Shown here: one piece after another, positions 1-64,000 of the stretch
How positions within the stretch are numbered: the stretch's first letter is position 1
Layout: each line of letters begins with the position of its first letter
DNA from: Eledone cirrhosa
Lineage: Eukaryota
Reading direction: 5' to 3'
Assembly: GCA_964016885.1 (NCBI GenBank)
Contig: OZ024746.1
Location: forward strand, 54,064,001-54,128,000
DNA length: 64,000 nt
The notes under the pieces: generated by a model
Told to the model about the DNA's origin: nothing
The model's input: only the letters and a program-made list of their open reading frames with translations
The model's database searches: none
Position numbers and translations under genes: made by a program

Positions 1-59
1 ATTTTTATTTTTTATCTTTATTTGTTAATTTTTCATTCGCACCGTTTCCTTTCGCTATA

Positions 60-238
60 TGTCTCTCCACCACTCCCCTACACACCTTTTGAACTCTGTT
101 CCCACACACTTCTCACCTGAGGAAGGGCTTATGCCCGAAACGTCGTCCCCCACCTACCCCCCACTCTCCTGAGCGTGAAATTAATAAACATTTATTGTAC
201 TGCCTCTCTGTTTTGTCCCTGTTCAAATTTTTCCCTTA
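60..238 (+). mobile_element. Penelope-like pLTR remnant with minimal type I hammerhead (115-146)
   Basis: ac-CTGAGGA-A-GGGC ttat GCCC-GAAA-CG-TC-gt: HHR core, 4-bp stem II, palindromic ACGT stem III, GUC site, only 2-bp stem I. The downstream gagcgtgaaattaata...attgtact tail recurs in degenerate copies near 40400, 42090, 44720 and 51410. Ends in (TA)n. Confidence 0.6.
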
Positions 239-604
239 TATATATATAATTAATACAATAACAGAGATAGTTTAAAGCTAAACTCTGACTGGTAACCATC
301 TCACTCAACAAACATTAGGTTATATTAAAATATAAACCCAATTTAAGTGTTTGGGGTGCTAACAATATGTATAATGTGGAAAAACCAGTTGTATTATTTT
401 ATGAGATATAATTAAAGTTAAAGTATATCTCTCTAAGAAAGTAAGTCCATAGAATCATTTGATAAAATATATACAGTATTTCTCCCCCTAATTATTTAAT
501 TAATTAATTCGTCATTGAGCCACACCGTGAATGGTTGCTAAAAACACACATAAATATATCTATGGCTCTGTCTAGTTTATGTATATGTAAACCCCTCCCT
601 CCCT

Positions 605-689
<85 letters not shown>

Positions 690-1717
690 TACCTACACAC
701 ATAAGCGCCTGAAGATTATGTCACAATTTTGATCTCAGTTACTCTCTGGAGATATGGTCAGTATTGGCGCTTGAGACCTTAGGTAGCGCTTTTGTTTCGT
801 GAATGGACGTGAATAAATAATATAATATATCAGCTCTCGTACCGATTGAGCACTCTTTACCAATTTATTTTTTCACACCTACGGATATTTTCTACATACG
901 ATAATATGTATAATTGAAATATGAAGGAACGAGGTGACGTTCTTACTTATTTTAATATTACACTCTGCATATGAAGGAAACCGCTATAGTTTAACACCAA
1001 ATGTAATGCCAACGCGTTATACTTAACCATGAGCATCACCGACGTGGCTTTTCCGTCCTGCTTGGGACTTGCCTATGGCCAACATTACCATGTACCGTAA
1101 AATGAACATATGAACATATGAAGATATGAACAAATGAAGCGATGCTTGTGCTTGAAGCTTTTTTATGTGAAGAAAGGCTTTGCACAGCGTCATTCCCAGA
1201 GAACTGGATGCAAACGAAGTGGCAGGTTTTATATCAGGGTGAACTTCTCGTAGGTGGATGTCTTAATAAAGACTAGGGGTCTCTCTCTCCTGAAAAAAAA
1301 AAAAAAAATGGATGGCCATTGTCTCTCCCGAGTTTCCACACTCTTTAACAAGTTTCGCTTTTCATCCTAGAAGGAAATACGTTTATAATTCATAAATATA
1401 TTTCCCCGGAGCTTAGTTCGAAAATTTGAGCTTTACACATGACGTTTGATTATATTTTAAAAAAGCTGTTTGATTTAGCTCCTTATTTTAACGGAAAGAG
1501 GTTGTCAGAGGTCTCTTAGATCAAGGTGTACAGCACTTAGCCTGTATCTGGGACAAAATTTAGCGTCATTGGCGAGATTTTCACGAATCTAGGTGTCTTT
1601 ACCCGATTTTTATAAGCTATGTTAAAGCAACTAACTGTAATTGCAGTTGTCTGGGCTTCCTGCATCTATGTTTATAGATGATATATATATATATGCGTGT
1701 GTATATATATGAGAGAG

Positions 1718-1761
<44 letters not shown>

Positions 1762-2121
1762 TTGTGTGTGCATATATATATATACATATGTGAGAGAGAG
1801 GGAGAAATGTTTGTATGAATGCTTACCTGCATGGAAGTATGTATGTAGGTACATGCCTTCATGATACTTTTGACTTCCGTTACAGGCCAGTATTTGAAAT
1901 AGTCTTACAATTTATACCGCCTGCTGCCAAATGCCATCACTGATAAAGTACATACTGACACTCATGTACGCATTCACACACATGCTTACACCAACACATA
2001 CACACACACACACAGACACAGACTCCAACACATCCACACACAATTATATATGTATGTGTGTATATTTATGAATGTATATATACATATGTGAGTATGTGTG
2101 TCTCTATATTTATGTATATGT

Positions 2122-2199
<78 letters not shown>

Positions 2200-2242
2200 T
2201 TATATATATATATATATATGTGTGTGTATTTATATACATTAA

Positions 2243-2291
<49 letters not shown>

Positions 2292-2299
<8 letters not shown>

Positions 2300-2693
2300 A
2301 GATCAAAAGATGGTTAAAGGAGTTCCATGTATTTTATTATGCGCATTTCAAAAACAAACATCATCATGCAATAATATTTGTGTTTTCATCAGATAAAACA
2401 GGAGAACATGATATGAAGGCTAAAAAACACTTGTGGATAGTGCAGTTTTAAATCAACTGCACTATCCACAAGTGTTTTTTAGCCTTCATATCATGTTCTC
2501 CTGTTTTATCTGATGAAAACACAAATATTATTGCATGATGATGTTTGTATTTGAAATGCGCATAATAAAATACATGGAACTCCTTTAACCATCTTTTGAT
2601 CTTATATTATGTATACTCCAGTCCTACAAACTGTAGAGTGCTTCTTATCCGATATCTGCATTGCTTTATTGTACTACAATAAAACTCACCTCC

Positions 2694-2696
<3 letters not shown>
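2292..2696. mobile_element. Fold-back HHR element, family C copy 1 (inverted pLTR-like, in (TA)n)
   Basis: ~156-bp inverted arms 2292-2447 and 2455-2610 plus a unique tail to ...actcacctcc; (TA)n on both sides; one HHR per arm. Confidence 0.85.
2504..2570 (+). ncRNA. Type I hammerhead ribozyme (family C); mirror copy on minus at 2332-2398
   Basis: TTTTAT-CTGATGA-[long stem II AAACACAAATATTATT gcat GATGATGTTTGTATTT]-GAAA-TGCGCA-TA-ATAAAA; stem III is the palindrome ATGCGCAT; AUA cleavage triplet. Confidence 0.8.
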
Positions 2697-2783
<87 letters not shown>

Positions 2784-2940
2784 TATGTATAGTAAGTATA
2801 TATATGTAAGTAACAGCCGTACTAAGAGTGAGAAATGAAATTTCGTTTCACTTTTTCCGTTTATATATATATATATATATATATAAATTAATGTATATAT
2901 AAATATATATATATATATATATAAATTAATGTATATATAA

Positions 2941-2997
<57 letters not shown>

Positions 2998-3262
2998 AAT
3001 TAATGTATATATATATATATATAAATTAATGTATATATATATATATATACATTTAAGTATGTATGTATACGTACATACATATATGTATACAGACGTACAG
3101 TAGTATGTATATATATATATACATACATGCAGACATATATATGTATGTACGGATTCACCGAACATTTATTATAATGCTCGGTGTGTTTGTAAACAAACAT
3201 CCAGTATTAAGCCGTAGTGTCTAGCAACCACCGTTGCTCGTTTGTTCAACACTGACAAAGGA

Positions 3263-3305
3263 ACGCTGTACTAGTTTCAAACTTATTAGCTATCGTCAGC
3301 AACGT
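3263..3305 (-). ncRNA. Type I hammerhead ribozyme (family B)
   Basis: Minus strand: ACGTTG-CTGACGA-TAGCT aata AGTTT-GAAA-CTAG-TA-CAGCGT; stem I pairs, ACTAGT palindromic stem III, GUA site. Confidence 0.8.
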
Positions 3306-3797
3306 ATACCTTCCTGCCAGATGATTGACCGTCCGAAAGCATATACTTTCCTTATGCATATTAACGGCTGAGTAGCCCAATTTGCATATCGAGTAGGTTA
3401 ATCGGCCGGGTGCACCGAAAACGATAAACGGAACAAATGAAACGAAATTTCATTTCCCACTCTTAGTACGGCTGTAACTTAAATATAAGTATGTATGTAT
3501 ACGTACATACATATATGTATGCAGACGTACATTAGTATGTATATATATATATATACATACATGCACACATATATATATGTACGTATGGATTCACCGACCA
3601 TTTATTATAATGCTCGGTGTGTTTATAGCTTATTAGCTATCGTCAGCAAAACGAATTTCGTTTCATTTTTTCCGTGTATCATTTTCGGTGTACCCTGCCG
3701 ATTAATCCACTCGATATGCAAATTGGGCTACTCAGCTGTTAATATGCATAAGGAAAGTATATGCTTTCGGACGTTCAATCATCTGGCAGGGAGGTAT

Positions 3798-3840
3798 ACG
3801 TTGCTGAAGATAGCTAATAAGCTTGAAACTAGTACAGCGT
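3798..3840 (+). ncRNA. Type I hammerhead ribozyme (family B)
   Basis: ACGTTG-CTGAAGA-TAGCT aata AGCTT-GAAA-CTAG-TA-CAGCGT. Confidence 0.8.
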
Positions 3841-4110
3841 TCCTTTGTCAGTGTTGAACAAACGAGCAACGGTGGTTGCTTGACACTACGGCTTAATACG
3901 GGATGTTTGGTTACAAACACACCGAGCATTATAATAAATGTTCGGTGAATCCATACGTACATATATATATGTGTGCATGTATGTATATATATATACATAC
4001 TACTGTACGTCTGTATACATATATGTATGTACGTATACATACATAGTTATATTTAATTAACAGCCGTACTAAGAGTGGGAAATGAAATTTCGTTTCAATT
4101 TTTCCGTTTA

Positions 4111-4131
4111 TATATATATATATATACATTA

Positions 4132-4181
<50 letters not shown>

Positions 4182-4183
4182 TA

Positions 4184-4263
<80 letters not shown>

Positions 4264-4333
4264 TAATTTATATATATATATATACATTAATTTATATATA
4301 TATACATTAATTTATATATATATATATAAATTA

Positions 4334-4397
<64 letters not shown>

Positions 4398-4513
4398 TAA
4401 TGTATATATATATATATATATATATAAATTAATGTATATATATATATATATATATATATACATTAATTTATATATATATATATATATACATTAATTTATA
4501 TATATATACTTTA

Positions 4514-4570
<57 letters not shown>

Positions 4571-4735
4571 TATGCACATTAATTTATATATATATATATA
4601 TATATATACATTAATTTTTATATACATACACATTAATTTATATATATATGTACATTAATTTATATATATACATTAAATCATATATATATATATATGCATT
4701 AATATATGTATATATATACACACACATTAATATAC
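4111..4735. repeat. Compound (TA)n array punctuated by CATTAATTT / AAATTAATG in both orientations
   Basis: The 9-mer recurs more than 15 times between TA tracts; same motif at 2885-3035. Confidence 0.85.
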
Positions 4736-5230
4736 ATTTATAATGTATATATACATACATTTATTTATTAATAAATGTGTGAGTGGGCTGGAGTGGGTGT
4801 GTAATTATATTAAAAAATATTTAAATTAAATATATTTAAATTAAACTATATTTTTCCGATTTGGATCGGTGAGATCCAGATCTAAATAAGCTACTCAATA
4901 TATTTATAGAGAAGATACATATTTATTTAATTAAGAATTGACTCTTACAGTACTAGAACTGTTTCATTCGATTGATTTCACCAGGTATGTTACATAAGGT
5001 TCGTCAGGTTGGGTATGTATAGATTTCTTTGGAATAGAGAGAAGATGAAATATGTGGTCAGGGAGAAGAAGGGGAAGCAAATAGGGAAGAGGAAAAAACG
5101 GATAAGAATAAAAGGATTTTAATTACCCTTCTTACTTCTCCTCTCCCTCTTTCTCTGCTACTAGATATATCATGTATTTAAGCACATATGATTATATACG
5201 CATGTACATATATGTATATATGTATATATA

Positions 5231-5268
<38 letters not shown>

Positions 5269-5524
5269 GGTATATATATATGTAGATATATATGTGTATA
5301 AATGTATATATATGTTTATATGTTGAAAATTGCAAACTTGACTGTCACCACACATTATGAACCTGAAGATTGTTCAATTAACACTTACCATTTAATATTC
5401 TACCACAGTATTTCATTATAATACCATTATAAATTTTAAAGGATTATAAATAAAACGAGTAAATCAGACAAAGTTGGAATCCTTTTATTAATATAATCTT
5501 CTATACACAATCATACACACCCGT

Positions 5525-6110
<586 letters not shown>

Positions 6111-6793
6111 AGATATATGTGTTTGTACCTGTTTACTTATGCAAATACTTAAGCATATATAGACATGTTTGTAGCTATAATTACATACATATTTGTATGC
6201 GTAGGAAATTACTTTAGTTAGTTTGTAAAATGTTATATAAAAAATGTGAATCCCCTTGATGTAAGACATGCTAGCAATGATATTTCTAATACGTCACAGA
6301 GGATATGTGACGTAACACTGTAGAAGTACGAACAACCTTATTGAGCCTGCGTTGGTTTATAACTTTGAATGAAAACGTGTATATGACTTTGAAAATGATC
6401 GCATTGAATCCCGTTATTATGAAAGAGATATATTATATAATTTATATTTTTACGGACGGAAACATAAGCACATTCGCTTTCTTGTCTATCAAGGTTTAAC
6501 ATGACTGTTGGTCTGGAATATAGCATGTATGTATGTATGTATGTATGTATGTATGTATGTATGTATGTATGTATGTATGTATGTATGTATGTATGTATGT
6601 ATGTATGTATGTATGGATGTATGTATGTATGTATGTATGTATGTTTATCTCTTTCTCTTAATTTCGAGTACATTTTTTTTGACCGGCCACCTTCCTGGTG
6701 GCAAGGTAGTAAAAGAAAAGAAATTGTCATCCCTTGAATCGCAAGAATGTTTTGCAAATTTTGAAGGTGCCAGCTATCGCAGCCATTTGTAGA

Positions 6794-7500
6794 CTATGAA
6801 TTAGGGAGCTGCGCAAATCCAAGTTCAGTCATACTTTGGTCCAAGCGGGTTGGTATATAACCCGTAGCTCCAATAATGATGGGTATGAAGCTAAAGGTGT
6901 ATCTTGGATACTGGATTTGTAAACTCCTCATCAATGGTCCGTAGATGTCCTCCTTCTCCTGTATTTTTCTGACAACGTTTACATCAAGTGGGCAGCTGAT
7001 CTCCACAACAGAACACGTTTTCAATGTCTGGTCCCAAAAAACAATATCAAGCCGGTTGTGCTTTAATTTGGTGGCAGTTTTTATTTTCAGGTTCCACCAG
7101 TATTCCTTAGTGCCATCTGTCTCAATATATTCTTCCTCGTTAGTCGTTAATTTTGTTTTCCGAAGTGCGTTCCAGATGGTTCTAGCTATCCCATCGTGTC
7201 TCATGGGGAGGTAAGTAGCGAGATGACATTCTTTCGCAGCTGGCAACAATGTGGCTTACATCCTCGATCTTTGTTTTACATAGCCTACATTTATTGTCAG
7301 CTGCTGGCCCTCCTCTTTTGTGCAGCAGATATTTGGTAGGGAGTTCTTGTTCCTGTATTGCATAGAGATATCCCTCAAGGTGTGATGTCATAAACTTGTC
7401 GGAACTCCATGCCAGGCTTTTTGAGTGGTTTATCCCCTCTATGGTCTGTGTTTTACGCCTCAAGTATCCATGCACAACTTTTTCTGTAAATTGGTAAATT
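6794..7500 (-). pseudogene. 3' fragment of an RLE-type non-LTR retrotransposon (R4/Dong-like): zinc finger plus restriction-like endonuclease
   Basis: Two frameshifted ORFs: CRLC..EDVSHIVASC, RHD, WWN..IKT..KHNRLDIVFWD, VVEISCP, PIIIGATG. Next to (TATG)n. Confidence 0.8.
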
Positions 7501-7726
7501 GTTTATGTATGTATGTATGTATGTATGTATGTATGTATGTATGTATGTATGTATGTATGTATGTATGTATGAATGTATGTATGTATGTATGTATGTATGC
7601 ACATATGTATGTATGTATGAAAGTATATATGAAAGTATATATGCATGTGTGTATGTATGTACGTATGTACGTATGTACGAATATATCTATGTATAAATGT
7701 AGGTATGTATGCATTTAGGTATGTAT

Positions 7727-8260
7727 ATTTCTCTTTCTCTTAATTTCGAGTACATATTCGACCGGCCACCTTCCTGGTGGCAAGGTTGTAAACGAAAAGA
7801 AATTGTTAGCCCTTGAATCGCAAGAATTTGGCGACTAAACAGGCAACCCCACCAATGTTTCTTGGTGAGGAGGGTGACTTTGGACATCCTGCAGGACTAA
7901 AAAACAAAACCTGTCAAAGGAAAAAGGAGCTCTTAAGAGTCAATGGCCATCCAAAATCACCGGGAGAGATGACCCCTTAGCCTTTGTCAAGGCAGAATTT
8001 TAGGAGAAGGAAAACTCTGATATAACACCTGCAACCCTGATGGTATCCAATGATGTTGACTTGTTCTTCTTTTTGGTAAATATTATCTTGGTTAAGAGAG
8101 TGGGACTGGTTTGTGCAGTGCCTTTGCTCACTATAAAAGCTTCACGGCACAGGCATTGCTTTATATCTGGAGATCTCTCTGCACTTGCCGTCACATGGTA
8201 CCATGGGCCCAGCACTATGTGTCAATAATTGTCACAAGTGTAGTGTTTGTACCAGAGTGT
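7727..8260 (+). mobile_element. Interspersed repeat, probably the 5' region of an RTE-like LINE
   Basis: ggcgactaaac...ggtgaggagggtgactttgga...gagtcaatggccat block shared with 33375-33800 and 54400-54545; its start is duplicated at 6645-6750. RTE assignment is inference. Confidence 0.5.
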
Positions 8261-8644
8261 TCAAGTCGCTGGCTGGACTAAAAAGTCACACTCGTTCAGC
8301 GCATCGGTAGGGGTTCTCCTACATGGATATAAAGTAGTGGCCGTACTCGAAAACGAGTTGGCAGCCACCATACGTATCTATGTACGTACGTATGTATGTA
8401 TCTATCTATCTATCACATCGAAAATGTCGTCAGTTTTGCAAACACGATATCAGACGTTGATTGTAACATCAACACTAACACAAACACCAATAACATGCAA
8501 CATATAAACAACACCAACCAGAACAATAATGACAACAATAACAACAACAGCAACAATGATAACAACAACACCACCACCAACAACAACAACAAAAATGATA
8601 ACAACACCACCAACAAAAGCAGCAACACGAACAACTCCACGAAC

Positions 8645-9367
8645 ATGGAAAAGATTTCTTTTGCTGAAGCCGTCCAAAAGACATTTCCAATGCTAGGGAA
8701 ATGTTAAGCGATGCAAAACAGTACGTAACTTTTGGTGAGAGTGGTCCTTTCAGCATCACTTCTCCTTAACAGTTACGCAGAGAAACTGTTCTAAAAACAG
8801 TAATTTTTAGGACGGTCTCAAATGTGTCGAAAAAACCAGTTCAGTTATCCCAAAACGATATTGAACTGGTTCTGAAGAATTCCATGAAGGATATTGCCTT
8901 CATCCAAAAAGGGAAAATTTTTGGAACCATTTCGGTGTTGTTGAAACACCAATTGACAGCACACAAATATTCTGTATTGGAAATTCTGGTCCAAAATACC
9001 CCAATGTGTGCCTCTGGATGGAATTTCACACATAAACATTTCTGTTGAGGGTAGGCGGCCTTCATGTTACCACTGTTTAAACAGTGGTCACCTGAAGGCT
9101 TACTGTCCTCAGTTAAATAAAAAAAAGAGGCACTACTGCCAACACCCAATACAACAACACAACCACCACCACCACCACAACAACAACAACACGCAAACAC
9201 AACCAAAACAAGAACAACAAACCAACCTGCAAGCACAGTCCCACCCAACCCCACTCCACCTAAAACCACTGCAAAAACACCCACAAACACAACAGCTCCC
9301 CAAAACATACCCCTTTCAAATAACACAGACACCACAACGGATGAGTCCCCACATCATCACCAAGTGA
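8645..9367 (+). pseudogene. Tx1 ORF1 (gag-like), disrupted
   Basis: MEKISFAEAV start motif; CYHCLNSGHLKAYC zinc knuckle at ~9064-9105; stops and frameshifts. Confidence 0.7.
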
Positions 9368-10001
9368 TGATGAGGGAGAGCCTCTCCGTTCGAAAAGAAG
9401 GAAGAAAAGACACGACAAGAATAAAAAAACAACAAACATCACTACAAACATACAACCACCAACACAAACAACACGAACATTACAAACAAAAACCCCCCGT
9501 CCCGAAAACAAAACCACGACATCACTCCAAACACAAACACCTACAACAAAACGAAAGCTCCCACAAGAACAACAAACAAAAACCACCGCAACACAACAAG
9601 AACATTACACATACATAAACAGTAAAAACAAAACTTTAATGGAGGTCATCTCCAACGACCCTTCGGTGAAAACCGAAGGGAAAACTTTTTCGAACTGTGT
9701 AGACAAACCTAATTTAAAGATGATTAGGGTCCCTACGGACACCTATAAGTCTTTAAAGGAAAACTTTCCTAAGGACGTGGGTAATCCTTGTGTTAAGCCC
9801 ATTAACCGCGTCCTTTTAAAAAGTTCCCCACCCTCACCCCAGACACCCCCACCCCACCAAACATCTCCGTCCCCACCCCGCCGGAAACCACCACCCACCC
9901 AGACAACTCCTCTATCACCCCCATGGAAACCGTGCGGCCTGTTCCCCGGGAGACGAAGAGGTGAGTGTTTTCTTCTCCTCTTTTAACTTTTCAGAACCAA
10001 C

Positions 10002-13000
10002 ATGGCCAATATAAGAGTTGGGTGTGTGAATGTACGCGGCCTGGGGATGCCCTGGAAACAGGGCAAACACTTAAACAACCTCAGGTCGCACAATATGGAT
10101 GTAGTAGCCATTTGCGTGTCCAGGATCCACAGAGAGTGACAGCTGGCCCCCATCTTCGATGACTTTGAGATCTACGCATATCTCTGTCAGCCGGGGGGTG
10201 GGGGCGGGGTTGCCGTTTTGCTGCGGAAACACCTGGGCTTCGTAACACAGACGGTACATCTGGACCCGGAGGGTCGACTGGTGGTCCTAGACGTTGACAG
10301 TAGTGAAGGTGGAGCCTTCAGGCTGGTGGTCGCATATGCCCCATCCGGGACACTGCGGCCAGACTTCTTCAAACGTCTAGAGACTTTTCTGGGAACGTCC
10401 CGCTCCTTGCTTTTATTGGGGGACTGGAATGGATTCCTAGATGTACATTGGGACTATGTGGGAGCATGTCCCGATAAAGGGGGGTGTAACATCCTCAAAC
10501 AGTTAATCGGCCGATTTGACCTGGCCGATAGATATCGACTAGATTTTCCGACTGTGCCACTGTGGACGTGGACTAATCACAGCGGAGCATCTAGATCGTA
10601 CCTAGATAGGGTTCTAGTTAGAAATAAGGATATGGACATGTTAAGCTGTCCACATGTTCATGGTTTCCTATTCAGATCACAAACTAGTGACCTGCATAGT
10701 CAACCTTGATAGAACCCATAGACAAGGACCCGGCTACTGGAAGCTGAACTTGTCGTTACCAGCATGCAAAGCCTACAGTATACGGATTAGCACTTTAGTT
10801 AAACAGCACTTGACAGGGGCCATTGTCAACAACAGATGGTGGTACTCTCTCAAGAGGGCAGTTAGATTAGACTCGTTAGTTTTTAGTAAAGAATTAGCGT
10901 TAGATAGAAATAGAACCGAGAAAGAACTGGTAGATAAAGTAGAAGAGGCAATTAGAAGTGGAAACGTAGCCAGCGTGCTAGCAACGAGAACGGCCTTGGA
11001 CCAGTTCTTCGACGCAAAGCATGAGGGCTGCGTTGTCAGAAGCAAAATACGGGCTCTGAGAAATGAGGGAGCCAAAACTGTTAGCTGGGCGCGAGTGACG
11101 GAGGCAAAAAGTGGCAACAAGTCCACGATTCGGTCTTTGAGGGACCAAAACGGACGCGTGATACATGAGCCGAAGCAGATGTGTGCGGCCTTTCGGCGGC
11201 ACTTTGCTCAGCTGTTCTGGTAGGGCGGCGCGCCGGGAGGGGCTATGGATTTCGGTCCATACCTTGACGGCCTACCGCGACTCTCGGACAGCGAGGCAAC
11301 GTTCTGCGAAAGGCCGATTTCAGCCGCTGAGATAGGAGACGCGTTGAGCCAATGCGGCAAACGCAAATCTCCAGGTCTCGACGGTCTACCCTACTAATTT
11401 TACGTAGCAATGCCGGACTTATTCTCCGGTCTCCTGGAAGCGGTCTACTGCAACTGGCAACAGAACGGGAGAATTCCCAGTTCTGTGACCGGGGGCGTAG
11501 TCACACTAGTCAGGAAGGACGAGAATAAGGGGGATGACATAGGCAACTTCCGGCCCATAACTCTGCAAAATAGAGTTACAGATTTTCGCCAAGGTGTTGG
11601 CAAAGAGGCTGGCGCTTGTCGTCGAGAACCTGGTGAGAGAAGCGCAGACATGCGCAATCCCGACCAGGTCCATACACGACAAACTCCACCTCATGCGATA
11701 CATCATAGAGAGGGTAGGATGTAAACCCGGCTTCGGTGGGGCCCTGATCAACTTGGATCAGTCTAAGGCTTTCGATAGGGTTGACCATCGTTATCTGGAT
11801 GCGGTGCTCGAGGCGGCAGGCTTCGGACCCGTGTTCAGGGGCTGGATTGCTGCAATGCATAATAGCAACATCTGCTCAAGGGGTAAGGTGAACGGCTACC
11901 TCTCGGAGCCGTTCCGTATCACGCGATCCATTCGACAGGGATGCCCTCTCTCCTCTCTTCTGTACGTATTGACTCTCGAGCCACTACTGCGGAAGTTGGA
12001 GCTATTGCAGGGCATCCCTCTGGAACCGGGACTGCGGAAAGCGGCGTCGGCCTACGCCGACGACGTGACAGTAATGGTGTCGAGCGCCTCGCAAATCGAG
12101 GAGGTCGGCACCTTACTGAAGGAATACGAAAGGTTCACAGGAGCGAAGCTGAACCGGGACAAGTCCATCGGTTTACAACTCGGAACGTGGAGACGCAGAC
12201 CGATGCCTTCTGATGGCGTCGTCGGACGCTGGACGGAAGGACCAGTAAAGCTGTCGGGGTCTGGTTTGGTCGGACCTCCAGGTGGAGAAGAACTGGAACG
12301 AGGTGTCGGCCAAGGTGTTTGCACTCACCCAGAAGTGGGCCGAGTGCAAACTATCATTGAAAGGTCGAGCGGAGGTCGAGAACACTTTTATAGCGTCCGC
12401 CATCTACTACCGCTTGACCGTCGTGCCTTGTCCAGCCAAAACGCTCGCCAAATGGAGCGCGCGCTCTTCCAATTCTTTTGAAAGAGGCGGGCTCCTTTGG
12501 TGAGAAGATCCATCTGCTGCCAACGCCCTTCCAACGGAGGGCTGGGGATGCCGTAGCTGACGATGCGCAAACACGCGCTCAGGCTGTGGCATCTCTACGT
12601 ATTCCTCACCGGACAACCGGTGTGGGCCCCGTTCGTGAGGCGAGCCTTCCCACGACTCGTCTCGCTGACCGAGCTGCAGTCCTGGGTCAAGCAAAGAGCG
12701 AGGAAAATGGGCGACTGGCACATCGAATGTGCTCAGGCGCTCACAGCCCTCTGGCAGGCGGACCCGGCGATCAGTGGGGACTCTACTTCGTCATTCTATA
12801 GAGGGTTGATCCGCAGCAAGTGCCACGACATGCTCGGTGAAACTCTGGGCGTAGAGGAAGACGAACAGGCCAGTCTATTCGGTAGGACCTTCCGCCCGGG
12901 ACCGATGGACAACTTCCAAAAGTCCCTGGCCTGGCAGTGCTACCGAGGAGCTCTACCAGTTCGAGACAAGCTCTACAGACATGGGCGCCCGGACAGGGAC

Positions 13001-13430
13001 CCTGCAAAAAAGATCTGTCCGAGGTGCGTACGAGACGAAGAAACCGTCGCGCACGCATTCATACACTGCCCGGGCGTCACCGACCTGTGGGGCTATGTGG
13101 AACGACTATTGTCGCGGGTGGGACCAATGCAGTTGACCACCGAATCCATTGTCATGATCAAAACGCCACCCTCCTTCAAAAACGAAGGAGAGGCAGTTTT
13201 CCTTTGTTTGATAGCTATGGCGAAAGAGGTATGGTGGACAAGGTTTGAAAGGGCTGAGGTCAGACACCTTTCTCTCCGGCCAACAACTGGTTCTTTTTTT
13301 CAAATACCACTTTGGAAGAAGAATCAGGATGGAGAGAGAGGTGCTGTACCCCAGCAAGTTTTATGAAAGGTGGGTGAAAGTGGCGAGAATGGCCCGAGTG
13401 AATGGGCCTTCTCTCTATATAAGCCTGTAG
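10002..13430 (+). pseudogene. Tx1 ORF2: APE endonuclease, reverse transcriptase and C-terminal zinc finger, with several stops and frameshifts
   Basis: MANIRVGCVNVRGL, GGVAVL, YAP, LGDWN, YLDRV, SDH (APE); KSPGLDG, FRPITL, DQSKAFDRVDH, RQGCPLS, YADD (RT); CPRC..ETVAHAFIHC. Confidence 0.92.
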
Positions 13431-13889
13431 GTTGAGGAAAAAGAGGAGGAGAGGAAGGGAGTACAAACTCTTCGTACTCCTGGAGATGAGGGTTGCACAT
13501 TTTTATTTCGGGGGTATGTGTTACCCATATGTAATGTCTCCCCCTATTGGGGAAAATCGATTAATTTTTAAATTGCATTTGTGATAATATTTTACACGTT
13601 TTTATTGTATGTAAACTTCCCCCTTTGTATTTGTCCCCTTCTTTTGTGCCCCTGTGGCTAATAAAGAAACATATCTATCTATATATCTATGTACGTATGT
13701 ATATTTGTATGTACGTATGTATGGATCGAAAATGAAGTCTTATTACATATCTGTTTGTGCATCTTAGTTGCATTCTATATAACTAGCGATGCAACGTTGA
13801 TCGTCACACGTAGTAACAGACTCATACAAGCCCTATGTGCATTTCAGCACCTGCGCTGTTGTGACATCTAAACTTAGACTTTAGAATTT

Positions 13890-14350
13890 ATTTGAAGGCC
13901 AATGTTTACTAAGCTGTTACATAGGGGTGAAACTCGGACGCTCTATAGGAAATGATGTATATTGCAAGCCATCCTGTGTCTTGCAATCTACTTCATTTCA
14001 GCTCTCCTTAAAATAATTTGGAAGGTAAAAATTCCTAGTTCTGTATTTCTCAGATAGGAGCAATCAATTAGAGTGAAAGCAAATGATCATGCACGGCATT
14101 CCTAGGAAGTACTAGGAAGACGAACTGAATCGCACCCTTCTCGTCAGAAACTTAGGCGGAGAAGAGCTGCCAGAGATGAGCTAAATATATTGGAAGCCGA
14201 ATGCATCAGACACCAGAATAACCGAGGTGAAGCCCATCACCATTGCCAGGGTCGATTACTCAGTGGTAACAATGTGATTTTTCATCCATGTCCATCTTGT
14301 CCCCAGGGTTCATCAAGGATGTGGTCACTGCACTTGACGAAGTAAAGTAA
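13890..14350 (+). mobile_element. Highly decayed RTE-like LINE fragment
   Basis: Translates in part to LLHRGETRTLYR and LLKIIWKVKIP, resembling the RTE LLYGxETWTL and LxIxWxDKIPN motifs. Confidence 0.4.
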
Positions 14351-15329
14351 AGTTATCAAGGAATTGACCGACAACCAACCAGTACATCTATATTATTTTC
14401 TCAATGTTTTTATGTACTTTGTCGTACCAGAGCACTTCACCATAAAGAAACTGAAACTGGATGTCTAATGGTTTGCATATATTATAGTTATGTTAAATTC
14501 ATAGGCTTCCCAATAATAAAGATCGTATTACTGTTTATAGTACATATATCTCTTTATTTAATTTAATTATTTCCTTAGTCTAAAAATATAATATATAGAA
14601 ATTCTACTTGTGTGTGTATGTATATATGACAATAAACAGGAAGATGTGTAAATATGAAAATACACTCTTGACAGGTGCAATGTGTCAGAACACAGAAGAG
14701 CCGAACTCCCACCGTCATCACCACCATCTCTCTCGTACCCCCCCCCCATCTCTCTCGCCCTTCCCATCTCTCTGTATAGTGAGAAAATGGGGTTCCATGT
14801 GCTGGCCGCCCCACAGCCCCGGCGGACAGAATGGAGAAGGCGTTTCCCTGGAGGATGGTAGGGAGATGTGTTGGCAAAATCACTCCTTGTATCATTAGTT
14901 TGAAAATCCCGCCAAGGTTAACTTTGCCTTGCATCCTTACGGGGTCGATAAAATAAAGTACTAGTAATACACTGGGTAATTGCTGGCTTGTGCCAAAAGT
15001 AGAAACAATTATTTTGAAATTATACTTAGGGGCGATCAAAAGCTGCTTATTTTAGATGGGGTTACATAACACACCAAGACACCAACGAATTTGGAGGAGT
15101 AATCGAAATTAAAGGAACATTGCTCTCTCAGTTCTCTGCTACCCAACCCATACAGCTGAAAGACTTTTCAGCTTTCAGAGAAAATGTAAAGAGCTGCGTG
15201 GAGAATTGGAAAGTTGTTATATGACCGTCGTGCTTGCTTTGTGGCTACATGTAGAAGAAGATTTGTATTCCATAGATCTTAATTTAGTTAACCATTACTT
15301 TAATCTATCAACAGTACCCTCCTTGAAGA

Positions 15330-15770
15330 AACTCTCATTGTTGACATTACACATATTTCTCTATTTCTGGTACACATTTGTCTTTCTTAGAAATCATTCT
15401 AAGAGATCCTATCATTATTGGTATAACATGTATCTTCTTTGGTGACCAGATAATTGCATCTCTCCGTCGAAATCCTGTTAATTCTCAATCTTATCTTTTT
15501 TCCTTGATCAACATTCTTGTCATAGCAGGTATTGCAATGTCAATTAGGCTGCATTATCGCGATAATCTGTCTACTACAGCGCAATATAAGGTCTGCTATT
15601 TTCTGTAATATGACTGCATTAGCTGGAGAAATCCTAAAAGCTTTCCATGTCCTTAGAAAAGATTTGACCGAAGATATGATATGCCAACCAATTCTATGTC
15701 GTTCCTAATATATTCTTTCCACATAATTTCCAGTCATAATTCCACGTGGAGAATTTTAGAAGATATTACA
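15330..15770 (-). pseudogene. Second decayed RLE-type LINE fragment
   Basis: Minus-strand translation gives CSLIDIAIPA and HVIPIMIGSL, matching the RLE motifs of the 6794-7500 fragment. Confidence 0.55.
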
Positions 15771-16095
15771 ATAATGCCTTATGAGGCGGTGAGTTGGCAG
15801 AATGGTTGTAACACCGGTTAGAATGTTTCACATTATACGCTCTGCTCGAAGTTGAAATCCAGCCGCGGTCAACTTTGCCGTTCATTCTTACGAGATTGAT
15901 AACTAAAGTTCCAGTTCAACACTGGGCTAAATTCTTCGTCTTTCTCCTCTTCTCTCATTCGCTAGCTTTCTCTGTTGAAAGTGGCTGGAGAGATATGGCT
16001 TTCACAAAAATTAAAATCTACCACGACAGCGCCTTTACGACTACATCATCAATTCCCGAGTTACCATTCTTTAATACACACGCATGTACCCCTCC

Positions 16096-16159
<64 letters not shown>

Positions 16160-16160
<1 letters not shown>

Positions 16161-16309
16161 CGAACGAGGTGTGGTAAGGAACCAGATGGATCATAACGCA
16201 CCAGAGTACTCAATACTTAGGGTAGTAGAGTGGGTAATAGGAAAACGTTTAACCCCGACGGCAGAGCTCAAGCCGATTCGACGGCTTGAGTTCTGCCGTC
16301 GGGGTTAAA
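16160..16309. mobile_element. Short interspersed element ending in a hairpin (copies at ~25520-25640 and ~40040-40225)
   Basis: Shared ggtaaggaaccagatgga..gcaccag.gtactcaatacttagggtagtagagtgggtaatag; hairpin GTTTAACCCCGACGGCAGAGCTCAAGCCG / CGGCTTGAGTTCTGCCGTCGGGGTTAAAC. All copies abut (TA)n. Confidence 0.65.
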
Positions 16310-17099
16310 CAATGTGGTACAAAAATACGAAGGGCAAAAGATGAGAAAAGGAGCAATACAAAACAAACAAAAAAAAGGTAATGTTCTATCCGGTGTATTT
16401 CAAAATGATATTTCAGAGCTAATACCCTCTTTTCAGATGCAAAGTTCAAACAATCCAAGACGAAACAAACGAGCGATCAGAGATTTCGTCCTTAACTACT
16501 CCGTGTTTGAAAGACACCTGCGCATGCGCAGGGTTTCTACAGTAACCATTCTATTTCGTACCTATTATTTATCTCTGGTTTTATTCAGCTGATGAAAATG
16601 GCTTACTTAATCCTTAAATTTCCAATATTCTTTGCTGTCGCCTCCATGGTAAACTCAATTACTTAGTTGCGGAATCTGCCATGATGTTTGTATAACGGAA
16701 GCGGCTCCTTGATCCGTATTTCTTGATCCGTATATGTAGCCTACTTATGGTACTTCCGATGTATGAGGACCTACATATTTGGCAGGTGATCTTATAGAGT
16801 ACATTACTGCATTGTTGAAAGGACAATTAGAGAGTGTGCATATGATGTTGTATGCAGGTTGGTGCTAGTAGCGATCCCGTGCATGCGCGTGCGTTTTGCA
16901 AACACATAGACAGGTTAGGTAAGAAAATTCTGATCGGTCGTTTGATTTGTCTTGGACTGTGTCTTGTTTCAACTTCGCATCTGAAAAGAGGGTATGGGCC
17001 CTGAAATATCATGGTAAAATATACTGGGTAAAACATTTCTTTGTTTTGTTTTGTTTTATTTGTTATCATTTTCCCTTCGTATTTTTTCTACCACATTGT
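16309..17099. mobile_element. MITE-like element with ~220-bp imperfect terminal inverted repeats
   Basis: Ends ACAATGTGGTA...TACCACATTGT; 16309-16535 is an inverted match to 16875-17099 (both translate FASEKRV on opposite strands). Confidence 0.7.
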
Positions 17100-17129
17100 A
17101 CCAACTTTAACAAACTCATCGGTCTTTTA

Positions 17130-17232
<103 letters not shown>

Positions 17233-17249
17233 AATATGTATGAGTGTGA

Positions 17250-17570
17250 AGTCGTGCGGCCTTGTTGTTAGGAAATTCGTCTCACGATCGTAAGGTCGTG
17301 AGTTCGATTCCCAGTGGCGCGCTGCATCCCCGAGAAAGACTCTTTATTTCACGTTGCTCCAGTTCACTCAGCTAGCAAAAATGAGTTGTACGTGTAATTC
17401 GAAGGGTCAGCCTTGTCACATTATGTGTCACCCTGAATCTCCCAGAGAACTGCGTTAAGGGTACACGTATTTGTGGAATGTTCAGTCAACTTGCACGTTA
17501 ATTTCACGATGAGGCTGTTCCCTTGATCGGATCAGCTGGAACACTCATCTTCGTAACCGACGAAGTGTCT
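17250..17570 (+). mobile_element. tRNA-derived SINE family 2 (also 53908-54192; partial minus-strand copies at ~27830-27945 and ~49320-49440)
   Basis: B-box GAGTTCGATTCCC; body ...cactcagct..aaaaatgag..ctgaatctccc..acttgcacgttaatttca..gtaaccgacg shared among copies. Confidence 0.75.
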
Positions 17571-18069
17571 TATCATGTATGTATATATGTATGTATATGA
17601 TTTGCTTTTACACACACCATGGCCATCCACCCAACCTAAAACAAACTCTTCATACATTTTTTATGCGCTATTCACCTTTATTTTTATACATTTATTAAGT
17701 TATCTTCCCCTGAATTCTCCAGGTGTCATATTTTTTCCACTTCTATCCTAACAATTCTACATTTTCCTAATCTCATCTAACAGCAGTTGTACATTATTTC
17801 GCATGTAAATTCCCCCACTCGCTACCCTCATTATTCACAATTGAATTAATTTTCTCCCCTCGTCTTCATTGGAGAAATGCACACACACACACCCACATGC
17901 ACTCACACACATACAGACATAACACGCAGAAACATCCCGACTCCACCATATCCCCACCCATACATGCACTCACACATGCACACATAACACGCACAAACAC
18001 CCAACACACCACCATACCCCCACCCCACGAACCAACACATTCACACATGCATATATAACACACACACGA

Positions 18070-18121
<52 letters not shown>

Positions 18122-18137
18122 GTATATATATATACAC

Positions 18138-18186
<49 letters not shown>

Positions 18187-18289
18187 CATAAGTACATACA
18201 TTCCTAAAGGCGCCGTCGTGGTAGATTTAAGCCTTGGTGAAGCCCGTATCTTTCCAACCGCTTTCAACATAGAGTGAAAACACACACAC

Positions 18290-18332
<43 letters not shown>

Positions 18333-18471
18333 TATATATATATATATGTATGTATATATATATATGTATAAATATATATATATATATGTATGTATAAATA
18401 TATATATATATATGTGTATGTATAAATATATATATATATGTATGTATAAATATATATATATATATATGTGC

Positions 18472-18522
<51 letters not shown>

Positions 18523-18982
18523 AATGTATATATATGTATAAATATATATATATATGTATATGTATAAATATATATATGTGTATGTATAAATATATATATA
18601 TATATGTATGTATAAATATATATATATATATGTATGTATAAATATATATATATATATGTGTGTGTTGTGTGTATACATACACACACGCACACACACATAT
18701 ATATAGTGATTAATCTATAGCAGTGGCTACAGCTTATGCAGGTTTTTACTGTCTAAACGGCGAATCCATTTTCTATACTATTTTATTATTCCTCTACTAA
18801 AAGTCATGTGTAATATGTTCCATATGTTTACTATTAGTGGAGTTGTGCTCTTTTTATTCAACTTATTTAAAGCACTAAATTGTGGCCTTGTGCCAACATT
18901 ACACGTCGTACTTCTTCTTTGTTCCACTTCCACCTCATCCTCCTCCCCCTCATCATCAACATCATCATCATCATGCTCGTGA

Positions 18983-19260
18983 TCTTCTTCTTCTTCTTCT
19001 TCTTCTTCTTCTTGAGAGGGTCTTGGGGGCCGAGTCCTCAAACACGCCTTCCAGCGGGTCCGCTCAGAAGCAACCATCTTCAACTGATCCGTCTGGGTCT
19101 CCAAGCCAGACCAGCCAAGATCATGGATTTTATCCAACCATCTTGCTCGTTTTTTTACCCCCTGTTGGATTTACTGATTCTCAAATTTCAGACATAATCT
19201 AAATTTTTTGCTTCTTCTTGAGTCTTAATTATTGAGTTCTTCGTTTTTGCATTTGTTGGT
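18983..19260 (-). mobile_element. 3' end of an RTE-clade LINE with (GAA)n tail
   Basis: Minus translation GGKKRARWLDKI...ASERTRWKACL resembles the RTE C-terminus; followed by a (GAA)n tract. Confidence 0.55.
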
Positions 19261-19614
19261 GTTCGGAAAAGATATTGAATTAAGTTAAAAATATCGCCGG
19301 GGTCAAATTTACCTTTCATCTACCCACTTCCATGATCGATAAAATGAATTTCTAATAGAATTCTCAGTCACTGCAATAGTATCTGATGCTATCGACCGAT
19401 CAGAATACCTGGTAGAATGAAGCTGGATTTGATCTCAGAACGAACGATCCAGATCAAATACGGTAAATTATCCCGACCGAAATTTTAACATTTCAGCCAA
19501 TCCATTGCCCCTGGCCTGATAATTGATTTGTCGAATAGAAAAGGATGAAAAGCAAAGTTGAATACAGCGGGCTATGAAATCAAGCTCTGCAAAGTCGCAC
19601 ATATTTTCTTATTT

Positions 19615-19780
19615 ATTGGCAGTATCGGTAGAAAGTCGGACGCCATGCTTTGAAGCATGGTCTGAGCTCAAATCCTGCCGAGGTTCACTTTGTCTTTCAT
19701 CCTTATAGGGTCGATAAAATAAAGTACAGGTAATGAACTGGGATAATTGCTGGCCTTGTGCCAAAAGTAGAAACAATTGT
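19615..19780 (+). mobile_element. tRNA-derived SINE family 1 copy
   Basis: Matches family 1 consensus (see 22089). Confidence 0.8.
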
Positions 19781-20867
19781 TTTCTTATTTATTTGAAAAT
19801 AATAAGCAGTATCTTTAATATTTTATTGTAAAAATTTCAAGTGTCCTTTGTAGTAATGAACACGGAAAAGAAATGGAAACGCAAGGGCTGTAGGCTCACA
19901 GAAGAACGGGATGGGGAAGGGGGATATTGATGGGCTCTAGGGCTAGGGCGTGACGGTGTTAGGGCTTCGCCCCGCTGGCATGACCACAAAAGCATTCCTG
20001 TGGACAATGGCCAGGGACACCCACTGGAACAGACACCCCATCACGCAGGGCTGCTCAGACGGGCTGCTGACGTTCCGATCTTGCAAAAGAGCTCGACAGT
20101 AGGGTTTCTAAGTACGCCTGAGTTCTCGACGGCGACTGGTGTGAAGAGGAAGCGGTCGGATAATCCTTGGTATTTGTTTGTCTTCCTTTCCTCTGCATGG
20201 AATGACAAAATGGCTAGCATACTAACAGCAGAGCGCGATTTGATGGCAATTTGACTGCATCTTCATACAGACTAAACGACAATGTCCTCGTCGTCGTCGT
20301 AGTAGTAGTTGTAGTATAGTAGTACAAACTGTTTTAGCTGCAATTTCTAGCAGGCTAAGCGACCATGTTGAGGCTCCATGTATTAGCTCAAAACAAGGAG
20401 TGATTTGAAGGACATTTTAGCTGCACCTTCTATCATGACGAACAGTCCCGAATGTAAACAGTCCTTGTTTTAGCTCATAGCAACAACAGGGACTTATTTG
20501 AGGAAGCTGTGTCTGCGCTTTTTAGTAGGCAAATAAAAACGTAGTTGCTTGTAAATTTAGCTTATCGCAAGACCAGTGATTTAAGAGAGATTTGGCTGCT
20601 GCTTTTGGTTGATCAAACACCTATAGAAAAGCTCATTACGCCCACCCCTTCTTATATCTTCTTATGTCCATCTAAGAAATACATTTTTCTATTAAACCGA
20701 TAATGACCATGTTAGAAGCGATAATACTAAAGAGATTATGTGTGAATATTGACCCGAGGAGAATAAATGGTGTGGGGGAGGAATAGATTAGTGAGAGGCA
20801 TAGTGGGAGGAGAGAAGACAATGAAATATAATAGGGATTAAACATAGAGAAGATTATGCCATGATAT

Positions 20868-20962
<95 letters not shown>

Positions 20963-21011
20963 CTCGATTACATATGCATTCACTCCTGCAGAGACATATA
21001 TAATACAAAAT

Positions 21012-21012
21012 A

Positions 21013-21093
<81 letters not shown>
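21012..21093. repeat. (TAC)n microsatellite (also 42492-42592)
   Basis: Direct reading. Confidence 0.95.
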
Positions 21094-22088
21094 ACGGGTT
21101 CAAATATGCATGTGCAGATCAACGGTATCTATTCAAAGAACTTTGAATTTTTAGAAAAAAAAGCAACCAATTAATCTCAAATTACTGTTTAACACCATTA
21201 AATTGTATTGGAAAGCATAGATGTATAAAAAGGCTACAGTAGAAAACGTGTGTCCAAGATTCCACGCAGTATATCTGAACGATAAACCACCTGGTTACGA
21301 AGAAAGCTTCTTAAACTCACATCCATACCAGGTTAGCTTGTCTGAAATGGTTGCACATTAATCGGAGCTTAAATTTAGTGTTATGTGTACGAAATGTTGC
21401 TAAACTAAAACTGGTACTCATGGTCATTGCATAGTTACATTTTTTAAACGTGTCTAAGTTATTAACCATTTATTATTTTTTTTTTTACCACGGGAAATCA
21501 TTACTCCATCATCTCTATAAAGCCCGAGGCCTAGATTGTAGATGTTTTCCTTACGGCGTCTTTAAAACAAATTGAAAATATTTTGGCCCACTTTGTCATT
21601 AAATCGGAAAGGTTATTTAAAAACAGTATTTATACAGATTAGCAGAGCATGAAGTATTATTTAAAACACAGAAAATATACGTGTACTTCCTTCTTTTGTT
21701 AATATAATGGAACAAATCTATGATTAAGAAACATGCGGTTAGTGCTTTTTTGCAAGTATTTCATTAGATTAGTTGTTTCAAACTTCATTACTAATTTTAA
21801 CTACCATTTTCTTCATTTTGAAATAGAATTTTTCTATTTCACGGTGCAGCTAATGAAAACTTGTAGCACATCGGGATGGGTTGGTGGTGGTGGTATGTGT
21901 ATGTGTGGGGGTCGGGGGCCGAAGTGCCCAATTTGGGAACCAATGGTTTTGAGAATTATATTTTGTCAAGAATGAGCCTAGGAAAAATATTCTTATTACA
22001 TTTCAGCTCCATCGAAACATGATTGACAAAAATTGCAGTGCTTCTGCGTTTAATCCAGAATGTGCCATCATTGTAAAAAGTTATGAGT

Positions 22089-22278
22089 GGGCGGTGGATT
22101 GGCAGTATCGATAGAGGGTTGGACGCCATGCTTTCCAGCATAGTTACGTCCCTTTGCGGTCTGAGTTCAAATCCCGCCGACGTTAACTTTGCCTTTCATC
22201 CTTACGGGGTCGATAAAATAAAGTACCAGTAATGTACTGGGTAATTGATGGCCTTGTGCCAAAAGTAGAAACAATTAT
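22089..22278 (+). mobile_element. tRNA-derived SINE family 1, full-length ~190 bp
   Basis: GGCGGTGGATTGGCAGTATCG (A-box-like), GAGTTCAAATCCC (B box), core TTTGCCTTTCATCCTTACGGGGTCGATAAAATAAAGTACCAG, tail GGCCTTGTGCCAAAAGTAGAAACAATTAT; more than 14 copies in the window. Confidence 0.88.
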
Positions 22279-22664
22279 ATATCTTATGAGTGTAGGCTAA
22301 ATATTTCTATTCTTTTGTTAATTAAGTTGTATGAATTTTGGCTTCTTGTTAAATATGTTTTCGTAATCTATCTGGAAAGATATTGTATAAATGATAACCA
22401 TCTCGTAAAATCCTTTTGTTTTCTGAATGGAGACTTGTGCTTATCATTCTGTCCATTATTATGATTTAACATACGGACTATCTCTCCTTCATTTGCACGT
22501 CTTTATATCTATCTTTTATGCGTTTCTGTTTAAGATTCTTTTGTATCATATTATGTAGGTGTTTCCTTTTGAAAATGCTATACTCTCAAATACTTGTATG
22601 TATTGAGAGCTCAATCAGTTAATGTTTGACTGTCGTTATATATGCCCAGAAAGAAAAGAAGTAC

Positions 22665-22733
<69 letters not shown>

Positions 22734-22757
22734 GTATATATACACATATATATATAC

Positions 22758-22788
<31 letters not shown>

Positions 22789-22809
22789 CATATAAATATA
22801 TATAATATG

Positions 22810-23208
22810 TAAGATCAAAAGATGGTTAAATGAGTTCCATGTATTTTATTATGCGCATTTCAAAAACAAATATCATAATGCAATAACATTTGTGTTTTCA
22901 TCAGATAAAATAGGAGGACATGATATGAAGGTTAAAAAACACTTGTGGATAGTGCAGTTTTAAATCAATAACTGCACTATCCACAAGTGTTTTTTAACCT
23001 TCATATCATGTCCTCCTATTTTATCTGATGAAAACACAAATGTTATTGCATGATGATATTTGTTTTTGAAATGCGCATAATAAAATACATGGAACTCATT
23101 TAACCATCTTTTGATCTTATATATTATGTATACTCCAGTCCTACAAACTGTAGAGTGCTTCTTATCCGATATCTGCATTGCTTTATTGTACTACAATAAA
23201 ACTCACCT

Positions 23209-23210
<2 letters not shown>
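22810..23210. mobile_element. Fold-back HHR element family C copy 2 (HHRs 22844-22910 minus, 23019-23085 plus)
   Basis: Same arms and tail as 2292-2696; in (TA)n. Confidence 0.85.
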
Positions 23211-23286
<76 letters not shown>

Positions 23287-23338
23287 TATATAAATGAAAG
23301 GTCTAGAAAATATTGTAGCAAAAAGCCAACAGTATTCC

Positions 23339-23416
<78 letters not shown>

Positions 23417-23747
23417 TGTATCTGTATATATATATATTAGTAAAAAGGAAAAGAAAATACTGACAGATCTTTTACAATGAAAAATAGTTTAATTAGGAAT
23501 AAGTATAAATTAGTAATAAGTAATTGTTAGTATTCAATGTTAGTTTTAAGTTTTTTACCGGTTGTGCATTTCAAATGGTTTTCAAAAATAATTTTGAGAT
23601 AGAGCGTTCGTGATTTAGTTGGTTGTTGAATGTCACGTGAATAAGCACTATACTTTTTATATATATATATATACATATATATATATACATATATGTATAT
23701 ATATATATATATACACATATATATATGTATACACATACACACACACA

Positions 23748-23879
<132 letters not shown>

Positions 23880-24319
23880 AATATATATATAAAACAGGAT
23901 GCAGATTTTGAATCACACCACATCTGTTCTTTAACGTGGTAACGTTGTAACACATTACTTATTATATTTTTATTCCTTCACTTGCTCTAATTCGATAAAG
24001 GTTTTAGCCAGAAAACACAGATCCTGTTCTTTCGTTTTTATTCGGCGTAAATATTTTCATTGTACATACAGGCTGTACGACTGTATACATACACTTTATC
24101 CGTAGCGTGTCTTTTTTTTTTACACATTTTGTTTATTTTGCATTAAACAATTACACTGTTCAATCGTCTTTACCTGACACGGTTTGTGTAATATTTACTT
24201 CTCTCACACACACACTCTCTGTCTGTCTCTACTTCCTTCTCTCTGTATATATATTTACACACACACACACACTCATACGCACACAAATACACACATACAC
24301 ACATACATACACATCTATC

Positions 24320-24444
<125 letters not shown>

Positions 24445-24970
24445 TTATATTTATCTATATCTATCTATCTATTTATATCTATATGTATATGTATATCTAT
24501 ATCTATATATATCTATATATAAATATCGCTAAAACAATTTCTATACCTTTCATTTATATATAAATATATATATATAGAGAGAGAGAGGGGGGGGAGAGAG
24601 AGAGAGGGAGAAAGAGAGAGTGAGAGTGATTTGTAACAATCGAAGGCTCTCTCGCACTTCCTCATTCTAAAAATATTACTCTTTTTCTCTGTCTAATATT
24701 CACAATCTATGTTTGCAATCTCTCTCATCCTCCACTCCCAGTTTTGCCTCAACCTGATTTTTCAACTCTCTCTCTTCCCTTCACCTCCCACACTACATCC
24801 TGTCGAAACCGAAACTGAAAACATTTTCCTTATCCTCTTTAACCCAAATGATAATCCATAATCTTTACATCCGCCATTTACCTAACACTCAAACACACAC
24901 ACACACACATATATATACACACATACACACATACATACACACACGCATACATAGACACACACACATACAT

Positions 24971-25036
<66 letters not shown>

Positions 25037-25425
25037 ACATACACACATATACACATACACATACATACACATACAGACACACATACACATACACATACAC
25101 ACATATACACACACATACACGCACACGCATACACACATACACACATACACACAACTATATATATATATAACTGAAAGCATATTCCTTATCTTCTTTATCT
25201 CAATATGATAATCCGTAATCTTTGTATCCGCCACTAACCTGACGCACACACACATGCACTCTGACACACAGACACACGCACTCACTTACGCACTCAGACA
25301 CAAAATCACACATGTGCACATACAGATGCATGCGCGCATGTACTCACACAGACATGATATATATCTATATAGGTGCATATTTATGTAAGCACAAATATAT
25401 TGGTTGCTCCTTCATTACATACTGT

Positions 25426-25497
<72 letters not shown>

Positions 25498-25669
25498 GTA
25501 TATATATGTATAAAAAAGAAAGTATGGTAAGATACCAGGTGGACCATGACGCACCATAGTACTCAATACTTAGGCTAGTAAAGTGGGTAATAGAAAAAGA
25601 GTCAGGACCCCGACGGCAAAGCCCCATCCGTTTCGACAGCTAGATCATTTACATATATATATATATATA

Positions 25670-25731
<62 letters not shown>

Positions 25732-25955
25732 TATAATGAATAGATATAATATATATACATTTTTATTGAGAACAAAAAAAAAGTACCCCCATACATAGAG
25801 AATGCCTTGCTGTAACAGTCATTGGTGTAGTAAATCGTGGGAATTTCAAATGCCTACCCCAATTATATACTGACGAAATGATGTGCCAGTCCATCAATTG
25901 TCTGAAATTCACTGATTACCTGTATTGTGGAGAGAATGTATTATATCGAATTCAA

Positions 25956-26200
25956 GGGCGGTGGATTGGTATTATCGGTAGAGGGCGGTGGATTGGCAGT
26001 ATCAGTAGAGAGTCGGACGCCATGCTTTCCAGCATGGTTACGTCCCTTTACGGTCTGAGTTCAAATCCCGCCGAGGTTAACTTTGCCTTTCATCCTTACG
26101 TGGTCGATAAAATAAAGCACCAGTAACGTACTGGGGTCGATTTAATCGACTTTTTCGTCCCCCCCAAATTACTGGCCTTGTGCCTATACTAGAAATCATT
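25956..26200 (+). mobile_element. SINE family 1 copy with duplicated 5' head
   Basis: gggcggtggattgg occurs twice; B box and core present. Confidence 0.85.
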
Positions 26201-26505
26201 ATATCGAATTCAGAGACTAGCGCTCTTGTCATTATGATCTCAGACTATCTTTCAAAATTCTCGTCAAACATATACGCATTTGAAAATGGATGACTTAACA
26301 CGTGTTCTTTTGCTTTTCCCTCACCAAATCTTATCCATTTATTCCTCTTCTAAATGTTCTCTATCTTTCTATTTCTTATTTTATATCTCATTCTATTTTC
26401 TGAAGAAGGACTGGAGACCGAAAGTTTATTACACGTTTTCTAGATAGTATTTATCTGCAATGTATTGTATCATCTTGCTGTGCTGTTTTTCGTTTATTTT
26501 TCGCG

Positions 26506-26623
<118 letters not shown>

Positions 26624-26757
26624 CAAACACACACACATAAATATATATTTATACATACATACGTATATATGTATATATATACCTCGGCAAACATTTTTTC
26701 ACCTCCAAAATGATATTGCAAACATTGCAAACATCGCACGATTGCACACATGTTAGA

Positions 26758-26864
<107 letters not shown>

Positions 26865-27605
26865 CATGCGTGTGTGTGTGTATAGTTGATAAATGAAACC
26901 GATCAAATCAAACACAAGAATGCAAAAATACACAGTAAGGTGCCAAAAATATAGAGGTTATTTAAATGATTCAATATTTCATATTCAGTTGTATATTATT
27001 GTATATAATTACCAACAGGAAAAGGGACACAATGAAAGAAAAGATGGAAAGAGTAAAACATATAACGCTTGGAAAAATGGGAGGTAGTATACTATCAACT
27101 CTATTGTCTTGGCTGGACGCTGTGCGGGACTTACCACTTAGGTGTGCTTAAGCCCAGGGGCACGTTGGCCAGGGGGAAGGGACCTATCTTCCTGCCAAAA
27201 AAGAATTTTACGATGAATTTTTCAAATGTTTGAGGCCTCATAACTTTATTAGCACATGGCTTCATTTCTCCTAAATCCGGCACTGGCTGGACGGTACATC
27301 TGAGCTCCGTGGACAGGAAGGTGAAAGCATTGGCCCGGAGGAGATTCAATGATACTCACTGTATCAGCCATTTCACCCCAGGATGAAATGCCTTCCACCC
27401 GGGAGAGCCTTCCTCACGGGGAATTGCCTTCCTCCCGGTATGGCGGGGGAAAATTCTAGTCCGAAGACACAAAATCCTGAATGTCTCATTGGCAACCAGC
27501 ACAAAAATTGTGAAGGAATCGATGGAAATTTATCGGTTTCGGCGAGGTGCGTTCCAATTCTTCTACTAATGGAACTGATACCTCATATAATTAAAGTGTG
27601 CGTAA

Positions 27606-27825
27606 GGGCGGTGGATTGGCAGTATCGGTAGAGAGTCGGACACCATGCTTTGCAGCATAGTGTTACCGTCCTTTATGATCTGAGTTCAAATCCGGCCGAG
27701 GTAAACTTTGCCTTTCATCCTTACGAGGTCGATAATATAAAGTACCAGTAACGTACTGGTGTCGATTTAATCGACTTTCCCCTCCCTACAGATTGCTGGA
27801 CTTGTGCCTATATTAGAAATCATAA
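27606..27825 (+). mobile_element. SINE family 1 copy
   Basis: Consensus match. Confidence 0.85.
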
Positions 27826-28395
27826 TTAAAGTGTACGTGGTTGAGAATTCCACAGACACGAGTACGCTTAACGTTACCCAAAACGAGATTCGGCGTGTCA
27901 CCTCACCACATAACAAAGCTGGCCCTTTAAATCACAGGTACATTCCATCCAACGAGATTCCAAACACTTCCTGACTACCCAAATTTCTATCACAAGGCAT
28001 GGGTCGATGCGAAATTGCCCGAGATGTCACGCCGTAGGATCGAACTCGGTAGCTTATGATTGCGAAACGTGCTTTTTAATCATTCGGCCATACAAATTTT
28101 CATTCTAAAATATATGGATCATTAATATCACACGATGATTATATAAGAGGAAACGATTATGCAAAAAAATTAATGTTAATTATTAGAAAATATTTCTTTC
28201 TATTTCTGGAAGATATTCTAGCGGCAGCTGTTCCCATATTTTCGTTGTTGCTGATTCTAAAGAGTATATAGTGGTGTTGTTGTTGTTGGTGGTGGTGGAG
28301 ATTTATATATATATATATCTAGATAATGTAAGATATAGTATTATATAATATATAATTATATATCTATATATGTATAAATATATAAGTATTCATAT

Positions 28396-31300
28396 ATAAA
28401 AACAAATAACGAAACGAAATTAAATTTCGTTTCGTTTGTAACTCACTTTTGTATGACTGACGCTTAAACAATTAAGTTAAAGATGTACATCCATATATGT
28501 ATACTGAAATACTAGTATGTATATGAATACACACACGTATACATATGTAGATGTACCAAGTTTTTTTTCACTGGTCACTTTACTGTGAGTGGCCAGCTAT
28601 TCTGTATGTAAACACACAGACAAACCGGTTTTTAGAGTCATACTGGTTTTTGAGGAAACACCTTTCCTCTATTCTCCAGAAAGCCAGACAAGGAATATTG
28701 AACTAGTTTCGTTGTTGTTACAACTCATCAGCAATATTTACCTATCTTCCGGCCTCTCTAGAGAATCGTAAAAGCACATATCGTTATATGCTTTTTCTAT
28801 GAAAATTAGTAGTGGGCAGACTAATCCGCACAGAGTGTGAGTAAGTACCGGTTCAACGGAGACGATAAAAACAAATAACGAAACGAAATTAAATTTCGTT
28901 TCGTTTGTAACTCACTTTTGTATGACTGACGCTTAAACAATTAAGTTAAAGATGTACATCCATATATGTATACTGAAATACTAGTATGTATATGAATACA
29001 CACACGTATACATATGTAGATGTACCAAGTTTTTTTCACTGGTCACTTTACTGTGAGTGGCCAGCTATTCTGTATGTAAACACACAGACAAACCGGTTTT
29101 TAGAGTCATACTGGTTTTTGAGGAAACACCTTTCCTCTATTCTCCAGAAAGCCAGACAAGGAATATTGAACTAGTTTCGTTGTTGTTACAACTCATCAGC
29201 AATATTTACCTATCTTCCGGCCTCTCTAGAGAATCGTAAAAGCACATATCGTTATATGCTTTTTCTATGAAAATTAGTAGTGGGCAGACTAATCCGCACA
29301 GAGTGTGAGTAAGTACCGGTTCAACGGAGACGATAAAAACAAATAACGAAACGAAATTAAATTTCGTTTCGTTTGTAACTCACTTTTGTATGACTGACGC
29401 TTAAACAATTAAGTTAAAGATGTACATCCATATATGTATACTGAAATACTAGTATGTATATGAATACACACACGTATACATATGTAGATGTACCAAGTTT
29501 TTTTCACTGGTCACTTTACTGTGAGTGGCCAGCTATTCTGTATGTAAACACACAGACAAACCGGTTTTTAGAGTCATACTGGTTTTTGAGGAAACACCTT
29601 TCCTCTATTCTCCAGAAAGCCAGACAAGGAATATTGAACTAGTTTCGTTGTTGTTACAACTCATCAGCAATATTTACCTATCTTCCGGCCTCTCTAGAGA
29701 ATCGTAAAAGCACATATCGTTATATGCTTTTTCTATGAAAATTAGTAGTGGGCAGACTAATCCGCACAGAGTGTGAGTAAGTACCGGTTCAACGGAGACG
29801 ATAAAAACAAATAACGAAACGAAATTAAATTTCGTTTCGTTTGTAACTCACTTTTGTATGACTGACGCTTAAACAATTAAGTTAAAGATGTACATCCATA
29901 TATGTATACTGAAATACTAGTATGTATATGAATACACACACGTATACATATGTAGATGTACCAAGTTTTTTTCACTGGTCACTTTACTGTGAGTGGCCAG
30001 CTATTCTGTATGTAAACACACAGACAAACCGGTTTTTAGAGTCATACTGGTTTTTGAGGAAACACCTTTCCTCTATTCTCCAGAAAGCCAGACAAGGAAT
30101 ATTGAACTAGTTTCGTTGTTGTTACAACTCATCAGCAATATTTACCTATCTTCCGGCCTCTCTAGAGAATCGTAAAAGCACATATCGTTATATGCTTTTT
30201 CTATGAAAATTAGTAGTGGGCAGACTAATCCGCACAGAGTGTGAGTAAGTACCGGTTCAACGGAGACGATAAAAACAAATAACGAAACGAAATTAAATTT
30301 CGTTTCGTTTGTAACTCACTTTTGTATGACTGACGCTTAAACAATTAAGTTAAAGATGTACATCCATATATGTATACTGAAATACTAGTATGTATATGAA
30401 TACACACACGTATACATATGTAGATGTACCAAGTTTTTTTCACTGGTCACTTTACTGTGAGTGGCCAGCTATTCTGTATGTAAACACACAGACAAACCGG
30501 TTTTTAGAGTCATACTGGTTTTTGAGGAAACACCTTTCCTCTATTCTCCAGAAAGCCAGACAAGGAATATTGAACTAGTTTCGTTGTTGTTACAACTCAT
30601 CAGCAATATTTACCTATCTTCCGGCCTCTCTAGAGAATCGTAAAAGCACATATCGTTATATGCTTTTTCTATGAAAATTAGTAGTGGGCAGACTAATCCG
30701 CACAGAGTGTGAGTAAGTACCGGTTCAACGGAGACGATAAAAACAAATAACGAAACGAAATTAAATTTCGTTTCGTTTGTAACTCACTTTTGTATGACTG
30801 ACGCTTAAACAATTAAGTTAAAGATGTACATCCATATATGTATACTGAAATACTAGTATGTATATGAATACACACACGTATACATATGTAGATGTACCAA
30901 GTTTTTTTCACTGGTCACTTTACTGTGAGTGGCCAGCTATTCTGTATGTAAACACACAGACAAACCGGTTTTTAGAGTCATACTGGTTTTTGAGGAAACA
31001 CCTTTCCTCTATTCTCCAGAAAGCCAGACAAGGAATATTGAACTAGTTTCGTTGTTGTTACAACTCATCAGCAATATTTACCTATCTTCCGGCCTCTCTA
31101 GAGAATCGTAAAAGCACATATCGTTATATGCTTTTTCTATGAAAATTAGTAGTGGGCAGACTAATCCGCACAGAGTGTGAGTAAGTACCGGTTCAACGGA
31201 GACGATAAAAACAAATAACGAAACGAAATTAAATTTCGTTTCGTTTGTAACTCACTTTTGTATGACTGACGCTTAAACAATTAAGTTAAAGATGTACATC

Positions 31301-32516
31301 CATATATGTATACTGAAATACTAGTATGTATATGAATACACACACGTATACATATGTAGATGTACCAAGTTTTTTTCACTGGTCACTTTACTGTGAGTGG
31401 CCAGCTATTCTGTATGTAAACACACAGACAAACCGGTTTTTAGAGTCATACTGGTTTTTGAGGAAACACCTTTCCTCTATTCTCCAGAAAGCCAGACAAG
31501 GAATATTGAACTAGTTTCGTTGTTGTTACAACTCATCAGCAATATTTACCTATCTTCCGGCCTCTCTAGAGAATCGTAAAAGCACATATCGTTATATGCT
31601 TTTTCTATGAAAATTAGTAGTGGGCAGACTAATCCGCACAGAGTGTGAGTAAGTACCGGTTCAACGGAGACGATAAAAACAAATAACGAAACGAAATTAA
31701 ATTTCGTTTCGTTTGTAACTCACTTTTGTATGACTGACGCTTAAACAATTAAGTTAAAGATGTACATCCATATATGTATACTGAAATACTAGTATGTATA
31801 TGAATACACACACGTATACATATGTAGATGTACCAAGTTTTTTTTCACTGGTCACTTTACTGTGAGTGGCCAGCTATTCTGTATGTAAACACACAGACAA
31901 ACCGGTTTTTAGAGTCATACTGGTTTTTGAGGAAACACCTTTCCTCTATTCTCCAGAAAGCCAGACAAGGAATATTGAACTAGTTTCGTTGTTGTTACAA
32001 CTCATCAGCAATATTTACCTATCTTCCGGCCTCTCTAGAGAATCGTAAAAGCACATATCGTTATATGCTTTTTCTATGAAAATTAGTAGTGGGCAGACTA
32101 ATCCGCACAGAGTGTGAGTAAGTACCGGTTCAACGGAGACGATAAAAACAAATAACGAAACGAAATTAAATTTCGTTTCGTTTGTAACTCACTTTTGTAT
32201 GACTGACGCTTAAACAATTAAGTTAAAGATGTACATCCATATATGTATACTGAAATACTAGTATGTATATGAATACACACACGTATACATATGTAGATGT
32301 ACCAAGTTTTTTTCACTGGTCACTTTACTGTGAGTGGCCAGCTATTCTGTATGTAAACACACAGACAAACCGGTTTTTAGAGTCATACTGGTTTTTGAGG
32401 AAACACCTTTCCTCTATTCTCCAGAAAGCCAGACAAGGAATATTGAACTAGTTTCGTTGTTGTTACAACTCATCAGCAATATTTACCTATCTTCCGGCCT
32501 CTCTAGAGAATCGTAA
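28396..32516 (-). repeat. 468-bp x ~8.8 tandem array, one type I hammerhead per unit (retrozyme-like family A)
   Basis: ORF track repeats every 468 bp. The only differences I noticed are one extra T in a poly-T run in units 1 and 8. HHRs start at 28694, 29162, 29630, 30098, 30566, 31034, 31502, 31971 and 32439 (45 nt each). Confidence 0.95.
28694..28738 (-). ncRNA. Type I hammerhead ribozyme (family A, first of 9 identical copies)
   Basis: Minus strand: AATATTG-CTGATGA-GTTGT aaca ACAAC-GAAA-CTAG-TT-CAATATT; 7-bp stem I, 5-bp stem II, ACTAGT palindromic stem III, GUU triplet; predicted cut between 28701 and 28700. Confidence 0.88.
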
Positions 32517-32679
32517 CTTATTTGTTTATTCATATATATATATACATATATATATATTTGTGTGTGTGTGTAGAGAGAGAGAAGGGGGTTAAACATATCG
32601 CATTTCTTGTAATTGGCTAAATCCAGCTACTGATAATACGATCTTATCCTTTCAAACACACATACACATACACACACAC

Positions 32680-32755
<76 letters not shown>

Positions 32756-32761
32756 CCCCCC

Positions 32762-32822
<61 letters not shown>

Positions 32823-32902
32823 GCGTGCGTAGCGCATTAGAATATACGTATAAATATGCATATAAAATAATTATACACACACTTACAGCCCCCCCCCCCC
32901 CC

Positions 32903-32933
<31 letters not shown>

Positions 32934-33017
32934 AAGGCGGCGAATTGGCAGACTCGTTAAGACGTCGGATAGAATGCTTTAAAGATAGGCATGGGATCTT
33001 TAGCCTTTATATATATA

Positions 33018-33203
33018 ATTGTTTCTATAATTGGCACAAGGCCAGCAATAACCACTACATTACTGGTACTTTATTTTATCGACCCCGTAAGGATGAAAGG
33101 CAAATTAAACCTTGGCGGGATTTGAACTCAGTCCGTAAAGGGACATAACTCTCTGCTGCAAAGCATGGCGTCCGACCCTCTATCGATACTGCCAATCCAC
33201 CGC
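33018..33203 (-). mobile_element. SINE family 1 copy
   Basis: Reverse-complement consensus match. Confidence 0.85.
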
Positions 33204-34667
33204 AAATCCTTTATATATCTAATATATATATACTAGCAGTTGTAACCGGTGGAAAATTTTATGAAAACATAACTGCATCTGTGGAAAATGTATTATTTGA
33301 ATCACAACACCTGTATTCAGTGTGTGCGCAGTCACTCTTCAGCTCTACTTGTATCATGTAACCCAGTACAATTTGAGCATGGTCGAGTTGGTGGTGACTA
33401 AACCAGCAAACCCACCAAGCTTGCCTAGTGAGGAGGGTGACTTTGGACCCCATGCAGGATGAAAAAAAAACCCGTGAAAGAGGGGAGTAACTCAACAGAG
33501 TCACCGGCCATGCAAAATATTTTTTTATGGAGCGAGAGGCTCCTAGTCTTCATTAAATCAACTGTCTAGGAGTAGGTCACTCTGATATAAAATCTGTGAC
33601 TTAATTTGCATCTAATGATGTAGACGAGTTTTTCTATTTGAGCAAATGCATTCGATGTTCAGAGATTGGGATTAGCCCCGTGCAAAGAATTTCCTCACTT
33701 ACAAAAGCCTCCAGCACAGGCCTCGCTTAATATCTGACATTTTATTGCGATGCATGGCATTGCTGGCCATAGGCAAGTCCCTAGCACGACTAAACAGCTA
33801 TGTCTGTGATGCTTAAGTATCGAGCGATGGCACTGCTTGAAATCGAGTTGCAGCAATCATGTATGCATACATACATGCATGTATGTATGTATGTATGTAT
33901 GTATGTATGTATGTATGTATGTATGTATGTATGTATGTATGTATGTATGTGTGTATGTATTTATGAATGCATTTATATATGTATATGTATATGTCTGGGT
34001 GCGTGTAAGTGTGTGTCGACGACTGATCTTGCAAGTAATAGTTCGGAAAATTGAGATCGATAACCCGAGTTTTAGATTGAAATAATTACTGGTATTGATA
34101 TGATCACTGAAAATAATTAACACGTTCGACTAGTATAACCGCATTTTAGTTTAACGAGTTAAATAAAACCAATCAATGAAAGAGCTGATTCATTTATATT
34201 GTTATTGTTCATTTCTTGATTTTATGTGTATATAATTAAAGCATCACTCCACATACGCAGACATAACCATGAACTGCTCGTTATTAGAGACACCGCGTGT
34301 CCTCAAAATCCTCAGCCCCTTCACCTGGGCCTCCCTCTCACTATCAACCTCACATGGTGAACCTACATCCTTAACATAGCTAGAAGTGTATCTGGAAGAC
34401 TGACTCTTCTCTTGAGAGACAGACATTACTTCAGCACTTAACAACATCTGATACTATGCACAATTCAAGTAAGATGCATTATAGCCTACTGTTTCCACTC
34501 TGTGACAGTGCTGATGTCACACTTAGACCACATCCAGCGAAAACGGTCACTTGTCCGATTGCCATGGAATCAGTAGCTCCAGCCTGTGACGCTCAGATGT
34601 TCTCTCTCATCTCTCTGCTTTCTTCTACTCCTACGATAAGTATCTCGTCTCCTTGACGCTAACTAAG

Positions 34668-34822
34668 ACACCATGCTTTCCAGCATAGTTACGTCCCTTT
34701 ACGATCTGAGTTCAAATCCCGCCGAGGTTGACTTTGCCTTTCATCCTTACCGGGTCGATAAAATAAAGTACCAGTAATGCACTGGATAATTGCTGGACTT
34801 GTGCCTAAAGTAGAAACAATTA
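34668..34822 (+). mobile_element. SINE family 1, 5'-truncated
   Basis: B box, core and tail present. Confidence 0.8.
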
Positions 34823-35068
34823 TTTTTATATATACGATTTGATGTGATTTTTGTAGTGGTTTGAGGATCAAGCAGATTGGAGTCTGGTCTGAGGTTTCAA
34901 CTGCTCGAGAAACATTTGTAACCAGGATCGAGCAATAAATCTCCTATGTAACACCTCCACATTGTCTTATTGTATACACTCTGCTCTCCAATGAGTGCTG
35001 ACATTGGTTCTCTCACCAGTTTTTTTCCGGATTTACCGAACTTTCTGGACACACATATATATATATAT

Positions 35069-35292
35069 AGTGGTTCCACAACAGTTAGTTCACCCTACCG
35101 AGAAAAAATGTTTCACCTTATTCGGATCCTCAGCCCGGTCTAAATGAAGTTGTACGAGCTGAGGATCCGAATAAAGTGAAACATTTGTTCTCGGTATGGT
35201 GAACCAACTGTTGTGGAACTACTTCTACCAAACTCGCTCCATGGACTGAGGGTTCTACTACTGCGGATATAACCGACCAGTTTTCTACTATT
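35069..35292. mobile_element. Fold-back HHR element family D (HHRs 35097-35139 minus, 35155-35193 plus); decayed reversed copy at 39715-39903
   Basis: Plus: CGAG-CTGAGGA-tccgaataaagt-GAAA-CATTTG-TT-CTCG. Minus: ACCGGG-CTGAGGA-tCCgaataaGGt-GAAA-catttt-TT-CTCGGT. ~70-bp inverted arms plus a tail. Confidence 0.7.
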
Positions 35293-35335
35293 AGACACAC
35301 ACACATTCATATATATATATATATATATATATATA

Positions 35336-35755
35336 GGAGGTGAGTTTTATTGTAGTACAATAAAACAATGCAGATATCGGATAAGTAGCACTCTACAGTT
35401 TGTAGAACTGGAGTATAAATAATAATATATAAGATCAAAAGATGGTTAAAAGAGTTCCATGTATTTTATTATGCGCATTTCACAAACAAATATCATCATG
35501 CAATAACATTTGCGTTTTCGTCAGATAAAATAGGGAGACATGATATGAAGGTTAAAACACACTTGTGAATAGTGGAGTTTTAAATGATATGTTGATTTAA
35601 AACTGCACTATTCACAAGTGTGTTTTAACCTTCATATCATGTCTCCCTATTTTATCTGACGAAAACGCAAATGTTATTGCATGATGATATTTGTTTTTGA
35701 AATGCGCATAATAAAATACATGGAACTCTTTTAACCATCTTTTGATCTTATATAT
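35336..35755. mobile_element. Fold-back HHR element family C copy 3, reversed (HHRs 35464-35530 minus, 35650-35716 plus; CTGACGA core)
   Basis: Tail first, then inverted arms; in (TA)n. Confidence 0.85.
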
Positions 35756-35758
35756 AAT

Positions 35759-35788
<30 letters not shown>

Positions 35789-35789
<1 letters not shown>

Positions 35790-36091
35790 AATCGCAGATT
35801 TCACCCTTAACGGGATCTTCTGAAACTAAAAAAATCAATCTCTGAACGCAGAAGTAAATATATATATATATATATATATTTACTTCTGCGTTCAGAGATT
35901 GATTTTTTTAGTTTCAGAAGATCCCGTTAAGGGCGAAATCTGCGATTCGTTGTTTAAACCTTAATCTGTTATTTTAATAAATATTTGCTCTAGGGTTCTT
36001 ATATATTTGATTAATATTTATCCTTATCGAGCCCTCTTTGGATTTTAGTCTTCAAATTTATTATTATTACTACATATATATATATATAAAA

Positions 36092-36146
<55 letters not shown>

Positions 36147-36280
36147 GATAACAGATTAAAGTTTAATTTAAGTAAAAGAATCGGTGCTTTTACCCATAAC
36201 GGGATCTTCTGAAACTGCTCTATTTGCTCTACGGTTTTTATATTTTCATATATATATTATCCTATCGAGCCCTCTTCGGA
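35789..36280. mobile_element. Family E element (CAGAAGA hammerhead-like motif), inverted around a (TA)n tract, plus a further partial copy
   Basis: ~70-bp arms 35789-35859 and 35879-35948; related copies at 39963-40027, 60690-60970 and 61097-61370. Confidence 0.7.
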
Positions 36281-36476
36281 TATATACACATATACAGACG
36301 TATGTGGATCTGTGTGTGCGCGCGAGAAAATTTGATAATTCGTGTATATCTCCATCGCACTAACATACTTAGTTACATACGTACATATATACATATAACA
36401 TAACCCTGATGTATTAACAGTGTTAACATTGCTAGAAAAAAGGTAAAGGAAGAGTGAACATGATAGAGAGAGAGGG

Positions 36477-36550
<74 letters not shown>

Positions 36551-37350
36551 TCTGAAGGAAGGCTGCAGGGAGGGAAATAATAATAAAAAGACGATTGTTA
36601 CATAAAAATGAAAGAGGAGTAGGATAAACGGACATAGAGAAAAAAAAAAGAAACTTTTTAGTAATATATATTAAGATATATGGTTGTGTGAGTGTGTTGG
36701 GTGTGTTGAATGTAAGTGTGCAGGAAATAGTCAGATGGAAAAGAATGGCACTAGGGCGTAAGTATAAAGAAGAAATCTGGCAGCTGTATATCTACACACA
36801 CAAATACAAACACACACACACACACATATATTTATATATACACGCATAGACAGGCATACACACACACATATACACATATACACACACACACACACATGCA
36901 CACGTACACACACATACACACGCACACAAACACACTCACACACATACACACATAAACACAGACACACAAACACACACACATACATACATACATACACACA
37001 CATACACATGCACACAAACAAACACACATACACGCAGATACGCACACATTTCCAAACATATACACATATGCGAACACAAAAATCATACATACACACAGAC
37101 ACTTACACATTTGCAAACATATGCACACACAGACATATATATATATATCCACTCATATATATATAAGCATAGTTACACAAGCATACAACTGAATATATAT
37201 ATAGATACATAGAAAGAGAGACAATTATTCTCACGCAGATACATATAAATATCTTTATATACATACAATTTTATTTACATGCATTCACATGCGTTAATAC
37301 GTGCATACATACATATACCGGCAGAATATAGGTCTCTCCTTCTCTCACTG

Positions 37351-37417
<67 letters not shown>

Positions 37418-37435
37418 TTACATATATATACGTAC

Positions 37436-37508
<73 letters not shown>

Positions 37509-37571
37509 CATATACACATATACATACACACATATATATATATATATATTTAGATATATGTTTATATATGT

Positions 37572-37628
<57 letters not shown>

Positions 37629-37707
37629 CATATACAGATGTGTGTGTGTGTATATATATATGTATACATATATATATAAATATACATATATGTGAGTGAG
37701 TGTGTAA

Positions 37708-37773
<66 letters not shown>

Positions 37774-37786
37774 GTATATAAATATG

Positions 37787-37825
<39 letters not shown>

Positions 37826-38183
37826 ATCTATATATATATATATATATATATACATACATACATATATATCAATTCAGCATTTCTGATATAAAGAGATGTA
37901 GTTAGTGAGGGTAACGATAACTTCGACTGAACGTCTGCCAAAATTGTAAGGGAGTATCAGAAATTCAGAAATTACTGTCGGACGCTTATAGAGGGCATAG
38001 ATAGTGGAAAGTTACCTAGAAAGGTCGGACATGCTACTCTGCCCTAGATAACAGAATCTCAGAGATGTTTGTACCTTACTTATAATATATCTAGAGCGCT
38101 ATTTAGAGACCCTCATTGCTCATCATACTGCCTTTGTATTCTCGTAGATATATTAGTTATATAAGCTCAATTAACATTCATCT

Positions 38184-38294
<111 letters not shown>

Positions 38295-38349
38295 CATTCA
38301 CATATATACATATATTCACATATGTTTATATATATATATGAATAAATAT

Positions 38350-38388
<39 letters not shown>

Positions 38389-38596
38389 CACATATTTATA
38401 TATATACGTTAAGAATTTCCGAAGGTAAAGCAAAGGAAAAAAGATTGCTCTATGTATAATACAGAGCTATTTAATTAGAAAGTAAACAACACAATATAAC
38501 TACTCCATTACCAAAGGTTTCACTGCATCTTAATACAGCGCACCTATGACAGACTGACGGCTAAGCTAAGTAAATATATATAAGTAAATATATATT

Positions 38597-38905
38597 AGAA
38601 ATGTAGTATATAGCATAAGATGTACCGAAGGACAATGTAGAGATAAGAATATAGGGTACATAGGTGAGACAGCTCGTATTATAGGAGAACGGATAAATGA
38701 ACACTGGCGAGAGCTTCAAGATAGAAAAGAATCATCTGTACTCCACCAACATGCTAAAATAGAACATAAGGGTAAATTAGAGAACATAGAAATGAAAATA
38801 GAATCTACACACAGAAAATACGCAATGTTTAGACAAATCACAGAGGCAATAAACATAAATAAACTCCAACCAAATTAAATAGAAAATATGAATGGAATAG
38901 CAAAA
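38597..38905 (+). pseudogene. Penelope-like element GIY-YIG endonuclease domain (5'-truncated element; absent from the ORF track)
   Basis: Frame from 38600: NVVYSIRCTEGQCRDKNIGYIGETARIIGERINEHWRELQDRKESSVLHQHAKIEHKGKLENIEMKIESTHRKYAMFRQITEAININKLQP, then a frameshift to LNRKYEW. Shows VVY..C..C..YIGET..R..EH..E..P.LN. Confidence 0.88.
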
Positions 38906-39122
38906 TCATAACTTACAATTAAGGACAAAATGAAAACACACAACCACATAGAACAAACAACCAACCAGTAAAATGTAAACAAACAAATAAATAAACAAAT
39001 ATAAACACACACAGACACCCGGATGTAACACATGCGCAAACTAAGCACACAAAACACACAAAAAACAAGATGGCGTAGGACAGAACAAAGGAGAGGCACA
39101 AAAACAAAGAAAAGAATCCCCA

Positions 39123-39165
39123 GTCACTGAAGAGGTCACAGAATGTGTGACGAAAAAACTTTGAC
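39123..39165 (+). ncRNA. Type I hammerhead in the PLE 3' pLTR (stem III decayed)
   Basis: GTCA-CTGAAGA-G-GTCAC agaatgt GTGAC-GAAA-aaac-TT-TGAC, ~220 nt downstream of the GIY-YIG domain. Confidence 0.7.
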
Positions 39166-39375
39166 AATATATGAACAACCGTCCCGTTGTGGAACCAACC
39201 AACCAATCGGAAATTTATAAATTCTTAAATTTATAAATTTAACTTATAATAAATTGGAGTGAAAGCAACTGGTGCGTGTGTTTCTTATTGGCAACATGAT
39301 CCTCCCAAAGCATAACAATATCGGTTTCAACACACGATTTCAGATAAACAATCTTGCTAAACAAATTCAGAAACG

Positions 39376-39419
<44 letters not shown>

Positions 39420-39458
39420 ATATTAAATAAATGGAAACTATATTTATAAAACCATTTT

Positions 39459-39520
39459 TATTCTATTATATATATTTCAAGGGTACCAACAATTTTGGTA
39501 CGCTATCATCAGATAAAATA
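39459..39520 (-). ncRNA. Type I hammerhead (related truncated copy 62781-62831 plus)
   Basis: TATTTTAT-CTGATGA-tagcGTACCAA aattg TTGGTAC cctt-GAAA-TATATA-TA-ATAGAATA; ATATATAT palindromic stem III. Confidence 0.7.
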
Positions 39521-39645
39521 CGAAGTGTGTTTTATAAATGTTGACATAACCAAGGATAATATACCTTAACGGTTCAAGTTATCCCTGGATAGTCTTATAA
39601 ACATTTATATTTGTTGAATTACCAACAAATTGAATATCCCTTCTG

Positions 39646-39717
<72 letters not shown>

Positions 39718-39901
39718 TAGAACACTGGAGGGTTATATCCGTAGTAGTAGACCACTCAGTCCATGGGTCGAGTTTGGTAGAAGTAGTTCCACAACAGTTA
39801 GTTCACCATACCGAGAAGAATTGTTTAACCTTGCTGATAATCCGAATAAGGTGAAGCAATTGATTTTTCTAGGTAGGGTGAACTAAGTGTTGTGGAACTA
39901 C

Positions 39902-39949
<48 letters not shown>

Positions 39950-40228
39950 GTATATATATATATAAGATCCCGTTAAGGGTGAAAGCAGCGATTCTTTGCT
40001 TAAACTTTAATCTGTTATTTTAATAAATATATATATATTTAACGAAGGAAGTATGGTAAGGAACCAGATGGACCACAACGCACCAGAATACTCAATACTT
40101 AGGGTAGTAGAGTGGGTAATAGGAAAAGAGTCAGGACCCAGACGGCAGATCTCAACCCGTTTCGTAGGCTATTTCTGGACTCCAGAAATAGACGTCGAAA
40201 CGGCTTGAGCTCTGCGTCGGTGTCTTGA

Positions 40229-40358
<130 letters not shown>

Positions 40359-40821
40359 CATGCAATAGGCAAACAGAAATAACCAAGCAAATGACACAGT
40401 ACAATGAAGAAACATATTAGTTTTACGCTTGGATGATAGTCTTCCACCAGGAAATGGAATGATAAATTAAAGAAGAAATAGAAAGATTTAGGAAATGGAC
40501 AGTTGTAGAAACAACGAAAACAAAAAAAACAACAGGTCTATTCTTGTCGCCATCTTTAGGAAAACTGTTGATATAGGCGTTTTGTGTACGATAAATTTGG
40601 TTTAAAAGTTGGCGTCAATCTGAAAGGTGTAAAACTGTGCGTTGCCTATATATGTTTGTGTGTGTATGTGTGTGTTTGTGTTTGTGTGTTGGTGTATGTG
40701 GGTGTTGGTGTGTCTGTGTGTTGGTGTGTGTTTCTGCTTTTAACTGTGATACAAAATGTTAATTTAATAAGGGTCATGCACACAAAGTCACATGTATCCT
40801 TCCAATCCCGATAGTGTAGAC

Positions 40822-41062
40822 CAGTCATGGGCAACCTGCGGCCCGCGAAGCTTTTTAAAAGTCACCTAAGTGAAATCTTTCTTATTTTTTTTTTACCCAA
40901 ACTTTTCAGTCATTTATTTTTACGATCAAGGAAAACAACGTGTACGAATTTTAAAGACACGAATCAAAACAACCTGAGTGACCATCCTTTTTTTTTTTTA
41001 TATGGGCACGAATGTAAATTAGCGCTTGCGGCCCGATTCTCGAAAAAGGTTACACATGCCTG
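40822..41062. mobile_element. hAT (Charlie-like) MITE
   Basis: TIRs CAGTCATGGGCAACC and GGTTACACATGCCTG; exact 8-bp TSD GTGTAGAC at 40814-40821 and 41063-41070; subterminal GCGGCCCG motifs. Confidence 0.88.
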
Positions 41063-41346
41063 GTGTAGACCATAAAGATAAACATGCAAAGACTAGATAA
41101 AAGGATTAATAATTCATTTACATTTTTTTGCCGCTCTAATACACACTACTGTTACGTAATGTTGCTATCAAACAATCACAAATTCGCCATATAAAATCTT
41201 AAGGGATAAATTTGTTAAGTAATATTTCTAACGCAATACTGGTTTTGATAAGCTGACTGACTTGTATTCCATGCTGCTCTTACAAGAGACCGTATGACTT
41301 TGAACGCTATATACTAGCGCAGGAGCACACACACCCACACACACAT

Positions 41347-41399
<53 letters not shown>

Positions 41400-42024
41400 T
41401 GTGAATGATGTATATTTAGGTATATGTTTATGCAGATATAATTATGTATGAAAGCATATTTACTCCCTTCCCCTATCTTGCACTCGCACATATACACACA
41501 ACATATATAAAATGAGATGCCACGAAATTGTCTCCTACTAAATTTCACTAACAAGACCTTGGCCAACCAAAAGCCATAATAAAGGACTTTTGCCCAAGTT
41601 GCCATGCCATGGACCTTAAACAGGAACGATGTGGTTACGAAGTGAATATTCTTAACCACACATCCATGTCTGCCCCAAACGGTAAATACTGGAATATTTA
41701 ATCGTCGGTCTTCCCGACGAGGGCTGATCTGTGATATTGTAACAGCAACAACTCAAACAATAACAACACAAGTAGGCATCTACAACACACTGTGTTTGAT
41801 TATATCATAAACTCGCAATGCACTTTTGATTAATCTTGCACCAGATAAATACAACGTAGTTTTGACTGCTGATACAACGTAGTTTGCATTAGTTTTGACT
41901 GCTGGTTCAAATTTAAAAAAAGAGAGCGATTGTTAGAAAGAAAGAGAGAAAAAATGTGAGATATAAGGAAAGTTTTAGAGAGATGGAGAGTACGAAGGAA
42001 AAAAGAGAGAACATTAGAGAAATG

Positions 42025-42081
<57 letters not shown>

Positions 42082-42282
42082 GTAAATTACACCTGATGAA
42101 GGATTAACATCCGTTACGTTGAACTTCTTTTTTGCTTGCTTTCTCTATCAAATGTGAAACTAATAATACTATTTTTATTATTGTATCTCTATATTTGTCA
42201 TTTTTTCAACTATTTATATGCCCCACCTTAAATAGGTGAATACAAATATATATATATGTATATAAAACACATACATATATAT

Positions 42283-42343
<61 letters not shown>

Positions 42344-42507
42344 TATTTCTCTAATTCTCTTTCTGGTAATAACTTTATTTGAGTGCTTATTTAAAGGCGA
42401 GTGTGAATATTTCCGTTAACTTTTATACAGCACAGCCGGGGTACAGGAACTTGATAATTAAGTCGTTGAAGCAGACGCATATACACATAGTTACTACTAC
42501 TACAACA

Positions 42508-42551
<44 letters not shown>

Positions 42552-42553
42552 CA

Positions 42554-42590
<37 letters not shown>

Positions 42591-43005
42591 TACAGCTAGT
42601 ATGAGAAGTGCCTGTTCAAAGAGCAGACACAGCTACCACTACTAGTCTATAAATTCCTGGATAGACATCTTAAATATTCTTCGATGTTACCGGACAAGCT
42701 CATTCAGATGATTCGTTGCCAAATCCAGGATTGCTTTGCAATTTACTTTTAGGTTATATACTTATTTATTCAACCGCTACAGCTTAGCATCGGGGAAAAC
42801 ACGTTGCAATGGATATATCAATAATTGTTTGATATTAATTTTATTAATTTTGTTGATAACCCCAATCGCTTTATTCAATTATTGCCATACTACTACTAAA
42901 TCTGAATGCGTATTCTCTGATTCTGATATTTACCTCAATTATCATTGAGCAAGATAGTGAGTGGCATGGTGGTGCTCTGCCCTAAGTGTTCAAAGCTTTG
43001 AATGG

Positions 43006-43600
43006 AAAACGATAAACGGAAAAAATGAAACGAAATTTCATTTCCCACTCTTAGTACGGCTGTTACTTAAATATAAGTATGTACACGTACATACATATAT
43101 GTATACAGACGTACAGTAGTATGTATATATATATATATAAATACATGCACACATATATATATGTACGTATGGATTCACCGAACATTTATTATAATGCTCG
43201 GTGTGTTTGTAAACAAACATCCCGTATCAAGCCGTAGTGTCTAGCAACCATCGTTGCACTGACATCGTTGCACTGACAAATGAACTGACAAATGAACGTT
43301 GTAGTAGTTTCAAGCTTATTAGCTATCGTCAGCAACGTATACCTTCCTGCCAGTTTGTTGAACATCTGAAAGTATATACTTTCCTTATGCATATTAACGG
43401 CTGAGTAGCCCAATTTGCATATCGAGTGGGTTAATCGGCCGGGTGCACCGAAAACGATAAACGGAAAAAATAAAACGAAATTTCATTTCCCACTCTTAGT
43501 ACGGCTGTTACTTAAATATAAGTATGTACACGTACATACATATATGTATACAGACGTACAGTAGTATGTATATATATATACATACATGCACACATATATA
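43006..43600 (-). repeat. Family B repeat, ~1.3 units, HHR at 43296-43338 (stem III mutated to ACTACT)
   Basis: ACGTTG-CTGACGA-TAGCTaataAGCTT-GAAA-CTAC-TA-CAACGT. Confidence 0.85.
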
Positions 43601-43604
43601 TAGT

Positions 43605-43770
43605 CTAACAAAGTTCTTTCGTTGCACATCTGCCACATCGTCAGTGGTGGTATTATGTGTCCTCCTGTTGTATTGTATGCCTACGCCATCTTTCAGTGAG
43701 TGTGTTCTGTTATTAATTCTGGCAATATTATTACACAAATATGACCCTATCCAAGTATAACAAAATTTAT
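43605..43770 (-). mobile_element. PLE 3' remnant with decayed HHR, related to 39060-39165
   Basis: Shared aagatggcgtagg, followed by ca-CTGACGA-tgtggcagatgtgcaac-GAAA-gaac-TT-tg. Confidence 0.55.
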
Positions 43771-43792
43771 AAATATATATATATATATATAT

Positions 43793-43836
43793 GTCTTTGA
43801 TGTGCAATTTAGTGGGCGGAATCTGCAGAAGCCCTT

Positions 43837-43896
<60 letters not shown>

Positions 43897-43938
43897 GGGC
43901 TTCTGCAGATTCCGCCCACTAAATTGCACATCAAAGAC
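43793..43938. repeat. Perfect 46-bp inverted repeat around a (CA)n(TA)n spacer
   Basis: 43793-43838 is the exact reverse complement of 43893-43938. Confidence 0.9.
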
Positions 43939-44489
43939 ACTGGTCAACCCTAAGCTACATTGGAGGACAATTGTCCATGAAAAACTGCAGCGAAATTGAA
44001 ACCTGAAGCACTATATATATATATATATGTGTGTGCGTGTGTGTGAGTGTGTGCGTGCGTGTGTGTATATATAAAGAGAGAGAGAATGAGAGAGAGAGGA
44101 GAAAATGAGAGGGGTAATAGAAATATAATGAGTGAGAGAGAGATAGAACTGTTGATTTTGTATCATTAACCTGGAAGTAATTGGTATCAATGCCAGGATG
44201 TCATTACAAGAATATTTATTACCAAATTCTACGATATTCTTCACTGATGGCTGCAACCTGCCGTCCACATTCTGCTTAAAGTACGGCAATAAACTTGCAT
44301 GAATAACTTTTATGGTCTTTCATTTGCATTCTTTCTAATTAATTTGTAATAAAAACTAACACAGTCCTGGACAATAGCTAAACGCGCGCCCGTACACACA
44401 CGCACATACAAATACATACACACACATGCACGCGTACACATACACACACACACATGCACGCACGCACACACACACGCACACACACATTT

Positions 44490-44628
<139 letters not shown>

Positions 44629-44916
44629 TATTTGTATATATATATATAAATATTTGTATATTTATATATGTAAAAAGTAAACATAAATAACAAAGCAAAC
44701 TACACAGTACAATGAAGAAATATGTTAGTTCAACGCTTGAATTAACAAGAGAAGATCATAATGTTTCGGACAACTATTCCTTCATCAAAAGGTAGAATTA
44801 GAAATAAAAGATAAAATAGGAATATAATGAGTGAGAAGAAGGTAGGCGGAGAAGAAAACACACGTGTATATTCAATCAGCCATTTTAGGGATTTGTGAGA
44901 TACCAACACACACGCA

Positions 44917-44965
<49 letters not shown>

Positions 44966-45314
44966 TTATTTTATTTTATATATATATATATCGATCCCGT
45001 AAGGATGAAAGGTAAAGTTAACCTCGGCGGGATTTGAACATAGACCATAAAGGGCCGTAACTCTTTGCTGCATGGCATGGCGTCCGACCCTATATTCGAT
45101 TCGTTTGCAATTATGAAAACAAGCCTCATTTTTAAAGCCATGTCAGTATCTGATATGCAAATCTGGCTGATCAGTGGATCTGCTAATATGCAGATCTCAC
45201 TGATCAGTCAGTCTGCTAATATACAAATCAGGCCGATCAGTCACTGTATATTTTAGAAAATAGCATATATTTTCACTAGCTCTGACAGTTGGCATGTGAA
45301 TATATATATTCATG

Positions 45315-45345
<31 letters not shown>

Positions 45346-45359
45346 CATACATGCACACA

Positions 45360-45441
<82 letters not shown>

Positions 45442-45808
45442 AGAGTGTTGTAGTTTGCTTAAACCTTAAAACCGTTGTGGGACATGAAATTAGGTTTCAC
45501 ATTAGAAGCCGCAATTTGTGATTGTAATTATGCAGGCAAATTATTGTCAAGGAACGGAATTGTGTAGTTGAGTGAAGAAAAGTAAGAAAAAAAAAAAAAG
45601 AAATAGTTAACACGTGCCACTCGATGGCACAGAAATACTCTCTGTGACATTTTGCGAAGTTTCCCATGGGACCAGCCTGTCCAAAACATAGGATCCAATA
45701 AATATTTCGAAGATAACATTAAATCTGGTTCTTTACTTTTACTTTTTTCTACAACTTCTCCACTCAATCTCCACCTGGATAAGATGTTTCTTGTTAAATT
45801 ACTTGTAT

Positions 45809-45998
45809 GGCGGTGGATTAGCAGTATCGGTAGAGGGTCGGACGCCATGCTTTGATGCATAGAGTTACGGCCCTTACCATTCTGAGTTCAAATCCCGCCA
45901 AGGTTAACTTTGCCTTTCATCTTTACGTTGTCGATAAAAGAGAGTACCAGTAATGCACTGGGTAATTGCTGGCCTTGTGCCAAAAGTAAAAACAATTA
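45809..45998 (+). mobile_element. SINE family 1 copy
   Basis: Consensus match. Confidence 0.85.
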
Positions 45999-46452
45999 TA
46001 TAACCTAGTACACAATGATTAAGAAGAGCATAGATATTCTTCTTCTCGTGTAAGCTCAGCGTCCAATCATTAATTGCATTGATAGTTGGCATCTAGTCTT
46101 GGTATTTCAATAAAAAATCGTTTTCTGATAATTAACAATAATTCTGAACTGTAAGTATACAAGGCTTTCACACCAGAACTGATGTGGCAGTTATATAACC
46201 AAACCTTAAAATACCTACAATGAGATTAAGTATAAGTTTATTATACATTGATATATTATATATAGGACCATATGCACCTTTAATTTGAATGAGGCTGGGT
46301 TAGTGCTATCACTAATTAATACAATCCAATCAAGCTTGCACAAAAATTAATGTAGGAACAAGTACAGTTTGTTTACAATGTACTTTATACACGCACGCAT
46401 TCATGCGCACACATACTCATTTACACACACACATACATACACATATATACAT

Positions 46453-46504
<52 letters not shown>

Positions 46505-46842
46505 GTATGTTATTAATCTTTGGTTATATATATGTATGTATATTAATCTCTGGTTATATATATGTATGTATATAAATAAATATATATGTGATTGATTAAA
46601 CTATATATATATATGTGTGTGTGTGGGTGTGTGTGTGTGTAATGTGTATAATTGATGTATATACGCACGAGGCATAGGCTATATGGTGTGTTTCAGTGTA
46701 TCATAGTTTCCACTATTTGCCTTAATCAGATTAGCTATAAATATTGAGTAGGTAAGTCACGTGCTCACTGTTTAGTCCATTAGAAATGTCAACGGACCAA
46801 CACAGTTGATACGGCGTTCGAATTAGAGTAGTTAAAGATTAG

Positions 46843-48456
46843 ATGGTGGTGGAGTTAGCATGGTGGTGGTGAGGGTTAGCACATTGGTGGTGGTGGTGGT
46901 GGTGAGTTTAGCATAGTAGTGGTGGTGGTGGTGATAAGGTTAGCACAGTGGTGGCGGTGGTGCGGGTTAGCACAGTGGTGGTGGTGGTGGTGATAAGGTT
47001 AGCACAGTGGTGGCGGTGGTGCGGGTTAGCACATTGGTGGTGGTGGTGGTGAGTTTAGCATAGTAGTGGTGGTGGTGGTGATAAGGTTAGCACAGTGGTG
47101 GCGGTGGTGCGGGTTAGCACAGTGGTGGTGGTGGTGGTGCGGGTTAGCACAGTGGTGGTGGTGGTGGTGATAAGGTTAGCACAGTGGTGGCGGTGGTGCG
47201 GGTTAGCACATTGGTGGTGGTGGTGGTGCGGGTTAGCACAGTGGTGGCGGTGGTGGTGGTGATGAGGTTAGCACAGTGGTGGCGGTGGTGCGGGTTAGCA
47301 CATTGGTGGTGGTGGTGGTGGTGGTGCGGGTTAGCACAGTGGTGGCGGTGGTGCGGGTTAGCACAGTGGTGGTGGTGGTGGTGGTGCGGGTTAGCACAGT
47401 GGTGGCGGTGGTGCGGGTTAGCACAGTGGTGGTGGTGGTGGTGATGAGGTTAGCACAGTGGTGGCGGTGGTGCGGGTTAGCACATTGGTGGTGGTGGTGG
47501 TGGTGGTGCGGGTTAGCACAGTGGCGGCGGTGGTGCGGGTTAGCACAGTGGTGGTGGTGGTGGTGATGCGGGTTAGCACAGTGGTGGCGGTGGTGCGGGT
47601 TAGCACATTGGTGGTGGTGGTGGTGGTGCGGGTTAGCACAGTGGTGGAGGTGGTGGTGGTGCGGGTTAGCACAGTGGTGGAGGTGGTGCGGGTTAGCACA
47701 GTGGTGGAGGTGGTGCGGGTTAGCACAGTGGTGGTGGTGGTGGTGATAAGGTTAGCACAGTGGTGGCGGTGGTGCGGGTTAGCACATTGGTGGTGCGGGT
47801 TAGCACAGTGGTGGTGGTGGTGGTGATGAGGTTAGCACAGTGGTGGCGGTGGTGCGGGTTAGCACATTGGTGGTGGTGGTGGTGGTGCGGGTTAGCACAG
47901 TGGTGGTGGTGGTGGTGATGAGGTTAGCACAGTGGTGGTGGTGCGAGTTAGCACATTGGTGGTGGTGGTGGTGATGAGGTTAGCACAGTGGTGGTGGTGG
48001 TGCGGGTTAGCACATGGTGGTGGTGGTGGTGTTAGCATAGTGGCGGTGGCGGAGGTGGTGTTGGTGAGGGTTAGCACATTGGTGTTGGTGGTAGAGTTAG
48101 CATAGTGGCGGTGGTGGTGGTGGAGGGTGGGTTAGTATAGAGGTGGTGGTGGTGAGGTCAACATAGTGGTGGTGGTGGTGGAGGTGATGTTACCATAGTG
48201 GTGGTGGTGTTGGTGGTGAGGTTAGCATAGTGGTTGTGGTGATGGTGGAGGTGAGGTTATCATAGTGGTGGTGGTGGTGGAGGTGAGGTTACCATAGTGG
48301 TGGTGGTGGTGGTGGAGGTGAGGTTACCATAGTGGTGGTGGTGTTGGTGGTGAGGTTAGCATAGTGGTGGTGGTGGTGGTAGTGGTGAGGTGAGAGTTAA
48401 CACATTGGTGGTGGTGGTGGTGGTGAGGGTTAGCACATTGGTGGTGGTGATGGTGA
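46843..48456 (+). repeat. G-rich minisatellite: (GGT)n spacers separated by GGGTTAGCACA / AGGTTAGCACA
   Basis: Roughly 50 units of ~21-39 bp, varying mostly in 3-bp steps; homogeneous centre and degenerate edges. Confidence 0.93.
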
Positions 48457-49740
48457 GGAAGGATCGGCCAAATAGATATTCTGGATCAGTCTATGGTGTA
48501 GGGTAGGGGAGAGTAGGATAGTTATTCTTATATGTTATGTTTACGGTATTAACTCTAAATTTAACATCAGCATCTTTTTTGTAAATAACCGGACAAGGAT
48601 TATATATGTATGTGTGTGTGTGTGTGTGTATGTATGTGTGCATGTATGTATATAGGTATGTATGTGTGTATGTATGTGTGTGTGTGTGTGTATGTTTGTG
48701 TGTATATGTATGAAAGTATGAATGTATGTATGAAAGTATGATTGTATATATGTATGCATGTATATATATATATGTATGTGTGGATGTATAAGTATGAATG
48801 TATGCATGTATGTAAGTATGCATGTATGTATGTATGTGTGATTACGCATGGTGTGAGTATATATGTGTGTATGCATGTATGAATACATGTATATGGATAT
48901 GTATCCACGTAAGTATTAATGTGTATATATTTATGTATATTTGGCATGAATGTATGTATATATACAACTATTAATAAAAGTATATTGTGTGCCTTGGCTT
49001 AGTGGTAAAGAGATTTGGATGAAGATTTTAAGGTCATGTAGCTCGACTACTAACGGTGCGGTTTGATTTTAAGCTGGGAAAACTGAAATGTACTAGTAAT
49101 TCAAACACATGTAATTCATACACACTGTATTATTGAGAATTATGATAAATGTACATATGTATGTGCAATGACCAACCTCTTGCGACATAGTCTTACGAAG
49201 TCGCTGTTTTGTTGCTTAAATTGAACGATCGACTTTCGACAAATCGGACCGGGGGAAACTATGTTTCCATTTGTCTTTCCAATTGCTAATACTATCTATC
49301 GGTCGCAACACCAGATAGAAGAAGCAACGTGAAATAAAGTGTCTTGCTCAAGGATATAACGTATCGCCCGGTCCAGGAATCGAACTCATAACCCCATGTT
49401 TGCGAATCCAATTCTCTAACCATTCAGCCACGCGCCTCCACTATCTTGATTAAACAAATGAAAAAAAATCTTCGTTGAAATTGATTGAGTTGCTACAAAA
49501 GCAACAACAATACACACACATAAGCACATAAGCGTACACATACACGCACGCATAAATACACACACGCCTGCGAAGACATATGTGTTATACTAAAAGCATT
49601 GTTTTTTTTATTAAGGAATTGTCTTAGTTCTTATATGCAAATTAACAAATCGGAGCACAGTCGTGTTTTCCATGTAACATATTTGAAAGAAGAGCTGTTA
49701 ACTAATTATACATATACGTAACGGACACACATAGACAGTT

Positions 49741-49773
<33 letters not shown>

Positions 49774-49837
49774 ATAGGTTGACGGAACTAACATGGGTAT
49801 CACTGCTACGACCGGTTGCATCTCAGCGTACTCAGTA

Positions 49838-50165
49838 AATAATTGTTTCTACTATTTGGCACAAGGCCAGCAATTACCCAGTGCATGACTGGTACTTTAT
49901 TTTATCAACCCCGTAAGGATGAAAGGCAAAGTTAACCTCGACGGGATTTGAACGCAGACCGTAAAGCGACGTAACTATTTTGGAAAGCATCGCGTCCGAC
50001 CCTCTACCGATACTGCCAATCCAGCCTCAATAAATAATTGTTTCTACTTTCGGTACAAGGCCAGCAATTATCCAGTACATTACTGGTACTTTATTTTATC
50101 GACCTCGTAAGGATGAAAGGCAAAGTTAACCTTAGTGGGATTTGAACTCAGATCGTAAAGGGACG
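49838..50165 (-). mobile_element. Two tandem SINE family 1 copies
   Basis: Reverse-complement consensus twice (49838-50028 and 50033-50165). Confidence 0.85.
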
Positions 50166-50367
50166 ATGTTGTTAAATATACTCCCAGAGTATACTCATAG
50201 TTATTCGCTTCGATAAAGGGTGTCTCAAAAATTGGAAAGACCAATGGAAACATTATTTCCTCGGCCGGATTTGACGAAAGTCGATCGACTGTTGATATAT
50301 ATATGGGTTAATCACTCCCTTGATTAAATCTTAACCATTTAACATCTCAGGGTATGTCATGTATCAT

Positions 50368-50426
50368 TATATTTTGTCTGATGAGGACCTACTGTTGTAC
50401 ATCCGAAATATGTATAATAAAATGTA
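50368..50426 (+). ncRNA. Type I hammerhead in a solo pLTR-like remnant
   Basis: TATATTTTGT-CTGATGA-GGA cctactgttgtaca TCC-GAAA-TATGTA-TA-ATAAAATGTA; 10-bp stem I including GU pairs. Confidence 0.75.
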
Positions 50427-50896
50427 ATTGATCAAAAGAACATCTATTTTATTAATATTTATATTTTAATATTAATAATTCCGGAAAATTATTTTATTCG
50501 TAGAGTGCTTCCAATCTACTGTAAAACTCATTCTTTGACATAATCATTGAATATCGTTTAACACTTTAATATATATATATATATATATATATTTACATGG
50601 AGAGATATTAAAGAAACAAAGAGGTGATACATGCAGATAGACATAGATGCATACCTACCTATCTACCTACATATCTATCTATCCACATATCTAGCTATCA
50701 GCCTACTTACCTAGCTACATACACACATACATAGGTTTCATTACACAAGGAAGGTATATTCACAAATCAACAACATAGACACATATTAAAATAATATTTA
50801 TGGATTTTGACTTATCTTTTAACAGAGACTGAGGTAAGAGATAAGATTTAATCTCTCGCTTCTCCCTTTCTCACTCTCTGTATATATATATATATA

Positions 50897-50938
<42 letters not shown>

Positions 50939-51524
50939 TATGCATATATATATATATATGAGTGTGTTTTTCAGTTGGTCGCTGTTTGTACCTGAGCATA
51001 CCATCTTTTTATAACGAAATCCAAATATAATGCAAGTATGTATGTATATGTTCATGTATGTATGCGTGTTTATATGTATATTTATATGCGGACGTGTATG
51101 TATATGTGGGGTGGGGTGGGTGGGTTCATATATATATATATATGTAATTTATATATGTGTAATTCTAATCACTTTTAAGAAATATATTTAAAACTTGAAA
51201 TAAGTAATTCGGACAAGGAAAGCAAAATATGTATGACCCCCCCCCCCCCCCCCCCCGCATCTACACACCAATATTTGGAATTATATAACAAATCTATATA
51301 TATTTTTTCTCAAAAATGGCTGACTGAATATGAATGTGTGTGTTTTTTTTCAAATATTTTCCTCTTTTCTTTCTCGACCTTTCTATTTAATCTTTTATTT
51401 CTCATTCTATGTTCTGATGAAGTACGAGTGTCCGAATCGTAAATACTCTTTTCCTACTATATCAAACGTTAAACTAATATAATTTTTCACAGCACTATGT
51501 TGTTTGCTTCGTAATTTCTGTCTA

Positions 51525-51592
<68 letters not shown>

Positions 51593-51854
51593 ATGTGTGT
51601 GTGTGTCTCTCTCTCTGTGTGTGTATGTGTGTGTGCGTTTAGGTGTGTGTGTGCGTGTTCGTGTATAGAACAATGAAAACAAGACAGAAGTCAGTGGTAA
51701 TTAGTTAAATTAATTCAATGTTTTACGATCGTTTCAGAAGGTAGATTGATCGTGGAATATCGATGTATCGACTAGCATGGTAGTAGTTAGTTTACCACCT
51801 ATTTCTAGTATCAAAATTATTGTTCGAATGACTGTCCTCTTCCAGAATGTTAAA

Positions 51855-51926
<72 letters not shown>

Positions 51927-51928
51927 TA

Positions 51929-52296
51929 CAGAGTTAGTCAAAATTATGTTAACATTTTCTCTATCAAACATTTCCAAATCGTGGGATAGGTCGCAGTGGA
52001 CCATCGGCATGGCCTGCCCACTGCTCTGACCTGACACCCTGTGTCGTCTGGTTGTGGGGCATGGTAAAGGAGCGCGTGTATAGCAAAAAAGTTACAGACG
52101 TCGATGAACTCAAGGACAGAATACAAGGTGTCGTATCAAGTATTCACCGCGAAATGTGTGTCAAGGCACTAAATTGTACTGTTGATCGCTGGTTTTTGTG
52201 TATTGATCATGGTGGTGATCAGGTTAAGACTGTTCAGTAAATTCTGAATAAATGATTTCTCCCATACTAGTGTTAACATAATGTTGACTCACCATG
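51929..52296 (+). mobile_element. Internally deleted Tc1/mariner-superfamily transposon
   Basis: ~26-bp TIRs (CAGAGTTAGTCAAAATTATGTTAACA and TGTTAACATAATGTTGACTCACCATG) flanked by TA; FPNRGIGRSGPSAWPAHCSDLTPCVVWLWGMVKERVY resembles the WPPRSPDLTPxDxxLWG motif. Confidence 0.88.
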
Positions 52297-52336
52297 TATA
52301 TATATATATATATATTTGTAAAACTGTTATATATTG

Positions 52337-52401
52337 TATTTTGTCTGAAGAAGGCATACCATAATTTAATTTGCTATCCCTGAAATATTTATAATGAAAT
52401 A
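52337..52401 (+). ncRNA. Type I hammerhead in a solo pLTR-like remnant
   Basis: TATTTTGT-CTGAAGA-AGG...CCT-GAAA-TATTTA-TA-ATGAAATA. Confidence 0.65.
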
Positions 52402-52434
52402 AATATGGTTTTATAAATATAGTTTATTAATATC

Positions 52435-52513
<79 letters not shown>

Positions 52514-52788
52514 AATATCACCAGGAACTTGCAGTTCAAACGGCAACAGCTCGGCTGTCGTTATTATATATACATATATATAAATATATATATATATATA
52601 TATTTCATGAACAAACAAGACAAAAACGGAGATGCAAAAGCGCAAAGTTTTGATAGTTTCACGCTTGAGAGGAAGTAAAGGAGAGTTTCAACATAGCGCA
52701 CATAACAAGTAAGCACGTTCGGAGAGAGAGAGAATAATATATATATATATATATATATACATATATACCTCTCGCTCTCTCTCTAAAA

Positions 52789-52871
<83 letters not shown>

Positions 52872-52892
52872 TATGTATATATATATAAAGAA

Positions 52893-52937
<45 letters not shown>

Positions 52938-53242
52938 GAGAGATAGAGAGATACAGAGAGAGAGAGAGAGACCCAATCTATTCTATAGATTCTATAATTA
53001 ATGAAGGCTGTGATATTTACTTTGTAGTCTCGAACATAAGTTTTAAATGGGACTGCAACATGACAACAACAAAATTACTCGTAAAATAAATGACTGTAAA
53101 TGCAAACACACAAAATAATGAGCTACCATTAATTCGTTACTTAGATGTTAATTGGCACAAAGGAATAAGAAATAATTAATAGTAGTATTCAGGGGGTGTA
53201 TATCGTCTCTCGCTTAAGCACGCAGTTCATTGTGATATCAGA

Positions 53243-53304
<62 letters not shown>

Positions 53305-53335
53305 TAAAGAAAGGATGAAGTTATATATATATAAC

Positions 53336-53392
<57 letters not shown>

Positions 53393-53588
53393 CATGTATA
53401 GAAACGTATATTTACCTACATGCGTGTATTCAATAATTATTTTAAATAGGTAGTCAGCAAATTAGAACGTAGCGTTTTCTTTGGATTTTCTGTGTTGTGA
53501 GTTCAAACTTCACTGAGTAAGCTCTACTTTTCATTTCTTTTCAGAATCCATAAAGATTAAACACACACCCACCCACACACACATACAC

Positions 53589-53638
<50 letters not shown>

Positions 53639-53672
53639 GTAATAATAAATTTGAAGACTAAAATTTATTTTA

Positions 53673-53731
<59 letters not shown>

Positions 53732-54200
53732 CACCCCTCTACACACACACACGCACATAAATGCCCATGTATATAAATATATATATATATATATATAAGC
53801 ACTAACAGCGAGATGTATAAAATTCACATTTATGGAAAGAGGTTTATATGTATGTTTATAATAAATAAATAAATATGTATTTAAGCAGGTGTATATGCAC
53901 ATATCTGAAGGTGCGTGGCTTTCTGGTTAGTGTATTCGGCTTACAATAATTAATAAGGTCATGAGTTCGATTTCCAATGGTACTTTTTTGCCCGTTGCTC
54001 CTGTCCACTCAGTTGACAAAAAATCAATTGTACCTGTCCCATTTTGTGTCACACTGAATCTTCCTGAGAGCTAAGTTAAAAGTATACGTGTTTGAGGAAT
54101 GGTCAGCTACTTGCACGTTAATTTATTTCAAGAGCAGGCCTTTCCGTTGATCGCATCAACAGGAATACTCGTCGTCGTAACCGACGGAGAGCCATTATTA

Positions 54201-54294
<94 letters not shown>

Positions 54295-55161
54295 TATATA
54301 GCTCCTGAAATACACATATTCATATTTATTATAATACACATATTGCATCTATTTCCACAAATTTTCATGAGTGCTACTGGTATTATGTAACTCAGTACAA
54401 CCTGTCACATGGTCGGGTTGTCGGTGACTAAACCGGTGACCCCACCGCGCTTGCTTGGTGAGGAGTGTGAATTTGGGACACACTGCGGGATGAAAAATGA
54501 AACCGTCAAAGGGTAAAATAACTCTTGAGAGTCAATGGCCATCCAATCCCTGAGGTATGTTGTTCACTGAGTTCGTGGTAAACTTATGCACCAACCCTTT
54601 GTTATCAATATTTACGAAAAGTGTGGCTGGCTCAACAGAAGCCTTCACCAATATAAACAATTCATTTCTATGGATACCTCAACAGCCTTACCACTTTTTG
54701 CTCACCATACAGAGAGATGGGGAGGGCGAGAAAGATGGAGGCGATGACAGTGGGAGTTCGGCTCTTCCACGTTCGGACCATGTCCTTGTCGCTGTGTTTA
54801 TTATCTATATAGAAAATTATTTATTTCCCTTCTTATATATACACACACACATTGTGTGTATGTGTGTCTGTGTGTGCGTGTGTTGTAGAGAATTACAGTT
54901 ATAAGGCACGTCCACGGATGGCGGATAATGGAACGGGTTTTGGACAGATAAAGCTGTTCACTGCGAGTAATCATTATTCATGGTCAATAACCAGAGTCAT
55001 AACAACAAAGTGGCCTTCATTTTATTCCAGTCGATGAAGCTAGGGGCTGTAGTGTTTATTTTTATCCTCGATTTTTGTTCTTGCTCTTTTAACAAAATCA
55101 CACATAGAAACAAACATACACACACGCTAACATACATATCTATATACAATAATATATATAA

Positions 55162-55352
55162 TAATTGTTTCTACCTTTGGCACAAGGCCAGCAATTATCC
55201 CAGTGTATTACTGATACTTTATTTTATCGACCCCGTAAGGATGAAAGGCAAAGTTAACCTCGGCGGGATTTGGACTCAGAATGGCAATGGACGTAACTCT
55301 ATGCGTCAAAGTATGGCGTCCGACCCACTACTGATACTGCCAATCCAACGCC
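55162..55352 (-). mobile_element. SINE family 1 copy
   Basis: Reverse-complement consensus match. Confidence 0.85.
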
Positions 55353-55365
55353 CTTATATAATAAT

Positions 55366-55548
<183 letters not shown>

Positions 55549-55687
55549 GAGAGAGAGAGAGAGAGAGTATGCTCCGTCCGAAATCATTAGACGTCGAACC
55601 TGCGGGTCCTGAATCAGACAGATTCACACAATGATCGTGTCTCGAGCTGTCCGCCGGCGAAACAATTGTAACACACAATAAATTGAG

Positions 55688-55752
<65 letters not shown>

Positions 55753-55881
55753 TGTGTGTGTCCCAAAATATATATAATCACTTCAAACGCATTCTAATAA
55801 ATATGTGTATACGAAATTTCAATACATATATGTATACAGCTATGCATGAAGCTAATTCCTACTTCTATTATATATATATAT

Positions 55882-56200
55882 ATATTATTCAAAATGTTAA
55901 TAAATGAAAAATATTCTCATAATCAAAATTTATATTTTATTATACATATTTTAAAGGTACAATGGTGTTTAAATACGTTTTCATCAGACAAAATACATGT
56001 CTGATGAAAACGTATTTAAACACCATTGTACCTTTGAAATATGTATAATAAAATATAAATTTTGATTATGAGAATATTTTTCATTTATTAACATTTTGAA
56101 TAATATTAAATACTCCAAGAAAATCCCTTGTCGAGGGCTTCTAATCTATTGTCAAATTGTATTTGTTGATTAATCAACGAACCATATTAATCTTTGGTTA
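55882..56200. mobile_element. Fold-back HHR element (arms 55882-55990 and 55998-56106, plus tail)
   Basis: Plus arm: TGT-CTGATGA-AAA..TTT-GAAA-TATGTA-TA-ATA; the minus arm has GAAA changed to AAAA; flanked by (TA)n. Confidence 0.75.
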
Positions 56201-56772
56201 TATATATATATAAGAATAAACAGGGGTTGTGTAGTTGAAGGATAAGGTGTACTTATAAATAAGAGGAAAGCAAGGAGAAAATTTTCCTTCATCAGTTGTC
56301 TGCTGGGGGTCGTTGATATTTCAACGCATACACATACATATATGTACACACACATACATATGTGGTAGGGGTGGGGAACATATGATCGTAAAGTCGTGGT
56401 CCTCATTCCTGCTCTGACTGGGACATTATAGTCTTGAGAAAATGCATTTAATTTCATGTTGATTCTTCCTACTTGGCATAAAATGTGATCCAGCCGTAGG
56501 TTAACCCTGTAATGCACTGGTGTCTGTCCAGTGAGGGAAGACATGAAGTCCAAGTCTTAATGCTAATGAAATCAGGATGAGCTCCGCCCTGATTACCGTT
56601 AGGGCAATAAATGAAATGTGAATAAAACAGATTCTATGTGATATGTGAACGGCAAAGATGAATTGACTACAGCGTAATTAATATATATGTATATATGTGT
56701 GTGTGTGTGCCTGTGTGTGCTTGTTTGTGTGTGTGTGTGGGGGGGGGGGTGTATGCGAAAAGAGAGAGAGCA

Positions 56773-56879
<107 letters not shown>

Positions 56880-56993
56880 GTAGTATATAAAAATAATATA
56901 TGATATATATATACATACATAGATACATACATATATATATATATATACGCACACGCACATATATATAATCGCATCATATACATGCATACATAC

Positions 56994-57040
<47 letters not shown>

Positions 57041-57560
57041 CACTCAGACAAACACGACTGCACATACATGAGCAGGAAGATAGATAAAAATAGGGACATA
57101 TAGATACACAGCTATTTAGATAGACACACACACACACACCACACACACACCACACACACACACACACACACCACACACACCACACACACACTGACAGACA
57201 GAGAAACAGGACTAAATGATTCTAATATTGTTTTATTATCTATGAATGTTGTTCGGGGCGATTTCGTTAATCTTCTTAGCTTTCTGACAGGTAATCGATT
57301 TCATATTGTTTTAATTTCATCTTTGTACCCCCGCCCCCACCACCACCTTTCTTTCTCTTTATCTCTCTTTCTAACTCTTCCCGCTCTCTCACCGTTCAGC
57401 CCCCCCCCCTCACACACACCTCACACACATGAAGAGTCACTCAGATATGTTTATGTCTGTATATATATTTATATAACACACACAGACACATACTCACACG
57501 TGCACACACACAAACACACGCAGTCACATACACGCATGCACCCCTCCCCCTCCTCTCTCT

Positions 57561-57592
<32 letters not shown>

Positions 57593-57777
57593 TATATATA
57601 TATACTGTTTATATACCTGTACGTTGGTATGTAAATATGTTTATGAAAAAAGTTTATATATATATATATATACCTATATACACACACCTATATATATACA
57701 TACATAATACATACATACATATATATATACACATAATACATATATATATATATATAAATATATACATATATATATAT

Positions 57778-57825
<48 letters not shown>

Positions 57826-58244
57826 ATATGTATGCATATGCTTAAAATGTATGTATATATGTATCCATATGCTTAAAAACAACACGTATATATTTATACG
57901 TACATAAATATACATACATATGTGTGTTTTTTTAAATGGAATGAGGTACTGCGTATTATGATAATGCCATCATCTAAAGATTACCGGTTAAATACAGTGA
58001 TGAATGAAAAATACAAATTTAACAATTTCGTCAAATCTCTGCGTGTTACCATATAGCTGTATGGTAATGTCTCTAATACACAAGATTACTAAAAACATAA
58101 TGGCGCTGAATAGAACAGTGTATGCCTATCTACGGCTTGCTACTTGCTACATACAAGCTGAAACCGGTAGGCGTTGCGGTCGGGTTTAAACCTGTCTCTC
58201 TCTCTCCTTATATATATATATATATATATAAGTTGTAATATAAT

Positions 58245-58433
58245 TGTTTCTACGTTAGGCACAAGGCCAGCAAATTACCCAGTGCATTACTGGTACTTTA
58301 TTTTATCGACCCCGTAAGGATGAAAGGCAAAGTCAACCTCGGCGGGATTTGAACTCAGATCGTAAAGGGATGTAACTATGCTGGAAAGCATGGCGTCCGA
58401 CCCTCTACCGATACTGCCAATCCACACCCTATG
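58245..58433 (-). mobile_element. SINE family 1 inserted into the start of the family B array, with TSD
   Basis: AGTTGTAATATAAT duplicated at 58231-58244 and 58434-58447. Confidence 0.85.
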
Positions 58434-58999
58434 AGTTGTAATATAATGAAACGAAATTTCATTTCTCACTCTTAGTACGGCACTTACTTAAATGTAAGTA
58501 TGTATGTATACGTACATACATATATGTATACAGACGTACAGTAGCATGCATATATATATATATATATACATACAGGTACACATATATATATGTACGTATC
58601 AGTTTAGTGAACGTTTATTATAACGCTCGCTTTGTTCGTTTGTAAACAAGCGAACAGCCTGATTTATGCCATACGGTGTTAAGGCAACCACGTCACCTTT
58701 TTGTTCAACACTGACACAGGAACGATGTACTAGTTTCAAGCTTGTTAGCTATCATCAGCACCGTATACCCTTCTGCCAGATAGTTGAACGTTCGAAAGTA
58801 TATACTTTCCTTATGAAAATTAACGGCTGAGCAGCCTAATTTGCATATCGAGTGAGTTCAGTCGGCCAGGCGTACCGAAAACGATAAGTTGTAATATAAT
58901 GAAACGAAATTTCATTTCTCACTCTTACTACGGCACTTACTTAAATGTAAGTATGTATGTATACGTACATACTTATATGTATACAGACGTACAGTAGCA

Positions 59000-59081
<82 letters not shown>

Positions 59082-59461
59082 CAGGTACACATATATATAT
59101 GTACGTATCAGTTTAGCGAACGTTTATTATAACGCTCGCTTTGCCGTTTGTAAACAAGCGAACAGCCTGATTTATGCCATACGGTGTTAAGGCAACCACG
59201 TCATCTTTTTGTTCAACACTGACACAGGAACGATGTACTAGTTTCAAGCTTGTTAGCTATCATCAGCACCGTATACCCTTAACGGCTGAGCAGCCTAATT
59301 TGCATATCGAATGAGTTCAGTCGGCCAGGCGTACCGAAAACGATAAGTTGTAATATAATGAAACGAAATTTCATTTCTCACTTTTAGTACGGCACTTACT
59401 TAAATGTAAGTATGTATGTATACGTACATACATATATGTATACAGACGTACAGTAGCATGC

Positions 59462-59498
<37 letters not shown>

Positions 59499-59951
59499 CA
59501 GGTACACATATATCTATGTACGTATCAGTTTAGCGAACGTTTATTATAACGCTCGCTTTGTCCGTTTGTAAACAAGCGAACAGCCTGATTTATGTCATAC
59601 GGTGTTAAGGCAACCACGTCACCTTTTTGTTCAACACTGACACAGGAACGATGTACTAGTTTCAAGCTTGTTAGCTATCCTCAGCACCGTATACCCTTCT
59701 GCCAGATAGTTGAACGTTCGAAAGTATATACTTTCCTTATGAAAATTAACGGCTGAGCAGCCTAATTTGCATATCGAATGAGTTCAGTCGGCCAGGCGTA
59801 CCGAAAACGATAAGTTGTAATATAATGAAACGAAATTTCATTTCTCACTCTTAGTACGGCACTTATTTAAATGTAAGTATGTATGTATACGTACATTCAT
59901 ATATGTATACAGACGTACAGTAGCATGCATATATATATATATATATATATA

Positions 59952-60226
59952 TAATATAAGATCAAAAGATGGTTAAAGGAGTTCAATATATTTTATTATG
60001 CGCATTTCAAAAACAAACATCATCAAACAATAATATTTGTGTTTTCATCAGATAAAACATGATATGAAGGCTAAAAAAACACTTGTTGATAGTGCAGTTT
60101 TAAATCAACATATCATAACCATCTTTTGATCTTATATTATGCATACTCCAGTCCCACAAACTGTAGAGTGCTTCTTATCCGATATCTGCATTGCTTTATT
60201 GTACTACAATAAAACTCACCTCCTAC
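59952..60226. mobile_element. Family C element copy 4 (right arm internally deleted; HHR 59991-60057 minus) nested in the (TA)n of array unit 4
   Basis: Same arm and tail sequence as 2292-2696. Confidence 0.8.
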
Positions 60227-60305
<79 letters not shown>

Positions 60306-60819
60306 CATGTACACATATATATATGTACGTATCAGTTTAGCGAACGTTTATTATAACGCTCGCTTTGTCCGTTTGTAAACAAGCGAACAGCCTGATTTAT
60401 GCTATACGGGGTTAAGGCAACCACGTCACCTATATATATATATATATATATAATATAAAGCTGACGGCCGTATGTATGTAACAAACTTTCTGCCAAACGG
60501 CTGAACCAAATTTGCACCATAAATGTAACTTTTTCCAAGTGAGTGCATTTTTGTCTACTGAATTTTGTTAAAAGATTAAAGACATTATTTAAATATTCAC
60601 TTCTTTAAAATTTCAAATGTCAAAATTTCCAGTTATACGACATTCCTCACTTTTTCTTATGACGTCGCACAACATTCCCCTCTTTTTCTTAGCGTCTTTT
60701 TAGATATATACATAGCTATAACGTAGCGCCCTTATAATATGTCTCTGTATGTCTGGCTGTCTGCATTAGATAACGTTTTTCGAAATATTTACTTTTGCGT
60801 TCACAGATTGATTTTTTTT

Positions 60820-60863
60820 AGTTTCAGAAGATCCCGATAAGGGTGAAAGCCTTTGCTTAAACT
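60820..60863 (+). ncRNA. Hammerhead-like fold with non-canonical CAGAAGA core (family E)
   Basis: AGTTT-CAGAAGA-T CCC gataa GGG T-GAAA-GC cttt GC-TT-AAACT; all three stems pair. Confidence 0.5.
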
Positions 60864-61030
60864 TTAATCTGTTATTTTAATATATGGTAGCAGAATGGCC
60901 CGGCGTTGCTCGGGATTTGCTCTAGGGTTCTTATATATTTGATATATATTTATCCTTATCGAGCCTCGTGAAATAAATACGTTTGTTTATATTTTGTTAT
61001 TGTGTATGCAAAAATATCTGTACACAAATA

Positions 61031-61101
<71 letters not shown>

Positions 61102-61396
61102 CAGATTAAAGTATAAGCAAAGAATCGCTGTTTTCACCCTTAACGGGATCTTCTGAAACTAAAAAAATCAATCTGTGAACGCAGAAGTAAATATTTCGAA
61201 AAACGTTACACACTATATATATATATATATATATATACACTATATATATACATATATACACACACACACATATAGCGTCATAATGTCGTAATACAGACAT
61301 CCAGACATAAATACAGATATTATAAGGGCGCAACGTTATATGTATCTATCTAAAAAGAAAGACTAAGAATTATAGAGAGAGAGATCGCTATGCTAG

Positions 61397-61856
61397 ATGC
61401 GTGGTATGTTACACGATGACAGCCATTGGCACATCACCCTGCAAGAAACAGCAACTGCTAAAGTCCCTTCTCAGCTGCGAAAACTGTTTGCTATTATGCT
61501 GCACAAGGGCGATCTCGCACTGTGGAACAACCACCACGAAAGTCTAGCTGAGGACATCCTCCACCACACACGCAGACACAATCCAAACGTAACATACGAT
61601 GTGGTTTTCACTGAGGCACTCATTTGTCTTAAAAACAGTGTCCTGGAGATTGGTGGTAGGCCTCTAAGTCACTACAGCTTACCGCCTCCCGACAGAAGTG
61701 TCTAGAGGTCAACGTCTACAGAGCTTCTTCGCGAGAGGAGCTACGAGATCAGTGCTTCTCCCATGGTCAATTGTATGTAGGATGCTCTAGGGTGAGCTCG
61801 CCAAACAATCTCTTCATCTTTTCTCCGGAGGGCCGGACAAAAAAATATTGTATACT
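61397..61856 (+). pseudogene. Helitron RepHel fragments (inter-domain region and Pif1 helicase C-terminus)
   Basis: LHDDSHWHITLQE...PSQLRKLFAIML...LWNNHHESLAEDI, and at 61753 CFSHGQLYVGCSRVSSPNNLFIF...TKNIVY. Confidence 0.88.
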
Positions 61857-62820
61857 CTCTGTTCAGCCTTTATTGTTGTAACTATCAATTTTCTTTAACG
61901 TACTGGCTGCTGAACTGGGGAATCCTAAAATCTATTCAAACCTAACATCACAGGACGATAACCCCCCCCCCCCCAACCCAACTTCGCAGACTTGAGAGGG
62001 TGTGCGGTATCTTTGCACTGGAGTGGAGAGGGGATTCTTGAAAAGATAAAATACCGGTATACCTAGCCGGGCCAGCTACTATATATATATAAACAAGAGG
62101 TTTAAGTCAATCTTTATATATATATATGGAACAAAATATTTGAATCTACAAATTGTTCTCCTCTTACAACTTGAACTACGTCATTTTCTTAAATTTTTTT
62201 ATGTAAAATGTAAATCAACATCCTTTGTAACTCATATGAGAAATATAAACAATTAATACTTGTGGTTTATTTCTATAAAATCACCAATAATACTTATACT
62301 TGCACAATTATTAATCTATATAGATATTTATATACTTACAACCTTTTGTAATGTAATAAGATAAAATGTACTTACAACCATAATTCTTCATATAATCTAA
62401 TTGGTTATATATACAATATTATAACTCATAATATAGGTAAATAATTTCTTTTAAATTCTGGAATCATATTCCACCATTCCTACAAACTGTTAATTCTTTT
62501 TAAATTAACGTAAATACAAGCTCTTCTTTCTTTCTCTTTCTTCTTCCAACACATACATTCATATATCCTAATAATTATTTAAATCTACTTCGCGTCTAAA
62601 AATAACGTTTTTTTTTTCAGCCCTGTACCTCAACCTCATTTGCATACTCATCTTAATAATTTGATTTGAAATATTTGACGTTTCTTCTCTTTCCATTCTT
62701 TCCTTTACTATCCAAGAAAAACTTGACCCGTTAAGATCTTCTTCCTGGATATGTCAATTATTTATAAAACAAACTTTATATTTTATCTGATGAGGGCGTA
62801 ATAAAGTTTTGGTACCCTTG

Positions 62821-62854
<34 letters not shown>

Positions 62855-63059
62855 GTATAAAGGTTTGAACCCGACCGGTGTAAGGGAATCTTCCTGTCAT
62901 TACGATAGCAGCAGTCCGACGAGCATTTGATTCATTCTAGAGTCGTGCCCGATCGATACAGATCGATTATTGAACTGATCAATTGCGAAACGCGCCTCAG
63001 ACCTCAATAAATGTAATGGAAATTTAACACAACGTCCTTTTTATTATTATTATTATTCA

Positions 63060-63812
63060 GTGCTACCGAGGAGCTTTGCCAGTTCGGGATAAACTCTACA
63101 GGCATGGAGGTTCTGTCAGCCGGGCACGTCCGAGATGCGCGCAGGGCGACGAAACCGTCCTTCATGCACTCGTCCAGTGTCCGAGCATTGCTGACTTGTG
63201 GGTTTATGTAGAACACCTGCTGTCGCCAGTAGAACGGATCCGACTATCAGCTGAGTCCATCGTGAGGATTGCCCCGCCCTCTTCCTTTAGCCGGGAAGGG
63301 CAGGCCGTTTTTATCTGTCTGGAGGCCATGGCGAAAGAGATAGTATGGTGGATGCGTCTGAAAGGGCTGAAGACGAGAACTTACCTCTTCGGTGATGCCC
63401 TGATTAACTTTTTCCAATTTCATTTGAAAAGGAAAATCAGAGTAGAGAGGGAGGTGCTCTCTTCCCAGCTTTTTATTGAAAGATGGGTGAGATGGGCAAA
63501 AATGGCCCCAGTGAATGGATCTACTCTGAGTATATGCCTGTAAATTGAGGGTGGAAAACTGGGAGAGGACATTTGCCCTGGTGGTCATTGTCACCGTGGC
63601 TTTAATGGGCTTTCTCCACGATGGCCCTCGGAAGTCTCCCCCATATTGGGGAAGTTTTCATTGTTCTTTTATTACATCCTCTGTTTTTTTTTTTTGGGAG
63701 GGGGGGGGGGGGGGGGGGTTACACGCAGAAATGCCCATTTGTACCGTCCTGTATTGTCCTGTACTGTCCTTAATGTCTACTTTGTGTAAACCCTTGTGGT
63801 TAATAAAGAAAG
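63060..63812 (+). mobile_element. 5'-truncated Tx1-clade LINE (subfamily related to the 8.4-13.7 kb element)
   Basis: ALPVRDKLYRHG..PRC..DETVLHALVQC..ERWVR..VNGSTLSICL aligns with the ORF2 C-terminus; AATAAA near 63802; (ATT)n on both sides. Confidence 0.88.
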
Positions 63813-63824
63813 CATTATTATTAT

Positions 63825-64000
63825 CATGGCGAAAGAGATTGTGTGGTGGACAAGGTTAAAAGGGTTAAAGACAGACACTTTCCTCTTCGGCGAATCCCTA
63901 ATTAACTTTTTCAAGTTTCACTTGAAGAGGAAAATCAGGGTGAAGAGGCAAGTGCTGCATTCTAGCAAGTTTGTTGAAAAGTGGGTGAATGTAGCGAGAA
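63825..64000 (+). mobile_element. Third Tx1 3' fragment, running off the window
   Basis: MAKEIVWWTRLKGLKTDTFLFGESLINFFKFHLKRKIRV. Confidence 0.85.

What the first reader, a model, noticed from the sequence alone, without database searches (positions are those of the whole stretch)
28390..28440. Independent arrays share one terminus abutting (TA)n, far from the cleavage site
Seen: array A starts at ...catat|ATAAAAAC (internal context gacg|ATAAAAAC). Array B starts at (TA)n|agttgtaat (internal acgata|agttgtaat, 58231). The reversed B units end at ccgttta|(TA)n at 4110 and 2862 (internal ccgttta|tcgtttt). The 43006 copy begins a few bases earlier in non-TA sequence. The opposite ends (32516, 43600, 60430) vary. 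Inference: on the HHR strand this is a fixed 3' end ~290-300 nt downstream of the cut site, next to a conserved hairpin, with TAT microhomology to a (TA)n target. That fits target-primed reverse transcription starting at a defined internal site and running through several units (rolling over a circle or a multimer) before 5' truncation.
Basis: partly seen in the sequence, partly recalled or inferred. Interest (0 to 1): 0.75.

Follow-up and report, generated by a model that had tools for sequence, protein, structure and literature searches.

The report
Hammerhead retrozyme arrays with fixed end
These tandem repeats carry a self-cleaving-ribozyme motif in each unit and end at the same point of the unit, usually next to TA-rich DNA, likely because a Penelope-type reverse transcriptase starts copying their RNA at one internal site, a mechanism already shown for a Penelope-like element.

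Summary
Arrays A (8.8 x 468 bp) and B are homologous, non-coding, hammerhead-bearing repeats (non-LTR retrozymes). Four separate loci end, on the ribozyme strand, at the same CG|ATA point: three exactly, one 6-7 nt further. This is 277-311 nt past the predicted cut; the other ends scatter. The 2862 and 4110 ends belong to one rearranged locus. New here: array A has a 12-bp target-site duplication and a 10-nt inverted filler. A public run gives CG|ATA plus (TA)n as its best-supported loose end, with a second (TA)n end 69 nt inside. The B58 units diverge star-like. The terminus lies in a predicted three-way junction closed by sequence beyond it. These are the known footprints of Penelope-like elements (PLEs): internal RT start downstream of the hammerhead, AT-rich targets, variable duplications, 5' inversions and an optional tail. 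A PLE remnant lies in the window but shares no detectable sequence with A or B. Verdict: a new member of a known kind, likely a non-autonomous PLE passenger. It adds junction-level evidence on how retrozyme arrays integrate. Circle versus linear multimer, and the partner enzyme, are unresolved.

The parts
28396..32516 (-). Array A: 8.8 head-to-tail units of 468 bp, hammerhead on the minus strand; fixed end at 28396, variable end at 32516 (unit position 375)
   Evidence: units identical except for a one-base insertion at the same position in 2 of 9
28387..28398 (+). Left copy of a 12-bp target-site duplication; its last ATA is shared with the element terminus
   Evidence: found on + only at 28387 and 32527 (once on - at 38333); null 44 of 20,000 draws
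32527..32538 (+). Right copy of the 12-bp target-site duplication
32517..32526 (+). 10-nt filler resembling the inverted first bases of the unit (short 5' inversion)
   Evidence: sequence read directly, origin inferred
28678..28749 (-). Type I hammerhead of the first A unit (predicted cut after 28701, GUU triplet, palindromic 2-bp stem III); present in 9 of 9 units
   Evidence: HH9 model, E 1.5e-7, 37.7 bits, below the gathering score of 52
28835..28915 (-). Predicted three-way junction around an internal CG|ATA point; the closing helix pairs sequence on both sides of the point
   Evidence: pair probability 0.76-0.89 in A; helix in 5 of 6 junctions
58228..60431 (-). Array B58: 3.6 units between (TA)n tracts, starting at the same ATA; later SINE-like insert (58246-58433), a deletion in unit 2 and a family C insert (about 59952-60228)
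43006..43602 (-). B43: 1.3 units of 445 bp, starting 6-7 nt before the ATA point; no TA flank, no duplication found, stem III mismatch
3646..4111 (+). B3 reversed arm: one unit plus about 26 nt, ending at ATA|(TA)n at 4111
3050..3645 (-). B3 forward arm, joined 5'-to-5' to the reversed arm; its outer end is near unit position 60
2807..2864 (+). Isolated first 57 nt of a B unit, ending at ATA|(TA)n; same locus as B3 (local inversion or detached tail)
38588..39240 (+). 5'-truncated PLE remnant: C-terminal GIY-YIG endonuclease plus a 3' UTR with a minimal hammerhead (predicted cut after 39161); shows the candidate partner class, no sequence match to A or B

Best explanation
Arrays A and B are non-coding tandem repeats with a type I hammerhead motif in each unit that end at one fixed point of the unit, and they are likely inserted by the reverse transcriptase-endonuclease of a Penelope-like element. 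Shown: a homologous unit family, a conserved hammerhead fold, a common end 277-311 nt past the predicted cut, scattered other ends, TA-rich flanks, a 12-bp duplication around A and a head-to-head inverted arrangement at B3. Inferred: the array is transcribed on the hammerhead strand. A PLE protein binds the structured region around CG|ATA and nicks TA-rich DNA. It primes cDNA on the nick, with at most 3 nt of ATA pairing, at an internal position of the RNA (less often about 60-70 nt further in, as with the PLE tail). It then copies through several units of a circle or an uncleaved multimer. Synthesis stops at a variable point, sometimes with a fold-back, and a staggered second nick leaves the duplication. 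The hammerhead does not define the inserted ends.
For: Common end at 4 loci from three subfamilies that are 70-94% alike. 12-bp duplication plus inverted filler at A. Run X1 (1,085 contigs laid): of 7 loose-end rows shown out of 46, the best supported is position 29333 with (TA)n (5 contigs) and the next is 29402 with (TA)n (2 contigs); the rest have 1 contig each. Hammerhead: 8 of 21 pairs change on both sides, 0 of 500 shuffles as high; a further stem II double change appears among run variants at 29180/29191. The closing helix straddles the terminus in 5 of 6 junctions, with an A-U to G-C change between B58 and B43. B58: 13 of 13 four-way variable columns are singletons. Family C repeats the pattern: two fixed ends about 85-90 nt apart, both at (TA)n, in 4 of 4 copies. 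A PLE remnant with the same polarity lies in the window. Literature: PMC11167929, PMC8557442, PMC7229834, bioRxiv 10.64898/2026.07.22.740005.
Against: No autonomous PLE sharing the A/B unit was found; the one remnant tested scores like shuffled sequence against A and B. B43 has no TA flank, no duplication and a shifted end. Only 1 of 4 loci shows a readable duplication; B58's flanks are pure (TA)n. Only 7 of 46 loose-end rows were visible, contigs collapse copies, and only one of four runs was informative. Most of the hammerhead covariation is A against B, effectively two lineages. The junction helix is a folding prediction, absent in 1 of 6 junctions; RNAalifold on the automatic alignment did not recover it (that alignment misplaces A). 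The cut-to-end distance is about three times that of the Anolis element. Transcription and cleavage are untested.
Confidence: 0.78

Rival explanations
1. A short partial tandem (1-2 units) was inserted by PLE-type target priming and the array grew later by unequal crossover or slippage. The ends are as in the main model, but no long multi-unit reverse transcription is needed. This overlaps with the main model for the terminus and differs only on copy number.
For: Internal expansion preserves both ends and the duplication. A's units are essentially identical, which fits either route. The 2026 preprint proposes local amplification from a PLE terminal sequence. B43 is only 1.3 units.
Against: B58 has no variant shared 2:2 among 13 four-way variable columns, as expected if all units arose at once. 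A fast expansion right after insertion would look the same.
Confidence: 0.25
2. A LINE-type RT primes at the true 3' end of a linear transcript that ends at this site, and the (TA)n is an added tail rather than the target.
For: LINE fragments and SINE-like repeats are common in the window. A has a U5 run at the terminus on the RNA strand.
Against: B58 has no U-run immediately before the terminus (one search lists runs at unit positions 400 and 462). In A the flank is duplicated on both sides, so it is target. B43 has no TA tail. The predicted helix needs sequence beyond the end. Head-to-head inversions and a second end match PLE descriptions (PMC8557442).
Confidence: 0.08
3. A Helitron-like rolling-circle DNA element makes head-to-tail arrays with a fixed end near a hairpin, and the hammerhead is a passenger.
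For: Fixed end 10-15 nt from a hairpin, AT targets, tandem copies. An ORF at 61397-61705 looks Helitron-like from recall (no Pfam support).
Against: 12-bp duplication; no TC...CTRR termini in the sequence; variable second end; covarying ribozyme. The Helitron features are recalled, not from a call.
Confidence: 0.05
4. An ordinary satellite whose fragments end where microhomology to (TA)n allowed recombination or deletion.
For: The window is full of (TA)n (270 run ends) and the units are TA-rich.
Against: Each unit has 15-33 ATA sites, and B has a long internal TA tract, yet the fixed ends fall at one site. The same site is the top loose end in run X1.
Confidence: 0.03

Closest known systems
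Metazoan non-LTR retrozymes (Cervera & de la Pena 2020, PMC7229834; Li et al. 2026, bioRxiv 10.64898/2026.07.22.740005)
   Same: Low-GC (36-37%) non-coding tandem units, each with a type I hammerhead and a short palindromic stem III; strongly self-paired predicted circles (z -6 to -11, 25 shuffles each); co-occurrence with PLE sequence; the U-U at the base of stem II in B matches the axolotl HHR_Amex2 description.
   Different: Units of 445-468 bp are at the upper end of the 2020 range. The parts of these papers that I read do not map array termini or a priming site. Expression, cleavage and circularisation are untested here.
Poseidon PLE of Anolis carolinensis, PAc (Frangieh et al. 2024, PMC11167929)
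   Same: RT starts at internal RNA sites downstream of the hammerhead cut; AT-rich DNA is nicked; two start sites define an optional tail; genomic ends map to the start sites and not to the cut.
   Different: PAc is autonomous. Its start is about 85-92 nt past the cut, in an AC-rich stem-loop, and the tail described is 30-40 bp. Here it is 277-311 nt, with a tentative 60-70 nt tail. The paper finds no homology between primer and template; here up to 3 nt (ATA) match.
Neptune/Naiad PLEs and non-autonomous Chlamys elements such as MRC1 (Craig et al. 2021, PMC8557442)
   Same: Microsatellite targets ((TA)n for Naiads), 5' truncation, inverted 5' copies, variable duplications, multicopy head-to-tail non-autonomous insertions.
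   Different: Naiads and most Chlamys lack canonical hammerheads. The non-autonomous Chlamys elements resemble the 3' end of a known autonomous partner; none is identified for A or B.

Membership tests
non-LTR retrozyme | Tandem units of a few hundred bp, low GC | tested here: met
   445-468 bp, GC 0.36-0.37
non-LTR retrozyme | Type I hammerhead in each unit | tested here: met
   9 of 9 A units and 5 B units in a motif scan, 0 hits in 20 shuffled windows; covariation. Below the Rfam gathering score. B43 has a stem III mismatch and was missed by the scan.
non-LTR retrozyme | No coding capacity | tested here: met
   Longest stop-to-stop stretch on the RNA strand: 57 aa (A), 97 aa (B43). No Pfam hit for the B-derived ORFs among the 120 scanned; A ORFs between 28900 and 32500 were left out of that scan.
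non-LTR retrozyme | Target-site duplication longer than 4 bp when present | tested here: met
   12 bp at A; none at B43; unreadable at B58
non-LTR retrozyme | Self-cleavage of the transcript | not testable with these tools
   Needs in vitro transcription. The 2026 preprint found cleavage in only 1 of 9 Xenopus elements.
non-LTR retrozyme | Accumulation as circular RNA | not testable with these tools
   No run on record as RNA was available to lay; a contig that closes on itself arises from tandem DNA too
autonomous PLE | ORF with RT and GIY-YIG endonuclease | tested here: not met
   None in A or B; only a separate remnant at 38588-38900
non-autonomous PLE derivative | Sequence shared with the pLTR/3' end of an autonomous PLE | tested here: inconclusive
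   The single remnant available does not match; no genome was held
non-autonomous PLE derivative | Fixed 3' end downstream of the hammerhead, variable 5' end | tested here: met
non-autonomous PLE derivative | Inverted 5'-truncated copies | tested here: met
   B3 head-to-head arms; 10-nt inverted filler at A; one fold-back contig 2 nt from the cut
non-autonomous PLE derivative | Optional tail (two 3' ends) | tested here: inconclusive
   Second (TA)n end at 29402 in 2 contigs; the B3 forward arm ends near unit position 60, but a local inversion explains that too
non-autonomous PLE derivative | AT-rich or (TA)n target | tested here: met
   3 of 4 loci; run X1 loose ends
Helitron/HINE | No target-site duplication; TC...CTRR termini (recalled) | tested here: not met
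   12-bp duplication; termini read directly

The most novel reading that the evidence does not exclude
The three-way junction around CG|ATA is a conserved origin of reverse transcription on an animal retrozyme circle. A Neptune-type PLE enzyme starts there at one nucleotide, primed on nicked (TA)n DNA, and rolls round the circle up to about nine times in one event. This would be the first mapped cis-signal and priming site for rolling-circle retrotransposition of a ribozyme-made circRNA in animals.
Probability: 0.35. Interest if true: 0.65.

Novelty: new member of a known kind. Interest (0 to 1): 0.42.

Why it matters
How non-LTR retrozymes get back into the genome is stated as unresolved in the papers read (PMC7229834 discussion; 2026 preprint discussion). 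These arrays carry readable insertion footprints that match PLE chemistry and point to one nucleotide and one RNA structure as the likely start. That makes the PLE-helper hypothesis directly testable with the published in vitro PLE assay. The parts themselves (retrozymes, internal initiation, (TA)n targeting) are known, so surprise for a specialist is moderate.

Tried and rejected
Rfam at gathering thresholds: 0 matches in the window; the hammerhead appears only by E-value. No whole genome is held, so the genome-wide end map and the empty-site check could not be run. Exact-pattern scans for A or B found 0 matches in metagenome contigs, viral contigs and prokaryote genomes. Sequencing-run search: no RNA holder listed, which is not evidence on expression. 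Twenty rows from 17 studies held part of A. Of the 4 runs laid, X22 gave 0 reads, and X4 and X6 gave 1 and 7 low-depth contigs. I therefore draw no conclusion on spread across organisms; low-level carry-over of a high-copy repeat would explain it. Their self-closing contigs are not evidence of circular RNA. RNAalifold on the automatic alignment did not give the terminus-straddling helix. The word-indexed search for long relatives of the endonuclease remnant found none; the full HMMER search found 346. The remnant's 3' UTR does not match A, B, C or D, and A/B do not match C/D. A Pol III terminator at the end is not consistent across subfamilies. Distances from the solo D-type hammerheads to the next (TA)n were not counted as support: 14% of random positions have a tract within 55 nt and 30% within 155 nt. 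Earlier findings of the scan: three look-ups, nothing returned.

Full report
Observation. Array A spans 28396-32516, 8.8 units of 468 bp. The units are identical except for one extra base at the same position in units 1 and 8. Family B occurs at 58228-60431 (B58), 43006-43602 (B43) and 2807-4111 (B3). A and B are homologous: about 70% of aligned columns, score 169 against at most -23 in 50 shuffles. B58 is 85% like B43 and B3, which are 94% alike. A, B58 and the reversed B3 arm begin exactly at the ATA of CG|ATA; B43 begins 6-7 nt earlier in non-TA sequence. The 2864 and 4111 ends share a flank motif with 18 of its 20 window copies in 2885-4652. The 2864 piece covers unit positions 1-57 and the neighbouring forward arm starts near position 60, so I count one locus. 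Four uniform ends fall within 7 nt in 47 of 2,000,000 draws; restricting ends to ATA sites gives about 1e-3. The other ends lie at unit positions 375, 146, about 282 and about 26.

Ribozyme. Rfam finds nothing at gathering score but matches the HH9 model on the minus strand of A at E 1.5e-7. A motif scan gave 23 type I hammerheads in the window: 9 in A, 5 in B and 9 in other families, against 0 in each of 20 shuffles. On six aligned units, 94% of cells pair and 8 of 21 pairs change on both sides, with 0 of 500 shuffles as high. Most of this signal is A against B, and the tool warns that related sequences can beat the shuffles. The predicted cut lies 277-311 nt before the fixed end. No array in the window ends at the cut. 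Cleavage is untested.

Insertion footprints. A 12-mer that includes the terminal ATA lies on both sides of array A (28387, 32527). A matching non-alternating 12-mer arose in 44 of 20,000 draws of TA-tract pairs. Between the array's right end and the second copy are 10 nt resembling the inverted start of the unit. B58 lies between (TA)n tracts, where a duplication cannot be read; B43 shows none. B3 consists of two arms joined 5'-to-5'. With later inserts removed, the four B58 units differ only by singletons (13 of 13 four-way variable columns). That fits a common origin at one time, though rapid expansion after insertion would look the same.

Independent data. One A unit was laid on 4 of the 24 listed runs. 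X22 gave 0 reads, X4 1 contig, X6 7 and X1 1,085. Of 46 loose-end places, 7 were shown. The best supported is 29333, the CG|ATA point, with (TA)n before it (5 contigs). The next is 29402, 69 nt inside, also with (TA)n (2 contigs); the other five have one contig each. One of those folds back 2 nt from the predicted cut. All X1 contigs laid over 29294, 29295 and 29299 differ from the window there, so they do not simply repeat this array. Variants at 29180 and 29191 keep a stem II pair. Contigs collapse copies, so these counts are not frequencies.

Structure at the end. On the RNA strand the terminus lies 10-15 nt after a hairpin, inside a predicted three-way junction. Its closing helix pairs with sequence about 20-35 nt beyond the terminus in 5 of 6 internal junctions, with an A-U/G-C change between B58 and B43. 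The consensus fold on an automatic alignment did not recover this helix. If real, the signal exists only on RNA that runs past the end, i.e. a circle or a multimer, which argues for internal initiation.

Context. Family C (4 of 4 copies) is a palindrome with hammerheads and two fixed ends about 85-90 nt apart, both at (TA)n. Of 120 ORFs scanned, out of 189 that passed my filter, one matched GIY-YIG weakly (38588-38875, E 7.6e-4, below cut-off). It has 346 relatives at E up to 0.001. Of 11 scanned, 3 show both RT and GIY-YIG hits with the endonuclease C-terminal. Three of the 4 printed, including the two closest, carry a Cys-rich linker like the one described for Neptune/Nematis (PMC8557442). 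Its 3' UTR holds a minimal hammerhead, the only hit outside array A in a relaxed scan (0 in 20 shuffles). It shares no detectable sequence with A or B. So the host has had the right class of enzyme, but the partner is not identified. The repeat landscape looks octopus-like to me from recall; no call tested this.

Mechanism. Inferred steps: transcription on the hammerhead strand; PLE protein binding at the junction; a nick in TA-rich DNA; priming at CG|ATA with at most 3 nt of pairing; synthesis through several units; a variable stop, sometimes with inversion; a staggered second nick. I put this at 0.78. Later expansion from a short insert (0.25) shares the same terminus mechanism. LINE 3'-end priming, Helitron rolling and recombination are minor rivals.

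Comparison with print. PMC11167929 (abstract, main text, part of the methods; supplement 2 gave only panel labels, supplements 1 and 3 not opened) shows internal RT starts downstream of the hammerhead, AT-rich nicking and a tail between two starts. PMC8557442 (passages) describes (TA)n targets, variable duplications, inverted 5' copies and head-to-tail non-autonomous elements. PMC7229834 (passages and discussion) defines non-LTR retrozymes and proposes PLEs as helpers. PMC4209133 (part 1 of 4) describes minimal hammerheads in pLTRs. PMC6962438 (two passages) only counts Rfam hammerhead hits in a squid. Eight searches listed no paper that, by title and abstract start, maps retrozyme array termini or describes this family; subscription journals and Repbase were not searched.

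Verdict. A real feature and a new member of a known kind: it works like a PLE passenger, meets the testable retrozyme criteria, and is not an autonomous PLE. Interest 0.42; the bold reading, a mapped RT origin on a retrozyme circle, has probability 0.35 and interest 0.65.

Noticed in passing
window 2290-2700, 22797-23217, 35329-35753, 59946-60228: Family C: a palindromic non-coding element with type I hammerheads in its arms and two fixed ends at (TA)n about 85-90 nt apart. It looks like a MITE but has PLE layout. One copy sits inside the internal TA tract of a B58 unit and has lost the hammerhead of one arm.
   Followed up: partly
window 39410-39660 (-), 50300-50570, 52250-52450, 55880-56200, 62707-62831: Further hammerhead-bearing or related fragments (family D), mostly beside (TA)n; 55880-56106 is a near-perfect palindrome.
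   Followed up: partly
window 38588-39240 (+): 5'-truncated PLE remnant: C-terminal GIY-YIG with a frameshift near its end, minimal hammerhead in the 3' UTR, preceded by a 14-bp tandem duplication.
   Followed up: yes
window 58246-58433: SINE-like repeat inserted 18 nt inside the B58 terminus with a 14-bp duplication; 13 copies in the window at 80-95% identity.
   Followed up: partly
window 29167 (run X1): One contig folds back on itself 2 nt from the predicted hammerhead cut, as if cDNA reached a cleaved 5' end and self-primed. Single contig.
   Followed up: no
window 29169 (runs X1, X4): A minority variant changes the cleavage triplet from GUU to GUC; most A copies laid keep GUU.
   Followed up: no
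window 8800-13366 (+) and 63028-63543 (+): Frameshifted LINE with endonuclease, RT and zf-RVT domains, plus a related 3' fragment.
   Followed up: no
window 6794-7502 (-): Fragment of a non-LTR element with zf-RVT and a probable restriction-like endonuclease (the latter from recall).
   Followed up: no
window 61326-61900 (+): ORF fragments that look like a Helitron Rep/helicase piece from recall; Pfam gave only a weak unrelated hit.
   Followed up: no
window 43756-43940 and 60780-61200: Short inverted repeats centred on (TA)n tracts, suggesting fold-back rearrangements or assembly artefacts at TA microsatellites; relevant to reading the B3 locus.
   Followed up: no
one search run list: Array A words occur in 20 rows from 17 studies under many organism labels; the three non-X1 runs laid had low depth or none. 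Carry-over is the simple reading; horizontal spread is untested.
   Followed up: partly

Follow-up and report, generated by a model that had tools for sequence, protein, structure and literature searches.

A putative, very abundant non-LTR retrozyme family in the genome of Eledone cirrhosa with an insertion footprint like that of Penelope-like elements

Introduction

The repeats described here are closest to two kinds of known elements, the metazoan non-LTR retrozymes and the Penelope-like elements (PLEs). According to the accessible part of a recent preprint, non-LTR retrozymes are argued to be non-autonomous derivatives of PLEs (10.64898/2026.07.22.740005). Copies of PLEs typically form partial tandems that include an inverted, 5'-truncated copy (10.1101/2021.04.23.441226), and PLE hammerheads with a palindromic stem III are described as acting in the form of dimers (PMC4209133, PMC6765202). 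For the Poseidon PLE, the available account (PMC11167929) states that AT-rich DNA is cut on both strands by the purified protein, which also extends them, that it starts internally at two adjacent sites which define the genomic tail, and that hammerhead cleavage is dispensable for insertion in vitro. Moreover, newt satellite 2 is reported to have an snRNA-type promoter (PMC2220036).

Our analysis was based on a 64,000-nucleotide stretch of Eledone cirrhosa DNA (contig OZ024746.1, positions 54,064,001 to 54,128,000), which is called the window, and on searches of the genome assembly (3.0 Gb, 1,796 contigs), the microsatellite load of which we take to be cephalopod-like. We consider it probable, at roughly 0.8, that the two repeat families A and B are non-LTR retrozymes for which a resident PLE, probably of the Neptune type, supplies the RT and the GIY-YIG endonuclease, with reverse transcription taking place into nicked (TA)n microsatellites. 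The family is undescribed in the accessible journal literature that we searched on octopus and cephalopod hammerheads, retrozymes and Penelope, which includes few subscription journals.

Anatomy of the Loci in the Window

The initial annotation had treated the whole interval 58231-60430 as family B. Its start at 58231 is indeed the true 3' terminus of a B insertion beside a (TA)n run ending at 58230, but a SINE-like repeat and an element of family C had been left unseparated within it. The insertion itself (58231-60431, minus strand), which belongs to B2, consists of three units and a 5'-truncated fourth, with (TA)n at both edges and two later insertions inside. The 14 nt of its 3' terminus (58231-58244, minus strand) are duplicated at 58434-58447 and form the 14-bp target-site duplication of the SINE-like repeat (58245-58433), which is foreign to B. 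Similar sequence occurs near 44990 and in loci L145 and L147; positions 58345-58354 on the minus strand of this repeat carry a tRNA B-box-like motif.

All of the B2 units lie on the minus strand. Unit 1 (58434-58886, 453 bp) contains a 3' hairpin that is kept in both A and B (58448-58465, minus strand) and is located between two preferred 3'-end sites, the second of which is at 58488-58503 (minus strand, unit positions about 384-399) and has a homologous site in A; the hairpin may serve as a recognition element for the RT. The type I hammerhead of this unit (58722-58764, minus strand) is composed of a 6-bp stem I, CUGAUGA, a U·U and 4-bp stem II, GAAA and a palindromic stem III, with cleavage predicted between 58728 and 58727, and the octamer ATGCAAAT, a candidate promoter element, is found at 58839-58846 (minus strand). 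Unit 2 (58887-59345) has an expanded internal TA run, a deletion of ~50 nt upstream of the ribozyme and a hammerhead at 59230-59272, while the hammerhead of unit 3 (59346-59812) is at 59648-59690 and has a private G7. Unit 4 (59813-60431) is partial, its 5' truncation at 60431 leaving it without its ribozyme, and it is split by an unrelated hammerhead element of family C that is nested in its internal (TA)n (59953-60230, minus strand, ends approximate) and has a ribozyme motif with a palindromic stem III at 59991-60057 (minus strand).

Elsewhere in the window, family A forms an array of 8.8 units of 468 bp (28397-32516, minus strand) with nine hammerheads that have the G10.1-C11.1 pair. Subfamily B1 is present as a cluster with inverted pieces (2697-4111, ends approximate), which has hammerheads at 3263-3305 (minus strand) and 3798-3840 (plus strand) and a partial one at 3621-3648, and as an insertion of about 1.3 units (43005-43602, minus strand), in the hammerhead of which (43296-43338) one stem III pair is broken.

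The window is dense in hammerhead-like sequences. A third hammerhead family, characterised by a long stem II and palindromic stem III, forms inverted pairs ~120-130 bp apart (2392/2510, 22904/23025 and 35524/35656), in addition to the copy nested once in a B unit, and is also present in loci L115 and L125. Further CUGANGA...GAAA motifs of other families were found at 117, 26400, 35133/35159, 39512, 50378, 52345, 56001 and 62787. Broken ORFs at 10140-13366 (plus strand) carry endonuclease- and RT-like motifs that presumably resemble an L1/Tx1-type LINE, and an ORF fragment at 6794-7255 (minus strand) resembles, as we assume, the restriction-like endonuclease of an R2/R4-type retrotransposon. 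A G-rich minisatellite of 27-32-bp repeats with GGTTAG words (46861-48455) is presumably telomere-like.

Homology, Subfamilies and Abundance of A and B

It had been claimed that A and B are collinear across the whole unit and homologous outside of the hammerhead, and both the end-to-end alignment and the shuffle tests agree with this. When the ribozyme with 12 nt on either side and the TA-rich block were left out, A and B2 were 68%, 63% and 77% identical in three segments (z 6.1, 4.9 and 2.9), with scores that were reached by 0, 1 and 1 of 300 dinucleotide shuffles, respectively; for A and B1, the same segments gave z values of 6.9, 2.3 and 4.5 (300 dinucleotide shuffles each). Judged by their sequences, A and B are best described as one dispersed, non-coding repeat that bears a hammerhead and has diverged into two lineages. 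More distant lineages of the ACTAGT type were limited to a few decayed motifs of 33-34 nt with no visible A or B flanks and were excluded from the members.

The hammerhead pattern had 40,333 matches in the genome compared to six for the reversed control, and hence it is not a product of chance. Five subfamilies were distinguished: A, A' (with one compensated stem II pair), B1, B2, to which the locus at 58231-60431 belongs, and B3. The mean pairwise identity was 0.97 within B2 and 0.89 within both B1 and B3, compared to 0.83-0.86 between them, and the best B2 copies, which are 98-99% identical, are spread over many contigs. Using the flank anchors alone, 23,663 copies of B1 and B2 were found genome-wide. 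A or C follows the core in 1,663 cases, and the 100 of these that were listed are mostly B3. Array size ranges from ~1 unit up to 31 head-to-tail units plus one inverted copy among the arrays listed, and locus L029 has four ribozymes. The units are 440-470 bp long with a GC content of 0.36; as circles they are predicted to be highly folded (z -5.9 to -8.4), and their antisense strand folds well too (z -4.0 and -5.3).

The octamer ATGCAAAT is found upstream of C3, at a distance of 88 nt in 46 of 49 B2, 12 of 18 B1 and 17 of 22 B3 copies and of 100 nt in 15 of 20 A copies, although the A array of the window has lost it. As proof of a promoter the octamer was rejected, since an identical run of 12 nt is expected about once per 400 nt at 65% identity; it is a lead for a candidate promoter, for which chance conservation is a plausible explanation. 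A 33-bp tandem repeat at 45153-45243 (2.8 copies) contains the octamer as well and resembles the octamer region of B. The promoter of newt satellite 2 uses an octamer.

Hammerheads: Motifs, Covariation and Core Conservation

The window contains 15 complete A/B type I hammerheads, nine in A (C3 positions 28731-32476) and six in B (C3 at 3299, 3804, 43332, 58758, 59266 and 59684), all of which are on the minus strand except the copy at 3804. At the motif level, they have the CUGANGA...GAAA...UH core, three stems and the open ends in stem I of the type I hammerhead. The stem sequences that had been quoted for the A and B copies were correct on re-reading, and the ACTAGT of stem III is kept in 14 of the 15 copies, as had been stated, the exception being ACTACT at 43332. 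The pair that closes stem II, G10.1-C11.1, is present in A, whereas this position is U·U in B1 and B2 and mostly C·A in B3. No ribozyme motif was found on the second strand of the A/B unit, and the A and B arrays had zero ORFs of at least 150 aa. An Rfam scan at the gathering score gave zero matches; below the threshold, Hammerhead_HH9 was matched weakly (17.6 bits, E 0.55), and the other E-value matches, mostly of microRNA models on TA repeats, were rejected as chance.

Of the 11 base pairs in stems I and II, seven are altered on both sides between A and B2; six of these still pair, and 10.1-11.1 has become U·U. The alignment for the covariation analysis comprised 18 variants that were hand-picked from 75 distinct sequences (134 copies) with recurrent ones favoured; 92% of its cells pair and six of its 15 pairs are doubly changed. 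Its covariation was 0.238 compared to 0.086 after shuffling (reached by none of 500 shuffles) and at most 0.094 in slid controls, while the count of six doubly changed pairs was reached by 40 of 500 shuffles. The independent events behind this covariation are few: in essence the split of A and B, a single change in A' and one stem I pair within B. Within B, G·U, U·G, A-U and U-A are all found at the third stem I pair, as is an unpaired U·U. DNA hairpins can covary too by DNA-level repair.

A and B do not differ at any of the 11 core positions or in the ACTAG of stem III, and variation at the level of the lineages is found only at tolerant places, i.e., N7, loop II, H17, the third stem I pair and 10.1/11.1. 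The initial annotation had named N7 as the only core position that varies, which does not hold in the window, where H17 is U in A and A in B and 10.1-11.1 changes from G-C to U·U. All four bases do occur at N7, but A7 and G7 are private mutations that are rare (T was found in 70 of 103 B copies, C in 30, A in two and G in one).

Among the inserted copies, the core is not invariant, contrary to what had been claimed. A lesion in the 11 invariant positions was found in 2,370 of the 23,663 B copies (10.0%), with the remaining 21,293 (90.0%) being intact, whereas 11 control positions were intact in 20,984 copies (88.7%) and had a lesion in 11.3%. The per-site loss was 0.95% for the core and 1.09% for the control. 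Core lesions are thus slightly rarer (chi-square p 4.5e-6), a comparison of non-independent copies and of position sets whose composition differs by one base. This deficit of core lesions would be the trace left if the host kept the ribozymes for a function at many loci, an explanation that we find hardly credible because the gap is so small and the core shows nearly the full control rate. Since the core is lost about as often as the control, inserted copies decay almost neutrally, with selection acting on the master lineages; the claim that the ribozyme fold is under selection is supported in that restricted sense. In one sequencing run, which may be from the assembly's own sample, 24 variant places were found in 291 bases. 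Three of them were inside the ribozyme (a stem I partner, loop II and N7) and none in the 11 core positions, where ~0.9 was expected, which is not significant.

Insertion Ends and the RNA Intermediate

The ends of the insertions were mapped in 28 B2 loci, a non-random set of best matches to one 291-nt query from which the duplicates L012 and L030 (of L011 and L010) had been dropped. Of the 55 3' ends, 22 were at the unit boundary, 22 at positions 380-400, eight in the internal TA block and three elsewhere, while for the 55 5' ends these numbers were zero, two, 11 and 42. Hence, 44 of 55 3' ends, compared to two of 55 5' ends, coincide with the two preferred sites (Fisher p 1.6e-17), which are ~58 nt apart in B and ~70 nt in A. 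No 5' end out of 55 was at the cleavage site. A TA run touches 40 of the 3' ends and 10 of the 5' ends, and some of the 3' ends that lie in TA-rich sequence may have arisen later through microsatellite-mediated deletion. In 17 of 18 inversions, both 3' ends face outward. Family A has a similar distribution, with 11 of 22 3' ends at the boundary, seven of 22 at 395-401 and 22 scattered 5' ends. Past the unit boundary (87 cases), the sequence continues with another unit in 50, with (TA)n in 26 and with other sequence in 11.

The inserts regularly span the cleavage junction and exceed one unit length, from which it follows that a circle or an uncleaved multimer, and not a linear monomer, served as template. 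Propagation through an RNA intermediate is supported by these data, with the polarity of the insertion ends being stronger evidence than the covariation. The initial annotation had concluded that the repeats replicate through RNA; an RNA intermediate agrees with this polarity, but nothing was found for RNA-to-RNA replication. Viroid-like replication of this kind, with the genomic copies as integrated snapshots, has been raised as a possibility for mussel retrozymes (PMC7229834) and PLE hammerheads (PMC4209133) in the accessible parts of these papers, and the highly structured units would suit it. We consider it highly improbable for A and B, as the ribozyme is on one strand only and there are few discrete subfamilies with 97% identity inside B2 and no quasispecies.

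Spread at the DNA level, either rolling-circle and Helitron-like or through satellite recombination, would make the hammerhead a relic whose stems covary by hairpin-templated DNA repair. Several observations are compatible with it: the unit is a chain of palindromes with a well-folding antisense strand, the core decays among the copies about as fast as the control positions, and the long local arrays probably grow through unequal exchange. The strand-specific polarity of the ends, the random 5' truncation and the outward 3' ends are, however, the footprint of retrotransposition. Additionally, stem I shows an exchange of G·U and U·G pairs, and the core and ACTAG remain identical in A and B despite flanks that are 62-77% identical, which makes this explanation very unlikely. 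A non-autonomous PLE derivative is expected to form partial tandems in which a 5'-truncated copy is inverted, and to have a pair of internal 3' ends and an AT-rich target, all of which were observed here.

Candidate PLE Partners

Genome-wide, 10,595 GIY-YIG candidates were found, of which 150 were scored. The long ORFs carry both RVT_1 and GIY-YIG, with E-values for RVT_1 of 2e-6 to 6e-16, two of four being under the curated cut-off, and they have a CX4CX2C linker of the Neptune/Nematis kind as this is defined in the accessible part of 10.1101/2021.04.23.441226. A and B therefore coexist with autonomous PLEs, as is characteristic of non-LTR retrozymes. In 16 of the 19 PLE 3' regions examined, a (TA)8 run is reached within 750 nt. 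The L113-type PLE has a minimal hammerhead with a palindromic stem III and a stem II whose base is, as in B, a U·U, and the decayed hammerhead of the L127 PLE also has a U·U at this place. In the 3' region of the Neptune-type PLE in L113 (2722-2100, minus strand), CCAAT- and TATA-like boxes lie upstream of the minimal hammerhead, and this order of promoter and ribozyme is the one proposed for A and B. In the window, a fragment at 16552-16802 (minus strand) is a match to the L120 PLE protein at its GIY-YIG end (E 2.7e-8).

No homology of A or B to autonomous PLEs was found in 40 GIY-YIG loci, and six PLE 3' UTRs gave z values of at most 2.1, both sets representing only a small fraction of the 10,595 candidates. 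An ORF with RT and GIY-YIG is absent from the units, and tblastn matches were found only in the flanks of five of the hammerhead loci searched. The units might still be pseudo-LTRs or 3'-end by-products of one unsampled autonomous PLE, left by early-aborting reverse transcription and not propagating independently. Their insertion signature is the same as that of PLEs, homology between pLTRs and retrozymes is reported for Xenopus in the accessible text of 10.64898/2026.07.22.740005, and in a few loci PLE ORF fragments are found next to A or B pieces. In L018 (3-1162) and L042 (1011-1199), truncated pieces of a PLE ORF directly adjoin B or A insertions, and these junctions are either insertions into older PLEs or template switches; in L018, the truncated ORF is faced by the 3' end of B, which points into it and so agrees with insertion into an older PLE. 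The head-to-tail multimers, including the array of 31 units among those listed and the four ribozymes of L029, have no ORF between their units, and past the boundary another unit or (TA)n follows in 76 of 87 cases. By-products of a PLE are thus unlikely, and we retain the reading of A and B as retrozymes that depend on a resident PLE.

Proposed Mechanism

Transcription, cleavage, circularisation and the nature of the mobilising protein are the parts of this reading that we infer. In the first step, transcription of a tandem master would take place, possibly driven by an octamer/TATA promoter that lies inside the unit, upstream of the ribozyme. The tandem hammerheads are then predicted to cleave as dimers via their palindromic stem III, and the monomers may circularise. 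Next, DNA synthesis would begin internally at either of two fixed AU-rich sites that lie ~235 and ~294 nt downstream of the cleavage site, on either side of the conserved hairpin, with priming in (TA)n and often on both target strands; the footprint of this step is observed, and a PLE enzyme is its presumed agent. Synthesis would continue past the cleavage junction and beyond one unit length, as is seen in the inserts, the 5' ends of which are randomly truncated or inverted. In the last step, the inserted copies would decay in the almost neutral manner observed, and the core and stems would be kept by the master lineages only. Because the Poseidon PLE inserts in vitro without hammerhead cleavage, the data do not require the cleavage step or the circle. 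Moreover, B does not have the G10.1-C11.1 pair of the PLE hammerhead consensus, and thus the activity of its ribozyme may be low.

A more specific version can be offered tentatively, although we regard it as rather doubtful. B would be a recently exploding retrozyme in which the U·U of the host's Neptune-type PLEs replaced G10.1-C11.1 as the PLE protein assists cleavage; it would have its own snRNA-type promoter and would encode both the (TA)n at which it lands and two internal sites of priming, and its circular RNA would be copied by twin target-primed synthesis. If this were true, the 40,000 insertions would be the most direct genomic proof of PLE proteins mobilising animal retrozymes.

Comparison with Known Systems

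Similar to the metazoan non-LTR retrozymes as they are described in the accessible parts of PMC7229834 and 10.64898/2026.07.22.740005, A and B are short non-coding tandems with one type I hammerhead per unit and a low GC content (under 45%), are dispersed in multiple copies as dimers to multimers, are highly folded in circular prediction, coexist with PLEs and are represented by several families per genome. Their unit of 440-470 bp is longer than the 170-400 nt given in PMC7229834 but is within the 51-972 bp of 10.64898/2026.07.22.740005. The differences are that B has U·U or C·A where these retrozymes have G10.1-C11.1, that circular RNA and cleavage, which are predicted for A and B, have been demonstrated in them, and that two fixed 3' sites and (TA)n targeting, as found in A and B, do not appear in the available text of either source. 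On these features, A and B would represent a very abundant new family within a known kind, the metazoan non-LTR retrozymes. The hammerhead of a D. willistoni PLE likely has the same U·U as B, according to machine-extracted columns of the PMC4209133 supplement, and therefore this feature is probably not new.

In comparison with the canonical EN+ PLEs and their pLTR hammerheads, as far as the accessible accounts go (PMC4209133; 10.1101/2021.04.23.441226; Poseidon PAc, PMC11167929), A and B share the short palindromic stem III, the partial tandems with an inverted 5'-truncated copy, the two internal 3' ends, the priming of both strands, the AT-rich or (TA)n target and the lack of ends at the cleavage site. 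They differ in having no ORF and in the spacing of their 3' sites, which is 58-70 nt compared to the 30-40 bp PLE tail (10.1101/2021.04.23.441226), and also in their lack of sequence homology to the six local PLE 3' UTRs tested. With newt satellite 2 and the axolotl retrozymes, as portrayed in the accessible part of PMC7229834, A and B have in common the tandem hammerhead repeats with a short stem III that act as dimers, a mode of action that is predicted for A and B. The octamer upstream of the A/B ribozyme can be likened to the promoter of newt satellite 2, the two systems being compared by description and not by sequence.

In the accessible literature, the mobilisation of animal retrozymes by PLEs has so far been argued from co-occurrence and pLTR similarity. 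Here, two families that are ~35% diverged both have the insertion footprint of PLEs, with tens of thousands of young copies and with Neptune-type elements with long ORFs in the same genome. This makes the genome a test system in which it can be tested directly which element is the partner, whether cleavage or circularisation is needed and whether a U·U hammerhead is active.
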